A stretch of DNA of 62,346 nucleotides, filler included, from Collodictyon triciliatum (lineage: Eukaryota), in assembly GCA_043381765.1 (NCBI GenBank). It is 2 parts of 2 records of this genome, joined end to end, with 100 filler letters (N's around TTAATTAATTAA, not from the genome) between each part and the next. Parts side by side here need not be neighbours in the genome. Positions count along the whole stretch, not along the records: positions 1 to 31,293 come from JBHJMP010000931.1; 1 more part is not named here. One strand, 5' to 3'. A program made the translations under genes and the position numbers. Under the pieces are notes generated by a model, which saw nothing but the letters and a program-made list of their open reading frames with translations, had not been told where the DNA came from and searched no databases. This document shows, piece after piece, positions 1 through 62,346 of this stretch; within the stretch, counting starts at the first letter, position 1; each line of letters starts with the position of its first letter.

Positions 1-646
1 AGCATATGTCCCCTTGTGACTGTCCAGAGTATTCTAGAGTCGTGGGTCATTTGGTATTGTGGGCCAAACAGGATGTCAGACGCGCTGAGTCGGTTGGGAA
101 CATAATCAAGCTCAGAGAGCATCTTGTGGGTAGACTCTGTCACTTTTCGAGTTATAGAGCACTTAACCTTTCAGCAATTCTTTAAAATATGTATGAGTGT
201 TAAACTTTAATATAAATTAATCCGACTTGCGGGCAATCTAGGTCAGAATATATATTTATACTATAAATTCCGCAAATAGAATTTCCTCACATCATAGCAT
301 ATAATTGGAAAGCTTAATTAAGATACACTAATAATAGTGAATCATAGCTCATCATAGTGATAACCTATGTGCGGATTTTTCTATTTAGGACAAATTGACT
401 GATTATTATAATAAATATACTACATATGTATAATGTTTCGTATATTACATAACTGGAACTTTTACCGAAAGAAGAGTTGTGGACGAGATGAATCTGCATC
501 CGATGGCATTGTCTCAGAAGCCGCACAACAGCACAGAACAGGCGAGGAGTGCTCGCAAAAAATGTCGAAGGGAACCGGCACAATCTCAGCCGACGTCTAA
601 AGTGACCGAAAAAGGCGACTGAGTAAACTGTCATACTTTGCCTCAT
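1..646 (-). CDS. Possible 5' part of an unidentified spliced gene running off the window start
   Basis: ORF 365-646 has a GTAAAA donor after ...VHNSSF (~465). Splicing to the AG at ~143 gives an open frame to base 1 (VTESTHKMLSELDYVPNRLSASDILFGPQYQ...). Divergent from VPS35; no family recognised. Confidence 0.3.
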
Positions 647-807
647 GCCGATAGGCTAGTAGTGCCTATGAAGAGGCTCCTCTCAGATCCGCCCCGCCAA
701 ACGCACCCAACTACCTATTCTGCTCCTCTCCGTAGAGTTCTCTCTTATTGCTTCTTTTTTTAACTTTATTTCATCCATAGAGCTCCATCTCCCCTAGGAA
801 AGCACTA

Positions 808-3800
808 ATGGTTGGTCACATAGTATAATTTGATTGTTTTGCCAAATTACTGTCAAATATATTGCATTCGAGGGGGTTGGACTGGCTCTCCTTTTCTTCT
901 TCTTCTTCTTCTTCTTTCGTCCTCTCCTTCACAAGACTGGTACTGCTCTTGCTTAGGTGAACCCGGAAATCCCTGTGGAGGAAGATCAGGACAAGATCCT
1001 TGAAGATTCTCGTAATGTGATCAAGAGCCAAAGCTTCCAAATGAAGCGCTCCCTGGTGAGCCTCACTTTTCCTTTTTCCTTTTTCCTTTTTCCTTTTTCC
1101 TTTTTCCTTTTTCCTTTTCCCTTTTCCTTTTCCTTTTTCCTTTTTCCTTTTTCCTTTTTCCTTTTTCCTTTTTCCTTTTTCCTTTTTCCTTTTTCCTTTT
1201 TCCTTTTTCCTTTATTGAACAATTACTTTCAGTTCCTATGTCAAAACCTTCTTGGAAACCTGCATATGCCGCAATGACAAGGCTTCTGCCAAGTCCTCAA
1301 AGTCTATATAGTAAAACGAACCATACTCCAGGATCAAGGAAAAGTGATGGAGGCCATCAAGTTTTGCAGCGCTCTCATCTCTGAGCTCCGCACTGGTCTC
1401 ATGTCCCCCAAGAATTACTACGATCTTTGTAAGTTGCCATATGCCCCTTCCTCCACCACTAAACTCGCCTACATATTCGGGAAACGGCTGATCAATACCT
1501 TCTATGAGATGCTGATGACATATTCATGCCTCCTTTGGAGCAACCAACCCTCTAAAAACCCAAACATTATCATTCTAGACATGACAGTTTGCGACCAACT
1601 GCGCCATCTAGAATCTCACCTGTGCGATGACTTCACAAAGGGAAAATCGCTCGGCGACCTCTACGAGATTGTGCAGCATGCAGGGAACATCCTACCCCGC
1701 TTGTTTGCCCTCAAATCTGATCATTAAAACTCTTCAACATCAAAATCATATATTGTAGCATAGCACTAATATTATGAGTTGGCCACATACCAAAATCTAT
1801 TTTCTCTTTCTTTACACATGTACATACTCACTTGCTAATGTGCGGCCCCAGGTACCTCCTTTCCACAGTGGGTTCAGTCTACATCAAGACTAGTCAGGCC
1901 CCAGCAAAGGATATCCTTCGCGATCTCGTCGAAATGTGCCGTGGTATTCAGCATCCCATGAGAGGCCTTTTCGTGCGCAACTATCTTTCCCAGATCAGCA
2001 AAGACAAGCTCCCTGACACTATTGAAGAAACGTAGCTACTTCCATTCCTTCCTCTCTCACATTAGCTCCTCACGTGCAAATACACTCAGTAATAACAATA
2101 ATAATCTAATTCGTGTTGAGGGTATATGAGTTGCAGAATGCTGTCTGCCATTTTTTCTTCATCTCACAAACCAATCGACATTATCGGCAAATAAAACTCT
2201 AGCGAGAATGGTAGCGTGAAGGACTCCATCGACTTTGTCATCCAAAACTTCACTGAGATGAACAAGCTCTGGGTTCGTCTTCAACACCAAGGTCCCGTCC
2301 GCGACCGCGAAAAGAGAGAAAGAGAACGCCTCGAACTTCGCATTCTCGTGGGAACAAACCTCGTTCGTCTCAGCCAGCTGGAATCAATTAACACTGAAAT
2401 CTACCGTGAGGTAAGTTGAGCCACAATTTCTTTGCCAGCTTCTTTATAACCATCCTGGCATCCATGTTCTCTCTTTCCTCAAAATTTGCCGAGACTATTT
2501 TTTTTTTTTTTTACACAGGATGTTCTTCCCCGACTGATGGAGCAGATTATCAATTGCAAAGACCAAATAGCTCAGCAATACCTTATGGAATGCGTTATCC
2601 AGGTTTGTTTACCAGAAACGTCATTCATGGACATATCTACCTTTATGTATATCCAATTGTCGAGTTTTTACATATGAGGCATACAGACATCGCAAACTAT
2701 TAAAATTTTAATTCAACCATTTTGCTTCCAAGGTGTTCCCCGATGAATTTCACCTTGGTACATTGGAAACACTTCTTGACTCATGCGTTCAGCTTCAGCC
2801 AGGAGTCAACATTAAAGACATTCTTGGCAGCTTGATCGACCGTCTTGTTAGCTTTTCTATTCGTTCCCCTGATGAAATACCCAAGAACATCGCTATCTTT
2901 GGTATATTCCACGCCCAAATCCGCGAGATTGTTGCAGTAAGTATATCATGGTATCAACCTTAGTATCACCTTCGTAAGGAATATAATAAATATTTTTTTC
3001 TTCACAATAAACGTAATCAAAACAGAAATGCATGCCTTGGTGTGATACAATCCCAGAAATTAGCATCCAATTTCATTCAATCTACAGAACCGCCCCAAGA
3101 TGAGCATGAATGACATTCTGTCACTGCAAGTCTCACTCTTGAACCTTTCGTTGAAGCTATATCCTGAGCGATTAAACCACATCGATAATATATTTGTTTA
3201 CTGTATCGAAAAGTTCCAGGCTGCAGAAACGTCAAAGTATAATTTATATGAAAAGTCATGTATCCCTCAAAGCTTCTCTTGATAAATACGACTCCATTTT
3301 CATGCAACAATCTTATAGACTGGAAAATGAGGCTTGCATCAAAAGGGTGATTGAGCTGCTTACCTCTCCTGTTGACTCATACGGAAGCGTTGTTGCCGTT
3401 CTGGACCTTGAGAACTACACCAAATTGATGGAATACCTCGAGTTCCCTTACCGGAAGAAGGTTCCACGATATCATTTGTTTCTAACTTGATTTCAATCCA
3501 GGTTTATGACTTTTTCTTTGGTTCTTTGTTTCCTTCAGAAAGGAAGATTCCTCTCGCTAGCATGTCTCGTCTGAAGTAAACCTTTGCTCATCAACCAACT
3601 TTACCTGTCAGGTGTCTGTAAATGTTGTGGAAAGTTTGCTTCGCCATAGCAGCTCTCAGATATCTGAAGTGGATAAGGTCAACAAACTACTCACATTCAT
3701 TAGTCCACTTATAGTTGATGACGCTGAAAATAGTGAACAGGATAAGGCAAGTCTGCATATGCGTTATCCAAATCAATAACATATGTTCGCTTTGTGGCAA

Positions 3801-5384
3801 TTACCTCACAAAATATTCGACCATTATGATTCAAAAGGAAGAGTTCGAGGAGGAACAGACGTTAGTTGCTCGTTTGGTTCATTTCTTCGCCTCCAAGGAT
3901 ACTGACATTCAATTCCAGGTTGATATTTAGCCACCATTATAATGAACGCATTTCCAGTATCACGTGTATTTGTTTCATCTGCTGATATAAAAAGAAGCAA
4001 ATAAAGCAATATGTGTTTACGACCTATGATAGCTCTTTGTCGCAGCACGCAAGCATTTCGCTACCGGAGGAGCCCAGCGTATCAAGTTTACTCTCGTCCC
4101 TTTGGTTTTCCAGAGCTTCTCCCTTGTTCAGACTATTCGACAAAAAGAAGAAAAGGTGCTTATTATCTTTATTCCCTTACTTTAGAACCCACACTCTATA
4201 AATTGTGTCCGCATATTGCTATTGACGAACTACCGCGCCTTATTTCATTTATTGTACCTAAAGAGTAAATCTGGTGTAGGGAATTCGCGGGTCAGTTCCA
4301 TCCAAAAAAGTCTTCCAATTCCTCCATGAGATGATTACCGCCTTGGCCGCAAACTACCCAGAATTGTCTCTAAGACTCTTTATGCAGGCTTCTCAGGTCG
4401 CTGATATGTGCGGATTCGAGGCGATTGCATATGAGTTTGTCACTCAGGTAAGCCTGAGATTCCCACTAGTTCTTTCATATAACATATATACCTACTTCTG
4501 GTATTCGTATCTTTCTCTCTCTTTCTCTCTCTTTCTCTCTCTTTTTCGTATGTATTTTTACACAGCCCTGAAGACCTACCAATAACAGCCATTTTTTGAA
4601 TCGGAATATCTTAAGTAGCCTACTGAGTTTTCGTATTTGCTAGGATATCAATCCCCGCACTAACCGCAACGTCTTTATAGGCCTTTGTCCTCTACGAAGA
4701 TAACATCTCTGACTCTAAGAGCCAATGTGCTGCCATCGCAATCATCATCGGCACGCTGCAGCAATCGCAAAACTATAGTGTCGAAAATTACGACACCCTA
4801 ATCACCAAATGTGCTCTCTACTCATCAAAATTGCTTAAGAAGCCTGACCAAAGCCGCTCCATCAGCCTCTGCTCTCATTTATTCTGGAAAGGAACCAGTG
4901 GCGTAAGTGTTATTCTACGAACTGCTTCTCGCTTAATAGTAAGAATCACAAGAGCAATTTTACTTCTCCACTCGCCAAACACTTTTGTAAAGGATGCACT
5001 GTATATTGCTCATGGTCCATATGTTTTTTTTTTTTTTTGGTCATGCAGGACTCTGGGTTCCGCCAAGGTAAACGAGTATTCGAATGCATTCAGCGTTCCT
5101 GCAAAACAGCGGATAGCTATGTGGACCCCGTTGCCCAAGTCGAGCTCTTTGCCGAAATCCTGGGCACTGTCCTCTACTACTTTGAGTCTGAAAACGTGTA
5201 CATCAGCGCAGACTTTATCACAAACTTGATTGGATTGCTCAACACAAAGGTAGCTGGCCTCGAAGCGGGACGCGAAGACACCGTCTCTGTGCTGCAGTTT
5301 GTGCGCAACGTCAAGGACGTGATTGTCCGCCGCCAACGCGACGAAACAAAGTCTGCCCTCTACCGCGACGTCGTTGTCTCTTAG
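808..5384 (+). CDS. VPS35: Vacuolar protein sorting 35, retromer subunit (~16 exons)
   Basis: Spliced exons give [153 protein letters not shown] and LLKKPDQSR...SHLFW. Stop TAG at 5382-5384. The ATG-only first exon at 808-810 is inferred. Confidence 0.97.
1067..1213. repeat. (TTTTTCC/TTTTCC)n pyrimidine microsatellite in VPS35 intron 2
   Basis: Directly visible tandem repeat. Confidence 0.95.
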
Positions 5385-5592
5385 TCCATCCTCCCTGGAG
5401 AATGCCCAGTCCACCTCTTAGACCAGACACGGCGCTTTCGTGTCGCGCGCTTTGCGTCTGAATACCCTATCGATAGCGACTTTGGAATAAAGCCCCGTGC
5501 CAGAAAAACACAAAACCAGAGACACGCACACGGAAGAGTGGAAAGCGTACAATAGTTTATTATGTACTGATTGTTCGCCCAAAGACAAGAAA

Positions 5593-5665
5593 GCCCGTCT
5601 AGCTCAGTCGGTAGAACGTGAGGCTCTTAACCTCACGGTCGTGGGTTCGAGCCCCACGGTGGGCG
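5593..5665 (+). tRNA. tRNA-Lys, anticodon CTT
   Basis: 73 nt GCCCGTCTAGCTCAGTCGGTAGAACGTGAGGCTCTTAACCTCACGGTCGTGGGTTCGAGCCCCACGGTGGGCG. Acceptor stem, D loop, anticodon stem TGAGG/CCTCA with loop CTCTTAA and T-loop TTCGAGC are present. A TTTT Pol III terminator lies at 5671-5674. Confidence 0.97.
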
Positions 5666-6788
5666 ACCCGTTTTGCCATCTTGTTTGGGTGTCCGTACAC
5701 CTGCGCATTTCATATAGTTCTTTTGCTGACGGCGTTTGGCTCCGGCGGCGGGCTTGCCCTTGGTGGGATATGGCACGATATAAGCGTGACTATACCACAG
5801 CCCTTCCTTGACACAAACGCACGATTTCCATGAATCTTGGCAACAGAGAATGAAAATGTCCACATCCACAAATGGTGGAAACAGAACCCACAAGCAATGC
5901 CTCCCAATCTTCGAATGTGCGAGCGGTGTCCCCACAAGTAAGCGTTTGAGAAACGTATTGGTGACAGAATTGGTTTTCATTTCTTCGTGTCACGTCTGCG
6001 AGCACCAAATATCGGCTCCCAACCCTCATAAGCGATACAGCCGTTGGCGTGGCGAAAGGAGCAAACACGATGACTGGGTGGGGCGTTTGAACGTGTTGGA
6101 CTGGCTGGAGGCCGATGCCTCTCATCCCTCTGGTTGTTGGTTTGCATCGCGCCCTCCGCCCTTGCGCGCATCATCACCAATCTTTCACGGACAATCACTA
6201 GAAAAGAAGACTAAAAAGTTTCCAGAGTCCCGTGACGAATTTTTTTTAATATATTTTTTTCCTCCGTTTTATTCTCGCCGCCACCTTCTCGCCTTCCTCT
6301 TCAGTGTGTCCCTGAGGCCTCTCCTTACCCTAGCTACCTACTGTTATTTTTGCTCCCAATTTGTCGTAGTTCCCCGTCTTTTCATTTCTCTTTCCAAGCT
6401 GGTGATGCTTCCTCTTAAATGTTCCATCTGATCGCTGCCGTACTCTTATCCACAGGCTTCGATATGCGAGCAGATAGTAAATTCTATTTGCGACTGTTTT
6501 CTCCCACTTAAACATCTACCAACCCAGATGCTGTGCGGCTAGACGATTTTACCAAAAACAACAAAGAGCAACCTTTAACTTTTTTGTTCTTGCTACGCAT
6601 AAGCCCAAAACAAAACACATACACAAACTAAACGACAAAAAGAAAAGAGAAGAAAAAGAAAAGCATGCAATATATACATCTGAGAGGGATGCTTTACATA
6701 CCCATCGTTTTGGTTTAAGTGGAATACCTATATTTTATTTCTAAAAATAGCTTGCTGGGTGCTGGCCTGTTAAATCCTTATCTTAATC

Positions 6789-6991
<203 letters not shown>

Positions 6992-7079
6992 TTTCAAGGT
7001 TGGACACTACCTCTAAGGAATGGTTATTCGACCGATCAACAGACCTTTAAGAGGCGGGAGAATGCTGCAAGTTTAGAGA

Positions 7080-10000
7080 TTGCATAAGGAGACTGGCCTT
7101 GCTGCGATAAAAGCTTTTGAAACGAAAGTGGGCACCTGCAAGAAGTTTTTCGGGAAGGAATGCATAGAAGCAAAGAGTTCACGATCTGCTATATTATATT
7201 TGACTTTCTTTTTCATGGCCGGCCCCATTTGTTGTGAAATGGCACCCGAGCCGGACTTTCAAGTCATCAACAATCAAAACCTAACGTCAGCACCAGCACC
7301 ATTCAAGAAGAGTTCATTTGAGTTTCGCCTATGTCCGTTTCCAAATAATGACTTTTGTCTGTGCGCACCTACTTCAAAGACATTCTGTGAGGCTGGTTAC
7401 TACTGCACAGTCCATGCATTATCCAACGAAGTGATTAAACGCCCTTGCTCTTTGGGTAAACTGAATTCATAACACTTTGCATTCTATCATATTTCTTTTA
7501 CTTTCCTCAATCTATTGGTCTGAATATCTAATTCCTGGGATAGTTTGTTCCAAAAATAAATATGTTAAAAAAAAACCAACTGATGGTTTGCTACGTCAAA
7601 CGTATGTCATTTTCATACATCCAAATATGTAGGATTCTATTGCCCGGAAAATACTACAGAACCCATTCACTGTTGCCAGGGATACTATTGTCCGGACCCA
7701 ACGGCTATCAAGATATGTCCGAAAGGTCATTTTTGCAGTATTGGGCAGATAGAACCAACAAGTAAATAATTTACTTTGACGAAGGATACGATAGCGCAGC
7801 CCATTATTATTATTATTATTTTTTTTTTTTACATTTCACCCTGTTTCTTTCAAACTCCATGGAAACAGTGATATGACTAGCAAATAATGAAAAATCAAAA
7901 TCAAGTTATAGAATAGAAGAGACATATTCAGAACATACTTGAAGGATTATATATGGTGAACAAAATCGATACCAAACTCTTTTCTGCCTGATATTATGCT
8001 TATTGTAGGATGCGCTCCTTTATCGAGCTGCCCTGAAGGCTCAAAGGAACAGAAGAAGATAGGTTCGATGGCTATATTTAGTATCGTTGTTTTTTTAATG
8101 GGAGTAGGCTATATTATGGCAGAGTACAGTGTGCTTCGACACAGAAGGATCAAAATGGCGAGGCGTGAAGCGTATGATTAACAGAAAAATATTTTTATTA
8201 TGACCGAAGACGGTATGCGAAAGATTTGTTTTGTTCTTTTACTATATCTGTCTCTTACCACAATCCACTTTACTCTTGAAATTATATTTGATGCAGAATA
8301 AAAAAAGGAGAGATTGAACTTCAGCCCCTCGTGAATGTAAGCCTGGCCCCAAGGACAGAAACGTTTGCGATTCAATTTAATGAGCTGGGCCTCACTCTAC
8401 CTGGTGGCCGGGTAATCATGAATGGTGTGAATGGAGAGCTACTTCCCGGAAAAGTCACAGCCATTATGGGTTCCTTATTTAAGAGACACGAAAACTTAAC
8501 CCGATCTAAAATTTATATGTTTTCCTCTCTTTCTTTTTTTAATCGTCACGGCCTGGAAGACAACTTTGAGTAGACCTCCTAACTCTCTTCTCCACACACG
8601 CACACAGGTCCAAGTGGTGCCGGTAAAACCACATTCCTCTCTCTTATCTCAGGAAAAGTGAAGAAGACGAAAGGGACTGTCCTTATTAATGGTGTGGAGG
8701 AACCTCTGGGAATGGTCAAATTCAAAAAGCTGATTGGCTTTGTTCCCCAAGAAGACATCATGTTGAGAACCATGACTGTTAAGGTATTTCAATATTCTCT
8801 TTCTTTTTTTTTTTCTGCGCTGGCAGAATGAGAATAATGATAAACATGTATATTTTAATTTATACATCAACATTAATGGAAATATTTATCCTTTCAATTG
8901 CATCGCTAGGAAAACTTGGTTTTTAGTGCACGCTATCGGCTGCCTACCCACATAAAAGATCATGAGAAGATTGTTAGAGTTGGGGAAGTATGTGCACCAT
9001 CATGGAATTATGTTTAATTTCCTATGTTTTGTCATCAACCTTATGCTCACGTATTTGAGTACCTTATATTTTAACGACAATATTCGAAAGGTTTTAGAGG
9101 TCCTAGGACTGACAGACATCATGTACTCAGTTATTGGCGATGAAAGGCAGCGAGGAATCAGCGGTGGTCAAAGAAAAAGAGTAAATATTGGAATGGAACT
9201 TGTCGCAGACCCTTCCATTTTGTTTCTGGATGAACCGACATCAGGTAGGATATAAAAAAATATGAGATTTTAGTCTAAAATTTCATTTTTGGATTATCAA
9301 AAAGAAATGACGATACAGATTCGTTTGCTTTTTAACCCTAGTGCGCTCATATATATTGTTTTTTTTTTTTTTTAATATTCCTAGACCTTTAAACTTGACC
9401 AAAAATGGAAATAGGATTGGATAGCACGTCATCCGATGAAGTTTGCAATTGCCTTCGCAATATTTCAGCGTTGGGGATAACAATAGCGACTGTTTTACAC
9501 CAACCTAGATATGAAATATTACAGAAGATTGACAATATCCTCCTGCTTGGAAAAGGTGGGAGGACTGTATACATCGGTCCAACTCAGGGTGCACTCACAC
9601 ACTTTACAGAAATGGGATATATACTACCTCAGCATGGAAATCCGGCCGATTTGTCAGTGATTAAATTACTCCATTCTAATCATAACTTCTGATTTTTTTT
9701 GAATTTTTTTCTTTTTTCTGTCCCCACACCCCACCGGAAGCTTCCTATATATTTATTAAACGCATAAAAAAACCATGTATTTACCAGAGTAATGCCTATA
9801 TTTCTCTATTGAAGTTTCATGGATGCAATATCCGGGAAAATTCACAAGTATAAAGAGAAGCAGCTTACTATAGAAGGTTTTTATTCACGGGGAATTACTC
9901 ATTCAATTTCGGTTTATTGCCTGACAATATTTTATATGCAATCCTAATATTTTCATAATTAATTCTTAAAATAACAACTGTCTAATAGGTAAAGAATTTT

Positions 10001-12519
10001 TTCCAGATGCCATTCTAAACACGTTACCAAATATGTAGTCCTCGAGAGCCTTGGTGTCGAAGATATGATCATATTTTCTCAATTTCTCAACTTGCCTGAT
10101 GATGTTAGTGAGACTATAGCCACAGAGCGAATTGATGGAAAGCGTTTGGTGGCTATGTCTCAAGAAGAATTGAACTCCAACTTTGGGGAGGGAAGCAGCA
10201 AGGTTATTGACATAGTTCGATATCCAACAAACTGTAAGCAAACTAATTAAAGGAGTTCTCTAAATGAAGATTTTGTTGGCATAAATTATACGGTGTATAT
10301 TTGTACCCAATTTTTACAATAATTTTACTAGAAATAAAACAAATCCTTATCGTATTTCTGTTTTCTGGACTTTTATTGCATGACTATCATTTTTTTTCTT
10401 AAAAACATCTTCCGATGCAGATAACTATTTGATGAAAAACTTGGATTTCGGCAGGGACAAACTTTTTGAGACTTGGGAGAGAAAGTCTGGAAGGTTTACT
10501 GGGAAAATGGCATTTTCTAACTTTGAAACGGAACCCGAATTCACAATATTCAGTGAAGCCCTGAATGATGCAAAATTGTGGTATTCCGAAATTGTTGATG
10601 CATTATTTGGTTCATTTTACAAGGACACCTTCCGTCAAACTCCAGGGTTTGTATGGCAGTTTATATTCTGCCTTTGGAGGGCTTTCGTTCAAACTTATCG
10701 AGACAGAAGCACCATAGTGTTTGATTCAACTATGCATATGCTTGCTGGTCTCTTCTTGGGACTCGCCTCAAACGGTTTGGAATATATAAGCCCTATCCCT
10801 GTAGAGCTCTCTTATAATTGTCCGTACGAGCTGTTAGTCCAGAAGAAATGCAACTTGCCCATTAGCGATAATTTCGTTCAAGGAGGGAGTAAGATGCCAG
10901 ATACTTGAATCATTTTATTAATAATTTTCTCTTTTTTTTTAACAAAAAAAATTGGTTCATTTATTTCTTGAACCTAACCAGGAGGTACATAGCCTTTTGA
11001 ATGCCTGGCACACATTCAACACTGAAACATATGTCATATAGTTTATAATATTTTTTTTTAAAACCAAATAATACTCTACTAATGACCCTTTTCCTCCCAT
11101 TCACAATTTCACATGAAATTTCGTTACTGCCGATTCGTCTTCTTTGATCTCAAAGACCTCATTTGCTGGGCGATTGGTGAACTCTTTACTTATTTATTAT
11201 TGTTATTAAATTTCAATTTGACCCTGTTCTCGTTGACATTGATTAATTACTGCCATTTTTTCCCATCGCTTACAAAAAAAAAAAAAAATTCAATAAGTTG
11301 TGTTCATCTCTTTTGTTTGTATAACTACCATTCAATTATTGATTCCCCCCACTGCATTATCTGAATATATTATGCCTACACATGTTAACGCGTACTTTTT
11401 GATAAGCTCCTACTGTATTCCTTTTTTTTTTTTCTCATACCGTGGGATTTCAAAGGGTTTGCTGGAATAGCAGTCGGCTCTGGGACATTTGGAAATGAAA
11501 AGGTTGTCTACTGGCGCGACGCGTCGGCAGGATTGAATCCATTTAGCTATTTCTTTGCCAAAATAGTAGCCGATATACCCCGTTTAGTGAGTCTAGAGTG
11601 TTTCGACATTATGTATCCTGATACAGCAAGAAAGTATATCAGTCAACAACATTCGAAGTGACCCTTTCCTTTCATCTATAGTTGCTCTTCAGCACATTAT
11701 TTTTCCTGACCTACATAGTCATGTTTTCACCTTCTTGTCGGTTGGACCATCTTTATGTTCTAGTTCTGATGCTATACTGGTCTGGATTCAGTTGTGGGTA
11801 GGATTTCAACAACCTGCGAGCTTTTTTTAAACCCCTCTTTGTTTTGAAGTTCCAATACTTTACGCTTGTTTACTTGTGCTTTGAAGGCCCTGTCATCACA
11901 GAACTATTGACGATACACACATATGGGAAGGTACTTTATTTCGCAGCTTGTCGAAGTCGAAGCTGCGCCTTTGGTAGGCATTGCTTTTGCCCTGGTGTGG
12001 TCTGTTGTCTTCTCTGGCTCCAATCCTCGTCTTGAAGAAATATCCGGTATATTCGGCTCTTCTTTTCTCGTGTTGTGGGATATATCATATGCCAGGTAAT
12101 TATATCCGGTAAATCTACATTCTTTATTATAGCCCTTTCAGAATAGGGCTTATCCGTACTGAGCTGATAGACTCAACGGCAGAAGGATTTAATATTTCTT
12201 TTGTGTTAAATACATACCGCTCTTCAGGTGGGGCATTGAGGCGTACTATATTATCAACGTCACTCCGTTCGATTTTGGAAATGTTGGGGCTGGACTAGAG
12301 TACTGGTAGGGATAAACCAACCTTCAATCGTAGAGAGAACTCTTTGTGACTGTTTTGGTTCACCGACACCAGATACGGCCTGACGAAATATTTATTAATA
12401 GGGGATACGATTTGAATGCCTTCTGGGATTGCATCGGCCGAATATTTGGTATTTGTTTTATGTGGCAATGCGTAGCATTGTTTGTCATGCTTGTAAAAGA
12501 CCGCGACAAGAAGAAATAA
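7080..12519 (+). CDS. ABCG-family half transporter with N-terminal Cys-rich ectodomain (plant ABCG24/28-like architecture), multi-exon; start codon uncertain
   Basis: Cys repeats CEAGYYC, GFYCP, GYYCP, CPKGHFC and CPEGS, then a TM helix (~8060-8130). Walker [13 protein letters not shown]-loop GFVPQEDIM, signature [12 protein letters not shown], Walker [14 protein letters not shown]-loop VLHQPR and NPADFFMD. TMD motifs [15 protein letters not shown] and [11 protein letters not shown]. Ends ...DRDKKK TAA at 12517-12519. Confidence 0.93.
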
Positions 12520-13469
12520 ACTTGTTCGCTGTTTCCTTGGCATGTGCAGCGGGACATCGAATAAACAGATTTCGGCTTGGCCAACCCCTCGCTCCTCATT
12601 TCCCATAGCACCAACCTTTCCTGCAACCCTATCCAGCAATTATTCATCCGATAGTGGCCTGCACAACCACCGATATTTTGTTATCTACGCATGAGGATAT
12701 CATGCGCATTCAGTATCATTTTGGTTGTTTGCTCATTTGCTTGTTTTTCAATGGTCTGTATCTAATTTTCCTCGCTTCGCGCTCTCAAAAGACACAGACG
12801 AAGAGCAGAAAGACCTTCTATCTAAATTTGGGAAATATAATAAAATTGCACAAATTATCTCAAAATGCGTAACGGAGCCATTCATTCCAATTTCCAAACG
12901 CTGGGCGTGTGGTTTAGTCTAAATGAGGACGATGAAAAACGCTATCAACACGCTGGTAACCAAGAAGGAAATTCTATGATTTCTTCCATAGCGATTTTAG
13001 TCGGCGCCGTTGACAGGCTGATTTTCATGTGTGGCTTATACAAGAGCCATACACTCGCGGGGATGCGATCGCTTCTGTGGTGTATAAACCAGAAGATTAA
13101 TTATTGTTTTTCCTCCTGCTGTGCTGTCTACTCTGGAGATATCTAGGCTGCTCTTTTTTTTTTTCTCGCTGGAGAAGCCCTCTTTTTCTTCGTCCTCTCT
13201 TTCTTTTCCCTATCTTTGCTCCTTTTCTACTATTCTCAGCCTTGATTGGTCGACTAGGATATGAATCCAACTAATGCTAAGCTCTCAGAAACACTAACCT
13301 TCAACACTTCGTTGCCTCTAGAGACACCCACCACTTTCGCAAAAGAAAGAGGAGGAAAAGTACTGGAAGAGGACGAAAAAGAGCAAGTAGCCGTGGACTA
13401 GAAAACAATACAAATATTAAGAAAGCAACTGAGATAAAGAAAAGAAGAAGAAAAGAAAGTAAACAAACC

Positions 13470-15638
13470 ATGGATGGCCTTCGCCCTCTGCCACAAAAAC
13501 ACAACCAGATCAAAGCAAGCTCCACGGTTATCTCCACCGTGTTTATTATCTCAATCGTCATAATCGCTGCTTCCCTTTTGCCAATCACGGCCGCTCAACC
13601 AGACGTTATCCGCCGAGGCATCTGCATTCTGCGCGGCACAGGCGTCCGAGATGGTGTGCTAAAAGGCGTGATTCGCCTGCGCCAGAACGGAACATCGCCC
13701 GGCATCAGTATAGATGTGGACATCGAAGGTGTGGGAATCGACGAGACGCACGGCATCCACATCCACCAGTACGGCGACGTCAGCGACCAGCTCAAAGGCC
13801 TCAACAACGGCGCTCACTTTGCAGTGGGCTACATGAGCGACGGAGCCCGCCACGGCCGACCCGGGGATACGAGACCGCGCCCACACAACGGCGACCTGGG
13901 AAATGTCAAGGCCGACTCGCAAGGCCGTGTCAAGACCAGCCTGCTGCCTGTCGTCAACGAATGGGCCACGCTGGATGGACACGAGTACTCGGTCATTGGA
14001 CGCACTGTTGTAATCCACGAGAAGATGGACACGGGCGAGCGAAACACAGAGACGGGCAACGCCGGCGGACGCTTTGGCCAGTGCGTCATCGGCATCGACG
14101 GCCTCCAGGACAACAGCCTCAACTCAGCCATGGCTGCGCCCATCCCCTCGGGGTCTTTCGGCTCCTGCACCTTGAACCCGCTTTCTGACAGCCCAGCCTC
14201 CAAAAGCCGCGTCACTGGAGAGCTCCGCTTCGAGACCACAACGCTGGGCTTTGTCAACATAACCGGGCTGCTCTCGGGGCTGACTCCGTTGACTCCCTTT
14301 GCCTTTGTCATCCACCGCGACGGCAATCTGCAGCAGTCCAGCTCATTGGGACCAACATACGACCCGGACGGCCCTCTTGAGCCAGGCTCCTCTAGATTGC
14401 CAAACATCCATCCGAACTGCCGTGGGATTGCCGAGTATCGTGCATATGTCGACGGCCTACAGTTTCCTCTCACTTCTATCTTGGGCCGCTCGCTTGCCAT
14501 CCACACCATCGACCCGGATGACCCCAGCGGGCAATCTATTGGGGCTGTCCTATCTGCATGTGTTGTTGGGCTTGCTGCACCCACAAAACCCGTCCCGATT
14601 GTGCGTCGAAGTATCATTCCCCGCGCTGATTGCGTCTTGCAAGGAACCGACAAGTACTCCACCGTCTCCGGTCGCATCACAATCAACTCCACTGATGAGT
14701 ACGACTGCACAGTCTCGGCATCCATCTCCGTCTCAGGAATCCCACGCACATCTGCAGGTTTCGAGACAACTACAGCCATCTCTATTCACACAAACGGCGA
14801 CATCTTGGACAAGACCCCGGCAGCCTCACGAGTCGGGCCACTGTTTGTCTCTGAAAAGTTCCCACCTCTAGTCGCGGTCAATGGGTCTTTCACAGGACCT
14901 GTGTACCAGTCTACTGACCAGACTCTCAACTTCAAAATGTCCTTGAGTGATGAGCGCTCTGTCATCGGAAGAAGCATCACACTCAGCATGAAGAACTCTG
15001 GCGACTCGAGCGGTTCTGCACCTGTGCTGGCTCAATGTGTCGTGGGGCTGGCAGACTCGTTTTCTTTCGATGCAGCAGAGCTCGCTCAAAGTCTACCAAA
15101 TTTGAGGATTGGACAACCTGATTCCACAGCCACCGAAGCTGTCGCATCCATGCACCCGACTTTCTTTTTTCCGTCTGTGCAAGGCCAAATCTGGTTCCGC
15201 TCCCGCAATATCACGGGCAAGCACAGTAGTCGCACGCCGATGACAAGTAGTTCTTTCCCTGTGGAAGTGGAGCTGGCGTTGCTGGGAAATCCACTGACCA
15301 ACTATACAATCCGCATCTACAGCCACGGGTCTATTCGGACGCGTGTGGCGAGCAACTTTGGGGAAAACAACTTGCTCTACACAGTGATGTCCATGGGCAG
15401 AGACGCCAAAGGAAACGTGACATTTGACTATAGGTTCTTGTCAGACAAGGATGGCATAATCAGAGTCACGTCATTTCCACTCACGGACTCTCTTGGGCAG
15501 AGTGTCAGTTTAACGAGTCTACTGGGGAAGGCAGTTCTTGTGCAGCCGGTTTATGAAGATGCGGTTTTGACTGCCTACGGATTCGGGGTGATTGGAATCG
15601 CTGAAACAAAGAGCTTTCCTCCCCGAGTCCAGAAGTAA
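13470..15638 (+). CDS. Signal peptide plus four tandem Cu/Zn superoxide dismutase-fold domains; intronless, probably the ectodomain of the downstream receptor kinase
   Basis: Hydrophobic N-terminus VISTVFIISIVIIAASLLPITAA. Repeat 1 has HGIHIHQYGD, GAHF, RHG, HNGDLGNV, VIGRTVVIHE and GNAGGRFGQCVIG. Repeats 2-4 keep the framework motifs ILGRSLAIH/ACVVG, VIGRSITL/QCVVG and LLGKAVLV/FGVIG. Confidence 0.9.
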   Translation: MDGLRPLPQKHNQIKASSTVISTVFIISIVIIAASLLPITAAQPDVIRRGICILRGTGVRDGVLKGVIRLRQNGTSPGISIDVDIEGVGIDETHGIHIHQYGDVSDQLKGLNNGAHFAVGYMSDGARHGRPGDTRPRPHNGDLGNVKADSQGRVKTSLLPVVNEWATLDGHEYSVIGRTVVIHEKMDTGERNTETGNAGGRFGQCVIGIDGLQDNSLNSAMAAPIPSGSFGSCTLNPLSDSPASKSRVTGELRFETTTLGFVNITGLLSGLTPLTPFAFVIHRDGNLQQSSSLGPTYDPDGPLEPGSSRLPNIHPNCRGIAEYRAYVDGLQFPLTSILGRSLAIHTIDPDDPSGQSIGAVLSACVVGLAAPTKPVPIVRRSIIPRADCVLQGTDKYSTVSGRITINSTDEYDCTVSASISVSGIPRTSAGFETTTAISIHTNGDILDKTPAASRVGPLFVSEKFPPLVAVNGSFTGPVYQSTDQTLNFKMSLSDERSVIGRSITLSMKNSGDSSGSAPVLAQCVVGLADSFSFDAAELAQSLPNLRIGQPDSTATEAVASMHPTFFFPSVQGQIWFRSRNITGKHSSRTPMTSSSFPVEVELALLGNPLTNYTIRIYSHGSIRTRVASNFGENNLLYTVMSMGRDAKGNVTFDYRFLSDKDGIIRVTSFPLTDSLGQSVSLTSLLGKAVLVQPVYEDAVLTAYGFGVIGIAETKSFPPRVQK

Positions 15639-18600
15639 TAGATATAGAAAAAAATGATGATACTAAAAACGTGTTACCTTTATCCTTAGGGATTGGCTTA
15701 TCATTTATTTGCATAATCTCGTTGTCGATTTATGGATTTTGGTATAGAAGAAAAATGATCACGTATGTAATGAAAACAAATACAAAACTCTTTGGTTTGA
15801 TTGACCCGTCTGATTTGATCTATGGAAGGAAAATAGGAGAGGGGAGTTTTGGTATTGTAAGTATAGATTTTTATTTATTTATTTATTTGCCAGATAATTC
15901 ATTTTTCTTTAATGATAATATTGATAATGAAAATGATAATGATGATAATCATAATAAAATTATGTAGGTTTTTCAAGGGGAGTGGAGAGGTGCAGATGTT
16001 GCCATAAAACGTATTCAGAAACCAAAAATATCAAGAGAAAGTGTGGAGGCTTTCAAAGGGGAAGTTTCTATGATGGTGTAAGTAGTTTTTTTTCCCCTTT
16101 CTTCTTTTGTAGTGTAAGTAGAATATACTATTTACGATTACTTTAAATAATGCAGCAAGAGTGGTCCTGAACAAAGTTGAAAGGAAGAATAAAAAAAATA
16201 ATGCAGCAAGAGTCTTTTTCTCACACAGTTTTTCTTAACAAAATTTTAACAGGGAATTAAGACACCCAAATATTATTTTGTACATGGGCGCGTGTTTGGA
16301 CGAGTCTCACTTATGTTTGGTATCCGAGTTTATGCAAAACGGAAGCCTCCACGAAATACTCCACCAGGAACATATATCCATTCCTTACAAGCAGAGGATT
16401 CAATTCATGTTGGACATTTCGAAGGGTGAAAAATAACTTGGACACATCCATTTAAGCTTATTCGTATTTCGGTCTATTTTTCTTGTTGCATTCTCATATA
16501 ATTATCCCAGTAGACGATATTTTAACAGAATTACTACGAAATAATCTTAATAGGAATGAATTATCTACATACATCCAGCCCCCCAATACTGCATCGCGAC
16601 TTGAAGAGCTTGAATGTTCTTGTAAGGACCTTTTCGTTTGTCTATCAACTTGTACTGCTTAAAATTCTATTATCATTAGCATCATTAATTTAGACTCTTC
16701 AATATATGATTTTTTTTTATTACGTTCATATTTCTTCCAGCCTTCAACACACGAAAAGAGAATATCACTTTCTTGATAATACGAAAAATAAAAATGAACT
16801 CATGATAATATGTCTTTACCAGGTTGATGATCGAATGAGGCTCAAAGTTAGGTAAATTTTCGTATAAAAGATATAGGAAATTCGTAGTCAAGATTATAAT
16901 TAATCATTAATTTATGAAAAACAGTGACTTCGGTCTCACCACTTTCCAAAATACCATGGAAGCCAACGGAGTCAAAGGAAGCTTACTTTGGTTGGCACCA
17001 GAAGCCATCGGTAGTGGCGAATATGGGCCTCCAGCAGATGTTTATAGCTTTGCAATTATATGCTGGGAAATTATTGCTCGGTCAGATCCTTATGAAGAGA
17101 TCGAAAACCTATCTTGCGTTCCAACCCTAGTTGTTTTAGAGGGTCTGCGCCCTCCGCTGACATCAGATGTTCCTGACCAATTGAGGCTTATTGTTACCAA
17201 ATGTTGGTCTCAGCTGCCTTCTGATAGACCGTCATTTCAAGAGACATCCAGAGAGTTATCGGTAACCACATTTTTAAACAAAGAAAACCACATATATTAA
17301 TCGATGATTTATCGACGATTCATGAGATTCTTTCCCATTATATCTATTTAGACGATGTTGTCAACCTCTGGAAGTACACCGGCTTCTTTTCTGGTATTGT
17401 CCCTTCTTTTATTGAATGTGAACATTCAGCCACAAGCGCGTTCCTCATCTTTTTATTTGGAAATATTACTCAACATATGATGCTTCAGTAAAGCGATACA
17501 TTAATGGGTAAATATTATAGAATGTTTTGGAAGAAAAAGAAGTGATACCTAACGGAGAAGTTGTGGTTGTATGCACTCGGGTATTCGGATCTGAATCTTT
17601 ATGGGACGAAATACCAGAAATAATGTGTGAGGCGACCATTTCTCACAACAAAATCATACGCCAGGTTAGTATGCCAACAAAAATTCTTACGAAATTAAAA
17701 TTAGTGTTAATACTAGTATTCTTCTTCTATTAATCACCAAATAAAATCAAGCTGGCATCAATGAATGCCGGATACATAAGCCAAAATGATGGAGAAAATT
17801 TTAATGTTGTATTCCCGGAACCGTATCATGCAATCAAGTATTGTCAAATGAATGCATTCTTTGAAGAATTATCTTTTTTTTTTTTTGGATCTGGCCCTGT
17901 ATTAACAAATCGCTTGAAAACTTCAAAAAACTTTGTATAGGTTTTCTGTCGAATTACAATCAGATCTTCAAACTTGCACTTGGCCACAGGGTTTATTGGA
18001 AAATGAATATGGAAGGTCGATTATGAACGACTCACTGCGAGGCTTGCGAATTCAAATTGTATGATTTAGGGGACAATTATTTTCTTTTAATTCTCACCCC
18101 AATAAATCACGAAATATTTTAAAGGTCCAACAATCATTTTACAATAGGGAATATCGCATGGAACATGCACAACATCAATAGACTCTTTGACCGCGCGCAC
18201 TAAATTTTCTGGGAAGGTACCTCTTCGACATTGATTTCATATAGTGATTTTCGTAATGATCTGTTTTGGACCCTCATTTTTGTTTTGCTAGATTTATTTT
18301 TTATAACAAGAAAAAAAGAAAGAATAAAAAACAATAAGAAAAAAACCTTCACAATTCATGTGAGTTCCGTAAAGGTCGTATCAGTGGCGTCAAAATTGAG
18401 TCGCATGGCTCATGGCGGACAAATTTTACTGACAGCACCTTTAATTCATGTGAATATTTCCTTTTTATTCATTTCTATGTGAACATATTACACTAACAAA
18501 ATCATAATAGAACATATAAAAGCTAGTTTTTTCTCTTCATCATTCTTTTGTAAATCGTATTCATTTCTAATTGTATATCATAGCACTTGGGTGAAAGACT

Positions 18601-20658
18601 CCATGAAATCGAGTCGATGACAATACTCACTCCAATTGTGAAAGAAAATTTTGGAGGCATTACAGCTACCGGACTTTATGCAGTGAGTACAATCTAAGCT
18701 ACTTTTCACAAATCATTCTTGAAACCCAAGACTTTTTTTTTTAAAAAAAAGAGCATATATTATGTCAAAAAGCTGAAAATAAAGAAAAATCACAAGTCCA
18801 ACGCATTTCTCCTCAGGTGTACTCAAAATTTATGAGAAAACGGGCGGATGAAATGGATTTAATGAATAGTACTATATTGAATGAGTCGAAACTTACTTCA
18901 TACTTGGTAACGATTTTACCTCAAATGCACATTATGAGTTGATGCTAGATTACTTTTTTCTAAAATATGTTCTGTGAATTGAAAAGGGCAACAACACATC
19001 ATTTATCCATCAGCCAAATGCTTTGTCTAGCTGTGAGATGGATGCTTCTACGGCGAATAAAGAGTCTAAGAGCCTTACTTCGGAATCAAAAGATGGTTTA
19101 AGTAAATTGAATAGTACTAATAAACTCGACTCAAGTGACAGTATTCAAGGAAAGAAAAACTGGGATATTTCTTTCTCTGAATTGGTAATGGACGAGGGAC
19201 ACCTTGGCACAGGGTCTTTTGGAACTGTCACAGCAGGATGTTATAAGGTTATTTTGCTACGATTTACAGCGTTTAACTAAAGAAAATTCATATTTTGTGA
19301 AATAGAAGACTAATTATTGGTCGTAACAGTCATACTTATTCCTTTGAATTGAATTATGTATCACATATAAACAAATTGGTGGTAATATCACATTTGCAAT
19401 CTCGATATATTTAATCATGACACAGGGAATCAAAGTTGCTGTTAAAAAAATGGCCGTGCAGAGTATGAAGGACAAATATTACCTCACCTTTCTTGCAGAG
19501 ATATCAGTTCTCAAGTAATCATGCAAACTTAATCTATTTACTTGACTGTCTACTTATCATTTATGTTCATATATATTTTTTTCATATCCTCAGGAAAATT
19601 GTCCATCCAAATATTGTCAAGCTGATTGGCGTTTGCACAGAGCCTCCCAACTTGGCTATTGTAATGGAATTGGTAACACCAGGCAGCCTTAGCGACTATC
19701 TCAGAAACAGGGCCAACCCTCTATCTCACGATGCAAAGTAATATCTTTACACCTAGTTCAAAGTATAATTGCAGTAATCCTTATGAGTCTTTTCCCCCGG
19801 TTTTTATTCATCCAGAGACAATATTATACGCGGAATATTATCTGGAATGAGTTATCTTCATTCACAAAAGCCACCAATTTTACATCGTGATTTGAAAACT
19901 GCAAATATTCTTGTGAGTTTTTACCTGATAAATGTATGCAGAATTTTATGGTTTCATGAATAGTGTGGTGATGTAATTGACTTATTTTGCATCATTGGTA
20001 GTTGAACGAGGATTTGGAATCAAAAATATGCGATTTCGGTTTTGCTCGAGCTCGAGTTCATAACCGGACGATGACAAAATGTGGAACTCTGACATACCAA
20101 GCACCAGAGGTTTATATCAATCTTACAGAAATTCATTTTTATTTATTTTATGATGCATTACTGATAATGATAATAACGATGATAATTGTAATATCACCTC
20201 CAATATTACTGCTACCAAGATCGCTATCTTCAACCATAAGCATAACCTCAACATTAACATCATCATTATGATTATCTTCATTATAATGAGGTTTTTTTTT
20301 ATTGTTATTTTAAATCAATGCCTGTTCCCTTTGGAACTCACAATGCATATGTACGTGCTAGGTAATCAAAGGGGGCCGATACGACGAAAAAGCTGATGTA
20401 TACAGCTTCGGTATCATCCTTTGGGAGATTGAGACGCGGGAACAGCCTTTCGGCAACCGCGACCCAATTGCTGTCCAATTCGACGTCTTGAGTGGACTTC
20501 GGCCAGAGTCCCGCCCAACCATGAATTCGAGGCTTCTTCGAATGATGTCGTCCTGTTGGGACGGAAATCCTCGTAAACGTCCATCTTTCAGCACTTTACA
20601 CGACACGTTTGGGAGTTCTCGTCAACAAGATACAGATGCGCCCCAGTTGACTTCCTGA
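15605..20658 (+). CDS. TM helix + TKL kinase + degenerate class III nucleotide cyclase domain + second TKL kinase (multi-exon)
   Basis: TM LSLGIGLSFICIISLSIYGFWYRRK. Kinase 1: IGEGSFGIV, VAIK, LRHPNIILYMG, HRDLKSLNVL, DFG, GSLLWLAPE, DVYSFAII. Cyclase-like: PNGEVVVV..SESLWD..HNKIIR..WPQGLL..RGLRIQIGI..AHGGQILL. Kinase 2: LGTGSFGTV, VAVK, HRDLKTANIL, CDFGFAR, CGTLTYQAPE, DVYSFGII. Stop TGA at 20656-20658. Confidence 0.93.
16145..16213 (+). mobile_element. Short A-tailed insertion flanked by an 18-bp direct repeat (TSD-like) in a kinase intron
   Basis: AAATAATGCAGCAAGAGT at 16145-16162 and 16196-16213 flanks GGTCCTGAACAAAGTTGAAAGGAAGAATAAAAA. Confidence 0.55.
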
Positions 20659-20979
20659 CAATCTTAATGATTTCTGCATCGCCCACCCGCCCCATCGAGG
20701 AGCTATTTAAAGCTATAAATTTCAACCCTATGTTTGTTTCATAGTAGGTTTGCCAGGCGAAAAATTTTCCAAAGATCGATCTATTTCTGCATATCATCAA
20801 ATCTCATCACGGTGTGGATAAATGTGGTGATCACGCTGAGAGGGACAGACTTGAGAGGGACAAATAATAATAATAATAAAAGGGGAACTGAAAGACCTAT
20901 CGAACTCAAGCCATCGACCCACGGGTAGCAAGATAATTAGGATTATAGTGCTCAGTAGTTGTTGCTCTGATTCATTTAT

Positions 20980-21146
20980 CTTTTCCTTTTCCCTTTCCTT
21001 TTCCCTTTCCTTTTCCCTTTCCTTTTCCCTTTCCTTTTCTCTTTCCTTTTCTCTTTCCTTTTCTCTTTCCTTTTCCCTTTCCTTTCTTTTTCTTTTTTCT
21101 CTTCTTTTTCTTTTTTCTCTTCTTTTTCTTTTCTCTTTTTCCTCTT
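20980..21146. repeat. Pyrimidine-rich repeat (TTTTCC/CTTTCC)n
   Basis: Directly visible. Confidence 0.9.
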
Positions 21147-21877
21147 ATGCTTTTTTTTTTCTCTTTTCTCTTCGGTCTCATTCAGCCTGTAAATGGATCT
21201 ACTTCATTGTTAAGGTTGTGACGAACTCGATTTTATCCCTTTCAAGGCACAACACTTTTTATACAATTATAATGTGCCCATATATAACAGTTTATGGCAC
21301 TGACAACCATCGAATTAAATATGGATTGACGAAAGCAGGAGCTTTGATGAATCCAAGAAAGCACCTGAATAATATAAAAGTATGATTAGCGTATAATAAA
21401 ATTAAAAATACTTAACAATCTTATTCTATTCCTGTAATTAATCTATACTACATTTCCATCTACGTAATATCAAAAAAAATTAAAAATTACAAAGAAGCCC
21501 TTGCCTTGGCCTAGACAGAACCCACCCTATAAACCTGCCACCAAACATGCATTTCAAAAAGCATACTACCCACACTTGCGGCGGTAATCACGTTGTTTGG
21601 GGCCGATATAGTGACTTTCAGTCGCAATAGCTATACAGCTGTCTTTTCGAACTCGCCGAGTCGGCTCTCAGCGTTTCGTCTCAAATCACTTATAAAAAAA
21701 ACTTTGTGTGTCTGATTACCACGATGCGCACATTTTGAGAGTCTCGGTAGATGCTTAATTTTAGATGAATTGATTTTATGCAGTTGTTTTTATTTAAATT
21801 GACTGATTGACTAAAGTTTTATTGAAATTGAAAACTCGGTAGTTTTCTCAAGGAAAAAGTAAAACAAAGACTTTCAG

Positions 21878-23833
21878 ATGAAGAAAAGAAAACGTCTTGA
21901 GTCTGAGAATATAAAGTCTGTAAAACTAGACTATCGAAATGTGAAAACATCTCTAAAGTCGATTGTAAAGAATCTGGATGGCTATGACAAAATCAATGAT
22001 ACGGTTTTATTGTTTCATAATTTCGTTACCGATACTTATCTGTTTGCAAGATGTTACATATTGAAAGCACAACAACACCCAACAATCGATGAAATGTGTT
22101 TTTTTTTTTTGTACGCTTTAAAGACAGTCGGAATAGTTCCACAAGATAGACCCGCAAGTTTAAATAAAACCAGAAATGAGTAAAGACATGGTGACTTTTT
22201 ATCTCAATCATTTTCGATTCCTTTTATCCCAAGAAGAACGCTTTCCATTGGTTGGACGGTCTCATGTATTACTGTACTTGACGAAGTAAGTGTTAACAGC
22301 TTATCGTTATAACACTTAGGAGCATTTTGTAAAGAGGTTACTGCGCTTTATAAATCAAACAGTTCTTAAAGATGGGGATATTACGGAAGCCATTAAAAGG
22401 GCAGAGTTAAGAAAGTTAAAAAAGCCATCTTCAAGAAACTCGAAATACCAAAATAATACAAAGGATGGGCTGCAACGCATTTGCATCATATCATTCCCAG
22501 CAATATTGTAAAAGGTATCGAATATGATGTCAAAGTCAATCCAAATAAGTACATTTCATGTTTGATTTTCATGAATTGCATTTTTGAGGACACTGGAACC
22601 AAACTGTTTCAACCAATCCCTATAAGAACTAATAATATACCATGCATATTACTCTAGATACTACATGTTTGATATATCTATTAGTATCAACTGGAAAAAC
22701 ATCATAAATGAAGAACATATCAGGATGCAAAGAGACCCTATGGGATAAGTTCTTTGAAATGAAGAGGGTCTTTCATCAAACAGACTACAATTTTATATTC
22801 ATGATACAAACAGACGGCTTGGCGGTGTCATTATTATTTAAAAAGAAACGTATTTCAAATTCAAAATTGAACTATAATCAAAACCCCAAGAATATGTTTA
22901 TGTAGACGAACTTTCCGAAGAGCAGCTATCTTTATCAGAGACAAAAAAAAAATAAAAAAAAATAGTTTGAGTGGACGCAGGCAAGTTTAATATGGTTTAC
23001 ATGGTGGACGAGACAGGTAAGTAATTACGCTACACGGCACACCAAAGGAGACATGATAGCAAATCTCTTAAAAATCACAAAAATACTCTTGCTCGAGAAA
23101 AAAAAAAGTACAATTCTTTAGGGATATGCATGGCAACAGGCTTACAGAGTGCTATTTCTTTTGGTCACAGGACTTTTGAAGAGAATCAGCGGTTTGAGAC
23201 ATCAAGAGTATCTTAAATCGATTTAGAAACAGACCTGAGTAAACATAATTCATGCACGGTCGATTATGAACAATTTCGGGAATATGTATCTATGAAATCA
23301 AGATACCAGTAGAATTTTCCAGATTTTATGAACAAGTAACTTTTCGAAAGACGAGATGGAGACAGTAATTTAATACAAGAAGTGAATAGTTGTTTACGGA
23401 CCGAATCGAAAAGACATTTGGCAAGGATGTTGCACTGGCGTACGGAGACTGGAGCAGAAAATGTCAGACGAACCATTTTATGCCAACAATCAGAAGAGGA
23501 TTACGAAAAATACTATCCAAACGTTTTGACATATTTAGTGTAGATGAATTTAGAACCTCCAAGATTTGCTGCAACTGCGAAAAAGAACTGGAATAAACGA
23601 CGCTGAAAGGAAATAGGAAAAAAGTGTGTAGATGTCTCATATGTAAAGAATGCAATCGCTCAGAAAGCAAAAAAAGTGTATTCTTGACAAGGGACTTTAA
23701 CAGCGCTAAAAATATACCCAAGAAAGTTCTTTTAATCCTTCAAAAATGCACGCACCTTTCTCTAAAAAACAAGCTGTTGGGTCTTTCCTGGCAGCCTTCA
23801 CCACTTCACAATCATAGTGAAAAAAGGTGGTGA
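21878..23833 (+). pseudogene. Fanzor1 (eukaryotic TnpB-like RNA-guided RuvC endonuclease), intronless, with several stops and frameshifts
   Basis: Joined frames give VKTSLKSI, EHFVKRLLRFIN, YDVKVNP, KLFQPIPIRTNNIP/HITLDT, IQTDGLAVSLLF, RuvC-I IV*VDAGK (D at 22974), LRYTAHQRR, YGDWS, MPT, VDEFRTSKICCNC (E at 23546), the second zinc-finger half CKEC, and RuvC-III TRDFNSAKNI (D at 23693). Confidence 0.9.
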
Positions 23834-23960
23834 GACCTTGGATACTAGCGCACCAGGATTACCAATCTTTCGATTGGTATGTCCCTTCTAGTAAAAGAAA
23901 CGTCTCGAAAGCCACTCTGGCGCTGATTTCGTATGATTTTATTCTGTGTGCCTCGATTAA
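23770..23960 (+). ncRNA. Putative Fanzor omegaRNA scaffold / element right end
   Basis: Stems cluster just 3' of RuvC-III: GCTGTTGG/CTGGCAGC, CACCAC/GTGGTG with inner TTCAC/GTGAA, a perfect TACCAATC-TTTC-GATTGGTA hairpin, and AGCG(CA)CCAG/CTGGCGCT. The position matches where TnpB/Fanzor omegaRNAs are encoded; boundaries are inferred. Confidence 0.5.
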
Positions 23961-24322
23961 GTTTGCCTTGAGTTTCTCGATTTTTTTCTGTACATCTTCC
24001 TATTATACCCTTTTCATTTTATATTATATCGATATATGGTCTTAATCATTTTCTGATCCGTTGGTAGCAATACACTCTCTTCTTTGCATGGCCACGTTAT
24101 CGCGATAAGCATATTTTCTATTTAAACAACTATGGCCAAAGAAAACAGATTATAAAAAACAAAGTAAGAAACATTCAAGCGGTGAAGGTGATCTATGTTC
24201 GCGCTCGCTCTCGCTGGTCTCACAAAAGTCAGGACTAAGGGAACGACAATCGGCACGGCTGTGTAACATACTTAACAAACTCTTCCTGCTTCAACGGCAG
24301 ATCGATTTCCTCCAACCGGGGT

Positions 24323-27300
24323 ATGGAATTCTTTGGAGTCGGTGTGATGGAACAAACAGCCCTGAAAAAGTATGTGCCATTACTTGGTTATCTGCTTTCT
24401 TCCTATCTTCCATTATCATTATCATTATCATTATCATTATCATTATCATTATCATTATCATTATCATTATCATTATCATTATCATTATCATTATCATTAT
24501 CATTATCATTATCATTATCATTATCATTATCAATATCATTATCAATATCAATATCATTATCATTATCATTATCATTATCATCATCACGTTCATTTCTCCT
24601 TTGCCGCAAGGACCTTATTAATATTAGACTATATTTTTTTTTATCATCGCTTCAACACATGGATTCTAATACCTTGTCACGAAATGTAAGGCCTCCAATT
24701 TGGAAAAGACTCTTCGATCCCTCCAGAATTCTCGCATTCTTCACGATGCTCAACTTTCTTGTCTACTTTGACCGAGGCGCTGTTGCGGTTGGTGCCCACA
24801 TCACTTTTTTTTTCTGAAATAACCAACGTGTCCTTTTATTTTCTTTATTTTTTTTTTAAAAAAAATTGACCTTTTGCTTCTTTTCTAGTAACAAATTCAG
24901 CCGAAATTATGTATCTAATGCATATTTTCTGTTCTTATTATTGCATTATGGTATTTTTATCCATCTATGTGTTTGGGTTTAGGGCCTTTTATCGGTCATC
25001 GACGAAGATTACGACCTAAATGAAATATCCAATGGTTTTCTATCTGGTACATTTATTTAGTGATGCTTTTGCCCCAAAAGATGACACTTTTTTCCCCTGC
25101 TAATTTTTTTCATTTATTCGATATTTCTCGGCCGATCCTTTAAAATATGGTTATGTGGGACTATATCGAATAGAATCGGTTATTTGTATGCATATGTTTT
25201 ATTGATTGCTCCTTTCGTTTACTTTTGAAGATTCTACTTCATATTGGTATAGGTGCGTTTATGATAGGTTACATCCTATTTTACTTTGTCTTCAATTTTG
25301 TGTCAAGTGAAACCAATCTTCCTCTTCTCCTTTTCATCGGGCTTATTTCCTGGTCTATCGGTACAATAACGACAGGTATATTTACAATATAAAATGCTGA
25401 GTAAAAGGGATGAATTTAATTCACTTGATATTTATATGTGTAATTATTTGATGAGTCCTTTCTCTTTAACTTAACGGGTATAATTATACTGAAGAAATTT
25501 ACACTATTCGTTTCCATGCTATTCAAACATAAAGTTTGGGCACCAAATTACCAGATATTTTTAATCACACGAATGCTAACTGGAGCAGCAGAAGCAGCTT
25601 ATGCTGGTTAGTGCTCAGCGTAAAAGTGTCCTGAATATATTTGTCTTATAAATTGTTTCAAAGAAAGATTGGTATCATTTTAAAATTTCAACATTCGACT
25701 TTTTTTTTAAAAATTATTTCATTTGTCAAACTAGTTCCCTCTTCTTCTTTGATTATATAAGCCTCTTAAATCAAAGTAACTCTTGAACATTACATAAAAT
25801 CAGGCGTGGCTCCAGTGTATTTGGATGACAATTGTCCTCAAGATTCCAGATTTGTAGCTGAGCCTTCATTTCTTCCTATCAAAATTCATTTTCATGTTCT
25901 GGAATCTATAATTATATTTTATTTGCAATAGTTATGGCTCTCACTCTACTATGTGTCTATTCCAATTGGCGCCGGTAAACTTGATATTAGGCAGAATATC
26001 GAAATGCCAAGAAACAATATTTCGAGTGCTTTACTTCTAACCAGACTATTGACTACACATTACAATTCTAGCTTTGGGAATGACCTCTGCTGGGTATCTT
26101 GACTATGTCTGGGAATGGGAGTACCTTTTTGCTATCGAAGGTAGGGAGCGTATATGGCATCTACCTTTTTCATACTGAAACGATTTTCACCAAACTTAAC
26201 AATAATTTCACAGTGAATTTGATTTTGAAAAAGAATCGTTCGGACAAATAGTTATCGTATCTTTTACATTCATGCTTTAATATGTTCAAAATGTACACAG
26301 GCATCATCATGTTACCCCTTTCCTTCTTGTCACTTGCGATACCTTCAGATTGGTTCTTGGAGTACAGCCAAAGCTCTAGTGCTGCATTAAAAGTACGAGC
26401 TTATAATTAGTTACGATAATTAAATGCAAATGGTTTCAAATAAAAACTTTTGTTAAGTTTCATATCTTATTGGTCTTTAAATCTAATAAAAAAAATCCTG
26501 AAAAAAACAACAATCAAATCTAATATGATATAATAGCTCTTCTAAGTACGCATGTGTGACTATTCTCGTTTAAATAGAGAGGTTCAACAACAGATGCCAT
26601 GGGTGCTCCCCTTCTTTCGGTCAAAAGCACTGACAAATTTTACTCTGGATTTTTGCAACTGTGCCGAATCTTGAAAGACAACAAAATATATCTTTATCTC
26701 GTCCTTGGAAAAGCTACGTATATATTCTATGCAGGAGCTTTTTCATTCTGGATGCCGCACTTCATCCAAGAAGAATACGATTTGTCTATCCGCCAATCTA
26801 ACCTGAGTGCGTCTCATATTATTCTTGCTATTGATTTCGCTCCCTTTATTCCTCTGCCTTGCCATTTTCCTATTTTTCTCACCGCCTGAATGACAACCAA
26901 CTAGTTTTTGGAATAACCACCCTGCTGGCTGGTTTATTTGGTGCTTGTATCGGAGGTAGCTTCCTAGATAGCCTTTCTAACAAACACTTGCAAAACTGGG
27001 CCAAATGCATTCTATCCATCAAGGTTGGGAATGAATTAACACATTTTCCCCCTTCCTGGACATATTCTGGGATTTGGATGAAACGAAACAAAATTATATA
27101 ATATACGCAGTAACCATGTCTTCTATCTTCATACATTCCAACACACTATTAATATCAATCCATCCATTTTTGGTCATTATTTCTTTTGCCATCTACATAA
27201 TCTCACTATATCATCTACATTAATTTTCAGATATCGTGTATTGTCATTCTCGTGGCAGTCCCAATTTCAGTCTCGATATTCTTTGTTCCTAATGAGACTG

Positions 27301-27876
27301 CGGTCATGGTTTCGATCGGCATTTCAGAATTCCTTCTATTTTCGACAATAGGAGCTTTGCATGGATGCACAATCAGGTTGCCAAACTTACGAGGAGACTT
27401 TAACATTACATCTCTTTAAACAGCTTATTTGTCATATAATATATCTTTCAGTTCCCTTCCGGCCTGGCTCCGTCCTTTTGGCCTAGGATTATCGATTTTT
27501 GTCTGTCACATGTTGGGTGATTTTCCTGCGGCCTTGGTTGTTGGGGTGAGTTGCGCTTTAGCCTCATATTAAAGGCAAAGCAACTACACTAAACCTGTTA
27601 CTTATATATAAACGCCTTGTCGAATTCTTTATCTGCGATTGTCTGTTTAGTGGAGTAAATGTTATCCTTGACTATATTTTCAGCTCTATCTTATACTCGC
27701 ACCAGTTTTCTGCAGATGCAACCGGCAACCTATCACTGTGTCTGGCTGCGTCAAGTCTGGTCAACCTGGCCACAGTGGCATTTTGGTTCCAAGCTATGAA
27801 ACACGCTTTGAAGCTGGAAGAAACCACACAGAGCCACTGGTCACCGTCCATAGATTATTACCGAACACACGGGTAG
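24323..27876 (+). CDS. Spinster-like MFS transporter (multi-exon; alternative start ATG at 24659)
   Basis: FTMLNFLVYFDRGAVA, LSGAFMIGY, ITRMLTGAAEAAYAGVAPVYLDDNCP, WLSLYYVSIPIGAALG, GAFSFWMP, FGITTLLAGLFGACIGG and HMLGDFPAALVVG|FSADATG. Stop TAG at 27874-27876. Confidence 0.88.
24411..24586. repeat. (CATTAT)n microsatellite
   Basis: Directly visible. Confidence 0.95.
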
Positions 27877-28360
27877 TAGAGTTGCAAAATATCTCCTGGC
27901 TAACCTGCGAAACCTCCTTCTTTTTTTTTCTTCTTTCTCTCTCCCTCTCGATAAGAAAATGAAAACAATAACAAATGACAACAACAATCTTTGCCTTTGA
28001 AGAATGCTATATACAATCTCTTATCTTGCTTTTTGGGGGTAATAAAAAGCTCATCAAGATTGATTGCGTGGCCTTTGTTTCCTACAAGTAAACACCACAT
28101 TAAGATGACATATTGACGATGTTGCTAAAGTTGATTATGTAACCTATGTGAAGTGAGTAGTTGAGCACTAATCGGAACGATGGGAAGGCGATTGTCTATG
28201 ATTTTAAATACACACAGGTGCTGATTATCCACGTGGGAAATCATCTGCGGAATACAATTTAATGAAAGATAGCTGAGAAAGAAAACTGAAGCAAAGGTTC
28301 CCAATCCAGGTTTATTTTGACAAGATTTTATATACAAATGAATCAGATTTGTAGCCGTCT

Positions 28361-30245
28361 TCACGTGCAATCAGCTCGCACAGCCCATCTTAGCGAATCG
28401 CGGCGTTGCTCGGTGGGTGGGACATATGTATTCGGGACAAGCTTTTTCGCGGGTTTTGCTGAAACAGGGGCACTGGACACAATATGAGTCTGCATATATA
28501 TTCGATGTGAGTAAATGGCAGATACAGAACCAAAACAATTTCCATCATTTTATACAAAGAGCGACAATCATGGGCTGGGATTGTGATGATTCCTCGATTC
28601 TCATTATGTAGAAACATGAAATACATACTATTTTTTCATTTTAATTTTTATGTGTTTTTTTTTTATTTTAAAATAGGAAGAAAGTTTACTCGAACTGCCC
28701 AACGCAAATCATCCCTTCGCTTTTCAGTGGGAACGATGTAAGTCGGACGGGCAGCATTCAAGTCTTTCCTTCTGTTCGAAGTATTCAGAGGAAATTAACC
28801 AAACGATGAACTTTAAAAAAATAATTGATCACACACATACAAAGTATATTGCGATATTAAATGCATCCATTTTTTTTTCGTGTCGATGATATTGTCCCGA
28901 CTTTGCTTTTTGTCTGAAATCTGAATATATACGCACACTTTCCGCGTTCCGCTTAGAGGGGTGCTGCTGTCACTATTTGTAAATGTTGAAGAGAGAGGAG
29001 GTCTTCGCGTGACTGGCAGCTTCGATTGCGCCCACACTTGTTGGTAATAGTGAAAACGCGAGACGGTATCGCTTTTGATGCGGCCAGTATTTTTGAGGTC
29101 CTTTGTCTTCTTAATAACTAGTCCATGCGGTGAATAGGATATGATCGATGAAAATGACACAAAAATATATCTAAGTGTTGAATTTAGGAATAACTAGAAC
29201 TGCAATCACATGAGAAAAAACGATGGAGGAGGTCTTCATGACAAGTTTAAATTAGCAATCTTTTGTGACTCGAATCAATACCAGAGAACGTGCTACCTGA
29301 AGTTTTATTAGCATCTTGGATTTTCGGCTCGAAATCTCTTGTGGTGTTAGCAGTTGACTAATAATTATAACATATATAGTAAATTGAGAAAGTACTACAA
29401 TCCACAATATATTTCTGTGTGCATCATACCTTTTACTAATTTTCAAAAAAAAAAAAAAGAAGGATATAGTTGTATTGTATCGAATAAAAGTCACCAAACG
29501 TGAGCGATTGTTCTGAACAAAAGGTCTTTTCATCTGCACTCGGTCAAAGCCAGAGTCCACGGAATGGTCAAACACTCGACCTCCCAACATTGCATCAAAG
29601 TCTAAGGCTTCATAGTTTTCTACATTTTCTATATCTTCATGAGGCATGCCACGCTTGGGAGTTTCTTTGGATCGAAGTTGCGCTGATTCCGGTATTCCAC
29701 TGACGAGCAACTGGCTTATGTGTCGCTCTCTTACTGAATCAACAGATTCACGCGAATGACCTGTACCCTCCTTGCACCTGATAAAAAAATAATCTGTTAG
29801 TACACTTTGCTACTTAATAACACAATAAAGAAAAGAAGGGCCTACATTGCGGAGAGACCCGAAGAAAGGAGAAATATGGTGGAGTTGGATATTTGAAGGC
29901 TCATTAAGACTATTGCATATGGTCCTATGATAAAAGAATAGAAAAATAAAAAATAAATAAAAAAAAACAAAAAAAACAAAAAAAACAAAAAAAAAACAAA
30001 AAAACAAAAAGAGAATCGTTTTGATCTTTGAAGGGAAATGGGTACGTTTCTTCGTCGATATCCCGACTAGCGTGTATCTTGAGCAGCTCGAGAGCCCGCC
30101 GAAAGTCTTCCGGGTAGTCCTCTTCAAACTCGTGCGATCTGTGCTGAGAGGCGATGTCCTCCCAGAACGCATCCTCGTTTGACAGCGATTCGGAGTCGTG
30201 CTCGCTGCTGACAGACTGAGCAAAGCTGACTGATCGGCGCTCCAT
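28361..30245 (-). CDS. HYLS1: Hydrolethalus syndrome protein 1-like centriolar protein (~6 exons)
   Basis: Spliced C-terminal exons give KSDTVSRFHYYQQVW, TYIVPTEKRRDDLRWAVR and PNTYVPPTEQRRDSLRWAVRADCT*, matching the HYLS1 C-terminal box (KxDxVxRY...W and PNxYxxPTEKxRxxLRWxVR). ATG at 30245; stop TGA at 28363-28361. Confidence 0.8.
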
Positions 30246-31139
30246 CTTTTGCTCACAGAGGGTTTCTGGCTTCTTGTTGTGCTGTGAGTGAGCTGTGTGT
30301 ACTACGATCGGCCTACTTTCGAGCCTGTCTACTGAGAAATCACAGTCGCCGAGGCCACGACTCGGATGCGAAACGGCTGTGTGGGTTAATGCATGTGTCG
30401 ATTTGATCGTTGGCGTGTATGAATCTGGAATATATGTATAAAGATTTATTCTCCAATTAGATTCATAAGATAATGAATATACTGTCAATTACGCACATAT
30501 AATTCACTATATACAATGTTGTCTCTATGAAAGCGTGCGTTGCGGGGTTGTCTACCATCCTTGCACAACAGATGCGCGTGTTGATTTTGGGCGCAGGCGA
30601 GTAGCGGAACTAGTATTACTCGGCAAGGTTTTTTTATTTTCTTTTTCCGAAAAGGTTGTTGCATCACAGGTAAAGTTGGCGTAAGGATTTTGCTTCAATC
30701 GTGAAAGCTTACTATTTTTTCTTATTTAATTTTTTTTTTTTTAAAAGAAGGGTTGGGGGTAAGGATGAAAGAAAGTTATAAGTGGGAGAATAATATCAGA
30801 ACCGACCGCATTGCATAGACGCCCATTACACTAAACATAATATTCAGTTTCACAATGACTGATGACCAGTCACTAATGCTGCTTCTTTCTGGACTGCTTT
30901 GTAAGAACACTCCATTTCCTCGCAGCAACAACAACCCACACCCCGATACGGAACATGTATATCCCCCGAGGGCGCAAGGCATCCATCATCTGGTGGAACA
31001 AAAAAGACGAGATGGCTCCTCTGTCCATCGCTTCCACTAGAAGAACCTGCGCTGCTTTCAAGGACGAGACGCAGTTCATATGCCTTTGGTGTCCGAGCTG
31101 AACTTGTCCTATGTATTTATCAAGAATATGTTATTGCTC

Positions 31140-31213
31140 AACAACAAACAACAAACAACAAACAACAAACAACAAACAACAAACAACAAACAACAAACAA
31201 CAACAACAACAAC

Positions 31214-31293
<80 letters not shown>
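31140..31293. repeat. (ACAA/AAC)n then (AAT)n microsatellite at a contig end
   Basis: Directly visible; runs into the N gap. Confidence 0.9.
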
Positions 31294-31393
31294 NNNNNNN
31301 NNNNNNNNNNNNNNNNNNNNNNNNNNNNNNNNNNNNNTTAATTAATTAANNNNNNNNNNNNNNNNNNNNNNNNNNNNNNNNNNNNNNNNNNNN
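31294..31393. other. Artificial 100-bp contig linker (N44-TTAATTAATTAA-N44)
   Basis: The palindromic 12-mer has stops in all six frames and is centred between equal N runs. Confidence 0.85.
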
Positions 31394-31536
31394 AGAGAGA
31401 GAGAGAGAGGGAGAGAGAGAGGGAGGGAGAGAGAGAGAGAGAGAGGGAGGGAGAGAGAGAGCCGAAATAAGTAACAGAAAAGCAATGCAAAAATGTCCAT
31501 AAAATATCAAACAAAAAGTACACATATAAACGCATA

Positions 31537-31798
31537 CCTCATCATCTTTTAAATGTGTAGGCTTTCTCATCTTCAAAGTTGCTTGATAGCGTAGCGCTTC
31601 GACTTCTTCCTCACTAGATAGTAATCCGATACATCGAAAGGGATGAGACCCGTGCAATTAAATAGAATGGGATATGTTGTCATTCAATTTATTGTTTGCT
31701 TCTTGGTTTTAATATCATTTTTTCATTGGATAATAGTATAAAAGAATGTGAGGAGGGAATGAGGGTGATGATAATGAAGAGATTATAGAATAAATTAA

Positions 31799-31830
<32 letters not shown>

Positions 31831-31831
31831 T

Positions 31832-31862
<31 letters not shown>

Positions 31863-33712
31863 GGGGGGGGGGGGGGGGGAATAAATTGTAGAAAACCTGG
31901 CTCCGGTCTTCTTCCATGCATCCACGCGCTCATTGATAGTGATATCGGTATCCAGCACCTAATGTTCATTGTGTAACAATTACATCTAAATTTATCTTTA
32001 ATTATAAATTGACTGTGTGATAGGAGCTTATCTTAATTGTGGACCTTAAATTAGACATTCCAAAGGAAAAATTACTCGAAGTAGACAATCAGGACGATGA
32101 AGCTTCTGAACCAAGGCCAAAACCTGCATGCGTCCTGCTGTGTAGTTTTTTTCAAAGCTAGGGTTTTCTCTGATTGCCATGATTTGAATTCCATCAAGAG
32201 CATCGATTAACCTAGCAATCTAGTTGATGTTTTGTAGTTGAAAATTTTTATTGATTCAAGGAAAATATAAGTTAAAAAATGGAGGATTTTGTATAATACA
32301 CAAAAGTTTAAAATACCTCAATCGGACTGTTTGCAATCTTATTGTTGCTGAGGTCGAGAATTCGAAGATGTTTCATATTTTCCAGTCCTAATATGATACA
32401 CCAATTCAAGAAAAAATACAAAAGGGTCGAATGCAAAGTAAGACGCGATGTTACACATCAAAATTTGAATTAAGATAAGGAAAGTACAAATAAAAGGACT
32501 ATGTTACGTTTACGAACCCAGTGTCGTGATATCTGTGATGAGATTATGTGACAAGTTCAGCTTCTGGATGTTCATATATTGTCTAGTTTGCAAAAAGATA
32601 AGTAAGATTGCATAATTGCAGTATATAAATATAAACATATTTAAAAGTGAGCTGCTATAAGTATCAAAATCAGCAAATATCATGACTAAGTAAACTGCCG
32701 TTCATAAGTACCCAAAGTTGAGCGATTCGTTTGTCAATCTGAAATTTATCATTCCTGGGAGGAATAAAACTGCTTCTGGTGCAAACTCATTCCTTGGTTG
32801 GACATCATCCCACCATAGTGGCTGATTCGGTTGGTCGCTCCACTTTCAATAGTTGATTATGTACATCACCAAAATTAAAATGGTAAATTTTTACTGGATA
32901 TACGCACCTTGCACTAGTGTCATTAAAATAAAGAAAAAGCATAATTCATTTACTGTTTTTGAAATAACGATGGCCGCGAGAAATCGATATACGATAGTGT
33001 CACCAACACCCTCATGTTGAATAGAATCAGTATACTCGTCCAAAGTGATTGGTTTCTAAGCCCAAAATAATTGAAGATAAGTTTAACTTGACAAAATTAA
33101 ATAAGCCATATATTTCTTTGATTAACACATATTTGGGACTTTAATCTCATTATATCCTTTAATTCGTTTTATTGTGATCGAGAAAATAAAAAAAATAAAA
33201 TGAAGGAAATAAAATATAGAAAACGAAAAGGATAGCTGCTCACAAAATCAATCGACTTCAAGGCATGGTTTTTGGGGAAGAGCTGCCTGATTACATCACG
33301 ACGATAGTTTGCTTAAAGAATGCGCTATATTAATCGCTTGAAATTCTTATATTCGATAATCATCGAATCAATCAAAGATGGAGAGGGGGGAAATACTGGC
33401 TGTGATAATGACCATCATGATGATTGAACTAAGAAGAATAACTGTATAGTAACAAAAATGACCTTTTATAAGAAAGAATAAAAACGAAATCATCGTGAAG
33501 AATTGAAATAAGGTGGCAAAATAATTTATGTGGAAAATCTTAAATTACGTATTTGGACAACTGTGCCACGACGGGTGGATGATCCTTCTCCTTCATTTTA
33601 TAATGATAATAACGTTTTATTAGATTAAAGATGGAGATATTGGTTACTATGGTTAAATATAGAAAGCCTCTTGGAAGGCGGCGTTATCCAACACAGTGAT
33701 GGAGAGGACAAG

Positions 33713-33795
<83 letters not shown>

Positions 33796-36700
33796 GGATT
33801 AAAAAAGCTTTCACCGTGGATCGTTCCGCGTCGAGTAGGAGAATTGGCTNNNNNNNNNNNNNNNNNNNNNNNNNNNNNNNNNNNNNNNNNNNNNNNNNNN
33901 NNNNNNNNNNNNNNNNNNNNNNNNNNNNNNNNNNNNNNNNNNNNNNNNNNNNNNNNNNNNNNNNNNNNNNNNNNNNNNNNNNNNNNNNNNNNNNNNNNNN
34001 NNNNNNNNNNNNNNNNNNNNNNNNNNNNNNNNNNNNNNNNNNNNNNNNNNNNNNNNNNNNNNNNNNNNNNNNNNNNNNNNNNNNNNNNNNNNNNNNNNNN
34101 NNNNNNNNNNNNNNNNNNNNNNNNNNNNNNNNNNNNNNNNNNNNNNNNNNNNNNNNNNNNNNNNNNNNNNNNNNNNNNNNNNNNNNNNNNNNNNNNNNNN
34201 NNNNNNNNNNNNNNNNNNNNNNNNNNNNNNNNNNNNNNNNNNNNNNNNNNNNNNNNNNNNNNNNNNNNNNNNNNNNNNNNNNNNNNNNNNNNNNNNNNNN
34301 NNNNNNNNNNNNNNNNNNNNNNNNNNNNNNNNNNNNNNNNNNNNNNNNNNNNNNNNNNNNNNNNNNNNNNNNNNNNNNNNNNNNNNNNNNNNNNNNNNNN
34401 NNNNNNNNNNNNNNNNNNNNNNNNNNNNNNNNNNNNNNNNNNNNNNNNNNNNNNNNNNNNNNNNNNNNNNNNNNNNNNNNNNNNNNNNNNNNNNNNNNNN
34501 NNNNNNNNNNNNNNNNNNNNNNNNNNNNNNNNNNNNNNNNNNNNNNNNNNNNNNNNNNNNNNNNNNNNNNNNNNNNNNNNNNNNNNACATACATACATAC
34601 ATACATACATACATACATACATACATACATACATACATACATACATACATACATACATACATACATACATACATACATACATACATACATACAGAATAAA
34701 CATAGTATTAAAAGAAACGAAGAGAGTCCTTTGAATCGAATAAAGGAAAAAAAAAGAAACGAAGAGAGTAAAGACAATAAAAAAAAAGGAAGTCACCTCA
34801 AGTCCATGACTAGAATAGCACTGAATCTTGACACATCACAGTACATCGGCAACTTCTTAGATATTGTAATTTTATGTATATTACCAACAAATAGGTCATT
34901 TCTAATTTGCTCGTGGCCAAATTCCTCGATTAAAGCAAGGTTCCAGCTAATTGATTATGGCGAGGGATTGATACATTTAAATATTAATAAATAGATAAAT
35001 AAATAGATAGTATGAAAAATGAACAAAAAATAAGATAAGTACTCCTATTCCATCTGCAACAAAAAAAAAATATGATTGAAACGGGATTATGAGAGTAGAG
35101 ATAAAAAAGTTCCTACCAGGTTTGATTGAGTTCCTCTAAATTGTTCAATATGGAAGATGTAATTTTGAATTTAAGAAAACTCATTTAATGATACAAATGC
35201 ATTATAAGCTTAAAGCTTTATCAGTAAATCTTTTAAAGTGTGTATGAATAAGACCTGCTGAAGTGATGAATTCTTTAAGGCATTCAATTTTTTCTGTTAG
35301 TGTCACTTTGGCACCATCGATTTGAATAATTCCACAGGCACGATTGGAACCCTGCGATAGTATATGTGAAGTAAGTTCGATTGAATGACCCTTAATTAAA
35401 TTACTATCCGCGTGTTAGAAGTACTCAAGAGTGCCTATGAATCGAATAAAGGGGAAAAAAATACTCTTGAGTTTCTGGTCTCAAAAATGATTTTCTTTCG
35501 GTAGTTATTTAAGAGATTTCCGCGCAGATCGATTGACTGGATGCTGATCAAGAATCTATAGCGCACAGAATTTGAATGTTCATTAAAAAAAACATTATTA
35601 AAGTAGGGGATTCAAAATTCAGAATATCTATTAAGCTCCTGAGTAAATTATAGAAGCGAAATTAGATAATGTATAAATACGGTAGGGGTGATAATGGCTC
35701 TGCTTTCCCGATCTTGTTAAAGCTTATGTTGAGGACCTGTATGAGCAAGTATGAGTAATATTTACGATCACAAGACACAACAGACTTGAAATATATAGAG
35801 ATTTTTAATCGTATATATTTCTATCTCTGGTATCAATTATCATTCATAGCATTGGGAAGTGGTTGGTGGGAGCTTGAGACAAGGTATTTAAGACTTATAA
35901 AGAAAAACGAAACCTGCAGGTTGGGGCAGAACTCCAGACCGCATCTGGACAAAGTAGTGAGACTATTGTTTGATAAATCCAAATGACGTAGATTCATCAT
36001 TTCAGAAACCTGTTATGTAAGTAAATATTAATTACAAAGACCAAGAACTAGAAAACAGTGTCATGTGATGGCCAAGAATTCGATGTGATGTGATTCGTGT
36101 TGTCATGTATATGATATATATATTGAATATCAGAGTTTACATTGATATAAGTAAGTCCCATTTGCTTAACAGTGAGTTGGATTACATCAGCTGGATTCCA
36201 CTTGTTCATTTCTTTTCAAATTAAGGAACAACTCGGTGATATTTGCTTAACTGTAGTTTTCGATATACATAATATGCGTTGGATGAGGTGTAATCAAGCA
36301 AAAGCAAATCTCATGATGTGTATTGGATACGACGAATGAAGGGAACAGATCCAACTGTAAAGTCCCACAAAATCTCGGGAAGTTTTTCTTTTTCCTTTGG
36401 GGTTCCATAGTTTCTGATGGCTTCTACTCTCTCCTGAATAGTAACTGGGGTTCCATTCAACACTTCCAGGAGGCAGGAGTAATAAATAATCTAAATCGGT
36501 TACCCAGATAAGAGAAGCGAACTTGAATTAAAAATATCACCCAAACATAACATATGGATGTTTATATGTACCTAGGGGCTATATGTATGTATAGAAAAAA
36601 GAAAGGATAAATCAATCGAACAAATATTACGGCTGAACGAGACATTTTGTTCTCCATAATCGGATTGCCACGAAGATCAAGGTATTGTATGTAGGGAGAG

Positions 36701-39086
36701 TTTTTGCAAAACGTAATCATATCTGTCAGACTCTTGATTCTATTTTGGTCAAGTTCACACCAACGCACAAGTCTGTGATAATTGATTCGTTATAAGAAAG
36801 CAGTGAAAAGTATTTTAACTTTATGTATATATACTTGTAATCAAGCGAAAAAAATACTTCAATTTCAGAGAGGCCACGGATTTTAAATTTAATTGACGAA
36901 GAATCAAAACACTAGTTCTTTCAAATGCACCTAACTAGTTTTTTAAAAATAAAATTACAATCGTATATTTGATTCTACTATTTCCTGTCTCGAAGGAGAT
37001 TAATGATATGTATTTTGCTATAAAGTGTGACATCAAGTGAAATGCTACAAGAGGAGATAGAAACACAAAAAGAAACACAAAAAGAAAAAGATAATCAAAG
37101 AAAGAAGGAGAGCAAAACGAACTCTGGCCATTAATTCCTTTCTTTGCTTAGATTCTAGTTTTGCATTCATTAGGCAGACTTTCAACACAACTGCTGGTGT
37201 TTTGGTTCGAATGTCCTGAAAGGAAAGAATACTTTCTTGTGGCGGTACCTGATCAACATTAAAGAAAATTTAAGAATATCGGCGAATGTCATGTGTCTAA
37301 TGATTATGAGTGAATAGAAAGAATGATGTGCATATTATGCTCGTTCATATTTCGATGCTTGTTACCAAGAGAGAAAATGAGGGTTCATAAGGTCAATTAT
37401 GGTTATACATCGGAGGGTTTCTGAAGAGGAACATTGATGCGGGTGCGAAATAGGGATGGTTTGAAGGGCTCTCGGTGAATCCTCGAAAGTGCTTGGTGAT
37501 GCGACTTCAAATTTGGATGCATTAAATGAAATAAGAATCGAGTAATCAACTTTTTTATAAGGGTTTGTTTGTTGGAAGAAAGTCCATAAAGAATACGTCA
37601 GATAGTTGTGATTTGGCGGAGGTAACCTCAAAGTGGAAAGATGATGGATTCATTCCTTCCGTGGGTTCTGGGTAGTCAGGGCGAGGGTCATCCACTTGAT
37701 TGATTTGCTGCCATTCATCTGAATAATAAATCACAAGAAGAAATCATGTAAAGGAATGTGAGCGCATAGCATTCTTGCTCTCGACATTTACTTCCAAATT
37801 CCTCAGAAGGATATTCAGTCGACTAATTGGTGAGCTCAATAGAAATTAATGAAGTAAGTATGATTAATGAAGAATGAAAAATCAAATCGATCAAGTACAA
37901 CTTCTTGAAAAAGTAAAATAATGAAGAATAATTTTCCAAATAAGAGCATGGTGATATAGACCTGGAAGAAATTCCTTATCTGCCGAGAAAAAAGGCCCAT
38001 CAAACGAGAACGGAACATTCACATAACTTCTCATCCATTCTTGCTCTGCTCGCTGATTCGGTGCTGTTTCTGTTTTTTTCTGTATGATTTAATTTCTCAT
38101 TATGTGATGCTTCACTAATCCAGGGAAAAGGCATTTTATTCATAATTTAATGAGATTATATGATAATCACCCTTGTGTAAAATTGACCTATAGAACAAAT
38201 ATAATATATAAATAGGCGATAACTATATTGCTTCGATGACAAGAGAGAAAAGGGAAAAAGAATAACCTCAGGCTCAGTGAATTCAATTTCAATTATTTCC
38301 TGTTCTTTCTGGTCTACTGATACAATCTCCAAAGCTATATAAAATTACAAGGTTAGGAATTAAGAAAAATCCTATGTGATTCGTATGAATATCGCATAAT
38401 TTAAAATTAAGTGCAGTACAATACAGACCTTCAACGTCGGCAACAATGTCAGCCGTGGTTTTGGAGAGTATTTCAGCTCCGGGCTGAAGAAGATTTGCTG
38501 GTGAAAAAGGAAATATGATGAGTTTATTTGCAGATGATTGAAAAGGATTAGTTAGAATTAGTATAATTGTTGTTGCCCAAATGAATAAAAATATATAGAA
38601 TTTAATCGCTTTGATATGCTTGTAACTGTTGCATTTTAGATAAATGATTGATGAAAAGACATTGGCTCCCAGTGACCATCGGTGCTTGATATTTGTGCTG
38701 AAGGTGCCTTCGGTTCTGCATAAACGGAGGGAAATGAGTGAATAGGTGAACAGGTATAGTATACGAGCGACAATATAAGACAAATTTTAAAAAAAAATGC
38801 CTTCAAAAACAAACAGAAAGTAATCTATGAGATAGTATTGCTTCACACAAAAACACGCATACAGAAATACAGATACAGTGTACGGTGTCCCGTCATAGTT
38901 TTAAACGAAAGATGTAACCGTATTTTGGACATTAAAAAGAAAAGAACAGCATTCCTTCCCATGTAGTTATGGTAATGTAAAAAGAATGAGTCATTATCGT
39001 AATTCACATGAGCATATAACTACCCTGCGTCGGCGTCGAACTTTCTTTCCAGCAGCTCCTTGAGTCGGCTGCCTTTTCGTTGCCAT
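31537..39086 (-). CDS. Large multi-exon leucine-rich repeat protein, interrupted by gaps; 3' end not resolved
   Basis: Exons encode LRRs: IQYLDLRGNPI, LRHLDLSNNSLTTL, VLNISFNKI, IQSIDLRGNLL, IQKLNLSHNLITDI and LRILDLSNNKI, with recurring cap-like motifs (ITIxERVxA). Putative start MATKRQP at 39086. Confidence 0.75.
33713..33793. repeat. (AAT)n microsatellite
   Basis: Directly visible. Confidence 0.9.
34587..34692. repeat. (ACAT)n microsatellite at a gap edge
   Basis: Directly visible. Confidence 0.95.
34710..34769 (+). mobile_element. Tiny A-tailed insertion (GAATCGAATAAAGG family) with an 18-bp TSD
   Basis: AAAAGAAACGAAGAGAGT at 34710-34727 and 34752-34769 flanks CCTTTGAATCGAATAAAGGAAAAA. 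Confidence 0.65.
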
Positions 39087-41384
39087 TGTGTTCGGTGCAT
39101 CTTGCAAAAGGGGCTCCTGTTGAACACCAGGGCGACGTGGACTGTNNNNNNNNNNNNNNNNNNNNNNNNNNNNNNNNNNNNNNNNNNNNNNNNNNNNNNN
39201 NNNNNNNNNNNNNNNNNNNNNNNNNNNNNNNNNNNNNNNNNNNNNNNNNNNNNNNNNNNNNNNNNNNNNNNNNNNNNNNNNNNNNNNNNNNNNNNNNNNN
39301 NNNNNNNNNNNNNNNNNNNNNNNNNNNNNNNNNNNNNNNNNNNNNNNNNNNNNNNNNNNNNNNNNNNNNNNNNNNNNNNNNNNNNNNNNNNNNNNNNNNN
39401 NNNNNNNNNNNNNNNNNNNNNNNNNNNNNNNNNNNNNNNNNNNNNNNNNNNNNNNNNNNNNNNNNNNNNNNNNNNNNNNNNNNNNNNNNNNNNNNNNNNN
39501 NNNNNNNNNNNNNNNNNNNNNNNNNNNNNNNNNNNNNNNNNCGTAATGTTGTTCGAGCAAAGGTCTCGAAAACACGTGGATCTGCTTACGAGTCCAACGA
39601 AGCTCCCGGCGGTGCAGCGTTACCTTCGCCTGGGCCTATTCTGTGCGCCATGCAGATCTTTGCACAAACGTGAAACAACGTTTAAAAGAAGAAAAGACAG
39701 AGACAGAGAGAAAGGAAGAGAGTTGCTGTCGTGGTCAATTGACTCTTCTCCAGGAACAAACCACACCAGCTGTAAATCGAGCGAAAAGAAAGATCAACCA
39801 GACAAGGAATGCCAAACAGCCTGGTAGAGTCACCCACAAATAAATAAAATAAAATAAATAAAAATATGCTCAAAGGTCGGTGCAGTACGCCACTGCCGCA
39901 CTCCGAAAGGAAGAGCGCGGCTGAGACACAGGCACCAACGAGCCCACTCTCCAGCTCCAGATCGCGCATGAGAATACCTGCCAGCAACCACGGCCCGGTT
40001 AGGACTGTCCAAAGCGAGTCCCGTCCCGCTTCCCTCCGTTCTATGGCTGGCAACGCCCAAGGTGTCTGGTTTGTTGCGGCCAGCTTTGACAAGTGGGGTT
40101 TTGTTTGGCTCTATGGAGACAATACAGATCGGAATTCATGACAGTCGTTTTCGTGAATCCATTCCTACACTGGCGCATTTTTCTTCATTTTATTGGTTGT
40201 CACAGATTTTGGGATTGGGTTGGTGCTCAGATGTCGAATATTCTTGTTTGCTGTATTAATATGGTATGTTTCACAGAATGTTGCAAATTTCCTGAAAGAG
40301 ACCCTACAAAGGCGAGCGGAGAAGGTTTCCGGGCTGCCGTTGAGAGTGAGGGTATAATCAAGTGGGGGCGGGATTTGCCAACGCTGCACAGTCTGCCACA
40401 GATGGCGACGATGGCTTCGCGTCAAAAGCAATACATGCGGGCTATCGATTGCAGCGGTGCGTTGAAAAGAACTGCTGGCCGCGAAGGAATCAACAGCAAA
40501 CTATTCTGCTATCCGATTTGACCTTCAGATGTTGCAACACTCAGGCAGTCTGATTATAAAAACAAAAAATCAACAGCAGCGCACAATTAACCATGGGCTG
40601 GGGTCGGATTGCTTGGATGGGATATCCCTGAAAAGTGAAATCTTACATTTTGAAATAGATTATTTTCTGTTTTTTTTTCTTTTCTTTTTTTCATCAATTA
40701 GTGAGGACGTGAATCCGGCTGGGAAGAACAAAAGGGCGCCGCACAAGGCGCGGGGACATTGACAGGCCCTGTGAACTCGCGCAGCAGCGCCGAGAAATCA
40801 CTGGTATTGGCTGTGATCGCACACGGATTCTCCCAAACGGATCACATTCGCTTTGACCCGCGGACAAGAAAGTCGAACAAAGACAGAAACGGAACAGCGA
40901 GAAAGTGGGAAAAGAACGGGTTACTGGGGAATGTGGAAGAAGAAAAAAAGTGATGACAGAAAGAATTATAATTAATTTTGGTGGCTTTGCGATGCCATTG
41001 CGTAACGAAACATTCGGCATTTTAGGATATCCTCGCAGTATTCTGGTTGTGGAAAATATCTATTCTGTTTCTTCTGTCGAGATAGGCGGCTGCAGCTCAA
41101 GCCACATCCCTAGACAAATGTATGTGCTGTGCAACCATAAAATCCATGCTTTGAATCTCTCAGCCGTGGGCTGCAGAGTCTTTCGCGCAAGCTCCTTGGG
41201 AGCTGGCGAGTGGATGCGGGCGCTGTCTCTTTTGTAGGTGGTGCATTTATTTCTTTTGGGCAGAGGACAACACCGTTTGCCTTCCAGAGCAGAGATGAGT
41301 ATTGGGGTTTTGCAATACTGTTGTTTGTGTCTTCTCATCCTTGGTTTTCGAAGGCCGCTTTGTCTGTTTATTTCGTGCGAGTGT

Positions 41385-43340
41385 TTACTTCACAATCAGC
41401 TTGCGGTTCTTGACAATAGACCATTTGAGGCGTTTGAAGTAGAAGGAGGCACCGAGCTATGCGGTAGATGAATAGATACAGAGGAATTAGTGAATGGCGA
41501 TGTGGAAAAAGAAATTGGATTTGTGATATAATCTGATAATAGACTTTTGTGTGGATGTTGGAGCAGCAAAGACAGTGTGAAGGCATTCATACCATAACAC
41601 CGAGGACGGTCATGGCCTTGAGTCCCATGCGCTTGCGGTCATCGTGCTCTGGCTCAGCAGCCCTGGTCAATAAGTACAACTACCATCAGCTCCAAAAAAA
41701 AAATAGTTATAGGCCTTTTATAATTGAATAAATATCTCATTCATATATGTTCTCTTCTCTTCTTTTATTTTCTCGTCTTGTTTATCTGATTTCAATACGT
41801 CCCTTCCTCTTTTTTTTCTTTTCCTTAGTTTTAAAAGTTTTTTTTGGTTGTATTTTTTTTTCTATCCAGCATACCAGGCAAGGAAGGTAACTACGTCCTT
41901 GGCCAATTGAGAGACATTCGAAGGTGTGCCATCATCGTACTCCACAGAGCCTTCAAAGAGCTGCATGGGCATGGCAATAGCGCCTCCAGGGAAATACGGG
42001 TTGTAGTAGAGACCCTCACGAACAGTGATACCTGCTGGTGGCTCCTTGTAGCCTAAAAGACAATAGGTTGTTAGCTCTAGTTCCAAAACGCTCAATCCAA
42101 CAAAAATAAATATCCCAGGAAATATTGCCAATCGAGGCATTCACGATTTGTGAAAGGGGAAAGATGTAGTGAAACGCTGTGCATGACATGCCACCATTGA
42201 AGATAGCATGGAGACTTACCAGTCAAGAGGGCAAAAAGATAATCGGCCCCTCCGACGCGAGCCTTGACCATAAGTGAAAGGTCCGGTGGCAGAGCGCCGT
42301 TGTTTGCTGCGCGGGCAGCATTGTCGTTTGCGTAGGGCTTCGGCAGGTAGTCAGACAGCTTTCCGGAGCGGGTGTACATTTCACCCTGGTCATTGGGGCC
42401 GTCCTGGTACTCGGACTCAGCAGCCAAGGCCTTTGCCTCATCTTCAGTGAAGGCGACATCCACCAGGTTGCGATAGGCGATGCGATTCAGGCTGTGGCAT
42501 GAGCTGCAGACCTGTTTGTAGACCTGGAAACCACGGCGGATGCTGTGCGACAGAACGAAGTATTATATTCATTTAGTTGATAAATCTTACAATCGAACCT
42601 ATACTCTGACATTTACCATTGTTTGACAAATCAGCGAAGGAGTTAAAGCAAGGAAAAATAAAAGAATATGGAGCCATGGTTATGTGGTTTATGGGGCATT
42701 GGCGGTGAGGTGTTTATTTTTTATACTTTTCTTTTGATTTTGTTTATTATTATTATTTTGCATTAGTTCTATGTGGAGAGTTTTGTGCAAGGTGAAAGTG
42801 GAATTCAGTCAAAAGAAAAGGCATGAACCTGGCGTGATCGAAGGAGTCGAAGGCGCCACGATGCGACCATGGGTACTTTGGGGCGTGAAGCACATCGTCC
42901 GAAGCGAGCGCAACTGGAGCGCCAACAAAAAGCGCTGCGACTCCGGCGAGAGCTGCGCCTCCAGCTTTGACGGCGCTCACGCTGGGACCAGCTTTCTGAG
43001 TTTATTTTTTAAAAAAAAAAAAAAGCGAACTTGAGTACTGTGGGTGCTTCGCTTATAATCCATCTGAAAATGAAAATGAAAATGAAAATGAAAATGCCTG
43101 AGTGGGAGTGGGAGAAGTGGTAGCAGCGGGTTGAGAGCGGTCGAGAGGAGGTGAAGTATGAAAAGACACGCGAAAGACAAAGTAATATTCACTGAGAGCA
43201 GTGCTGGTAAGTTTGAAGGTATATGAGAGAGACCAGGATTAAGCTGTGGTTACTTACGGGGCCGAGTTGGCGGAGCGTGTTTGGAAGAATGTTGAAGGCC
43301 ATCCAGGCACTGCAAGAGACACAGACAGACGAGAAAACAT
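41385..43340 (-). CDS. CYC1: Cytochrome c1, mitochondrial complex III (7 exons)
   Basis: Presequence MFSRLS..., then [38 protein letters not shown] (CxxCH), [57 protein letters not shown] and [16 protein letters not shown]. Confidence 0.98.
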
Positions 43341-44117
43341 TATTACAAGTGGAGGTTTGTTTCTTTGGAAACAATTGCACGAACTCTCGAGGAAACCCCC
43401 TTCTTTTTTTTTGTTTTTGTTTTTTTTTTCTTGTTGTTGTTAGGGAAAGAACGAGGGTCGGGAGAAGTAGCTGTTTCCTTCAAAAGTTGCGGAGCAACGG
43501 ACAAGCGCAAAAAAAAAAAAAAAAAAGGAGCTGACAGACTTCATCAACCTGGCAGCCTGTCTATTTGAGAGGTCAGGTTTGTTTTATGGATCAGTATTGC
43601 GTGTGGGTCGGTCTTTGTTGCGAAACGCGCGCCACTGGTTTTTTGGTTTTCTGCTGTTTGATGGGGCCTTGAAGAAGAGATAGATGAGATGGCCGGAGCA
43701 GATTAATCTGTGTAGTTGCGTAAGGCACCGCGCTAAGTTAGTGGTTGTCGCTATACTTTGCTCCATGCGCTATAAATTTGCTATAGTGAGCTGGAATGAC
43801 GAAGTCACATATATTTTCACAATATGTAACACAAACAATAATTATAATATTCATAAAAATGTTTAAAATTTGATAAATATATAATGCATATAATTAATTT
43901 TTATAAATTCCATATTTGAACGATTATTTTTTATTTCTGCACTGGATTTTTCAACACCGTTTTTTTTCCGGGCTTGCTCAAAGGGCTTTTCGTTCACGGC
44001 TTTTTCTTGAGACACCTTCATTTTATTCGTCTTAATACTGAGTGTTACGGGACAAGATGGCCTTGTGCACCAGGTAAAAGTGCATTGGATATACTTTCCG
44101 CGCTCTCCGAGATATGT

Positions 44118-45314
44118 TTAGGCATTTCTTCTGGTGCTGGAATCGTGATTGGTGTTTGTGAGTGCGTGGGTTTCCAATTGACTTCATTGCAACATTTAAG
44201 ATATGTTATGTTCGATTCGGTTTGATTTGACAAGTACTTACTTCCGAATGATGTTGTCGATGCCCAGCTTTGCCTCGTCTATGACAGATGTGTCAACTTC
44301 TTTGTTGAGACATACCTTTCTGAGATAATTCAATCCACCACAATCGCTGAGAGTCTTTGTGCATCCAGCTGCATTAAGAGAATAGGGATTGTCAGGCCAC
44401 GGCATACTACGCATTCTTCGGCATTAATCACAATCAGAAGAATTTGAATCCAAACGAAGATTGGAGAGCAGAAATAATCCATGGACAATCCTTGCTATCA
44501 CCGAGCAGGATTCGTTCACACCAAGTCTGATATACGAACTCACAATAGTGGCATACAGGGACGGATTTGGCGTGCCTGGGTGTTTGGGAGGGCTTTGTTA
44601 CTTGAAAATAAAGACCGGAATGAAGTTAATTTTTATGCCCGAGCAAAAAATACAAGTGAATACATGACTCTAGCATCGTTGTGATTCCATCAGCAAGGAC
44701 GCTCTGCACTGACGAGTCACGAATTTCAGACAGAGGCTGCAGAATATCGAAGGCCCCCAGTTCTACAAGCTTAGAATATTCATCTCGCCTGGACTCGATA
44801 TGAACGTCATCTGTGGCATTATACTTCGGGGTGAATATCAAATGGATAATGTGGTAATATGAGTAGTGCATAATTTCAAACATGAAAAAGAATGACAATA
44901 TAATCTTACGCATCAAAAGCACGTGGCCAAATGAGATTCCCATATCAATATATATTTCAGTGTTTGACGAGGAAGCGATTGTAATAATTGTGTCCACGGT
45001 GTGGTATTCTATCAACCGTTGTATGTGTCCGGCTGTTTTTAGAGATACCAGTTATACTTAATTTTCATTTCTTTTAATCTGATGGGGTTTGGTTACGTAT
45101 TAAGAACCATAAAAAAAAAATACAGAACTATTTCATATAGTCCACAGACTGTAACATCAATATGAATGAAAGAAAACCAGACACCTTTTGCTATGTTACA
45201 TATAATCCGAGATATACTCTTGCAAACTTGTGTGTCATTGGGTGATGTCATTTCGATTACGATTTTGAATGTTTCAGAATCTTCCACGAGGATATGGGAG
45301 TAATCACCTTTTCA

Positions 45315-45373
<59 letters not shown>

Positions 45374-47861
45374 CTTGAGATTTTGTGAGAGTTTTTTGAT
45401 GATAAAGAAAAGTGCCGGGCTGCTCATAAGGATTGCAATTGATTTTTTTAGGAAGAAAAAGGGAAGAAAATTATAACGAATATTACTTGAACAAGTCATT
45501 AGAGAAAGAACACGAAGGGTTTCCTTCTGTACTTCATAACTTTTGTGTCTGAGGGTTTTTACAAAGCAATCATGTATATCGTGGCTGACAAATGTCAGAA
45601 TGGCTTCTCCTACACAAAAAAGAAAGCACGAATAAGGAAATACTTGGATAAGTAACGATATATATAATCCAAAAGAAAATCTAATAAAAAAAAATACCGT
45701 CTGAGGAAAACTGTGCCAATGCATCCAACGTAGACAGCAGCATAGAATCGTCCTTTTTGTTTTTTAGACAATAGATGAGGACGCCAAGGATAGAAAGATC
45801 TAATGAGAACGACTTTGCGTGGTCGATGTAATCACCTATACGAGGCTATCTGTGAACCAAAAGAAAAATTACAGTCGATATTTATGGAGAGCATGTGAAT
45901 TGCAGTATACTTCTACTTATATTGACCTATTTTCATCATCTGAGCCACAGCTTTGCACAGTTCATTCTTTGTAAAATCATCTTTGGAGCTCAACAAAGCT
46001 GGAAAATCTGCCATAATTTTCCGAGCTGAAATCTTGTGCGCCGTTTCCTCTGTTTTCGAAGAATAACATCAAATACTCCAAAAAAAAATTACGCAAAGAT
46101 GATACGTACAAAAAAATTCGTTACCTCCGTAAATTGGAATAAGAAAAAAATATAATAACCTGAGCTACACAGAGAAACAATTGTCTTAATGGCAGCTTTT
46201 CTGCATTCAGAAAATCTGCTTTTAATCAACTTAATCAAGGACTCTGCTCCGTCAGCATTCATGATGTTTTCTCCTTGACCTTCTATGATTTAAAATTCGG
46301 ATTATGAACCAACCTGTTGAATCGTTCAGAACGACTCTGAAAGTCAATTCATGAGGAGGTAAAATGGTGAGGAATGAATTACCATTTAATACTAGATTGT
46401 ATATGGCCTCTGTAGCATGTAATCTGACCTCAGATTCAAACGGATAATTAAGCAAATATACAAGCGCGGGTATTCCGCCATTTTCAGCGATAAATATCTG
46501 AGTAGAACCTGACATTTGTGGGTAATCATTTTAAGAGCTTGCAAGACACAATCGATGCATATTAATCGTATTCTGAACATCACTCACTTTCAGCAGCTAA
46601 ATAAGAAACAGCTTGACAGGCATCTCTCCTGATAAAAGGGTCTGGTGACCCTACCAAGGCCACCAAGGGTGCAACAAGGCCAGCGTGGATGATTGAGAGG
46701 TGATTTTCAGCTAGGTTGAAATATATCATAAGCAGCACATCTCTGATAATTTCTTATGTAAGGAAACAGAAAAGACACCACATTCAGAGAGGAATTATTT
46801 GTAAAAATTTATATTTTTTTGGAATTAAAATGAATTTAGCCGAAGCACATACGATTGAGGCATATGGCCGCACTGACTGATGCAGCTTGCCTTTGGTTAT
46901 CCATATTTGTGGACTTTGCCATTCTCACAATCGGGCCCAAATCTATATTCTAAATCGTTTCGATCCAGAAAGGGAAATAGCATTATTATTTATTTTTTTT
47001 TTAAAAAAAAAAAGAACCTTATCGATATTGATCACAATCAGTCAATCCGGATGACGATGCATAGACATTAGATACCAAAAGAAATCGTTTGCTTTAAGTT
47101 CAATATGTGAGATGAATTACATCAGCAGATCTCTGCGGTTTCTTCTTTGCCAGGGTGATTACGGAACAGCCGGTGCCCACAGGAATATCTCTGACAAGAC
47201 TGCGCGAATGACTCCGAGCGTATACATGCACAGACAATTGGCTTTGGCTATGCAAGCGAAACACAGACGCATTTTGCGAAGCGCTCTTTGGCGATGCATT
47301 CAACGCAGATGCAGTCTGATTGACTGAGGATGCGAGTCTGGAAGTGTCAGGAGCCATCGGAGGCGGAATGACCGGGTAATTAGGGGCAGACTCATTCACC
47401 CGCGTTGCTGGGACCGAGCGTGCTCGGAGGCCTCTGCAAGACTCTGGGCGGCTGGGCGAGTTCTGGTTCGGCCTTTGCGATGCCGCCGTGGCATTCAGCC
47501 AGCCACTTGCAGCTCGGCCGGTCTTTGAGGGCGTGCGCGGCTGATTTCGGCGGGGCTGCGGCGAAGAAAGCTCAAAGGATTCCTCCCACAGGACAGACCC
47601 GGGCGTCACGTTGACAGACTGATTCGGCCCAGGCGGAAGCGCGAGATAGACTTCATCGGCCAGTTGCGACGCGCCCGGAAGAGCGTTGTCCTCGTCTGCA
47701 TTGCCAAAGGTGGTCCACTCGGCTCCGCAAGGCGGGCTGCTTGGATTCGGCCCGGCGTTGTTTGGTGAGCCTGGGCTGCGCGGCACTCGCGGGCGGATCG
47801 ATTCCTCGCCGTGGCGGTAGTTCCATACGGTGCGTGAGCTGCTGCCGGCTGAGAGGGCCAT
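44118..47861 (-). CDS. Armadillo-repeat protein with a long disordered N-terminal exon
   Basis: ARM-type segments IIHAGLVAPLVALV, FIAENGGIPALVYLL..VRLHATEAIYNL, LVELGAFDILQPL and SDCGGLNYL. The GC-rich, Ser/Pro-rich first exon starts MALSAG at 47861; the 3' end is approximate. Confidence 0.8.
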
Positions 47862-47962
47862 GGCGTGCGTCCTTGGGTGTGGTGTGTGGGTGTTGTGCTT
47901 TTCATGGTGTTTATTTTCGTGTTGGGTGGGTGAGTGCAAGTCTCTCGGTTGATTGCGGATGG

Positions 47963-48361
47963 TCTCTTTTTCTCTTTTTTTTTCTTTCTCTTTTTTCTCT
48001 CTTTTCTTTTCTCTTTTCTTTTCTCTTTTTTTATCTCTTTTTTTATCTCTTTTTTTATCTCTTTTTTTATCTCTTTTTTTTATCTCTTTTTTCTCTTTTT
48101 TTCTTTTTCTATCTCTTTTTTTTATCTCTTTTTTCTCTTTTTTTCTTTTTTTTTCTCTTTTTTTCTCTTTTTTTTCTCTTTTTTTTCTCTTTTTTTTTCT
48201 CTTTTTTTTTCTCTTTTTTTTCTCTTTTTTTCTCTTTTTTTCTCTTTTTTCTCTTTTTTNCTTTTTTCTCTTTTTTCTCTTTTTTCTCTTTTTTCTCTTT
48301 TTTCTCTTTTTTCTCTTTTTTCTCTTTTTTCTCTTTTTTCTCTTTTTTCTCTTTTCTCTTT
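47963..48361. repeat. Long T/C-rich low-complexity tract between divergent gene starts
   Basis: About 400 bp of (TTTTTTCTC)n-like units. Confidence 0.9.
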
Positions 48362-48798
48362 GAATATGATTTCGTCTTTGGATGTGGACTATTATTTTAG
48401 TTTGATCTCCACAGAAAGTGATTTCCGTTGCAAACTTATTCCAACATCAAGATAATATTTATATAACTATGATATTTGCAAGAATAAATAATCTAATTGA
48501 CCTCAGTTAAGCTTTTTTATATTCACAATATTATTGTTTCCAGATATGATCCGATAGCAAACGGGCGAACATACCGTATGCGTTTTCCACTCCCTTCCTC
48601 GAAAGCACCCTGAAGGATGCGATGGCTTCTTTTCGTTTCCTTAGAGAGTCGCGAGATAAGCATAGAGTCAGGTTCAACCTCGCTCAGGAAGGGTGTGACA
48701 CTCCAATCCCTGCTGAAGAGTTCTGCTCATTCAGCTCCTTTCATCCCTTGGTTCATGCCTGAATGTTTTCTGAGTTGATGGTTTGTTTTCCAACAGCG

Positions 48799-54802
<6,004 letters not shown>

Positions 54803-55236
54803 GAAGGCGAGCATCCAACCCGCACCCTCTGCTCCTTTTCCTATCCGACCCGAGACCACATCTACTATAAAGACAGAACGTAGTAATACATGCAACACAC
54901 GCAGCGTGCAGATAAAGAGCCGGAAGAAGAGGGAAAGGGACTAAAGGAGAGGAAAATGAACGTGCATTGGTACTTGCCCCACCACAGAGGCAAGGCAGAA
55001 TCTTGGCTGCATAGTAACCACTCCTTTGATGCGGACCAAATCCCACCCAAATCCTCGTTTTAGAAGGCCATTTTTCTCTGTTCGAAGCTGCGGGATTCAA
55101 TGAGCAGTAATCCAATCGTTGTGGTAGTGTACAGCTTTGGGTGGTTCGGACAACAATGGGACATCTCGAAACAGAGTTCTGGAAGGCAGGTGCGCATCTG
55201 TTTTGCTGTGTCTCATTGTCCTTGGATTAGCTGTCT

Positions 55237-56513
55237 TTATGAAGCTGGCGCGTCTTCTTGGCGAGGCTCTGCGGCATCATAGGCTTCCTGGCTTGCTTCC
55301 CCGGCGTCTTCGTTCTGGGTGGCCTTCTGGGATTTTGCAGCCGCCTCCTCATCATCGCTGGATTCCTGTGCTTCGTCTTTCTCTCCTTCGCCATCTTCTT
55401 CGTGCTTCCGCTTAGGCTTGGATTGTTAATTGCAACTTCCGTGTGAGGAAAGATAGCGATTGTCTATGGTGTCTATATGTATATGCTTTCTATGTTTCCT
55501 ATGATTATATGTTCAACTCTTCGTTTTATCTTTCTCGATGTGGTGTATGTATTATATTTTGCAAACGAGGACGTGGGTTTTGCTTCGTATATATCCCATG
55601 AGCATATGTATAGACATGGCAATAATCGTGCAAAGATAGTAAATGACTTCTTACTCGGTCAGGGCGAATCAGCTGTGCTTCTGCCTCTTTGCTTGAAATC
55701 AAGGTCAATACGCTTCTTTTCTCCTCCTTACCGAGGAGAAGATTTATGTTATTTCGGCCTCTCCAGCTTGCCACGTAAATAGGCTCATCCACCCTGTCGA
55801 AAAGTGACATTAGAGGTACACGGTCAAACATATATGTATAGAGCATGATTCAAGAGGGATGTTGCAACAGTTGTTTGTTTGTTTGAATAATTTTTTTTTT
55901 ATAATAATCATAGCAGAATAGACTATGGGTATTGAACTCACAACGTGTCTTCATTTGGTTGGCATTGAAGAACAACGCATCCCATCCCTAAACAGAAAGC
56001 ATTCCAGTACGAAAAATGTAAGCGTCGATCAGATACGATTTCCTCTGCCTTCAGGCTTCTCTATCTAGATATATGGACTCCATAGCAGTGAAGAGTGATT
56101 AACATACCAATTGCGGACAGACGATTGGCTAAATCAGCAGAAAACTCGTGAAATGCGCATAAGTTCTTTTCCATGGCCTTTCTACACGTGCAGTAACATG
56201 TTTTTGTTTTCTTAAAATAAAGAATAGGAATAAAATAAAAAAAAAAGTACGCAGATTGAAAGTTGGTAGTTGACTGTGTTGGAAAGATAAGTAAGAACGA
56301 CAGAATTAACAAGGAAGGGAGAAAAAAAAAAGTATTCGTATGACTGATTTTCTGAAAATTACCTCAGCTCCACTTCACGAATATGAATTATTCTGGTTGG
56401 TTTCATATGTGGAACAAGATATGATAACGAATCCTACAATCAAACAGGAATATTATAATGCAATATATGCAGAGGTTCTAATTTTATTGCATCAACGAAG
56501 CTTCAGATTAAAT

Positions 56514-56544
<31 letters not shown>

Positions 56545-56589
56545 GCAATAAATGAAGAAGTTTTAATTTTAAAAAAACAAAAAAAATTC

Positions 56590-56626
<37 letters not shown>

Positions 56627-59029
56627 TGATTTGTGTTGTGCATATTTGGTAGATATCACTCACTTGACAAAGACGAAAATCACAAATTCCAACGTTACCA
56701 GGCCCACTATCATGGCGACTGAAGAGTCGAATACCTGCACCGACAACCTGAGAAAAGAGAGGATAACAAAAGGAAATTTCGATAGTAAACCTGCTAACTG
56801 GCGTATGGGATATAAAATGTTCTTTCTGTTATTTTCTCAAGAATGATTAATCTGGGTATGTTCTTTTCACCTACCTTTAGAGACCCTCTAACGTCTGCCT
56901 TGAGCAGCTTCCTAATGTAAATATTGAAAAGAATCCGAATCAGGTATTTGTTTGGTGTGTACAAACTATGCTTTGACATGTGCGGTGCTAAACGATAGAC
57001 CCCTCACTTAATACCCTCTGAGACCAAATACAGTCTATTGACTTGAGCAGAGCGCGTATAGAGTCGATCTCTTGGAAACTCTGGCTGCAAGTCGTAGAAG
57101 CGGCTAATGGATTGATTTCGATTATTATGTTGATATTTTTGTGGCTACAGGTGGTGAAGAACACCATGTAAATGTTCTTTTTCTTCATTCCCTTACACGA
57201 TTTCATTCATTATAGGGCATTCGCTCTTAAGAAGGTAGTAGGGCTCTTCGGAAAAGGGTCTTTTTTCTGATGATTTATCCCAGAAAATGTCCATGCATTT
57301 TATTTAAATTAAGTTTAGATCAAAATTTTCGTCTAAAACATAAAATGGACAAATAAAACCAACAAACAATACCGGGCTGATAAATATATGCTTTATTGAT
57401 TACTGAGTTTTATGAATATAAACACATATTTTGAATAAATATTTTTATTTTAAAGGAAAAGACACAGATTAATTTATGATTACTTTCTTTCTTTCCGGAT
57501 TCATTCACGCCATCTACAATGTCCTGAACTTCCTGAATAACTGGGTCGCTTTCTTGCGGGAGTTCTGGTTCGGGCGCTGGTTCTACAATTTATTTATCTT
57601 TCTTTTATTTTCTAAAACGAAATTTCATGAATTTTAACTTGAATATTCGCTTCATTTGGAAATACGTTTTGAACCTTCGTCGGCATTAGCCTTCTGTCCT
57701 CCTGTAAAGTACTCAACTTTCGCGATTTGATCCTGTCATAAGAATAGAGGAAAACAACATAAGTACTGAAATCTAAATTTAGGTTTAACTTGGTTTAAAC
57801 CGAATTGCTTTATGGGTTACCTTTCAATAGGGACTGATAGAAAAAAAACATAGAATATTTGTCAACATGTAATGCTATAATAATAGACACTCCTACCTTA
57901 GACAACGGAATCTCAGATACCTTTCTCAAAACGGCAACAAAAAAGCCTCCTGTATCTTGGTCATGAGGTAGAATTCTAATACTAGAGAGGCCATATGTAA
58001 GTGCACAAAGTATAATATTTTTTCCCTTTATTCGATTCAAAGTGTAGCGAGGTTATGCCATACAAAGGGGCGGGATGGGATGCACAAAGTATAATATATT
58101 ATCGCTCCTGCTATGCGAGCATACATTCTGATTTGAGATAATAAAATATAAAAAAAAATCTAGTTGAAATATGTATGTCGCAACCATCTTTCTAGATGAA
58201 GTTGTTTGGCCTCCTCTTCAGTTGGTGGGAACATGGAAGGAGAAAGATTGGCAGTCTTGTCTGCTGGGACATCCGTCCAACTGTCATACCAGTCTCCATG
58301 ACGAGATATCACCTGTGTCGCATTTAACAAGGATAGATTCCGAAGAAATCAGTCGTTAATTATTCTTGTCCTTAAAAAAAAAAGAAGCTTCCATTCAGAA
58401 AAAATGCATAAGAATTGATCATAAAAAGTTTTTGCATAGAGACAAATAAATCAAATTACACGCCATGTAGAGATTCCGTTTCTTCTTTTCAACTCGGGCA
58501 AGTGCGAAGAAACATCGATAAGCTCTATGGAGCCTTGTGAACGGCGAATAAGCTCACTGACAACCGCTTCATTTTCAATAGGATTGAAAGAGCATGTGGA
58601 GTAAACAATCACGCCGCCAATTGTCAGCAGGCGTGTTCCTCGCATGGCTATCTGGAGCTGAAGTCTATTCACAAGGAGGGAAAATTGAACGGTATACTTG
58701 TCTATGTTCTCAAGTTAACAGAAAGAAAAAGGAACTGTGATTCGATATAATCTAAATATATTCCATTTGATAGTGAATGCGTTACTATGTTTTTTCAATA
58801 TTCATATTATTTTCTTCCTTTCAATTTTGTGCAGGATGGTGGAGTGTTTTTTTTTCCCCCCAATATTCATAGAAAATAACCGGCGAGAATATACCAAATA
58901 AACGAATAGTTAATTTTCTGTAGTAACAAGCTTCCATTAATAGTGCGTATTAAAAGGAATACCCATGCAGTGAATTTCCGAAGCCTGATTTCCATCTGGG
59001 CCAGAGGTCGGGGCATTTTCTTAGGGACA

Positions 59030-59096
<67 letters not shown>

Positions 59097-59381
59097 GAGT
59101 GAATGATAATGACAACACTTTGGATGCTTAGAACAAGAGTCTTTCTACATACTAGGTCACAAAATTAAACAATGCTTAATTCGAACCTGAGTGTTCCGTC
59201 AGAGCTGCAAGGTACGTCGCATAAAATACGATCATATTTTACAGGTATTTTTCTCCCTCGCTCGTCTCTTTTGAGAACAGCCCCAGTGGCACTGAGTAAA
59301 TGATATCTTATTTGAGTTTGTCAGCAAAAAGAAAAGAAAAGAAAAGAAAAGAAAAGAAAAGAAAAGAAAAGAAAAGAAAAG

Positions 59382-59412
<31 letters not shown>

Positions 59413-61399
59413 CAAAAGAAATCAAAAGAAAAAGAGAAAGGAAAAGGAAAAGGAAAAGGAAAAGGAAAAGGAAAAGGAAAAGAAAAAGAAAAAGAAAAAG
59501 GAAAATTGCATAATCAAGTTATCAAGAAGGTTTTGTTATCTTGCCCTTGTCAATTAGGTTAAATACTATGTTTTTGGACTTTGGAATTATGTAATGTTAG
59601 ATATGAAAACGGTGAACATATAGCCTTACTCGAAGTTCTCTGGGTTCAATTTTGCAGCATCTGCGTTTGGTAGAGCTTGCTGTTCAGTGTCAATTTCGTA
59701 CACATTTGGGAAATGTTGGGCATCATTGTTTGTTACAATCAAATTGGTCGATGAAAATCGATTGACTTGATGAACAAGAGTGAAACAACGGTCAAGATTG
59801 GCATCATTTGCGATGACTGCTCCGGCTGCATTTCATATTAATTTGGGAAGGATGGTGTTTTTGTTTTTTAAAAAAGGATTATTATTATAATCATAATAAG
59901 AGAGACGTTCCTTAGTATAAAACAAGAGCAAAAATATATGACATAGTTGGCACATTGTTAATCAAATATAATCATAACATACTAGGGACTGAACCACGGG
60001 CACTCAAATGCATCTTTTCCATAAGCTGGCTTGTTTTTGAACCAGGAGCAGCGCACATATCAAGAACCTTGCGGATATAATAGTTTTTAAGCGAAGAGAA
60101 TCCGAAAAAGGTCTTGCAAATATAGGGTAGGGATTGAATAGAATATACTCTGAGAAGGCGATTATATTAAAAAAAGTTTCAATTTTTTTAGATATGATAT
60201 AAACATAATCTGAAGAGATATTCGGTGATATATGATATATGATATAAAAAATGGTTGCCTGTTGGCAGGTTTAGCCGATTTTGATAAAATAAAATAAAAT
60301 AAAACCATGTGATGCGGCTCGATATCCAGGAACATAGGCGGAAGCATACTAACAGCTTCTTGTCTATTTGCATTTCCCTAAAAGACAAATAAAATGACTC
60401 GATGTAAATGTCTAACCTGTGTTTAAATGACCACAAATTAATGTGATAAAATCCGCACACAGGCTAGCTCTATATCTCAAAAAAAAAGAAGAAAAAGACG
60501 TTCGGATTATAATAAATACCTGATCTACTTCATTAATTAGGTAAGCACGAAATTCCTTGTTTTTCGGGTCTTTTCTAAGTTCTTTCTTGGCAATCGGCAT
60601 CTGCCAGCCGAAGTTGTTTGGATACCTGATATAGATGGATAGAGTTAGTTAAATGCAAAATTCTAAGGTTTTCTTTAATGGCGCAGTCAAATAGCAATAT
60701 CTTATGTGTTGCTGCGTAAGAGTGTTGACATGTTACACAGTTGCGCATCACTTCTTTTCGAGAAAATAGTGAGAATAAAAGGAACGATTCTGGTTACCAA
60801 GCGATACGTGAGAATTTGACTTCCGAATCTGCCGCCTCTGCAGACTCAACAAAGCGCTGTATAAATGCATCGCGACGCTTTTCGGCACCCGGTGTGTGAG
60901 CCGAAAAGCGGAAGGATTGTGGGAGCGGCCNNNNNNNNNNNNNNNNNNNNNNNNNNNNNNNNNNNNNNNNNNNNNNNNNNNNNNNNNNNNNNNNNNNNNN
61001 NNNNNNNNNNNNNNNNNNNNNNNNNNNNNNNNNNNNNNNNNNNNNNNNNNNNNNNNNNNNNNNNNNNNNNNNNNNNNNNNNNNNNNNNNNNNNNNNNNNN
61101 NNNNNNNNNNNNNNNNNNNNNNNNNNNNNNNNNNNNNNNNNNNNNNNNNNNNNNNNNNNNNNNNNNNNNNNNNNNNNNNNNNNNNNNNNNNNNNNNNNNN
61201 NNNNNNNNNNNNNNNNNNNNNNNNNNNNNNNNNNNNNNNNNNNNNNNNNNNNNNNNNNNNNNNNNNNNNNNNNNNNNNNNNNNNNNNNNNNNNNNNNNNN
61301 NNNNAGCGGGGCGGAAGGATCTGTGACCTGCTGCGGGGCATCTGTCCTCCAAGTGTTTGAGTTACCGGCTTTTTTCTTTTTGAAGCGAGGTCGACCCAT
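55237..61399 (-). CDS. NSUN2: tRNA cytosine-5 methyltransferase NSUN2/Trm4 (multi-exon, N gap at 60931-61305)
   Basis: [72 protein letters not shown] and RILPHDQDTGGFFVAVL, with an acidic tail ending QEDAPAS*. Start MGRPRFKKKK at 61399. Confidence 0.96.
58002..58097 (-). mobile_element. 62-bp A-tailed insertion (GAATCGAATAAAGG family) with a 17-bp TSD in an NSUN2 intron
   Basis: TGCACAAAGTATAATAT at 58002-58018 and 58081-58097. The insert on the minus strand ends ...CACTTTGAATCGAATAAAGGGAAAAA. Confidence 0.65.
59033..59095. repeat. (TAT)n microsatellite
   Basis: Directly visible. Confidence 0.9.
59327..59505. repeat. (GAAAA)n/(GGAAAA)n purine microsatellite
   Basis: Directly visible. Confidence 0.9.
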
Positions 61400-62283
61400 G
61401 GTTCCGGACGCAGGACTTTCTTGATAAGCGAGACAAGTAGGAAGGCGAGAGTTCTTTGAGAATAAAGTAGAAGAAGTGTCCAACAAACGGAGGGCAGCAG
61501 AGCAAGAAGAATGAGTCGGGTTGTTTCGCACAGACTCGTGTTTGCTTCGTCTCGATCGACCGATTGGCGAGAGATATGCGGGCTGGGAAAGCGATCTTGC
61601 GTGTGTTGGTTGCGGTTTGTGGTCGGATTACTGATTAAATCTGGAATATATATATATTTACGATAAAAGTGACAAATATAAGAATCAAGGCCATTATCAT
61701 GAAGAAATTAATTATTTAATGCTGAATGTAATGTAAAACTATCATGTCAAAGTATCTGAAAGCCACGTCATTGTTTTATCCCCAGGCCATTAGCTTCAGG
61801 ATCTGGAAAAATGATACGGATCACAATAAAAATAAATGCAAACATCACACTTAGAGACAGACGTGAAAGAACAGTATAAAAAAACACAATTGATGAGAAA
61901 AGTCTGTTTTGCTGAGAAACAAACGCACTGAGAGAGAAAATAGACACATTATCTGAAACGTAATATTATTACTTGAGGGCTCTTTCCTTCTCCCAACCCA
62001 CCACATTCTGAAGTCGGAACAAAAAAAAAAAAAACGCGCAAGGGATCGGAAAGAGGGATCCTTGAGAAGGACGAGACCAGCGCCACAGCCCTGCGCCAAT
62101 GAATGCCTACTGCGGTACGCAAACTGAAGAGGCCGATGCAGCAAACGCAGAGAGCGAAAAGGTCACTTGATTTCATCCCCTTACAACACAGGTTGTGCAG
62201 ACACACCGATGATCAAGACGCCAGCTGCCACCGACCCCCGAGTATAACAACTTATGAATAAGACGGAGCGAGCTCTTTAAGCA

Positions 62284-62346
<63 letters not shown>
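62284..62346. repeat. (AAT)n microsatellite to the window end
   Basis: Directly visible. Confidence 0.9.

What the first reader, a model, noticed from the sequence alone, without database searches (positions are those of the whole stretch)
13470..20658. Receptor kinase with a four-SOD ectodomain: candidate superoxide- or metal-sensing signalling receptor
Seen: signal peptide, four tandem Cu/Zn-SOD folds, a single TM helix with an RRK stop-transfer, then TKL kinase, cyclase-like domain and TKL kinase on one strand with no intergenic space. Known: the kinase-cyclase-kinase cytoplasmic module occurs in Acanthamoeba and mimivirus receptor-like kinases, and SOD-repeat proteins are known as extracellular proteins without kinase domains. 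Inference: joining an apparently catalytic extracellular SOD to a dual kinase is an architecture I do not recognise as described. It could couple extracellular ROS or Cu/Zn status to phosphorylation.
Basis: partly seen in the sequence, partly recalled or inferred. Interest (0 to 1): 0.85.

Follow-up and report, generated by a model that had tools for sequence, protein, structure and literature searches.

The report
Receptor kinase with superoxide-dismutase ectodomain
This protist gene joins an outward-facing copper/zinc superoxide dismutase with an intact metal site, through one membrane helix, to a known kinase/cyclase-like/kinase signalling module; this combination was found in no paper searched, and the copy here carries a one-base frame break.

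Summary
The architecture is real, with two corrections. (1) In the window the SOD reading frame (13470-15638) ends at a TAA. The membrane helix and kinase follow in another frame, and no GT..AG intron can join them. A spliced, polyadenylated contig from a 97-99% identical relative (run X1) has one extra C in the C-run at 15621-15624. That makes a single 1607-aa ORF of 20 exons. Two Diphylleia rotans transcripts (P0002, P0004) show the same fusion. (2) Only SOD domain 1 keeps all Cu/Zn ligands and Arg143. Domains 2-4 are degenerate SOD-like barrels, with D4 supported only by hhalign (83%) and a pLDDT-65 model. The cyclase-like domain has lost five of six catalytic residues. Both kinase domains look intact.

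The cytoplasmic module belongs to the described "cyclase kinase" receptor family of Amoebozoa and giant viruses, seen here also in Diphylleia and Thecamonas. Among the 150 best of 2277 SOD relatives, only the two Diphylleia proteins also carry a kinase. Four literature searches found no description.

Trees and base composition suggest the SOD ectodomain is an intron-less, GC-rich cassette shuffled between paralogous receptors. Sensing of superoxide or metal is plausible but untested. Verdict: a new variant of a known kind.

The parts
13470..20658 (+). Whole coding region: 20 exons, 19 GT..AG introns of 73-252 nt. It gives 1607 aa if one base is added in the C-run at 15621-15624.
   Evidence: Model built. 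15 of 19 introns are seen as GT..AG joints in spliced contigs of X1/X2. The other four (16425/16554, 17393/17521, 17664/17752, 18906/18987) are inferred from GT..AG, reading frame and collinearity with P0002.
13524..13595 (+). N-terminal hydrophobic segment (residues 19-42): signal peptide or signal anchor.
   Evidence: Kyte-Doolittle scan: residues 13-47 reach a mean of up to 2.62. 13470 is the first in-frame ATG after the stop at 13278-13280.
13608..14105 (+). SOD domain 1, with a complete Cu/Zn site. Window residue (human SOD1 residue): H97 (H46), H99 (H48), H116 (H63), H128 (H71), H139 (H80), D142 (D83), H183 (H120), R201 (R143).
   Evidence: Pfam 93.8 bits. phmmer to PDB SOD1 chains, E 2e-32 to 3e-18, with alignment shown. 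All eight residues are identical in P0002 and P0004.
14133..14585 (+). SOD-like domain 2, degenerate: keeps only the H48 and H120 equivalents and has no Zn site.
   Evidence: Pfam 34.7 bits. hhalign 98.8%. Ligand string VHT--RH.
14607..15059 (+). SOD-like domain 3, degenerate.
   Evidence: Pfam 14.6 bits, below cut-off. hhalign 97.7% to the SOD profile and 97.2% to D1.
15126..15617 (+). SOD-like domain 4, highly diverged, with no metal ligands.
   Evidence: No Pfam hit. hhalign 83%, E 9e-6, over 145 columns. AF2 model pLDDT 65.5. Foldseek rows listed are all Cu,Zn SOD, E 3.4e-5, TM 0.46-0.56.
15621..15638 (+). Frame break: the C4 run at 15621-15624, followed by the resulting in-frame TAA at 15636-15638.
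   Evidence: X1 contig record 3 has 'C put in behind 15620' (depth 7.84 of 7.84) and runs on through the TM into kinase exons. The three-protein alignment places the break between ..SFP and PSPEV...
15671..15754 (+). Transmembrane helix (residues 735-759) plus the RRK stop-transfer (760-762).
   Evidence: Hydropathy 2.17 over residues 732-759. The same position holds TM segments in P0002 (849-874) and P0004 (724-750).
15815..17261 (+). Kinase domain 1 (residues 783-1035, six exons). Motifs GEGSFG, VAIK, HRDLKSLN, DFG and APE are all present.
   Evidence: Pfam PK_Tyr_Ser-Thr/Pkinase hits on exon pieces. Motif positions.
17524..18625 (+). Cyclase-homology domain (residues 1051-1227, six exons), catalytically degenerate.
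   Evidence: hmmsearch E 3e-54 against a profile of the family's cyclase domains. Key positions read R, Q, E, K, S, K where canonical cyclases have D, K, D, D, N, R. The single exons gave no PF00211 hit (0 of 6).
19176..20604 (+). Kinase domain 2 (residues 1340-1590, six exons). Motifs GTGSFG, VAVK, HRDLKTAN, DFG and APE are all present.
   Evidence: Pfam hits on exon pieces. Motif positions.
20659..20734 (+). 3' UTR up to the poly(A) addition site.
   Evidence: An X1 contig ends at 20734 followed by 24 A not in the window (table 7).

Best explanation
13470-20658 is one gene for a type-I, single-pass receptor of the 'cyclase kinase' family (ectodomain, TM, TKL-type kinase, class-III cyclase-homology domain, second kinase). 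It sits in a relative of the freshwater flagellate Diphylleia rotans.

Shown: the usual ligand-binding ectodomain is replaced by four Cu/Zn-SOD-type beta-barrels. The membrane-distal D1 keeps the complete copper and zinc sites and the substrate-guiding arginine. D2-D4 have lost them. The cyclase-homology domain has lost five of six catalytic residues. Both kinase domains have complete catalytic motifs.

Inferred: D1 binds Cu and Zn and dismutates superoxide at the cell surface or in the phagosome lumen. D2-D4 act as a rigid stalk or interaction modules. The pseudo-cyclase domain serves as the dimerisation element, as class-III cyclase domains are obligate dimers. The output is phosphorylation, not cAMP or cGMP.

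Most speculative step: metal occupancy or redox turnover of D1 changes ectodomain order or pairing, and so sets kinase trans-phosphorylation.

The window copy has a 1-nt shorter C-run that breaks the frame. I read this as an assembly error or a very recent lesion in an otherwise intact gene.

My odds for each step:
- One fused gene in this lineage: about 0.9.
- The break is an assembly error or a recent lesion rather than an old, stable truncation: about 0.7.
- D1 binds metal and is active: about 0.6.
- Pseudo-cyclase with kinase output: about 0.75.
- The SOD site acts as the signal input: about 0.3.
For: Fusion. X1 contig record 3 (681 nt) covers 15404-15856, 15968-16077 and 16253-16369, with one inserted C behind 15620 and two introns removed. 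None of its six substitutions creates a stop. P0002 (1684 aa, complete ORF) carries Sod_Cu, two kinase stretches and Guanylate_cyc. P0004 carries Sod_Cu, a TM and the start of a kinase. Both are Diphylleia rotans transcripts. The window model is collinear with P0002.

Gene integrity. All 19 introns are GT..AG and there are no other stops. Of 35 coding differences to X1 that were listed, 20 are synonymous and none touches the D1 site.

D1 site. It is aligned to human SOD1. All eight residues are identical in the window, P0002 and P0004 at 40-49% overall identity, while D2-D4 lost them.

Cyclase-homology domain. The profile hit is E 3e-54. The window reads R-Q-E-K-S-K against D-K-D-D-N-R in bacterial cyclases and in Diphylleia P0158, P0159 and P0160. 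Metal Asp1 is D in 80 of 113 family rows.

Kinase motifs.

Family. Of 120 hits listed, relatives come from Diphylleia, Amoebozoa, Thecamonas and giant viruses. The family is described in PMC4053784 and PMC4758236 (passages).
Against: The window itself reads a stop at 15636. Only one contig, from a non-identical relative, shows the extra C. No run covering 15620 came from the window's own strain, and two metagenome scans found nothing.

D1 lacks the canonical C57-C146 disulfide. It has a beta1 Cys plus a 'QC' motif in beta8 instead. That pair is shared by 112 of 343 SOD domains in a hit set selected by similarity to the query, so the count is biased.

D4 rests on an 83% hhalign probability and a model of pLDDT 65.

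Ectodomains in this family are very diverse (Kelch, PBP-like, ANF-receptor, 5'-nucleotidase). An enzyme-derived ectodomain may therefore only bind something.

Nothing here links the state of D1 to kinase activity. No enzyme, localisation or phosphorylation data exist.

The Asp2 position is Glu, as in Acanthamoeba and mimivirus members, so residue-based calls of cyclase inactivity are strong but not proof.
Confidence: 0.55

Rival explanations
1. The frame break is real in this organism. The locus then makes only a secreted or anchor-less 722-aa four-domain SOD protein, or is a young pseudogene. The kinase half is untranslated.
For: The window sequence reads TAA at 15636-15638, and no canonical intron rescues the frame. 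X1 differs from the window at 1-2% of positions, so it is not the same strain. Stand-alone multi-SOD secreted proteins are common: 148 of the 150 best hits.
Against: The difference is a single base in a C homopolymer. Downstream, 19 introns and about 2.5 kb of coding sequence remain free of stops with intact motifs. Differences to X1 are biased toward synonymous changes on both sides of the break.
Confidence: 0.3
2. The receptor is real, but D1 is only a membrane-anchored protective enzyme. It removes superoxide at the surface or in the phagosome, and the kinases are regulated by something else. There is no sensing through the SOD site.
For: The complete catalytic residue set of D1 is conserved in three proteins. 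That is what selection for enzyme activity alone would give. No tool result links D1 to the kinases.
Against: Anchoring an enzyme does not need an 850-residue dual-kinase tail that is itself conserved. The same ectodomain sits on two different receptor backbones, which suggests it serves as a receptor input.
Confidence: 0.25
3. The SOD-like barrels are a binding module for a protein or glycan ligand, for example from prey or a partner SOD. The D1 metal site is structural only, as with other enzyme-derived receptor ectodomains.
For: Three of the four domains have lost catalysis yet are conserved in order and length. SOD-like non-catalytic domains that dock onto SOD1 exist: the yeast SOD1-CCS heterodimer entry 1jk9 is among the fold hits. 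Other family members use binding-type ectodomains such as Kelch and PBP-like.
Against: D1 keeps not only the metal ligands but also Arg143, which matters for substrate guidance rather than for fold (the role of Arg143 is recalled knowledge).
Confidence: 0.15
4. Two separate genes: a secreted SOD-repeat protein and an independent kinase gene that merely abut.
For: A stop codon and a frame change lie between them in the window.
Against: One spliced contig bridges both parts. The TM helix has no start codon of its own; the frame is open from 15605 and the first ATG lies after the helix. Diphylleia transcripts are fused.
Confidence: 0.03

Closest known systems
'Cyclase kinases' / receptor nucleotidyl cyclases of Acanthamoeba castellanii (66-67 genes) and Physarum polycephalum (43 genes), and the 'serine/threonine-protein kinase/receptor' genes of mimi-, moumou-, pandora-, cedrat-, pitho-, medusa- and marseilleviruses
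   Same: Single TM, then kinase, class-III cyclase-homology domain and a second kinase. Identity over the whole cytoplasmic module is 30-40%. The family is described in PMC4053784 and PMC4758236 (passages).
   Different: Their ectodomains are PBP-like, ANF-receptor, 5'-nucleotidase or Kelch types (precomputed Pfam lists). None of the 120 listed hits except P0002 carries Sod_Cu. The window's cyclase domain has lost five of six catalytic residues, whereas 80 of 113 family rows keep metal Asp1.
Diphylleia rotans transcripts P0002 (EP00002 P030361, 1684 aa) and P0004 (P005175, 823 aa, truncated)
   Same: The same SOD x4 - TM - kinase(-cyclase-kinase) design. D1 is intact and D2-D4 degenerate. Ectodomain identity is 40-49%.
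   Different: These are unannotated transcriptome ORFs with no description found. The P0002 cytoplasmic module belongs to a different subclade from the window's (AU p 2e-46), and it keeps four of six cyclase residues.
Secreted multi-domain Cu/Zn SOD proteins (SOD-repeat proteins; 148 of the 150 best hits) and solved Cu,Zn SODs such as human SOD1
   Same: D1 has the fold and all metal ligands. It shares the beta1-Cys/'QC' pattern with 112 of 343 domains in the hit set.
   Different: None has a TM followed by a kinase. Most of their repeats keep all seven ligands (262 of 343 domains), whereas here only one of four does.
Copper chaperone for SOD (CCS) domain II, and receptor tyrosine phosphatases zeta/gamma with a carbonic-anhydrase-like ectodomain (both recalled, not tested)
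   Same: Enzyme-derived domains that have lost catalysis and serve for docking or ligand binding, as D2-D4 may.
   Different: D1 here appears catalytically complete. There is no sequence relationship to the phosphatases.
Known ROS-linked kinase signalling: plant HPCA1 and cysteine-rich receptor-like kinases, and yeast SOD1 stabilising casein kinase Yck1 (recalled; a CRK preprint was seen only in the listing)
   Same: The idea that extracellular ROS, or SOD-made H2O2, controls a kinase.
   Different: Those sensors use cysteine oxidation, or a soluble SOD1 acting in trans. None has a SOD domain built into the receptor.

Membership tests
Cu/Zn superoxide dismutase (Pfam PF00080) | Sequence match above the Pfam gathering score (28.9 bits) | tested here: met
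   Met for D1 (93.8 bits) and D2 (34.7 bits). D3 scores 14.6 bits and D4 gets no hit, so it is not met for those two.
Cu/Zn superoxide dismutase (Pfam PF00080) | Greek-key beta-barrel fold in all four domains | tested here: inconclusive
   hhalign gives 100, 98.8, 97.7 and 83%. Only D4 was modelled (pLDDT 65.5). The Foldseek rows listed are all SODs, but TM is only about 0.5.
Cu/Zn superoxide dismutase (Pfam PF00080) | Cu ligands H46, H48, H63 and H120; Zn ligands H63, H71, H80 and D83; Arg143 | tested here: met
   D1 has all of them. D2-D4 do not: their ligand strings read VHT--RH and SH-----, and D4 has none. Only D1 is therefore filed as a candidate enzyme.
Cu/Zn superoxide dismutase (Pfam PF00080) | Intrasubunit disulfide C57-C146 | tested here: not met
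   D1 has no Cys in loop IV. It has a Cys in beta1 and at the position after 146 instead.
Cu/Zn superoxide dismutase (Pfam PF00080) | Superoxide dismutase activity and metal content | not testable with these tools
   Needs purified protein.
Cyclase-kinase receptors (ectodomain-TM-kinase-cyclase-kinase) | Domain order with a single TM helix | tested here: met
   Model. Hydropathy. Pfam on exon pieces. Cyclase profile hit.
Cyclase-kinase receptors (ectodomain-TM-kinase-cyclase-kinase) | Homology of the whole cytoplasmic module to family members | tested here: met
   BLASTP gives 33-44% identity over about 830 residues to Diphylleia members and unnamed metagenome- and assembly-derived members. 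In the tree the window nests inside a clade of 13 rows, 10 of which were looked up and all are Diphylleia (SH-aLRT 99).
Cyclase-kinase receptors (ectodomain-TM-kinase-cyclase-kinase) | One uninterrupted reading frame in this window | tested here: not met
   There is a 1-nt frame break at 15621-15624. It is intact in the X1 relative.
Class III nucleotidyl cyclase (PF00211), active enzyme | Two metal-binding Asp, the substrate-specifying Lys/Asp pair, and the transition-state Asn and Arg | tested here: not met
   The window reads R, E, Q, K, S, K at these positions. It is homologous to cyclases but is not filed as an active cyclase.
TKL-type protein kinases (two domains) | Glycine loop, VAIK Lys, HRD..N, DFG and APE | tested here: met
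   All are present in both domains by direct reading.
TKL-type protein kinases (two domains) | Assignment to the TKL group rather than another kinase group | tested here: inconclusive
   On the longer pieces PK_Tyr_Ser-Thr scores above Pkinase; three short pieces score the other way. Named relatives are 'TKL/DRK protein kinase' from Fonticula and Phytophthora. No kinome-level classification was run.

The most novel reading that the evidence does not exclude
The receptor is an enzymatic sensor. Copper redox cycling or Cu/Zn occupancy of the intact SOD domain D1 changes ectodomain order or pairing. This gates the two kinases through the pseudo-cyclase dimer, giving a phagotrophic protist a direct receptor for extracellular or phagosomal superoxide, or for copper or zinc. 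In addition, the SOD ectodomain is a mobile, intron-less cassette that has been grafted onto at least two different paralogous receptor backbones.
Probability: 0.2. Interest if true: 0.85.

Novelty: new variant of a known kind. Interest (0 to 1): 0.6.

Why it matters
As far as I recall, no member of the kinase-cyclase-kinase receptor family has a known ligand or a tested output. The two genome papers I read in passages count the family (66 of Acanthamoeba's 67 cyclases, 43 in Physarum) but do not address this.

An ectodomain whose chemistry is known makes the family's signalling logic testable. The input can be manipulated with superoxide generators, chelators or site mutants. The degenerate cyclase predicts a purely kinase output.

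The locus also shows an apparently intact enzyme active site recruited as a receptor ectodomain. Most enzyme-derived ectodomains that I recall are catalytically dead.

It places the family in Diphyllatea (CRuMs) and apusomonads as well as Amoebozoa and giant viruses. Together with the Diphylleia proteins, it also gives an example of ectodomain cassette shuffling between paralogous receptors.

Tried and rejected
- Joining the two frames by a canonical intron. The AG acceptors at 15640, 15646 and 15688 all give the wrong phase for every upstream GT. A 26-50 nt intron ending at 15613 would remove the conserved beta8 strand of D4. Rejected (own reading).
- Separate genes. Rejected on the X1 bridging contig.
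- No RNA holder is listed on record for this stretch. X1 and X2 are only guessed to be RNA. I relied on their spliced joints and the poly(A) end, not on the label.
- X2, X3 and X4 do not cover 15559-16060. This says nothing either way.
- No whole genome is held for the window.
- Earlier-findings look-ups by place and by sequence returned nothing.
- Metagenome scans, one by D4 protein and one by a 27-nt exact pattern just upstream of the C-run: no relative and no match.
- Pfam on single cyclase-domain exons: 0 of 6 hits. This was resolved with a family profile instead.
- The word-based search with the P0002 cyclase region alone gave only 4 proteins.
A SOD ectodomain in Acanthamoeba therefore cannot be excluded from that source. 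None appears among the 120 family hits listed.
- I looked for a second frameshift in the window as a sign of assembly indels. The Vps35 frame switch at 4905-5048 is an ordinary GT..AG intron.
- Complex prediction was not run. A pass for a SOD-SOD or cyclase-cyclase pair would rest on likeness to textbook dimers. No binding claim is made from it.

Full report
**What is in the sequence.** The window is eukaryotic nuclear DNA with short GT..AG introns. On the + strand, an ORF runs from the first in-frame ATG at 13470 to a TAA at 15636-15638 (722 aa). It hits Pfam Sod_Cu at E 4.5e-39. Immediately downstream, a different frame is open from 15605. It encodes ..PSPEVIDIEKNDDTKN, then a 25-residue hydrophobic helix, RRK, and the glycine loop of a protein kinase. 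I checked every AG between the stop and the helix (15640, 15646, 15688). All give the same exon phase, which no upstream GT matches. The only phase-compatible mini-introns would delete the conserved last strand of the fourth SOD domain.

**The junction.** I laid four public runs on 13300-20800. None is on record as RNA. Run X1 nevertheless contains contigs with GT..AG joints at 14 intron positions and a contig that ends at 20734 followed by 24 A. These are spliced, polyadenylated molecules. X1 also holds unspliced sequence in intron 19248-19425.
- X1 record 3 (681 nt) covers 15404-15856, 15968-16077 and 16253-16369.
- It carries a single inserted C behind 15620, so the C4 run at 15621-15624 is C5.
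- With that base, the SOD frame runs straight into the helix and kinase.
- The record's six substitutions cause no stop.
- X1 is 97-99% identical to the window, so it is a relative or another strain.
- No laid contig from the window's own genotype covers 15620, and two metagenome scans found nothing.
- Whether the window's C4 is an assembly error or a real lesion stays open. I put about 0.7 on an error or a very recent lesion. Everything else in the gene is intact. Of the 35 coding differences to X1 that one search printed (40 rows shown, 60 not shown), 20 are synonymous and 15 are not, and none touches the D1 site.

**Gene model.** With N at the break, 20 exons give 1607 aa with no other stop. 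Spliced contigs confirm 15 of 19 introns. Four are inferred from GT..AG, frame and homology. The model aligns to P0002 in one HSP: model 47-1588 against P0002 75-1673, 37% identity. No second copy lies in the window.

**Independent support for the fusion.** A search restricted to longer proteins found P0002 (1684 aa, 40% identity over 94% of the SOD ORF). Pfam finds Sod_Cu, two kinase stretches and Guanylate_cyc in it.

An exhaustive phmmer search over 1.84 billion representatives gave 2277 hits. I ran Pfam on all 150 listed. Only P0002 and P0004 also carry a kinase. P0004 is 823 aa with SOD domains, a TM and the first 50 residues of a kinase. The other 148 are SODs or multi-SOD proteins, some with Kunitz, EGF, Kelch or glycosidase domains.

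Both fusions are transcripts of Diphylleia rotans in EukProt. The three-way alignment places the window's break between ..ETKSFP and PSPEV.., where the Diphylleia proteins read ..PP(I/S)...

**The ectodomain.**
- D1 scores 93.8 bits in Pfam and E 2e-32 to 3e-18 against solved SOD1 chains.
- Aligned to human SOD1, D1 keeps H46, H48, H63, H71, H80, D83, H120 and R143. In window numbering these are H97, H99, H116, H128, H139, D142, H183 and R201.
- All eight residues are identical in P0002 and P0004.
- D1 lacks the canonical C57-C146 disulfide. It has a Cys in strand 1 and a 'QC' motif in strand 8 instead.
- That Cys pair occurs in 112 of the 343 SOD domains of the hit set, of which 262 keep all seven ligands. 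I read it as a subfamily trait, but the set is biased toward the query.
- D2 (34.7 bits) and D3 (14.6 bits, below threshold) reach 98.8% and 97.7% in hhalign. They have lost the zinc site and most copper ligands.
- D4 has no Pfam hit. It rests on hhalign (83%, E 9e-6, 145 columns) and a three-sequence AlphaFold model (pLDDT 65.5, pTM 0.64). The Foldseek rows listed for that model are all Cu,Zn SOD entries (E from 3.4e-5, TM 0.46-0.56; 135 hits at E <= 0.001).
- 'Four SOD folds' is thus reasonable. 'Catalytic' applies to D1 alone.

**The cytoplasmic part.** Both kinase domains carry the glycine loop, VAIK/VAVK, HRDLK..N, DFG and APE motifs. The Pfam family PK_Tyr_Ser-Thr scores above Pkinase on most pieces.

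Between the kinases, residues 1051-1227 match a profile of the family's cyclase domains at E 3e-54. Single exons were too short for Pfam (0 of 6).

At the six canonical class-III positions, the bacterial cyclase P0156 and Diphylleia P0158, P0159 and P0160 read D-K-D-D-N-R. The window reads R-Q-E-K-S-K, and P0002 reads K-K-D-G-N-R. Metal Asp1 is D in 80 of 113 family rows. All 13 members of the window's subclade lack it. I therefore call the domain a pseudo-cyclase. From what is established for class-III cyclases, which are obligate dimers, I infer that it is kept as a dimerisation element.

**Family and distribution.** Searching with the cytoplasmic part of P0002 returned 2172 hits. The 120 listed include:
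- many Diphylleia proteins with Kelch ectodomains;
- Amoebozoa (Acanthamoeba, Physarum, Mastigamoeba, Mastigella, Luapelamoeba, Thecamoeba);
- Thecamonas trahens;
- mimi-, moumou-, mega-, pandora-, cedrat-, pitho-, medusa- and marseilleviruses.

Only P0002 lists PF00080 among them.

This is the family described in two papers. One reports 67 'nucleotidyl cyclases' with an extracellular domain, one TM and a cyclase flanked by two kinases in Acanthamoeba, then thought unique to it and to giant viruses (PMC4053784, passages). The other reports 'cyclase kinases', 66 in Acanthamoeba and 43 in Physarum (PMC4758236, passages). An earlier scan note on a pandoravirus member agrees (e1-623970). Four full-text searches found no paper linking a SOD ectodomain to a kinase or cyclase receptor. 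Supplementary figures were not readable.

**Cassette shuffling.** I built a quick maximum-likelihood tree of the cytoplasmic module. It used the 44 best of 74 rows that span at least 780 residues of the window's cytoplasmic query in the BLASTP alignment; the other 30 were left out. The model was LG+G4.
- The window falls among Kelch-type Diphylleia receptors P0178, P0179, P0184 and P0203 (SH-aLRT 99).
- P0002 falls with P0158 and P0159 in another clade (SH-aLRT 97-98).
- Holding the window and P0002 together costs 298 log-likelihood units (AU p = 2e-46). I named this group after seeing the tree.
- The ectodomains are nevertheless collinear homologues.
- In the window, the ectodomain is coded by 2.15 kb without introns, at GC 0.56 and GC3 0.63 (D1: 0.62 and 0.74).
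- Composition drops to GC 0.33 at the TM. The cytoplasmic coding sequence has GC 0.42 and GC3 0.40. The gene's 19 introns (GC 0.28) all lie in its cytoplasmic part, downstream of the TM.
- I infer that the SOD ectodomain has been exchanged as a block between paralogous receptors. A 5'-3' GC gradient is an alternative explanation for the composition alone.

**How it most likely works.**
- Shown: the domain order, the topology signals, an intact metal site in D1 only, intact kinase motifs, and a degenerate cyclase.
- Inferred: D1 binds Cu and Zn and dismutates superoxide outside the cell or in the phagosome; D2-D4 form a stalk or docking surface; the pseudo-cyclase holds the receptor as a dimer; the output is phosphorylation.
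- Speculative (about 0.3): the metal or redox state of D1 sets kinase activity.
- The argument for a working site is selective retention. Eight of eight residues are kept in three proteins at 40-49% identity, while three sister domains in the same chain lost them.
- That retention equally fits an anchored protective enzyme, so sensing needs experiments.

**Context.** Neighbouring genes are Vps35 (1278-5381), an ABC transporter (about 8956-9689), an OATP-like transporter (26578-26886) and cytochrome c1 (41865-42562, minus strand). None suggests a functional link.

**Verdict.** This is a new ectodomain variant of a known receptor family, found so far only in Diphylleia and its relative. It is interesting because it makes the family's signalling testable.

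Noticed in passing
window 13470-15620 versus 15621-20658: There is a sharp break in composition and gene structure inside one gene. The ectodomain coding block is intron-less, with GC 0.56 and GC3 0.63. The TM and juxtamembrane part has GC 0.33. The cytoplasmic coding sequence has GC 0.42, and all 19 AT-rich introns of the gene lie downstream of the TM. The switch coincides with the frame break.
   Followed up: partly
window 16164-16199 (inside intron 16078-16252): A stretch of about 35 nt reaches depths of 26-164 in all four runs, including the two metagenomes, with loose ends on both sides. It is probably a short dispersed repeat. The intron also holds two copies of a motif of about 17 nt, near 16148 and 16197 (read).
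   Followed up: no
window 33656-34991: This stretch lies in the window's most AT-rich 2-kb bin (34001-36000, GC 0.228). ORFs of 286-399 aa are open in all six frames, and none of the four scanned has a Pfam hit. It looks like low-complexity or simple-repeat DNA.
   Followed up: no
proteins P0219, P0272 and P0158-P0203: The kinase-cyclase-kinase receptor family is not confined to Amoebozoa and giant viruses. Diphylleia rotans has many members, mostly with Kelch-repeat ectodomains. Thecamonas trahens has at least one. A Rhodelphis marinus protein has the kinases with a 5'-nucleotidase-type domain. One Diphylleia subclade (13 rows including the window) has lost metal Asp1 of the cyclase throughout.
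   Followed up: partly
window 19248-19425: Run X1 holds both the spliced form (joint 19245/19424, depth 4.9) and a contig that reads into this intron (differences at 19261, 19297 and 19303, depth 9.2). This means intron retention, or genomic DNA in that run.
   Followed up: no
window 1278-5381 (+), 8956-9689 (+), 26578-26886 (+), 41865-42562 (-): Ordinary housekeeping neighbours: Vps35, an ABC transporter, an OATP-like transporter and cytochrome c1. The Vps35 frame switch at 4905-5048 is a normal GT..AG intron.
   Followed up: partly

Follow-up and report, generated by a model that had tools for sequence, protein, structure and literature searches.

A decayed Fanzor1 nuclease gene carried by a non-autonomous, CTAG-ended Helitron in Collodictyon triciliatum

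A broken reading frame in the genome of Collodictyon triciliatum (assembly GCA_043381765.1) raises two questions: what kind of gene it is, and what brought it to a place between host genes. The frame lies in a stretch of 62,346 nt, here called the window, whose positions 1-31,293 come from JBHJMP010000931.1. A sequence-only reading had proposed a decayed Fanzor1 nuclease of giant-virus affinity at 21878-23833, inserted between host genes without an adjacent transposase, and had remarked that intact copies elsewhere in the genome would make a new programmable nuclease family member.

The pseudogene and its intact relative

The gene occupies 21878-23820 on the + strand, about 645 codons interrupted by about 11 stops and 6 frameshifts, both counts being approximate. 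Its ATG at 21878 falls on residue 1 of P0001, an intact metagenomic relative of 648 aa that came up in a search with a sister copy's longest natural frame (64% identity), and the window copy maps to P0001 from end to end. The start proposed earlier stands. The end does not: position 23833 belongs to a wrong frame entered after a shift near 23744, and the last true frame (KKQAVG..., common to P0001) stops at 23815-23820.

In a frameshift-aware alignment to P0001, the catalytic codons of the window copy are the RuvC-I aspartate at 22974 (VDAG), the alternative glutamate at 23546 (VDEFRTS) and the RuvC-III aspartate at 23693 (RDFNS), with a glycine at 23444 (YGDWS). The order D, G, E, D agrees with the rearranged RuvC of Fanzor1 (D, Gly or Pro for the RuvC-II Glu, an alternative Glu, D), a criterion taken from Jiang 2023 (PMC10530073; cited, like the other publications below, for its accessible parts). 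The four cysteines of a C4 zinc finger lie at 23567, 23576, 23642 and 23651, between the T/S-S and RD motifs. Cysteines and triad alike are the majority state in 34 Fanzor copies of this genome, and the residues of P0001 at the D, G, E, D positions (D364, G521, E555, D604) are invariant among 44 relatives. The triad and finger picked out in the sequence-only reading were thus real.

The C-terminal piece of the window copy alone matches a Parasitella Fanzor1 (E 2.4e-10) and SpuFz1 (E 3e-4), so its likeness to Fanzor1 is not due to chance. Among PDB sequences, P0001 matches only three solved Fanzor1 chains at E<0.01 (2e-28, 3e-24 and 4e-23). Its structural model (pLDDT 85) is close to SpuFz1 (2e-27, TM 0.73) and far from mimivirus Fanzor2 (8.5e-5, TM 0.18). 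A test set beforehand, on profiles of the Fanzor/TnpB families, was ambiguous: Pfam returned nothing relevant and no PF07282 on 8 fragments of the window copy, and PF07282 scores 13 and 16 bits against a cut-off of 26.3, staying below it even for the intact P0001 (13 bits). What is decisive for the class is the agreement with solved Fanzor1 proteins in sequence and in modelled fold. The stretch 21878-23820 is a decayed Fanzor1, as first proposed, and is filed as a pseudogene.

A protein search over 1.84 billion representatives yielded 3147 matches. Relatives are encoded by 267 stretches of IMG/VR contigs, and the 80 best of these are 36-47% identical to P0001. Phage records gave no match with P0001 as query, and P0001 as a single query against viral and metagenome contigs returned zero loci. 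We built a tree from 112 sequences over 589 columns, leaving out fragments shorter than 520 aa, matches past P0100 and near-duplicates; it is rooted at the midpoint, without a TnpB or Fanzor2 outgroup. Five copies from the Collodictyon genome cluster with P0001 (1.0) and are nested in clades containing viral-contig proteins (0.97, 0.99). As far as sequence relationships go, the tree shows the kinship with giant-virus Fanzor1 that the motifs had suggested, without identifying a donor. Nine of ten viral-contig relatives tested are bounded by 30-bp inverted repeats that match at 29-30 of 30 positions; a search for this repeat in the Collodictyon element found none.

Two features set the subfamily apart. 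P0001, P0048 and the Collodictyon family carry an insertion of 25-30 residues at about residues 410-440, modelled with low confidence and lacking in other relatives, which is possibly a subfamily marker. P0001 and the Collodictyon family also lack an RP..F.R-like motif near the C-terminus that is present in other relatives.

The Helitron around the gene

The flanks are indeed split host genes, with pieces of a kinase upstream (PF07714, E 1.5e-16) and of an OATP/MFS-type transporter downstream (E 8e-8), and no transposase frame stands beside the Fanzor gene. However, the gene is not a lone insert between them; it is cargo of a high-copy non-autonomous Helitron at 20720-23891 (+ strand, 3172 bp), here without about 400 bp of left arm that is found in other copies. 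Similarity among copies ends sharply at the CTAG at 23888-23891, beyond which the flanks are unrelated: in 59 copies the columns read C in 49, T in 53, A in 47 and G in 45, followed by T in 52 and then divergence. Going left, the common parts are a pyrimidine tract, a conserved segment and then an arm that begins near 20720 with a TTTG tract.

From left to right on the + strand, the window copy begins with a 5' end read by eye to within one base (20720-20745; A|TTTC..., then the short TTTG tract). A left-arm piece at 20807-20873, 81% identical to the left arm of copy L020, is common to Fanzor-bearing and Fanzor-less copies. In the Helitron segment at 20887-20983, the end of a RepHel N-terminal repeat remnant is fused to a subterminal region (77% identity over 98 nt to C1887, E 7e-13). 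A pyrimidine-rich microsatellite (20975-21175) follows, which in Fanzor-less sisters lies directly 5' of the terminator hairpin. At the capture junction (21176-21184), the motif TCTCATTC leads into the Fanzor cassette. The non-coding cassette leader (21184-21877) had no significant match in 160 outside loci and none in Rfam, so that its origin was not found. At the right end, two stem-loops predicted to form the core of an omegaRNA scaffold (23773-23834) overlap the end of the frame; then come a terminal hairpin with an 8-bp stem (23860-23879; DNA fold z -4.4), whose loop is TTTC here and GAAA in other copies, and a 12-nt tail ending in CTAG (23880-23891) and followed by a host T. The spacing of this tail is that of a native Helitron end.

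About 24 5' ends were read by eye. They are fuzzy, and automatic calls were noisy; about 18 begin with TT and 2 with TC, which counts against a canonical HLE1. Two Fanzor-less sisters likewise lack a 5' TC. Owing to this lack, the element is filed as HLE1-like but non-canonical. A precedes about 19 of the 24 ends, and T follows CTAG in 36 of 40 Fanzor-bearing and 19 of 19 native ends, a target preference common to both. ATAAA occurs within 14 nt after CTAG at 21 of 40 Fanzor-bearing and 11 of 19 native ends, compared with 0-6 at greater distance. The motif is like a polyadenylation signal, and any guide taken from the flank would be very A-rich because of it. A noisy test for target duplication found overlap at the chance level in 12 automatically paired ends, about 5 of which had been anchored wrongly at the 5' side; the window copy and L020 are each flanked by TAAA left and right.

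The element begins about 60 nt past the last coding exon of the tyrosine-kinase-like gene (20658-20720) and so may lie in its 3' untranslated region. A second left arm of the same Helitron family, 73% identical over 504 nt, is found at 61821-62303 in the window.

The genome also holds a Helitron gene to which the arms can be linked. Locus L054 (G000:C6377:627-4208) is a RepHel gene that spans at least 1194 codons and encodes STPR, Helitron_like_N and PIF1 domains. It is open over its readable parts; the Rep core (HUH region) reads N and the contig ends inside the helicase, and the locus is possibly a young autonomous Helitron. Three Fanzor copies bear a stretch 72-74% identical to its start (E 8e-41, 2e-35 and 7e-16). 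The window copy itself has no match to L054 at E 1e-3, and its kinship runs through C1887 and the longer copies. On C1887, a decayed RepHel/PIF1 Helitron joins a stretch like the start of L054, immediately followed by the segment like 20887-20983, to a helicase with 92% identity to L054 across 239 nt; its 3' end is a GCGAAGC-type hairpin with CTAG|T. STPR repeats are almost confined to HLE1 (PMC11417382), and since the arm is linked to L054 and C1887 and L054 bears STPR, the element would descend from an HLE1-group RepHel element, on domain content and shared stretches. At the same locus on C1887 (L108), three Helitron-derived pieces lie close by, each with its own CTAG|T end and one with a decayed PIF1 helicase.

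The native hairpin end has 51 matches in the genome and 0 in a reversed control. Among 30 native ends examined, 20 carry CTAG and 26 are followed by T; upstream, 13 share the window's Helitron segment, 7 its left arm, and 10 have RepHel remnants. One Fanzor-less sister, L116, is complete at about 860 bp. Conversely, the Helitron segment lies upstream of 33 of 42 cassette starts, and of 26 of 29 where the flank reaches at least 500 nt. By homology, these matches show the element to be kin both to Helitrons of this genome that code for RepHel and to others that lack Fanzor.

Sisters and loaded copies part at one point. After TCTCATTC the sisters have the native hairpin, and the loaded copies have the cassette (21184 in the window); 31 of 42 cassette starts end in CATTC, and a like motif is found, under a loose rule, in 15 of 30 native ends. 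In loaded copies the native hairpin is gone, and a substitute hairpin stands at the end of the cassette with the same 12-nt spacing to the CTAG end. The perfect part of the native stem is shorter than that of the substitute. As judged from the aligned copies, the cassette begins at the very position taken in the sisters by the start of the terminator hairpin. The order of events is inferred, and the sisters could be later products of deletion or recombination. The 12-nt tail was considered as a pointer to the end that was replaced, and discarded as it is equally like both native subtypes (5 of 8 free positions each).

One locus, L115 (G000:C7635), is a chimera in which a complete native Fanzor-less Helitron runs through its CTAG into the 3' third of a Fanzor copy. 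That copy is cut at its 5' side and its left part is absent upstream; the insertion is nested at an A|T of the Fanzor frame. The arrangement is as expected from read-through. In the Helraiser system, read-through rises upon loss of the hairpin (PMC4778049).

Copies, their decay and the structured tail

The copy number of the element is estimated at several hundred, with about 7.5% divergence. A 3-kb DNA search of the genome gave 460 candidates, of which 40 were scored, many near full length at 83-87% identity; a protein search gave 656 candidates and a 3'-end search 311. A strict 3'-end pattern occurs 57 times, counting one site twice, and recovers 4 of the 34 copies known from other queries, which extrapolates to about 480 Fanzor-bearing ends, with a wide error. 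For 21 full copies, identity to the column majority is 91.5-93.3% but only 87% between one copy and another, as in a star-like burst.

Intact copies elsewhere in the genome are not supported: 0 of 34 near-full copies are intact, each having 3-17 frameshifts and 2-16 stops. An outside Fanzor1 query scored at best 152 bits in this genome, with stops, among the 69 scored of 1052 candidates, a non-exhaustive sample, against 355 bits for the intact P0001.

The ancestor of the copies may have been in better order. None of the internal majority codons is a stop in 583 alignable columns, the catalytic residues are the majority state (D 27/33, E 23/31, D 31/31), and for many intervals the frame is kept in about 75-90% of copies; frames are scattered in others and three intervals are uncallable. 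We read the scatter as slippage in A/T runs. Together, the lack of a majority stop, the triad and cysteines as majority state, and the largely kept frames are compatible with a founder that had an open frame. The decay of the copies is neutral. The ratio of non-synonymous to synonymous changes is 3.29 for private changes, against 3.45 expected, and is not lower for shared ones (5.86, p 0.056). The copies show no purifying selection among themselves, which supports a passenger role for the nuclease.

Family-like contigs cross the cassette in four of four sequencing runs compared, two of them guessed to be RNA; all these matches are contigs and carry no claim on expression. In copies L027 and L040, internal deletions fuse the Helitron segment to the middle of the Fanzor frame at an identical point. 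One Fanzor copy (L006 and L169; G000:C4698, ~2770-3255) appears to be split just before its terminal hairpin by a different repeat of about 480 bp, which recurs near further loci and looks like a retroelement tail.

The right end of the element is structured. The stretch 23770-23891 folds on the + strand at z -3.5, and two sister copies reach -5.1 and -3.2. In stem 1, where G-U pairs favour the + strand, pairing is possible in 95% of cells on that strand against 71% on the - strand. Covariation in the stems was not above that in shuffles, as is expected of dead copies. The tail has no match in Rfam, and only a weak one to a model of the viral relatives' 3' ends (E 0.66), in which only stem 2 is alike. 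By position and by analogy with SpuFz1 and GtFz1, we predict an omegaRNA at this end. A second omegaRNA-like remnant suspected near 21228-21263 scored merely 0-2 bits and was dropped.

The terminal loop reads GAAA in 43 of 64 copies, TTTC in 19 and is unclear in 2; it is flipped in about a third to a half of copies. Its orientation does not track 56 polymorphic columns (best p 0.019; identity permutation p 0.44), which suggests that the loop was inverted repeatedly. The native Helitron loop was found 51 times unflipped and 0 times flipped. Hairpin micro-inversion of the ordinary kind would account for such flips.

Passenger or partner

We consider the locus to be a broken Fanzor1 within a non-autonomous CTAG-ended Helitron that was likely mobilised by a RepHel protein made elsewhere, the gene itself being likely a passenger; we give this reading a probability of roughly 65%. 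A Fanzor1 cassette, from a lineage residing in giant-virus inverted-repeat transposons, would have come to the 3' end of a short Helitron, where it replaced the 17-nt terminator hairpin and lost its own inverted repeats. Rolling-circle copying would then have passed through the cassette and halted at the substitute hairpin 12 nt before CTAG, at the predicted omegaRNA end. A single burst may have put several hundred copies into A|T sites, all of which would have decayed afterwards. A transcript leaving the element would take its guide from the host DNA past CTAG. Nothing shows that cutting by Fanzor1 aided the spread. Against a mere passenger stand the triad as majority state, the lack of a majority stop in 583 columns, and Fanzor-bearing ends that seem several-fold more numerous than native ones; passenger status is nonetheless more likely than homing.

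Homing would keep the same Helitron carrier and make the nuclease its working partner: an omegaRNA ending at CTAG would take its guide from the flank, empty A|T alleles would be cut, their repair would copy the element in, and this homing would have driven the burst. Besides the majority-state catalytic residues, the structured tail that is kept and ends at the element terminus speaks for this, as does the excess of Fanzor-bearing ends (roughly 480) over native ends (51 found). P0001, known here from its protein, has the same unusual C-terminus, where frame and stems overlap, and is encoded on a contig of 2610 bp, roughly as long as the cassette, so the arrangement may be old. In Chlamydomonas, a small RNA spans a Helitron2 3' end (bioRxiv 2023.06.13.544871). 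On the other side, the copies lack purifying selection and the stems lack covariation, Helitron donors are mostly restored so that there is little to re-home into (PMC13565253), and the Fanzor of a Chlamydomonas Helitron showed no cleavage (PMC10530073). We regard a homing partner as unlikely, if more credible than any other alternative. Slightly more doubtful still is a long-standing partnership of CTAG Helitrons and Fanzor1, in which one hairpin-CTAG end would serve both as terminator and as 3' edge of the guide scaffold, and each new insertion would direct the nuclease at its own empty A|T allele. If that were true, P0001 would be a living representative on which Helitron homing could be tested directly.

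That the carrier is instead a Helitron2 (HLE2) or of proto-Helentron type, like the Chlamydomonas elements CRe-1, 2, 3, is improbable. A 5' TT with a 3' CTAG has been described for proto-Helentron (PMC11417382), and the published Helitron-Fanzor1 cases are Helitron2 (PMC3627910), but the element lacks a 5' hairpin (z -0.8, -1.0), none of its 25 longest listed inverted pairs is terminal, it inserts at A|T and not T|T, and it is linked to a RepHel with STPR repeats, which are almost confined to HLE1. Least probable of all is an independent Fanzor transposon or giant-virus insert that landed by chance beside Helitron debris, with a coincidental CTAG end: the nearest relatives with known context do lie on viral contigs between 30-bp inverted repeats, and a 7-bp inverted match (21174-21180/23832-23838) can be picked out by eye, but the same left arm before the cassette at unrelated sites in 26 of 29 long-flanked copies largely refutes it, the viral repeat is absent, the flanks are split host genes and not viral, and most of the left 7-bp motif recurs in Fanzor-less sisters, which also disqualifies that match as a Fanzor inverted repeat.

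The Helitron-borne passenger has precedents in part. Fanzor1 was reported in Chlamydomonas Helitron2 elements by Bao and Jurka 2013 (PMC3627910), Jiang 2023 (PMC10530073) lists non-autonomous Helitron carriers, type not stated, with CrFNuc showing no cleavage, and a 2026 review (PMC13565253) cites further Helitron-Fanzor cases in Repbase. CRe-1, 2, 3/CrFNuc of C. reinhardtii likewise combine a Fanzor1 with a non-autonomous Helitron, many copies and a 3' structured RNA, which is a prediction here. They differ as Helitron2 elements with asymmetric inverted repeats, TTTT targets, frequent target duplications and introns (PMC3627910, PMC10530073), whereas the Collodictyon element is intronless and dead, ends in hairpin-CTAG, inserts at A|T and has the link to an STPR-bearing RepHel. 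SpuFz1, GtFz1 and PpFz1 (PDB 8gkh/9cey, 9cer and 9cf0) are alike in size, fold, rearranged RuvC and C4 finger at about 20% identity; in GtFz1 stems overlap the frame end as they do here (PMC10432273, Saito 2023), and SpuFz1 lies between 30-nt inverted repeats, unlike the Collodictyon cassette. The Fanzor1 elements on giant-virus contigs (for example L195, L196 and L198) form the nearest clade with known context and have a weak likeness in stem 2, but are intact and bounded by 30-bp inverted repeats that the Collodictyon element lacks.

The closest likeness on the Helitron side is to HLE1 non-autonomous gene-capturing elements (Helraiser/Helibat; PMC4778049, PMC11417382), which have the same hairpin and CTAG, the A|T target and an AT-rich 3' flank, and which form new 3' ends after terminator loss, as proposed here. 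In the Collodictyon element, by contrast, the 5' end usually reads TT, an entire RNA-guided nuclease is carried, and the predicted RNA tail supplies the terminator. No CTAG-ended Helitron with a Fanzor1 was found in the accessible parts of the literature, including PMC3627910, PMC10530073, PMC10432273 and PMC10711439 (Yoon 2023); Repbase, figure S3 and table S1 of Jiang, and bioRxiv supplements may contain one.

The window copy itself is dead and the nuclease family was already known. That Fanzor1 changes carriers was known too, but the step is rarely visible, and here the loaded element, sisters without the cargo and the RepHel family occur together in one genome. The junction coincides with the terminator hairpin, and viral relatives of the gene are still bounded by inverted repeats. 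Because Helitron donors are usually restored, Fanzor in Helitrons has been called a puzzle (PMC13565253). The Collodictyon family offers a defined test of this puzzle, with P0001 as an intact natural relative.
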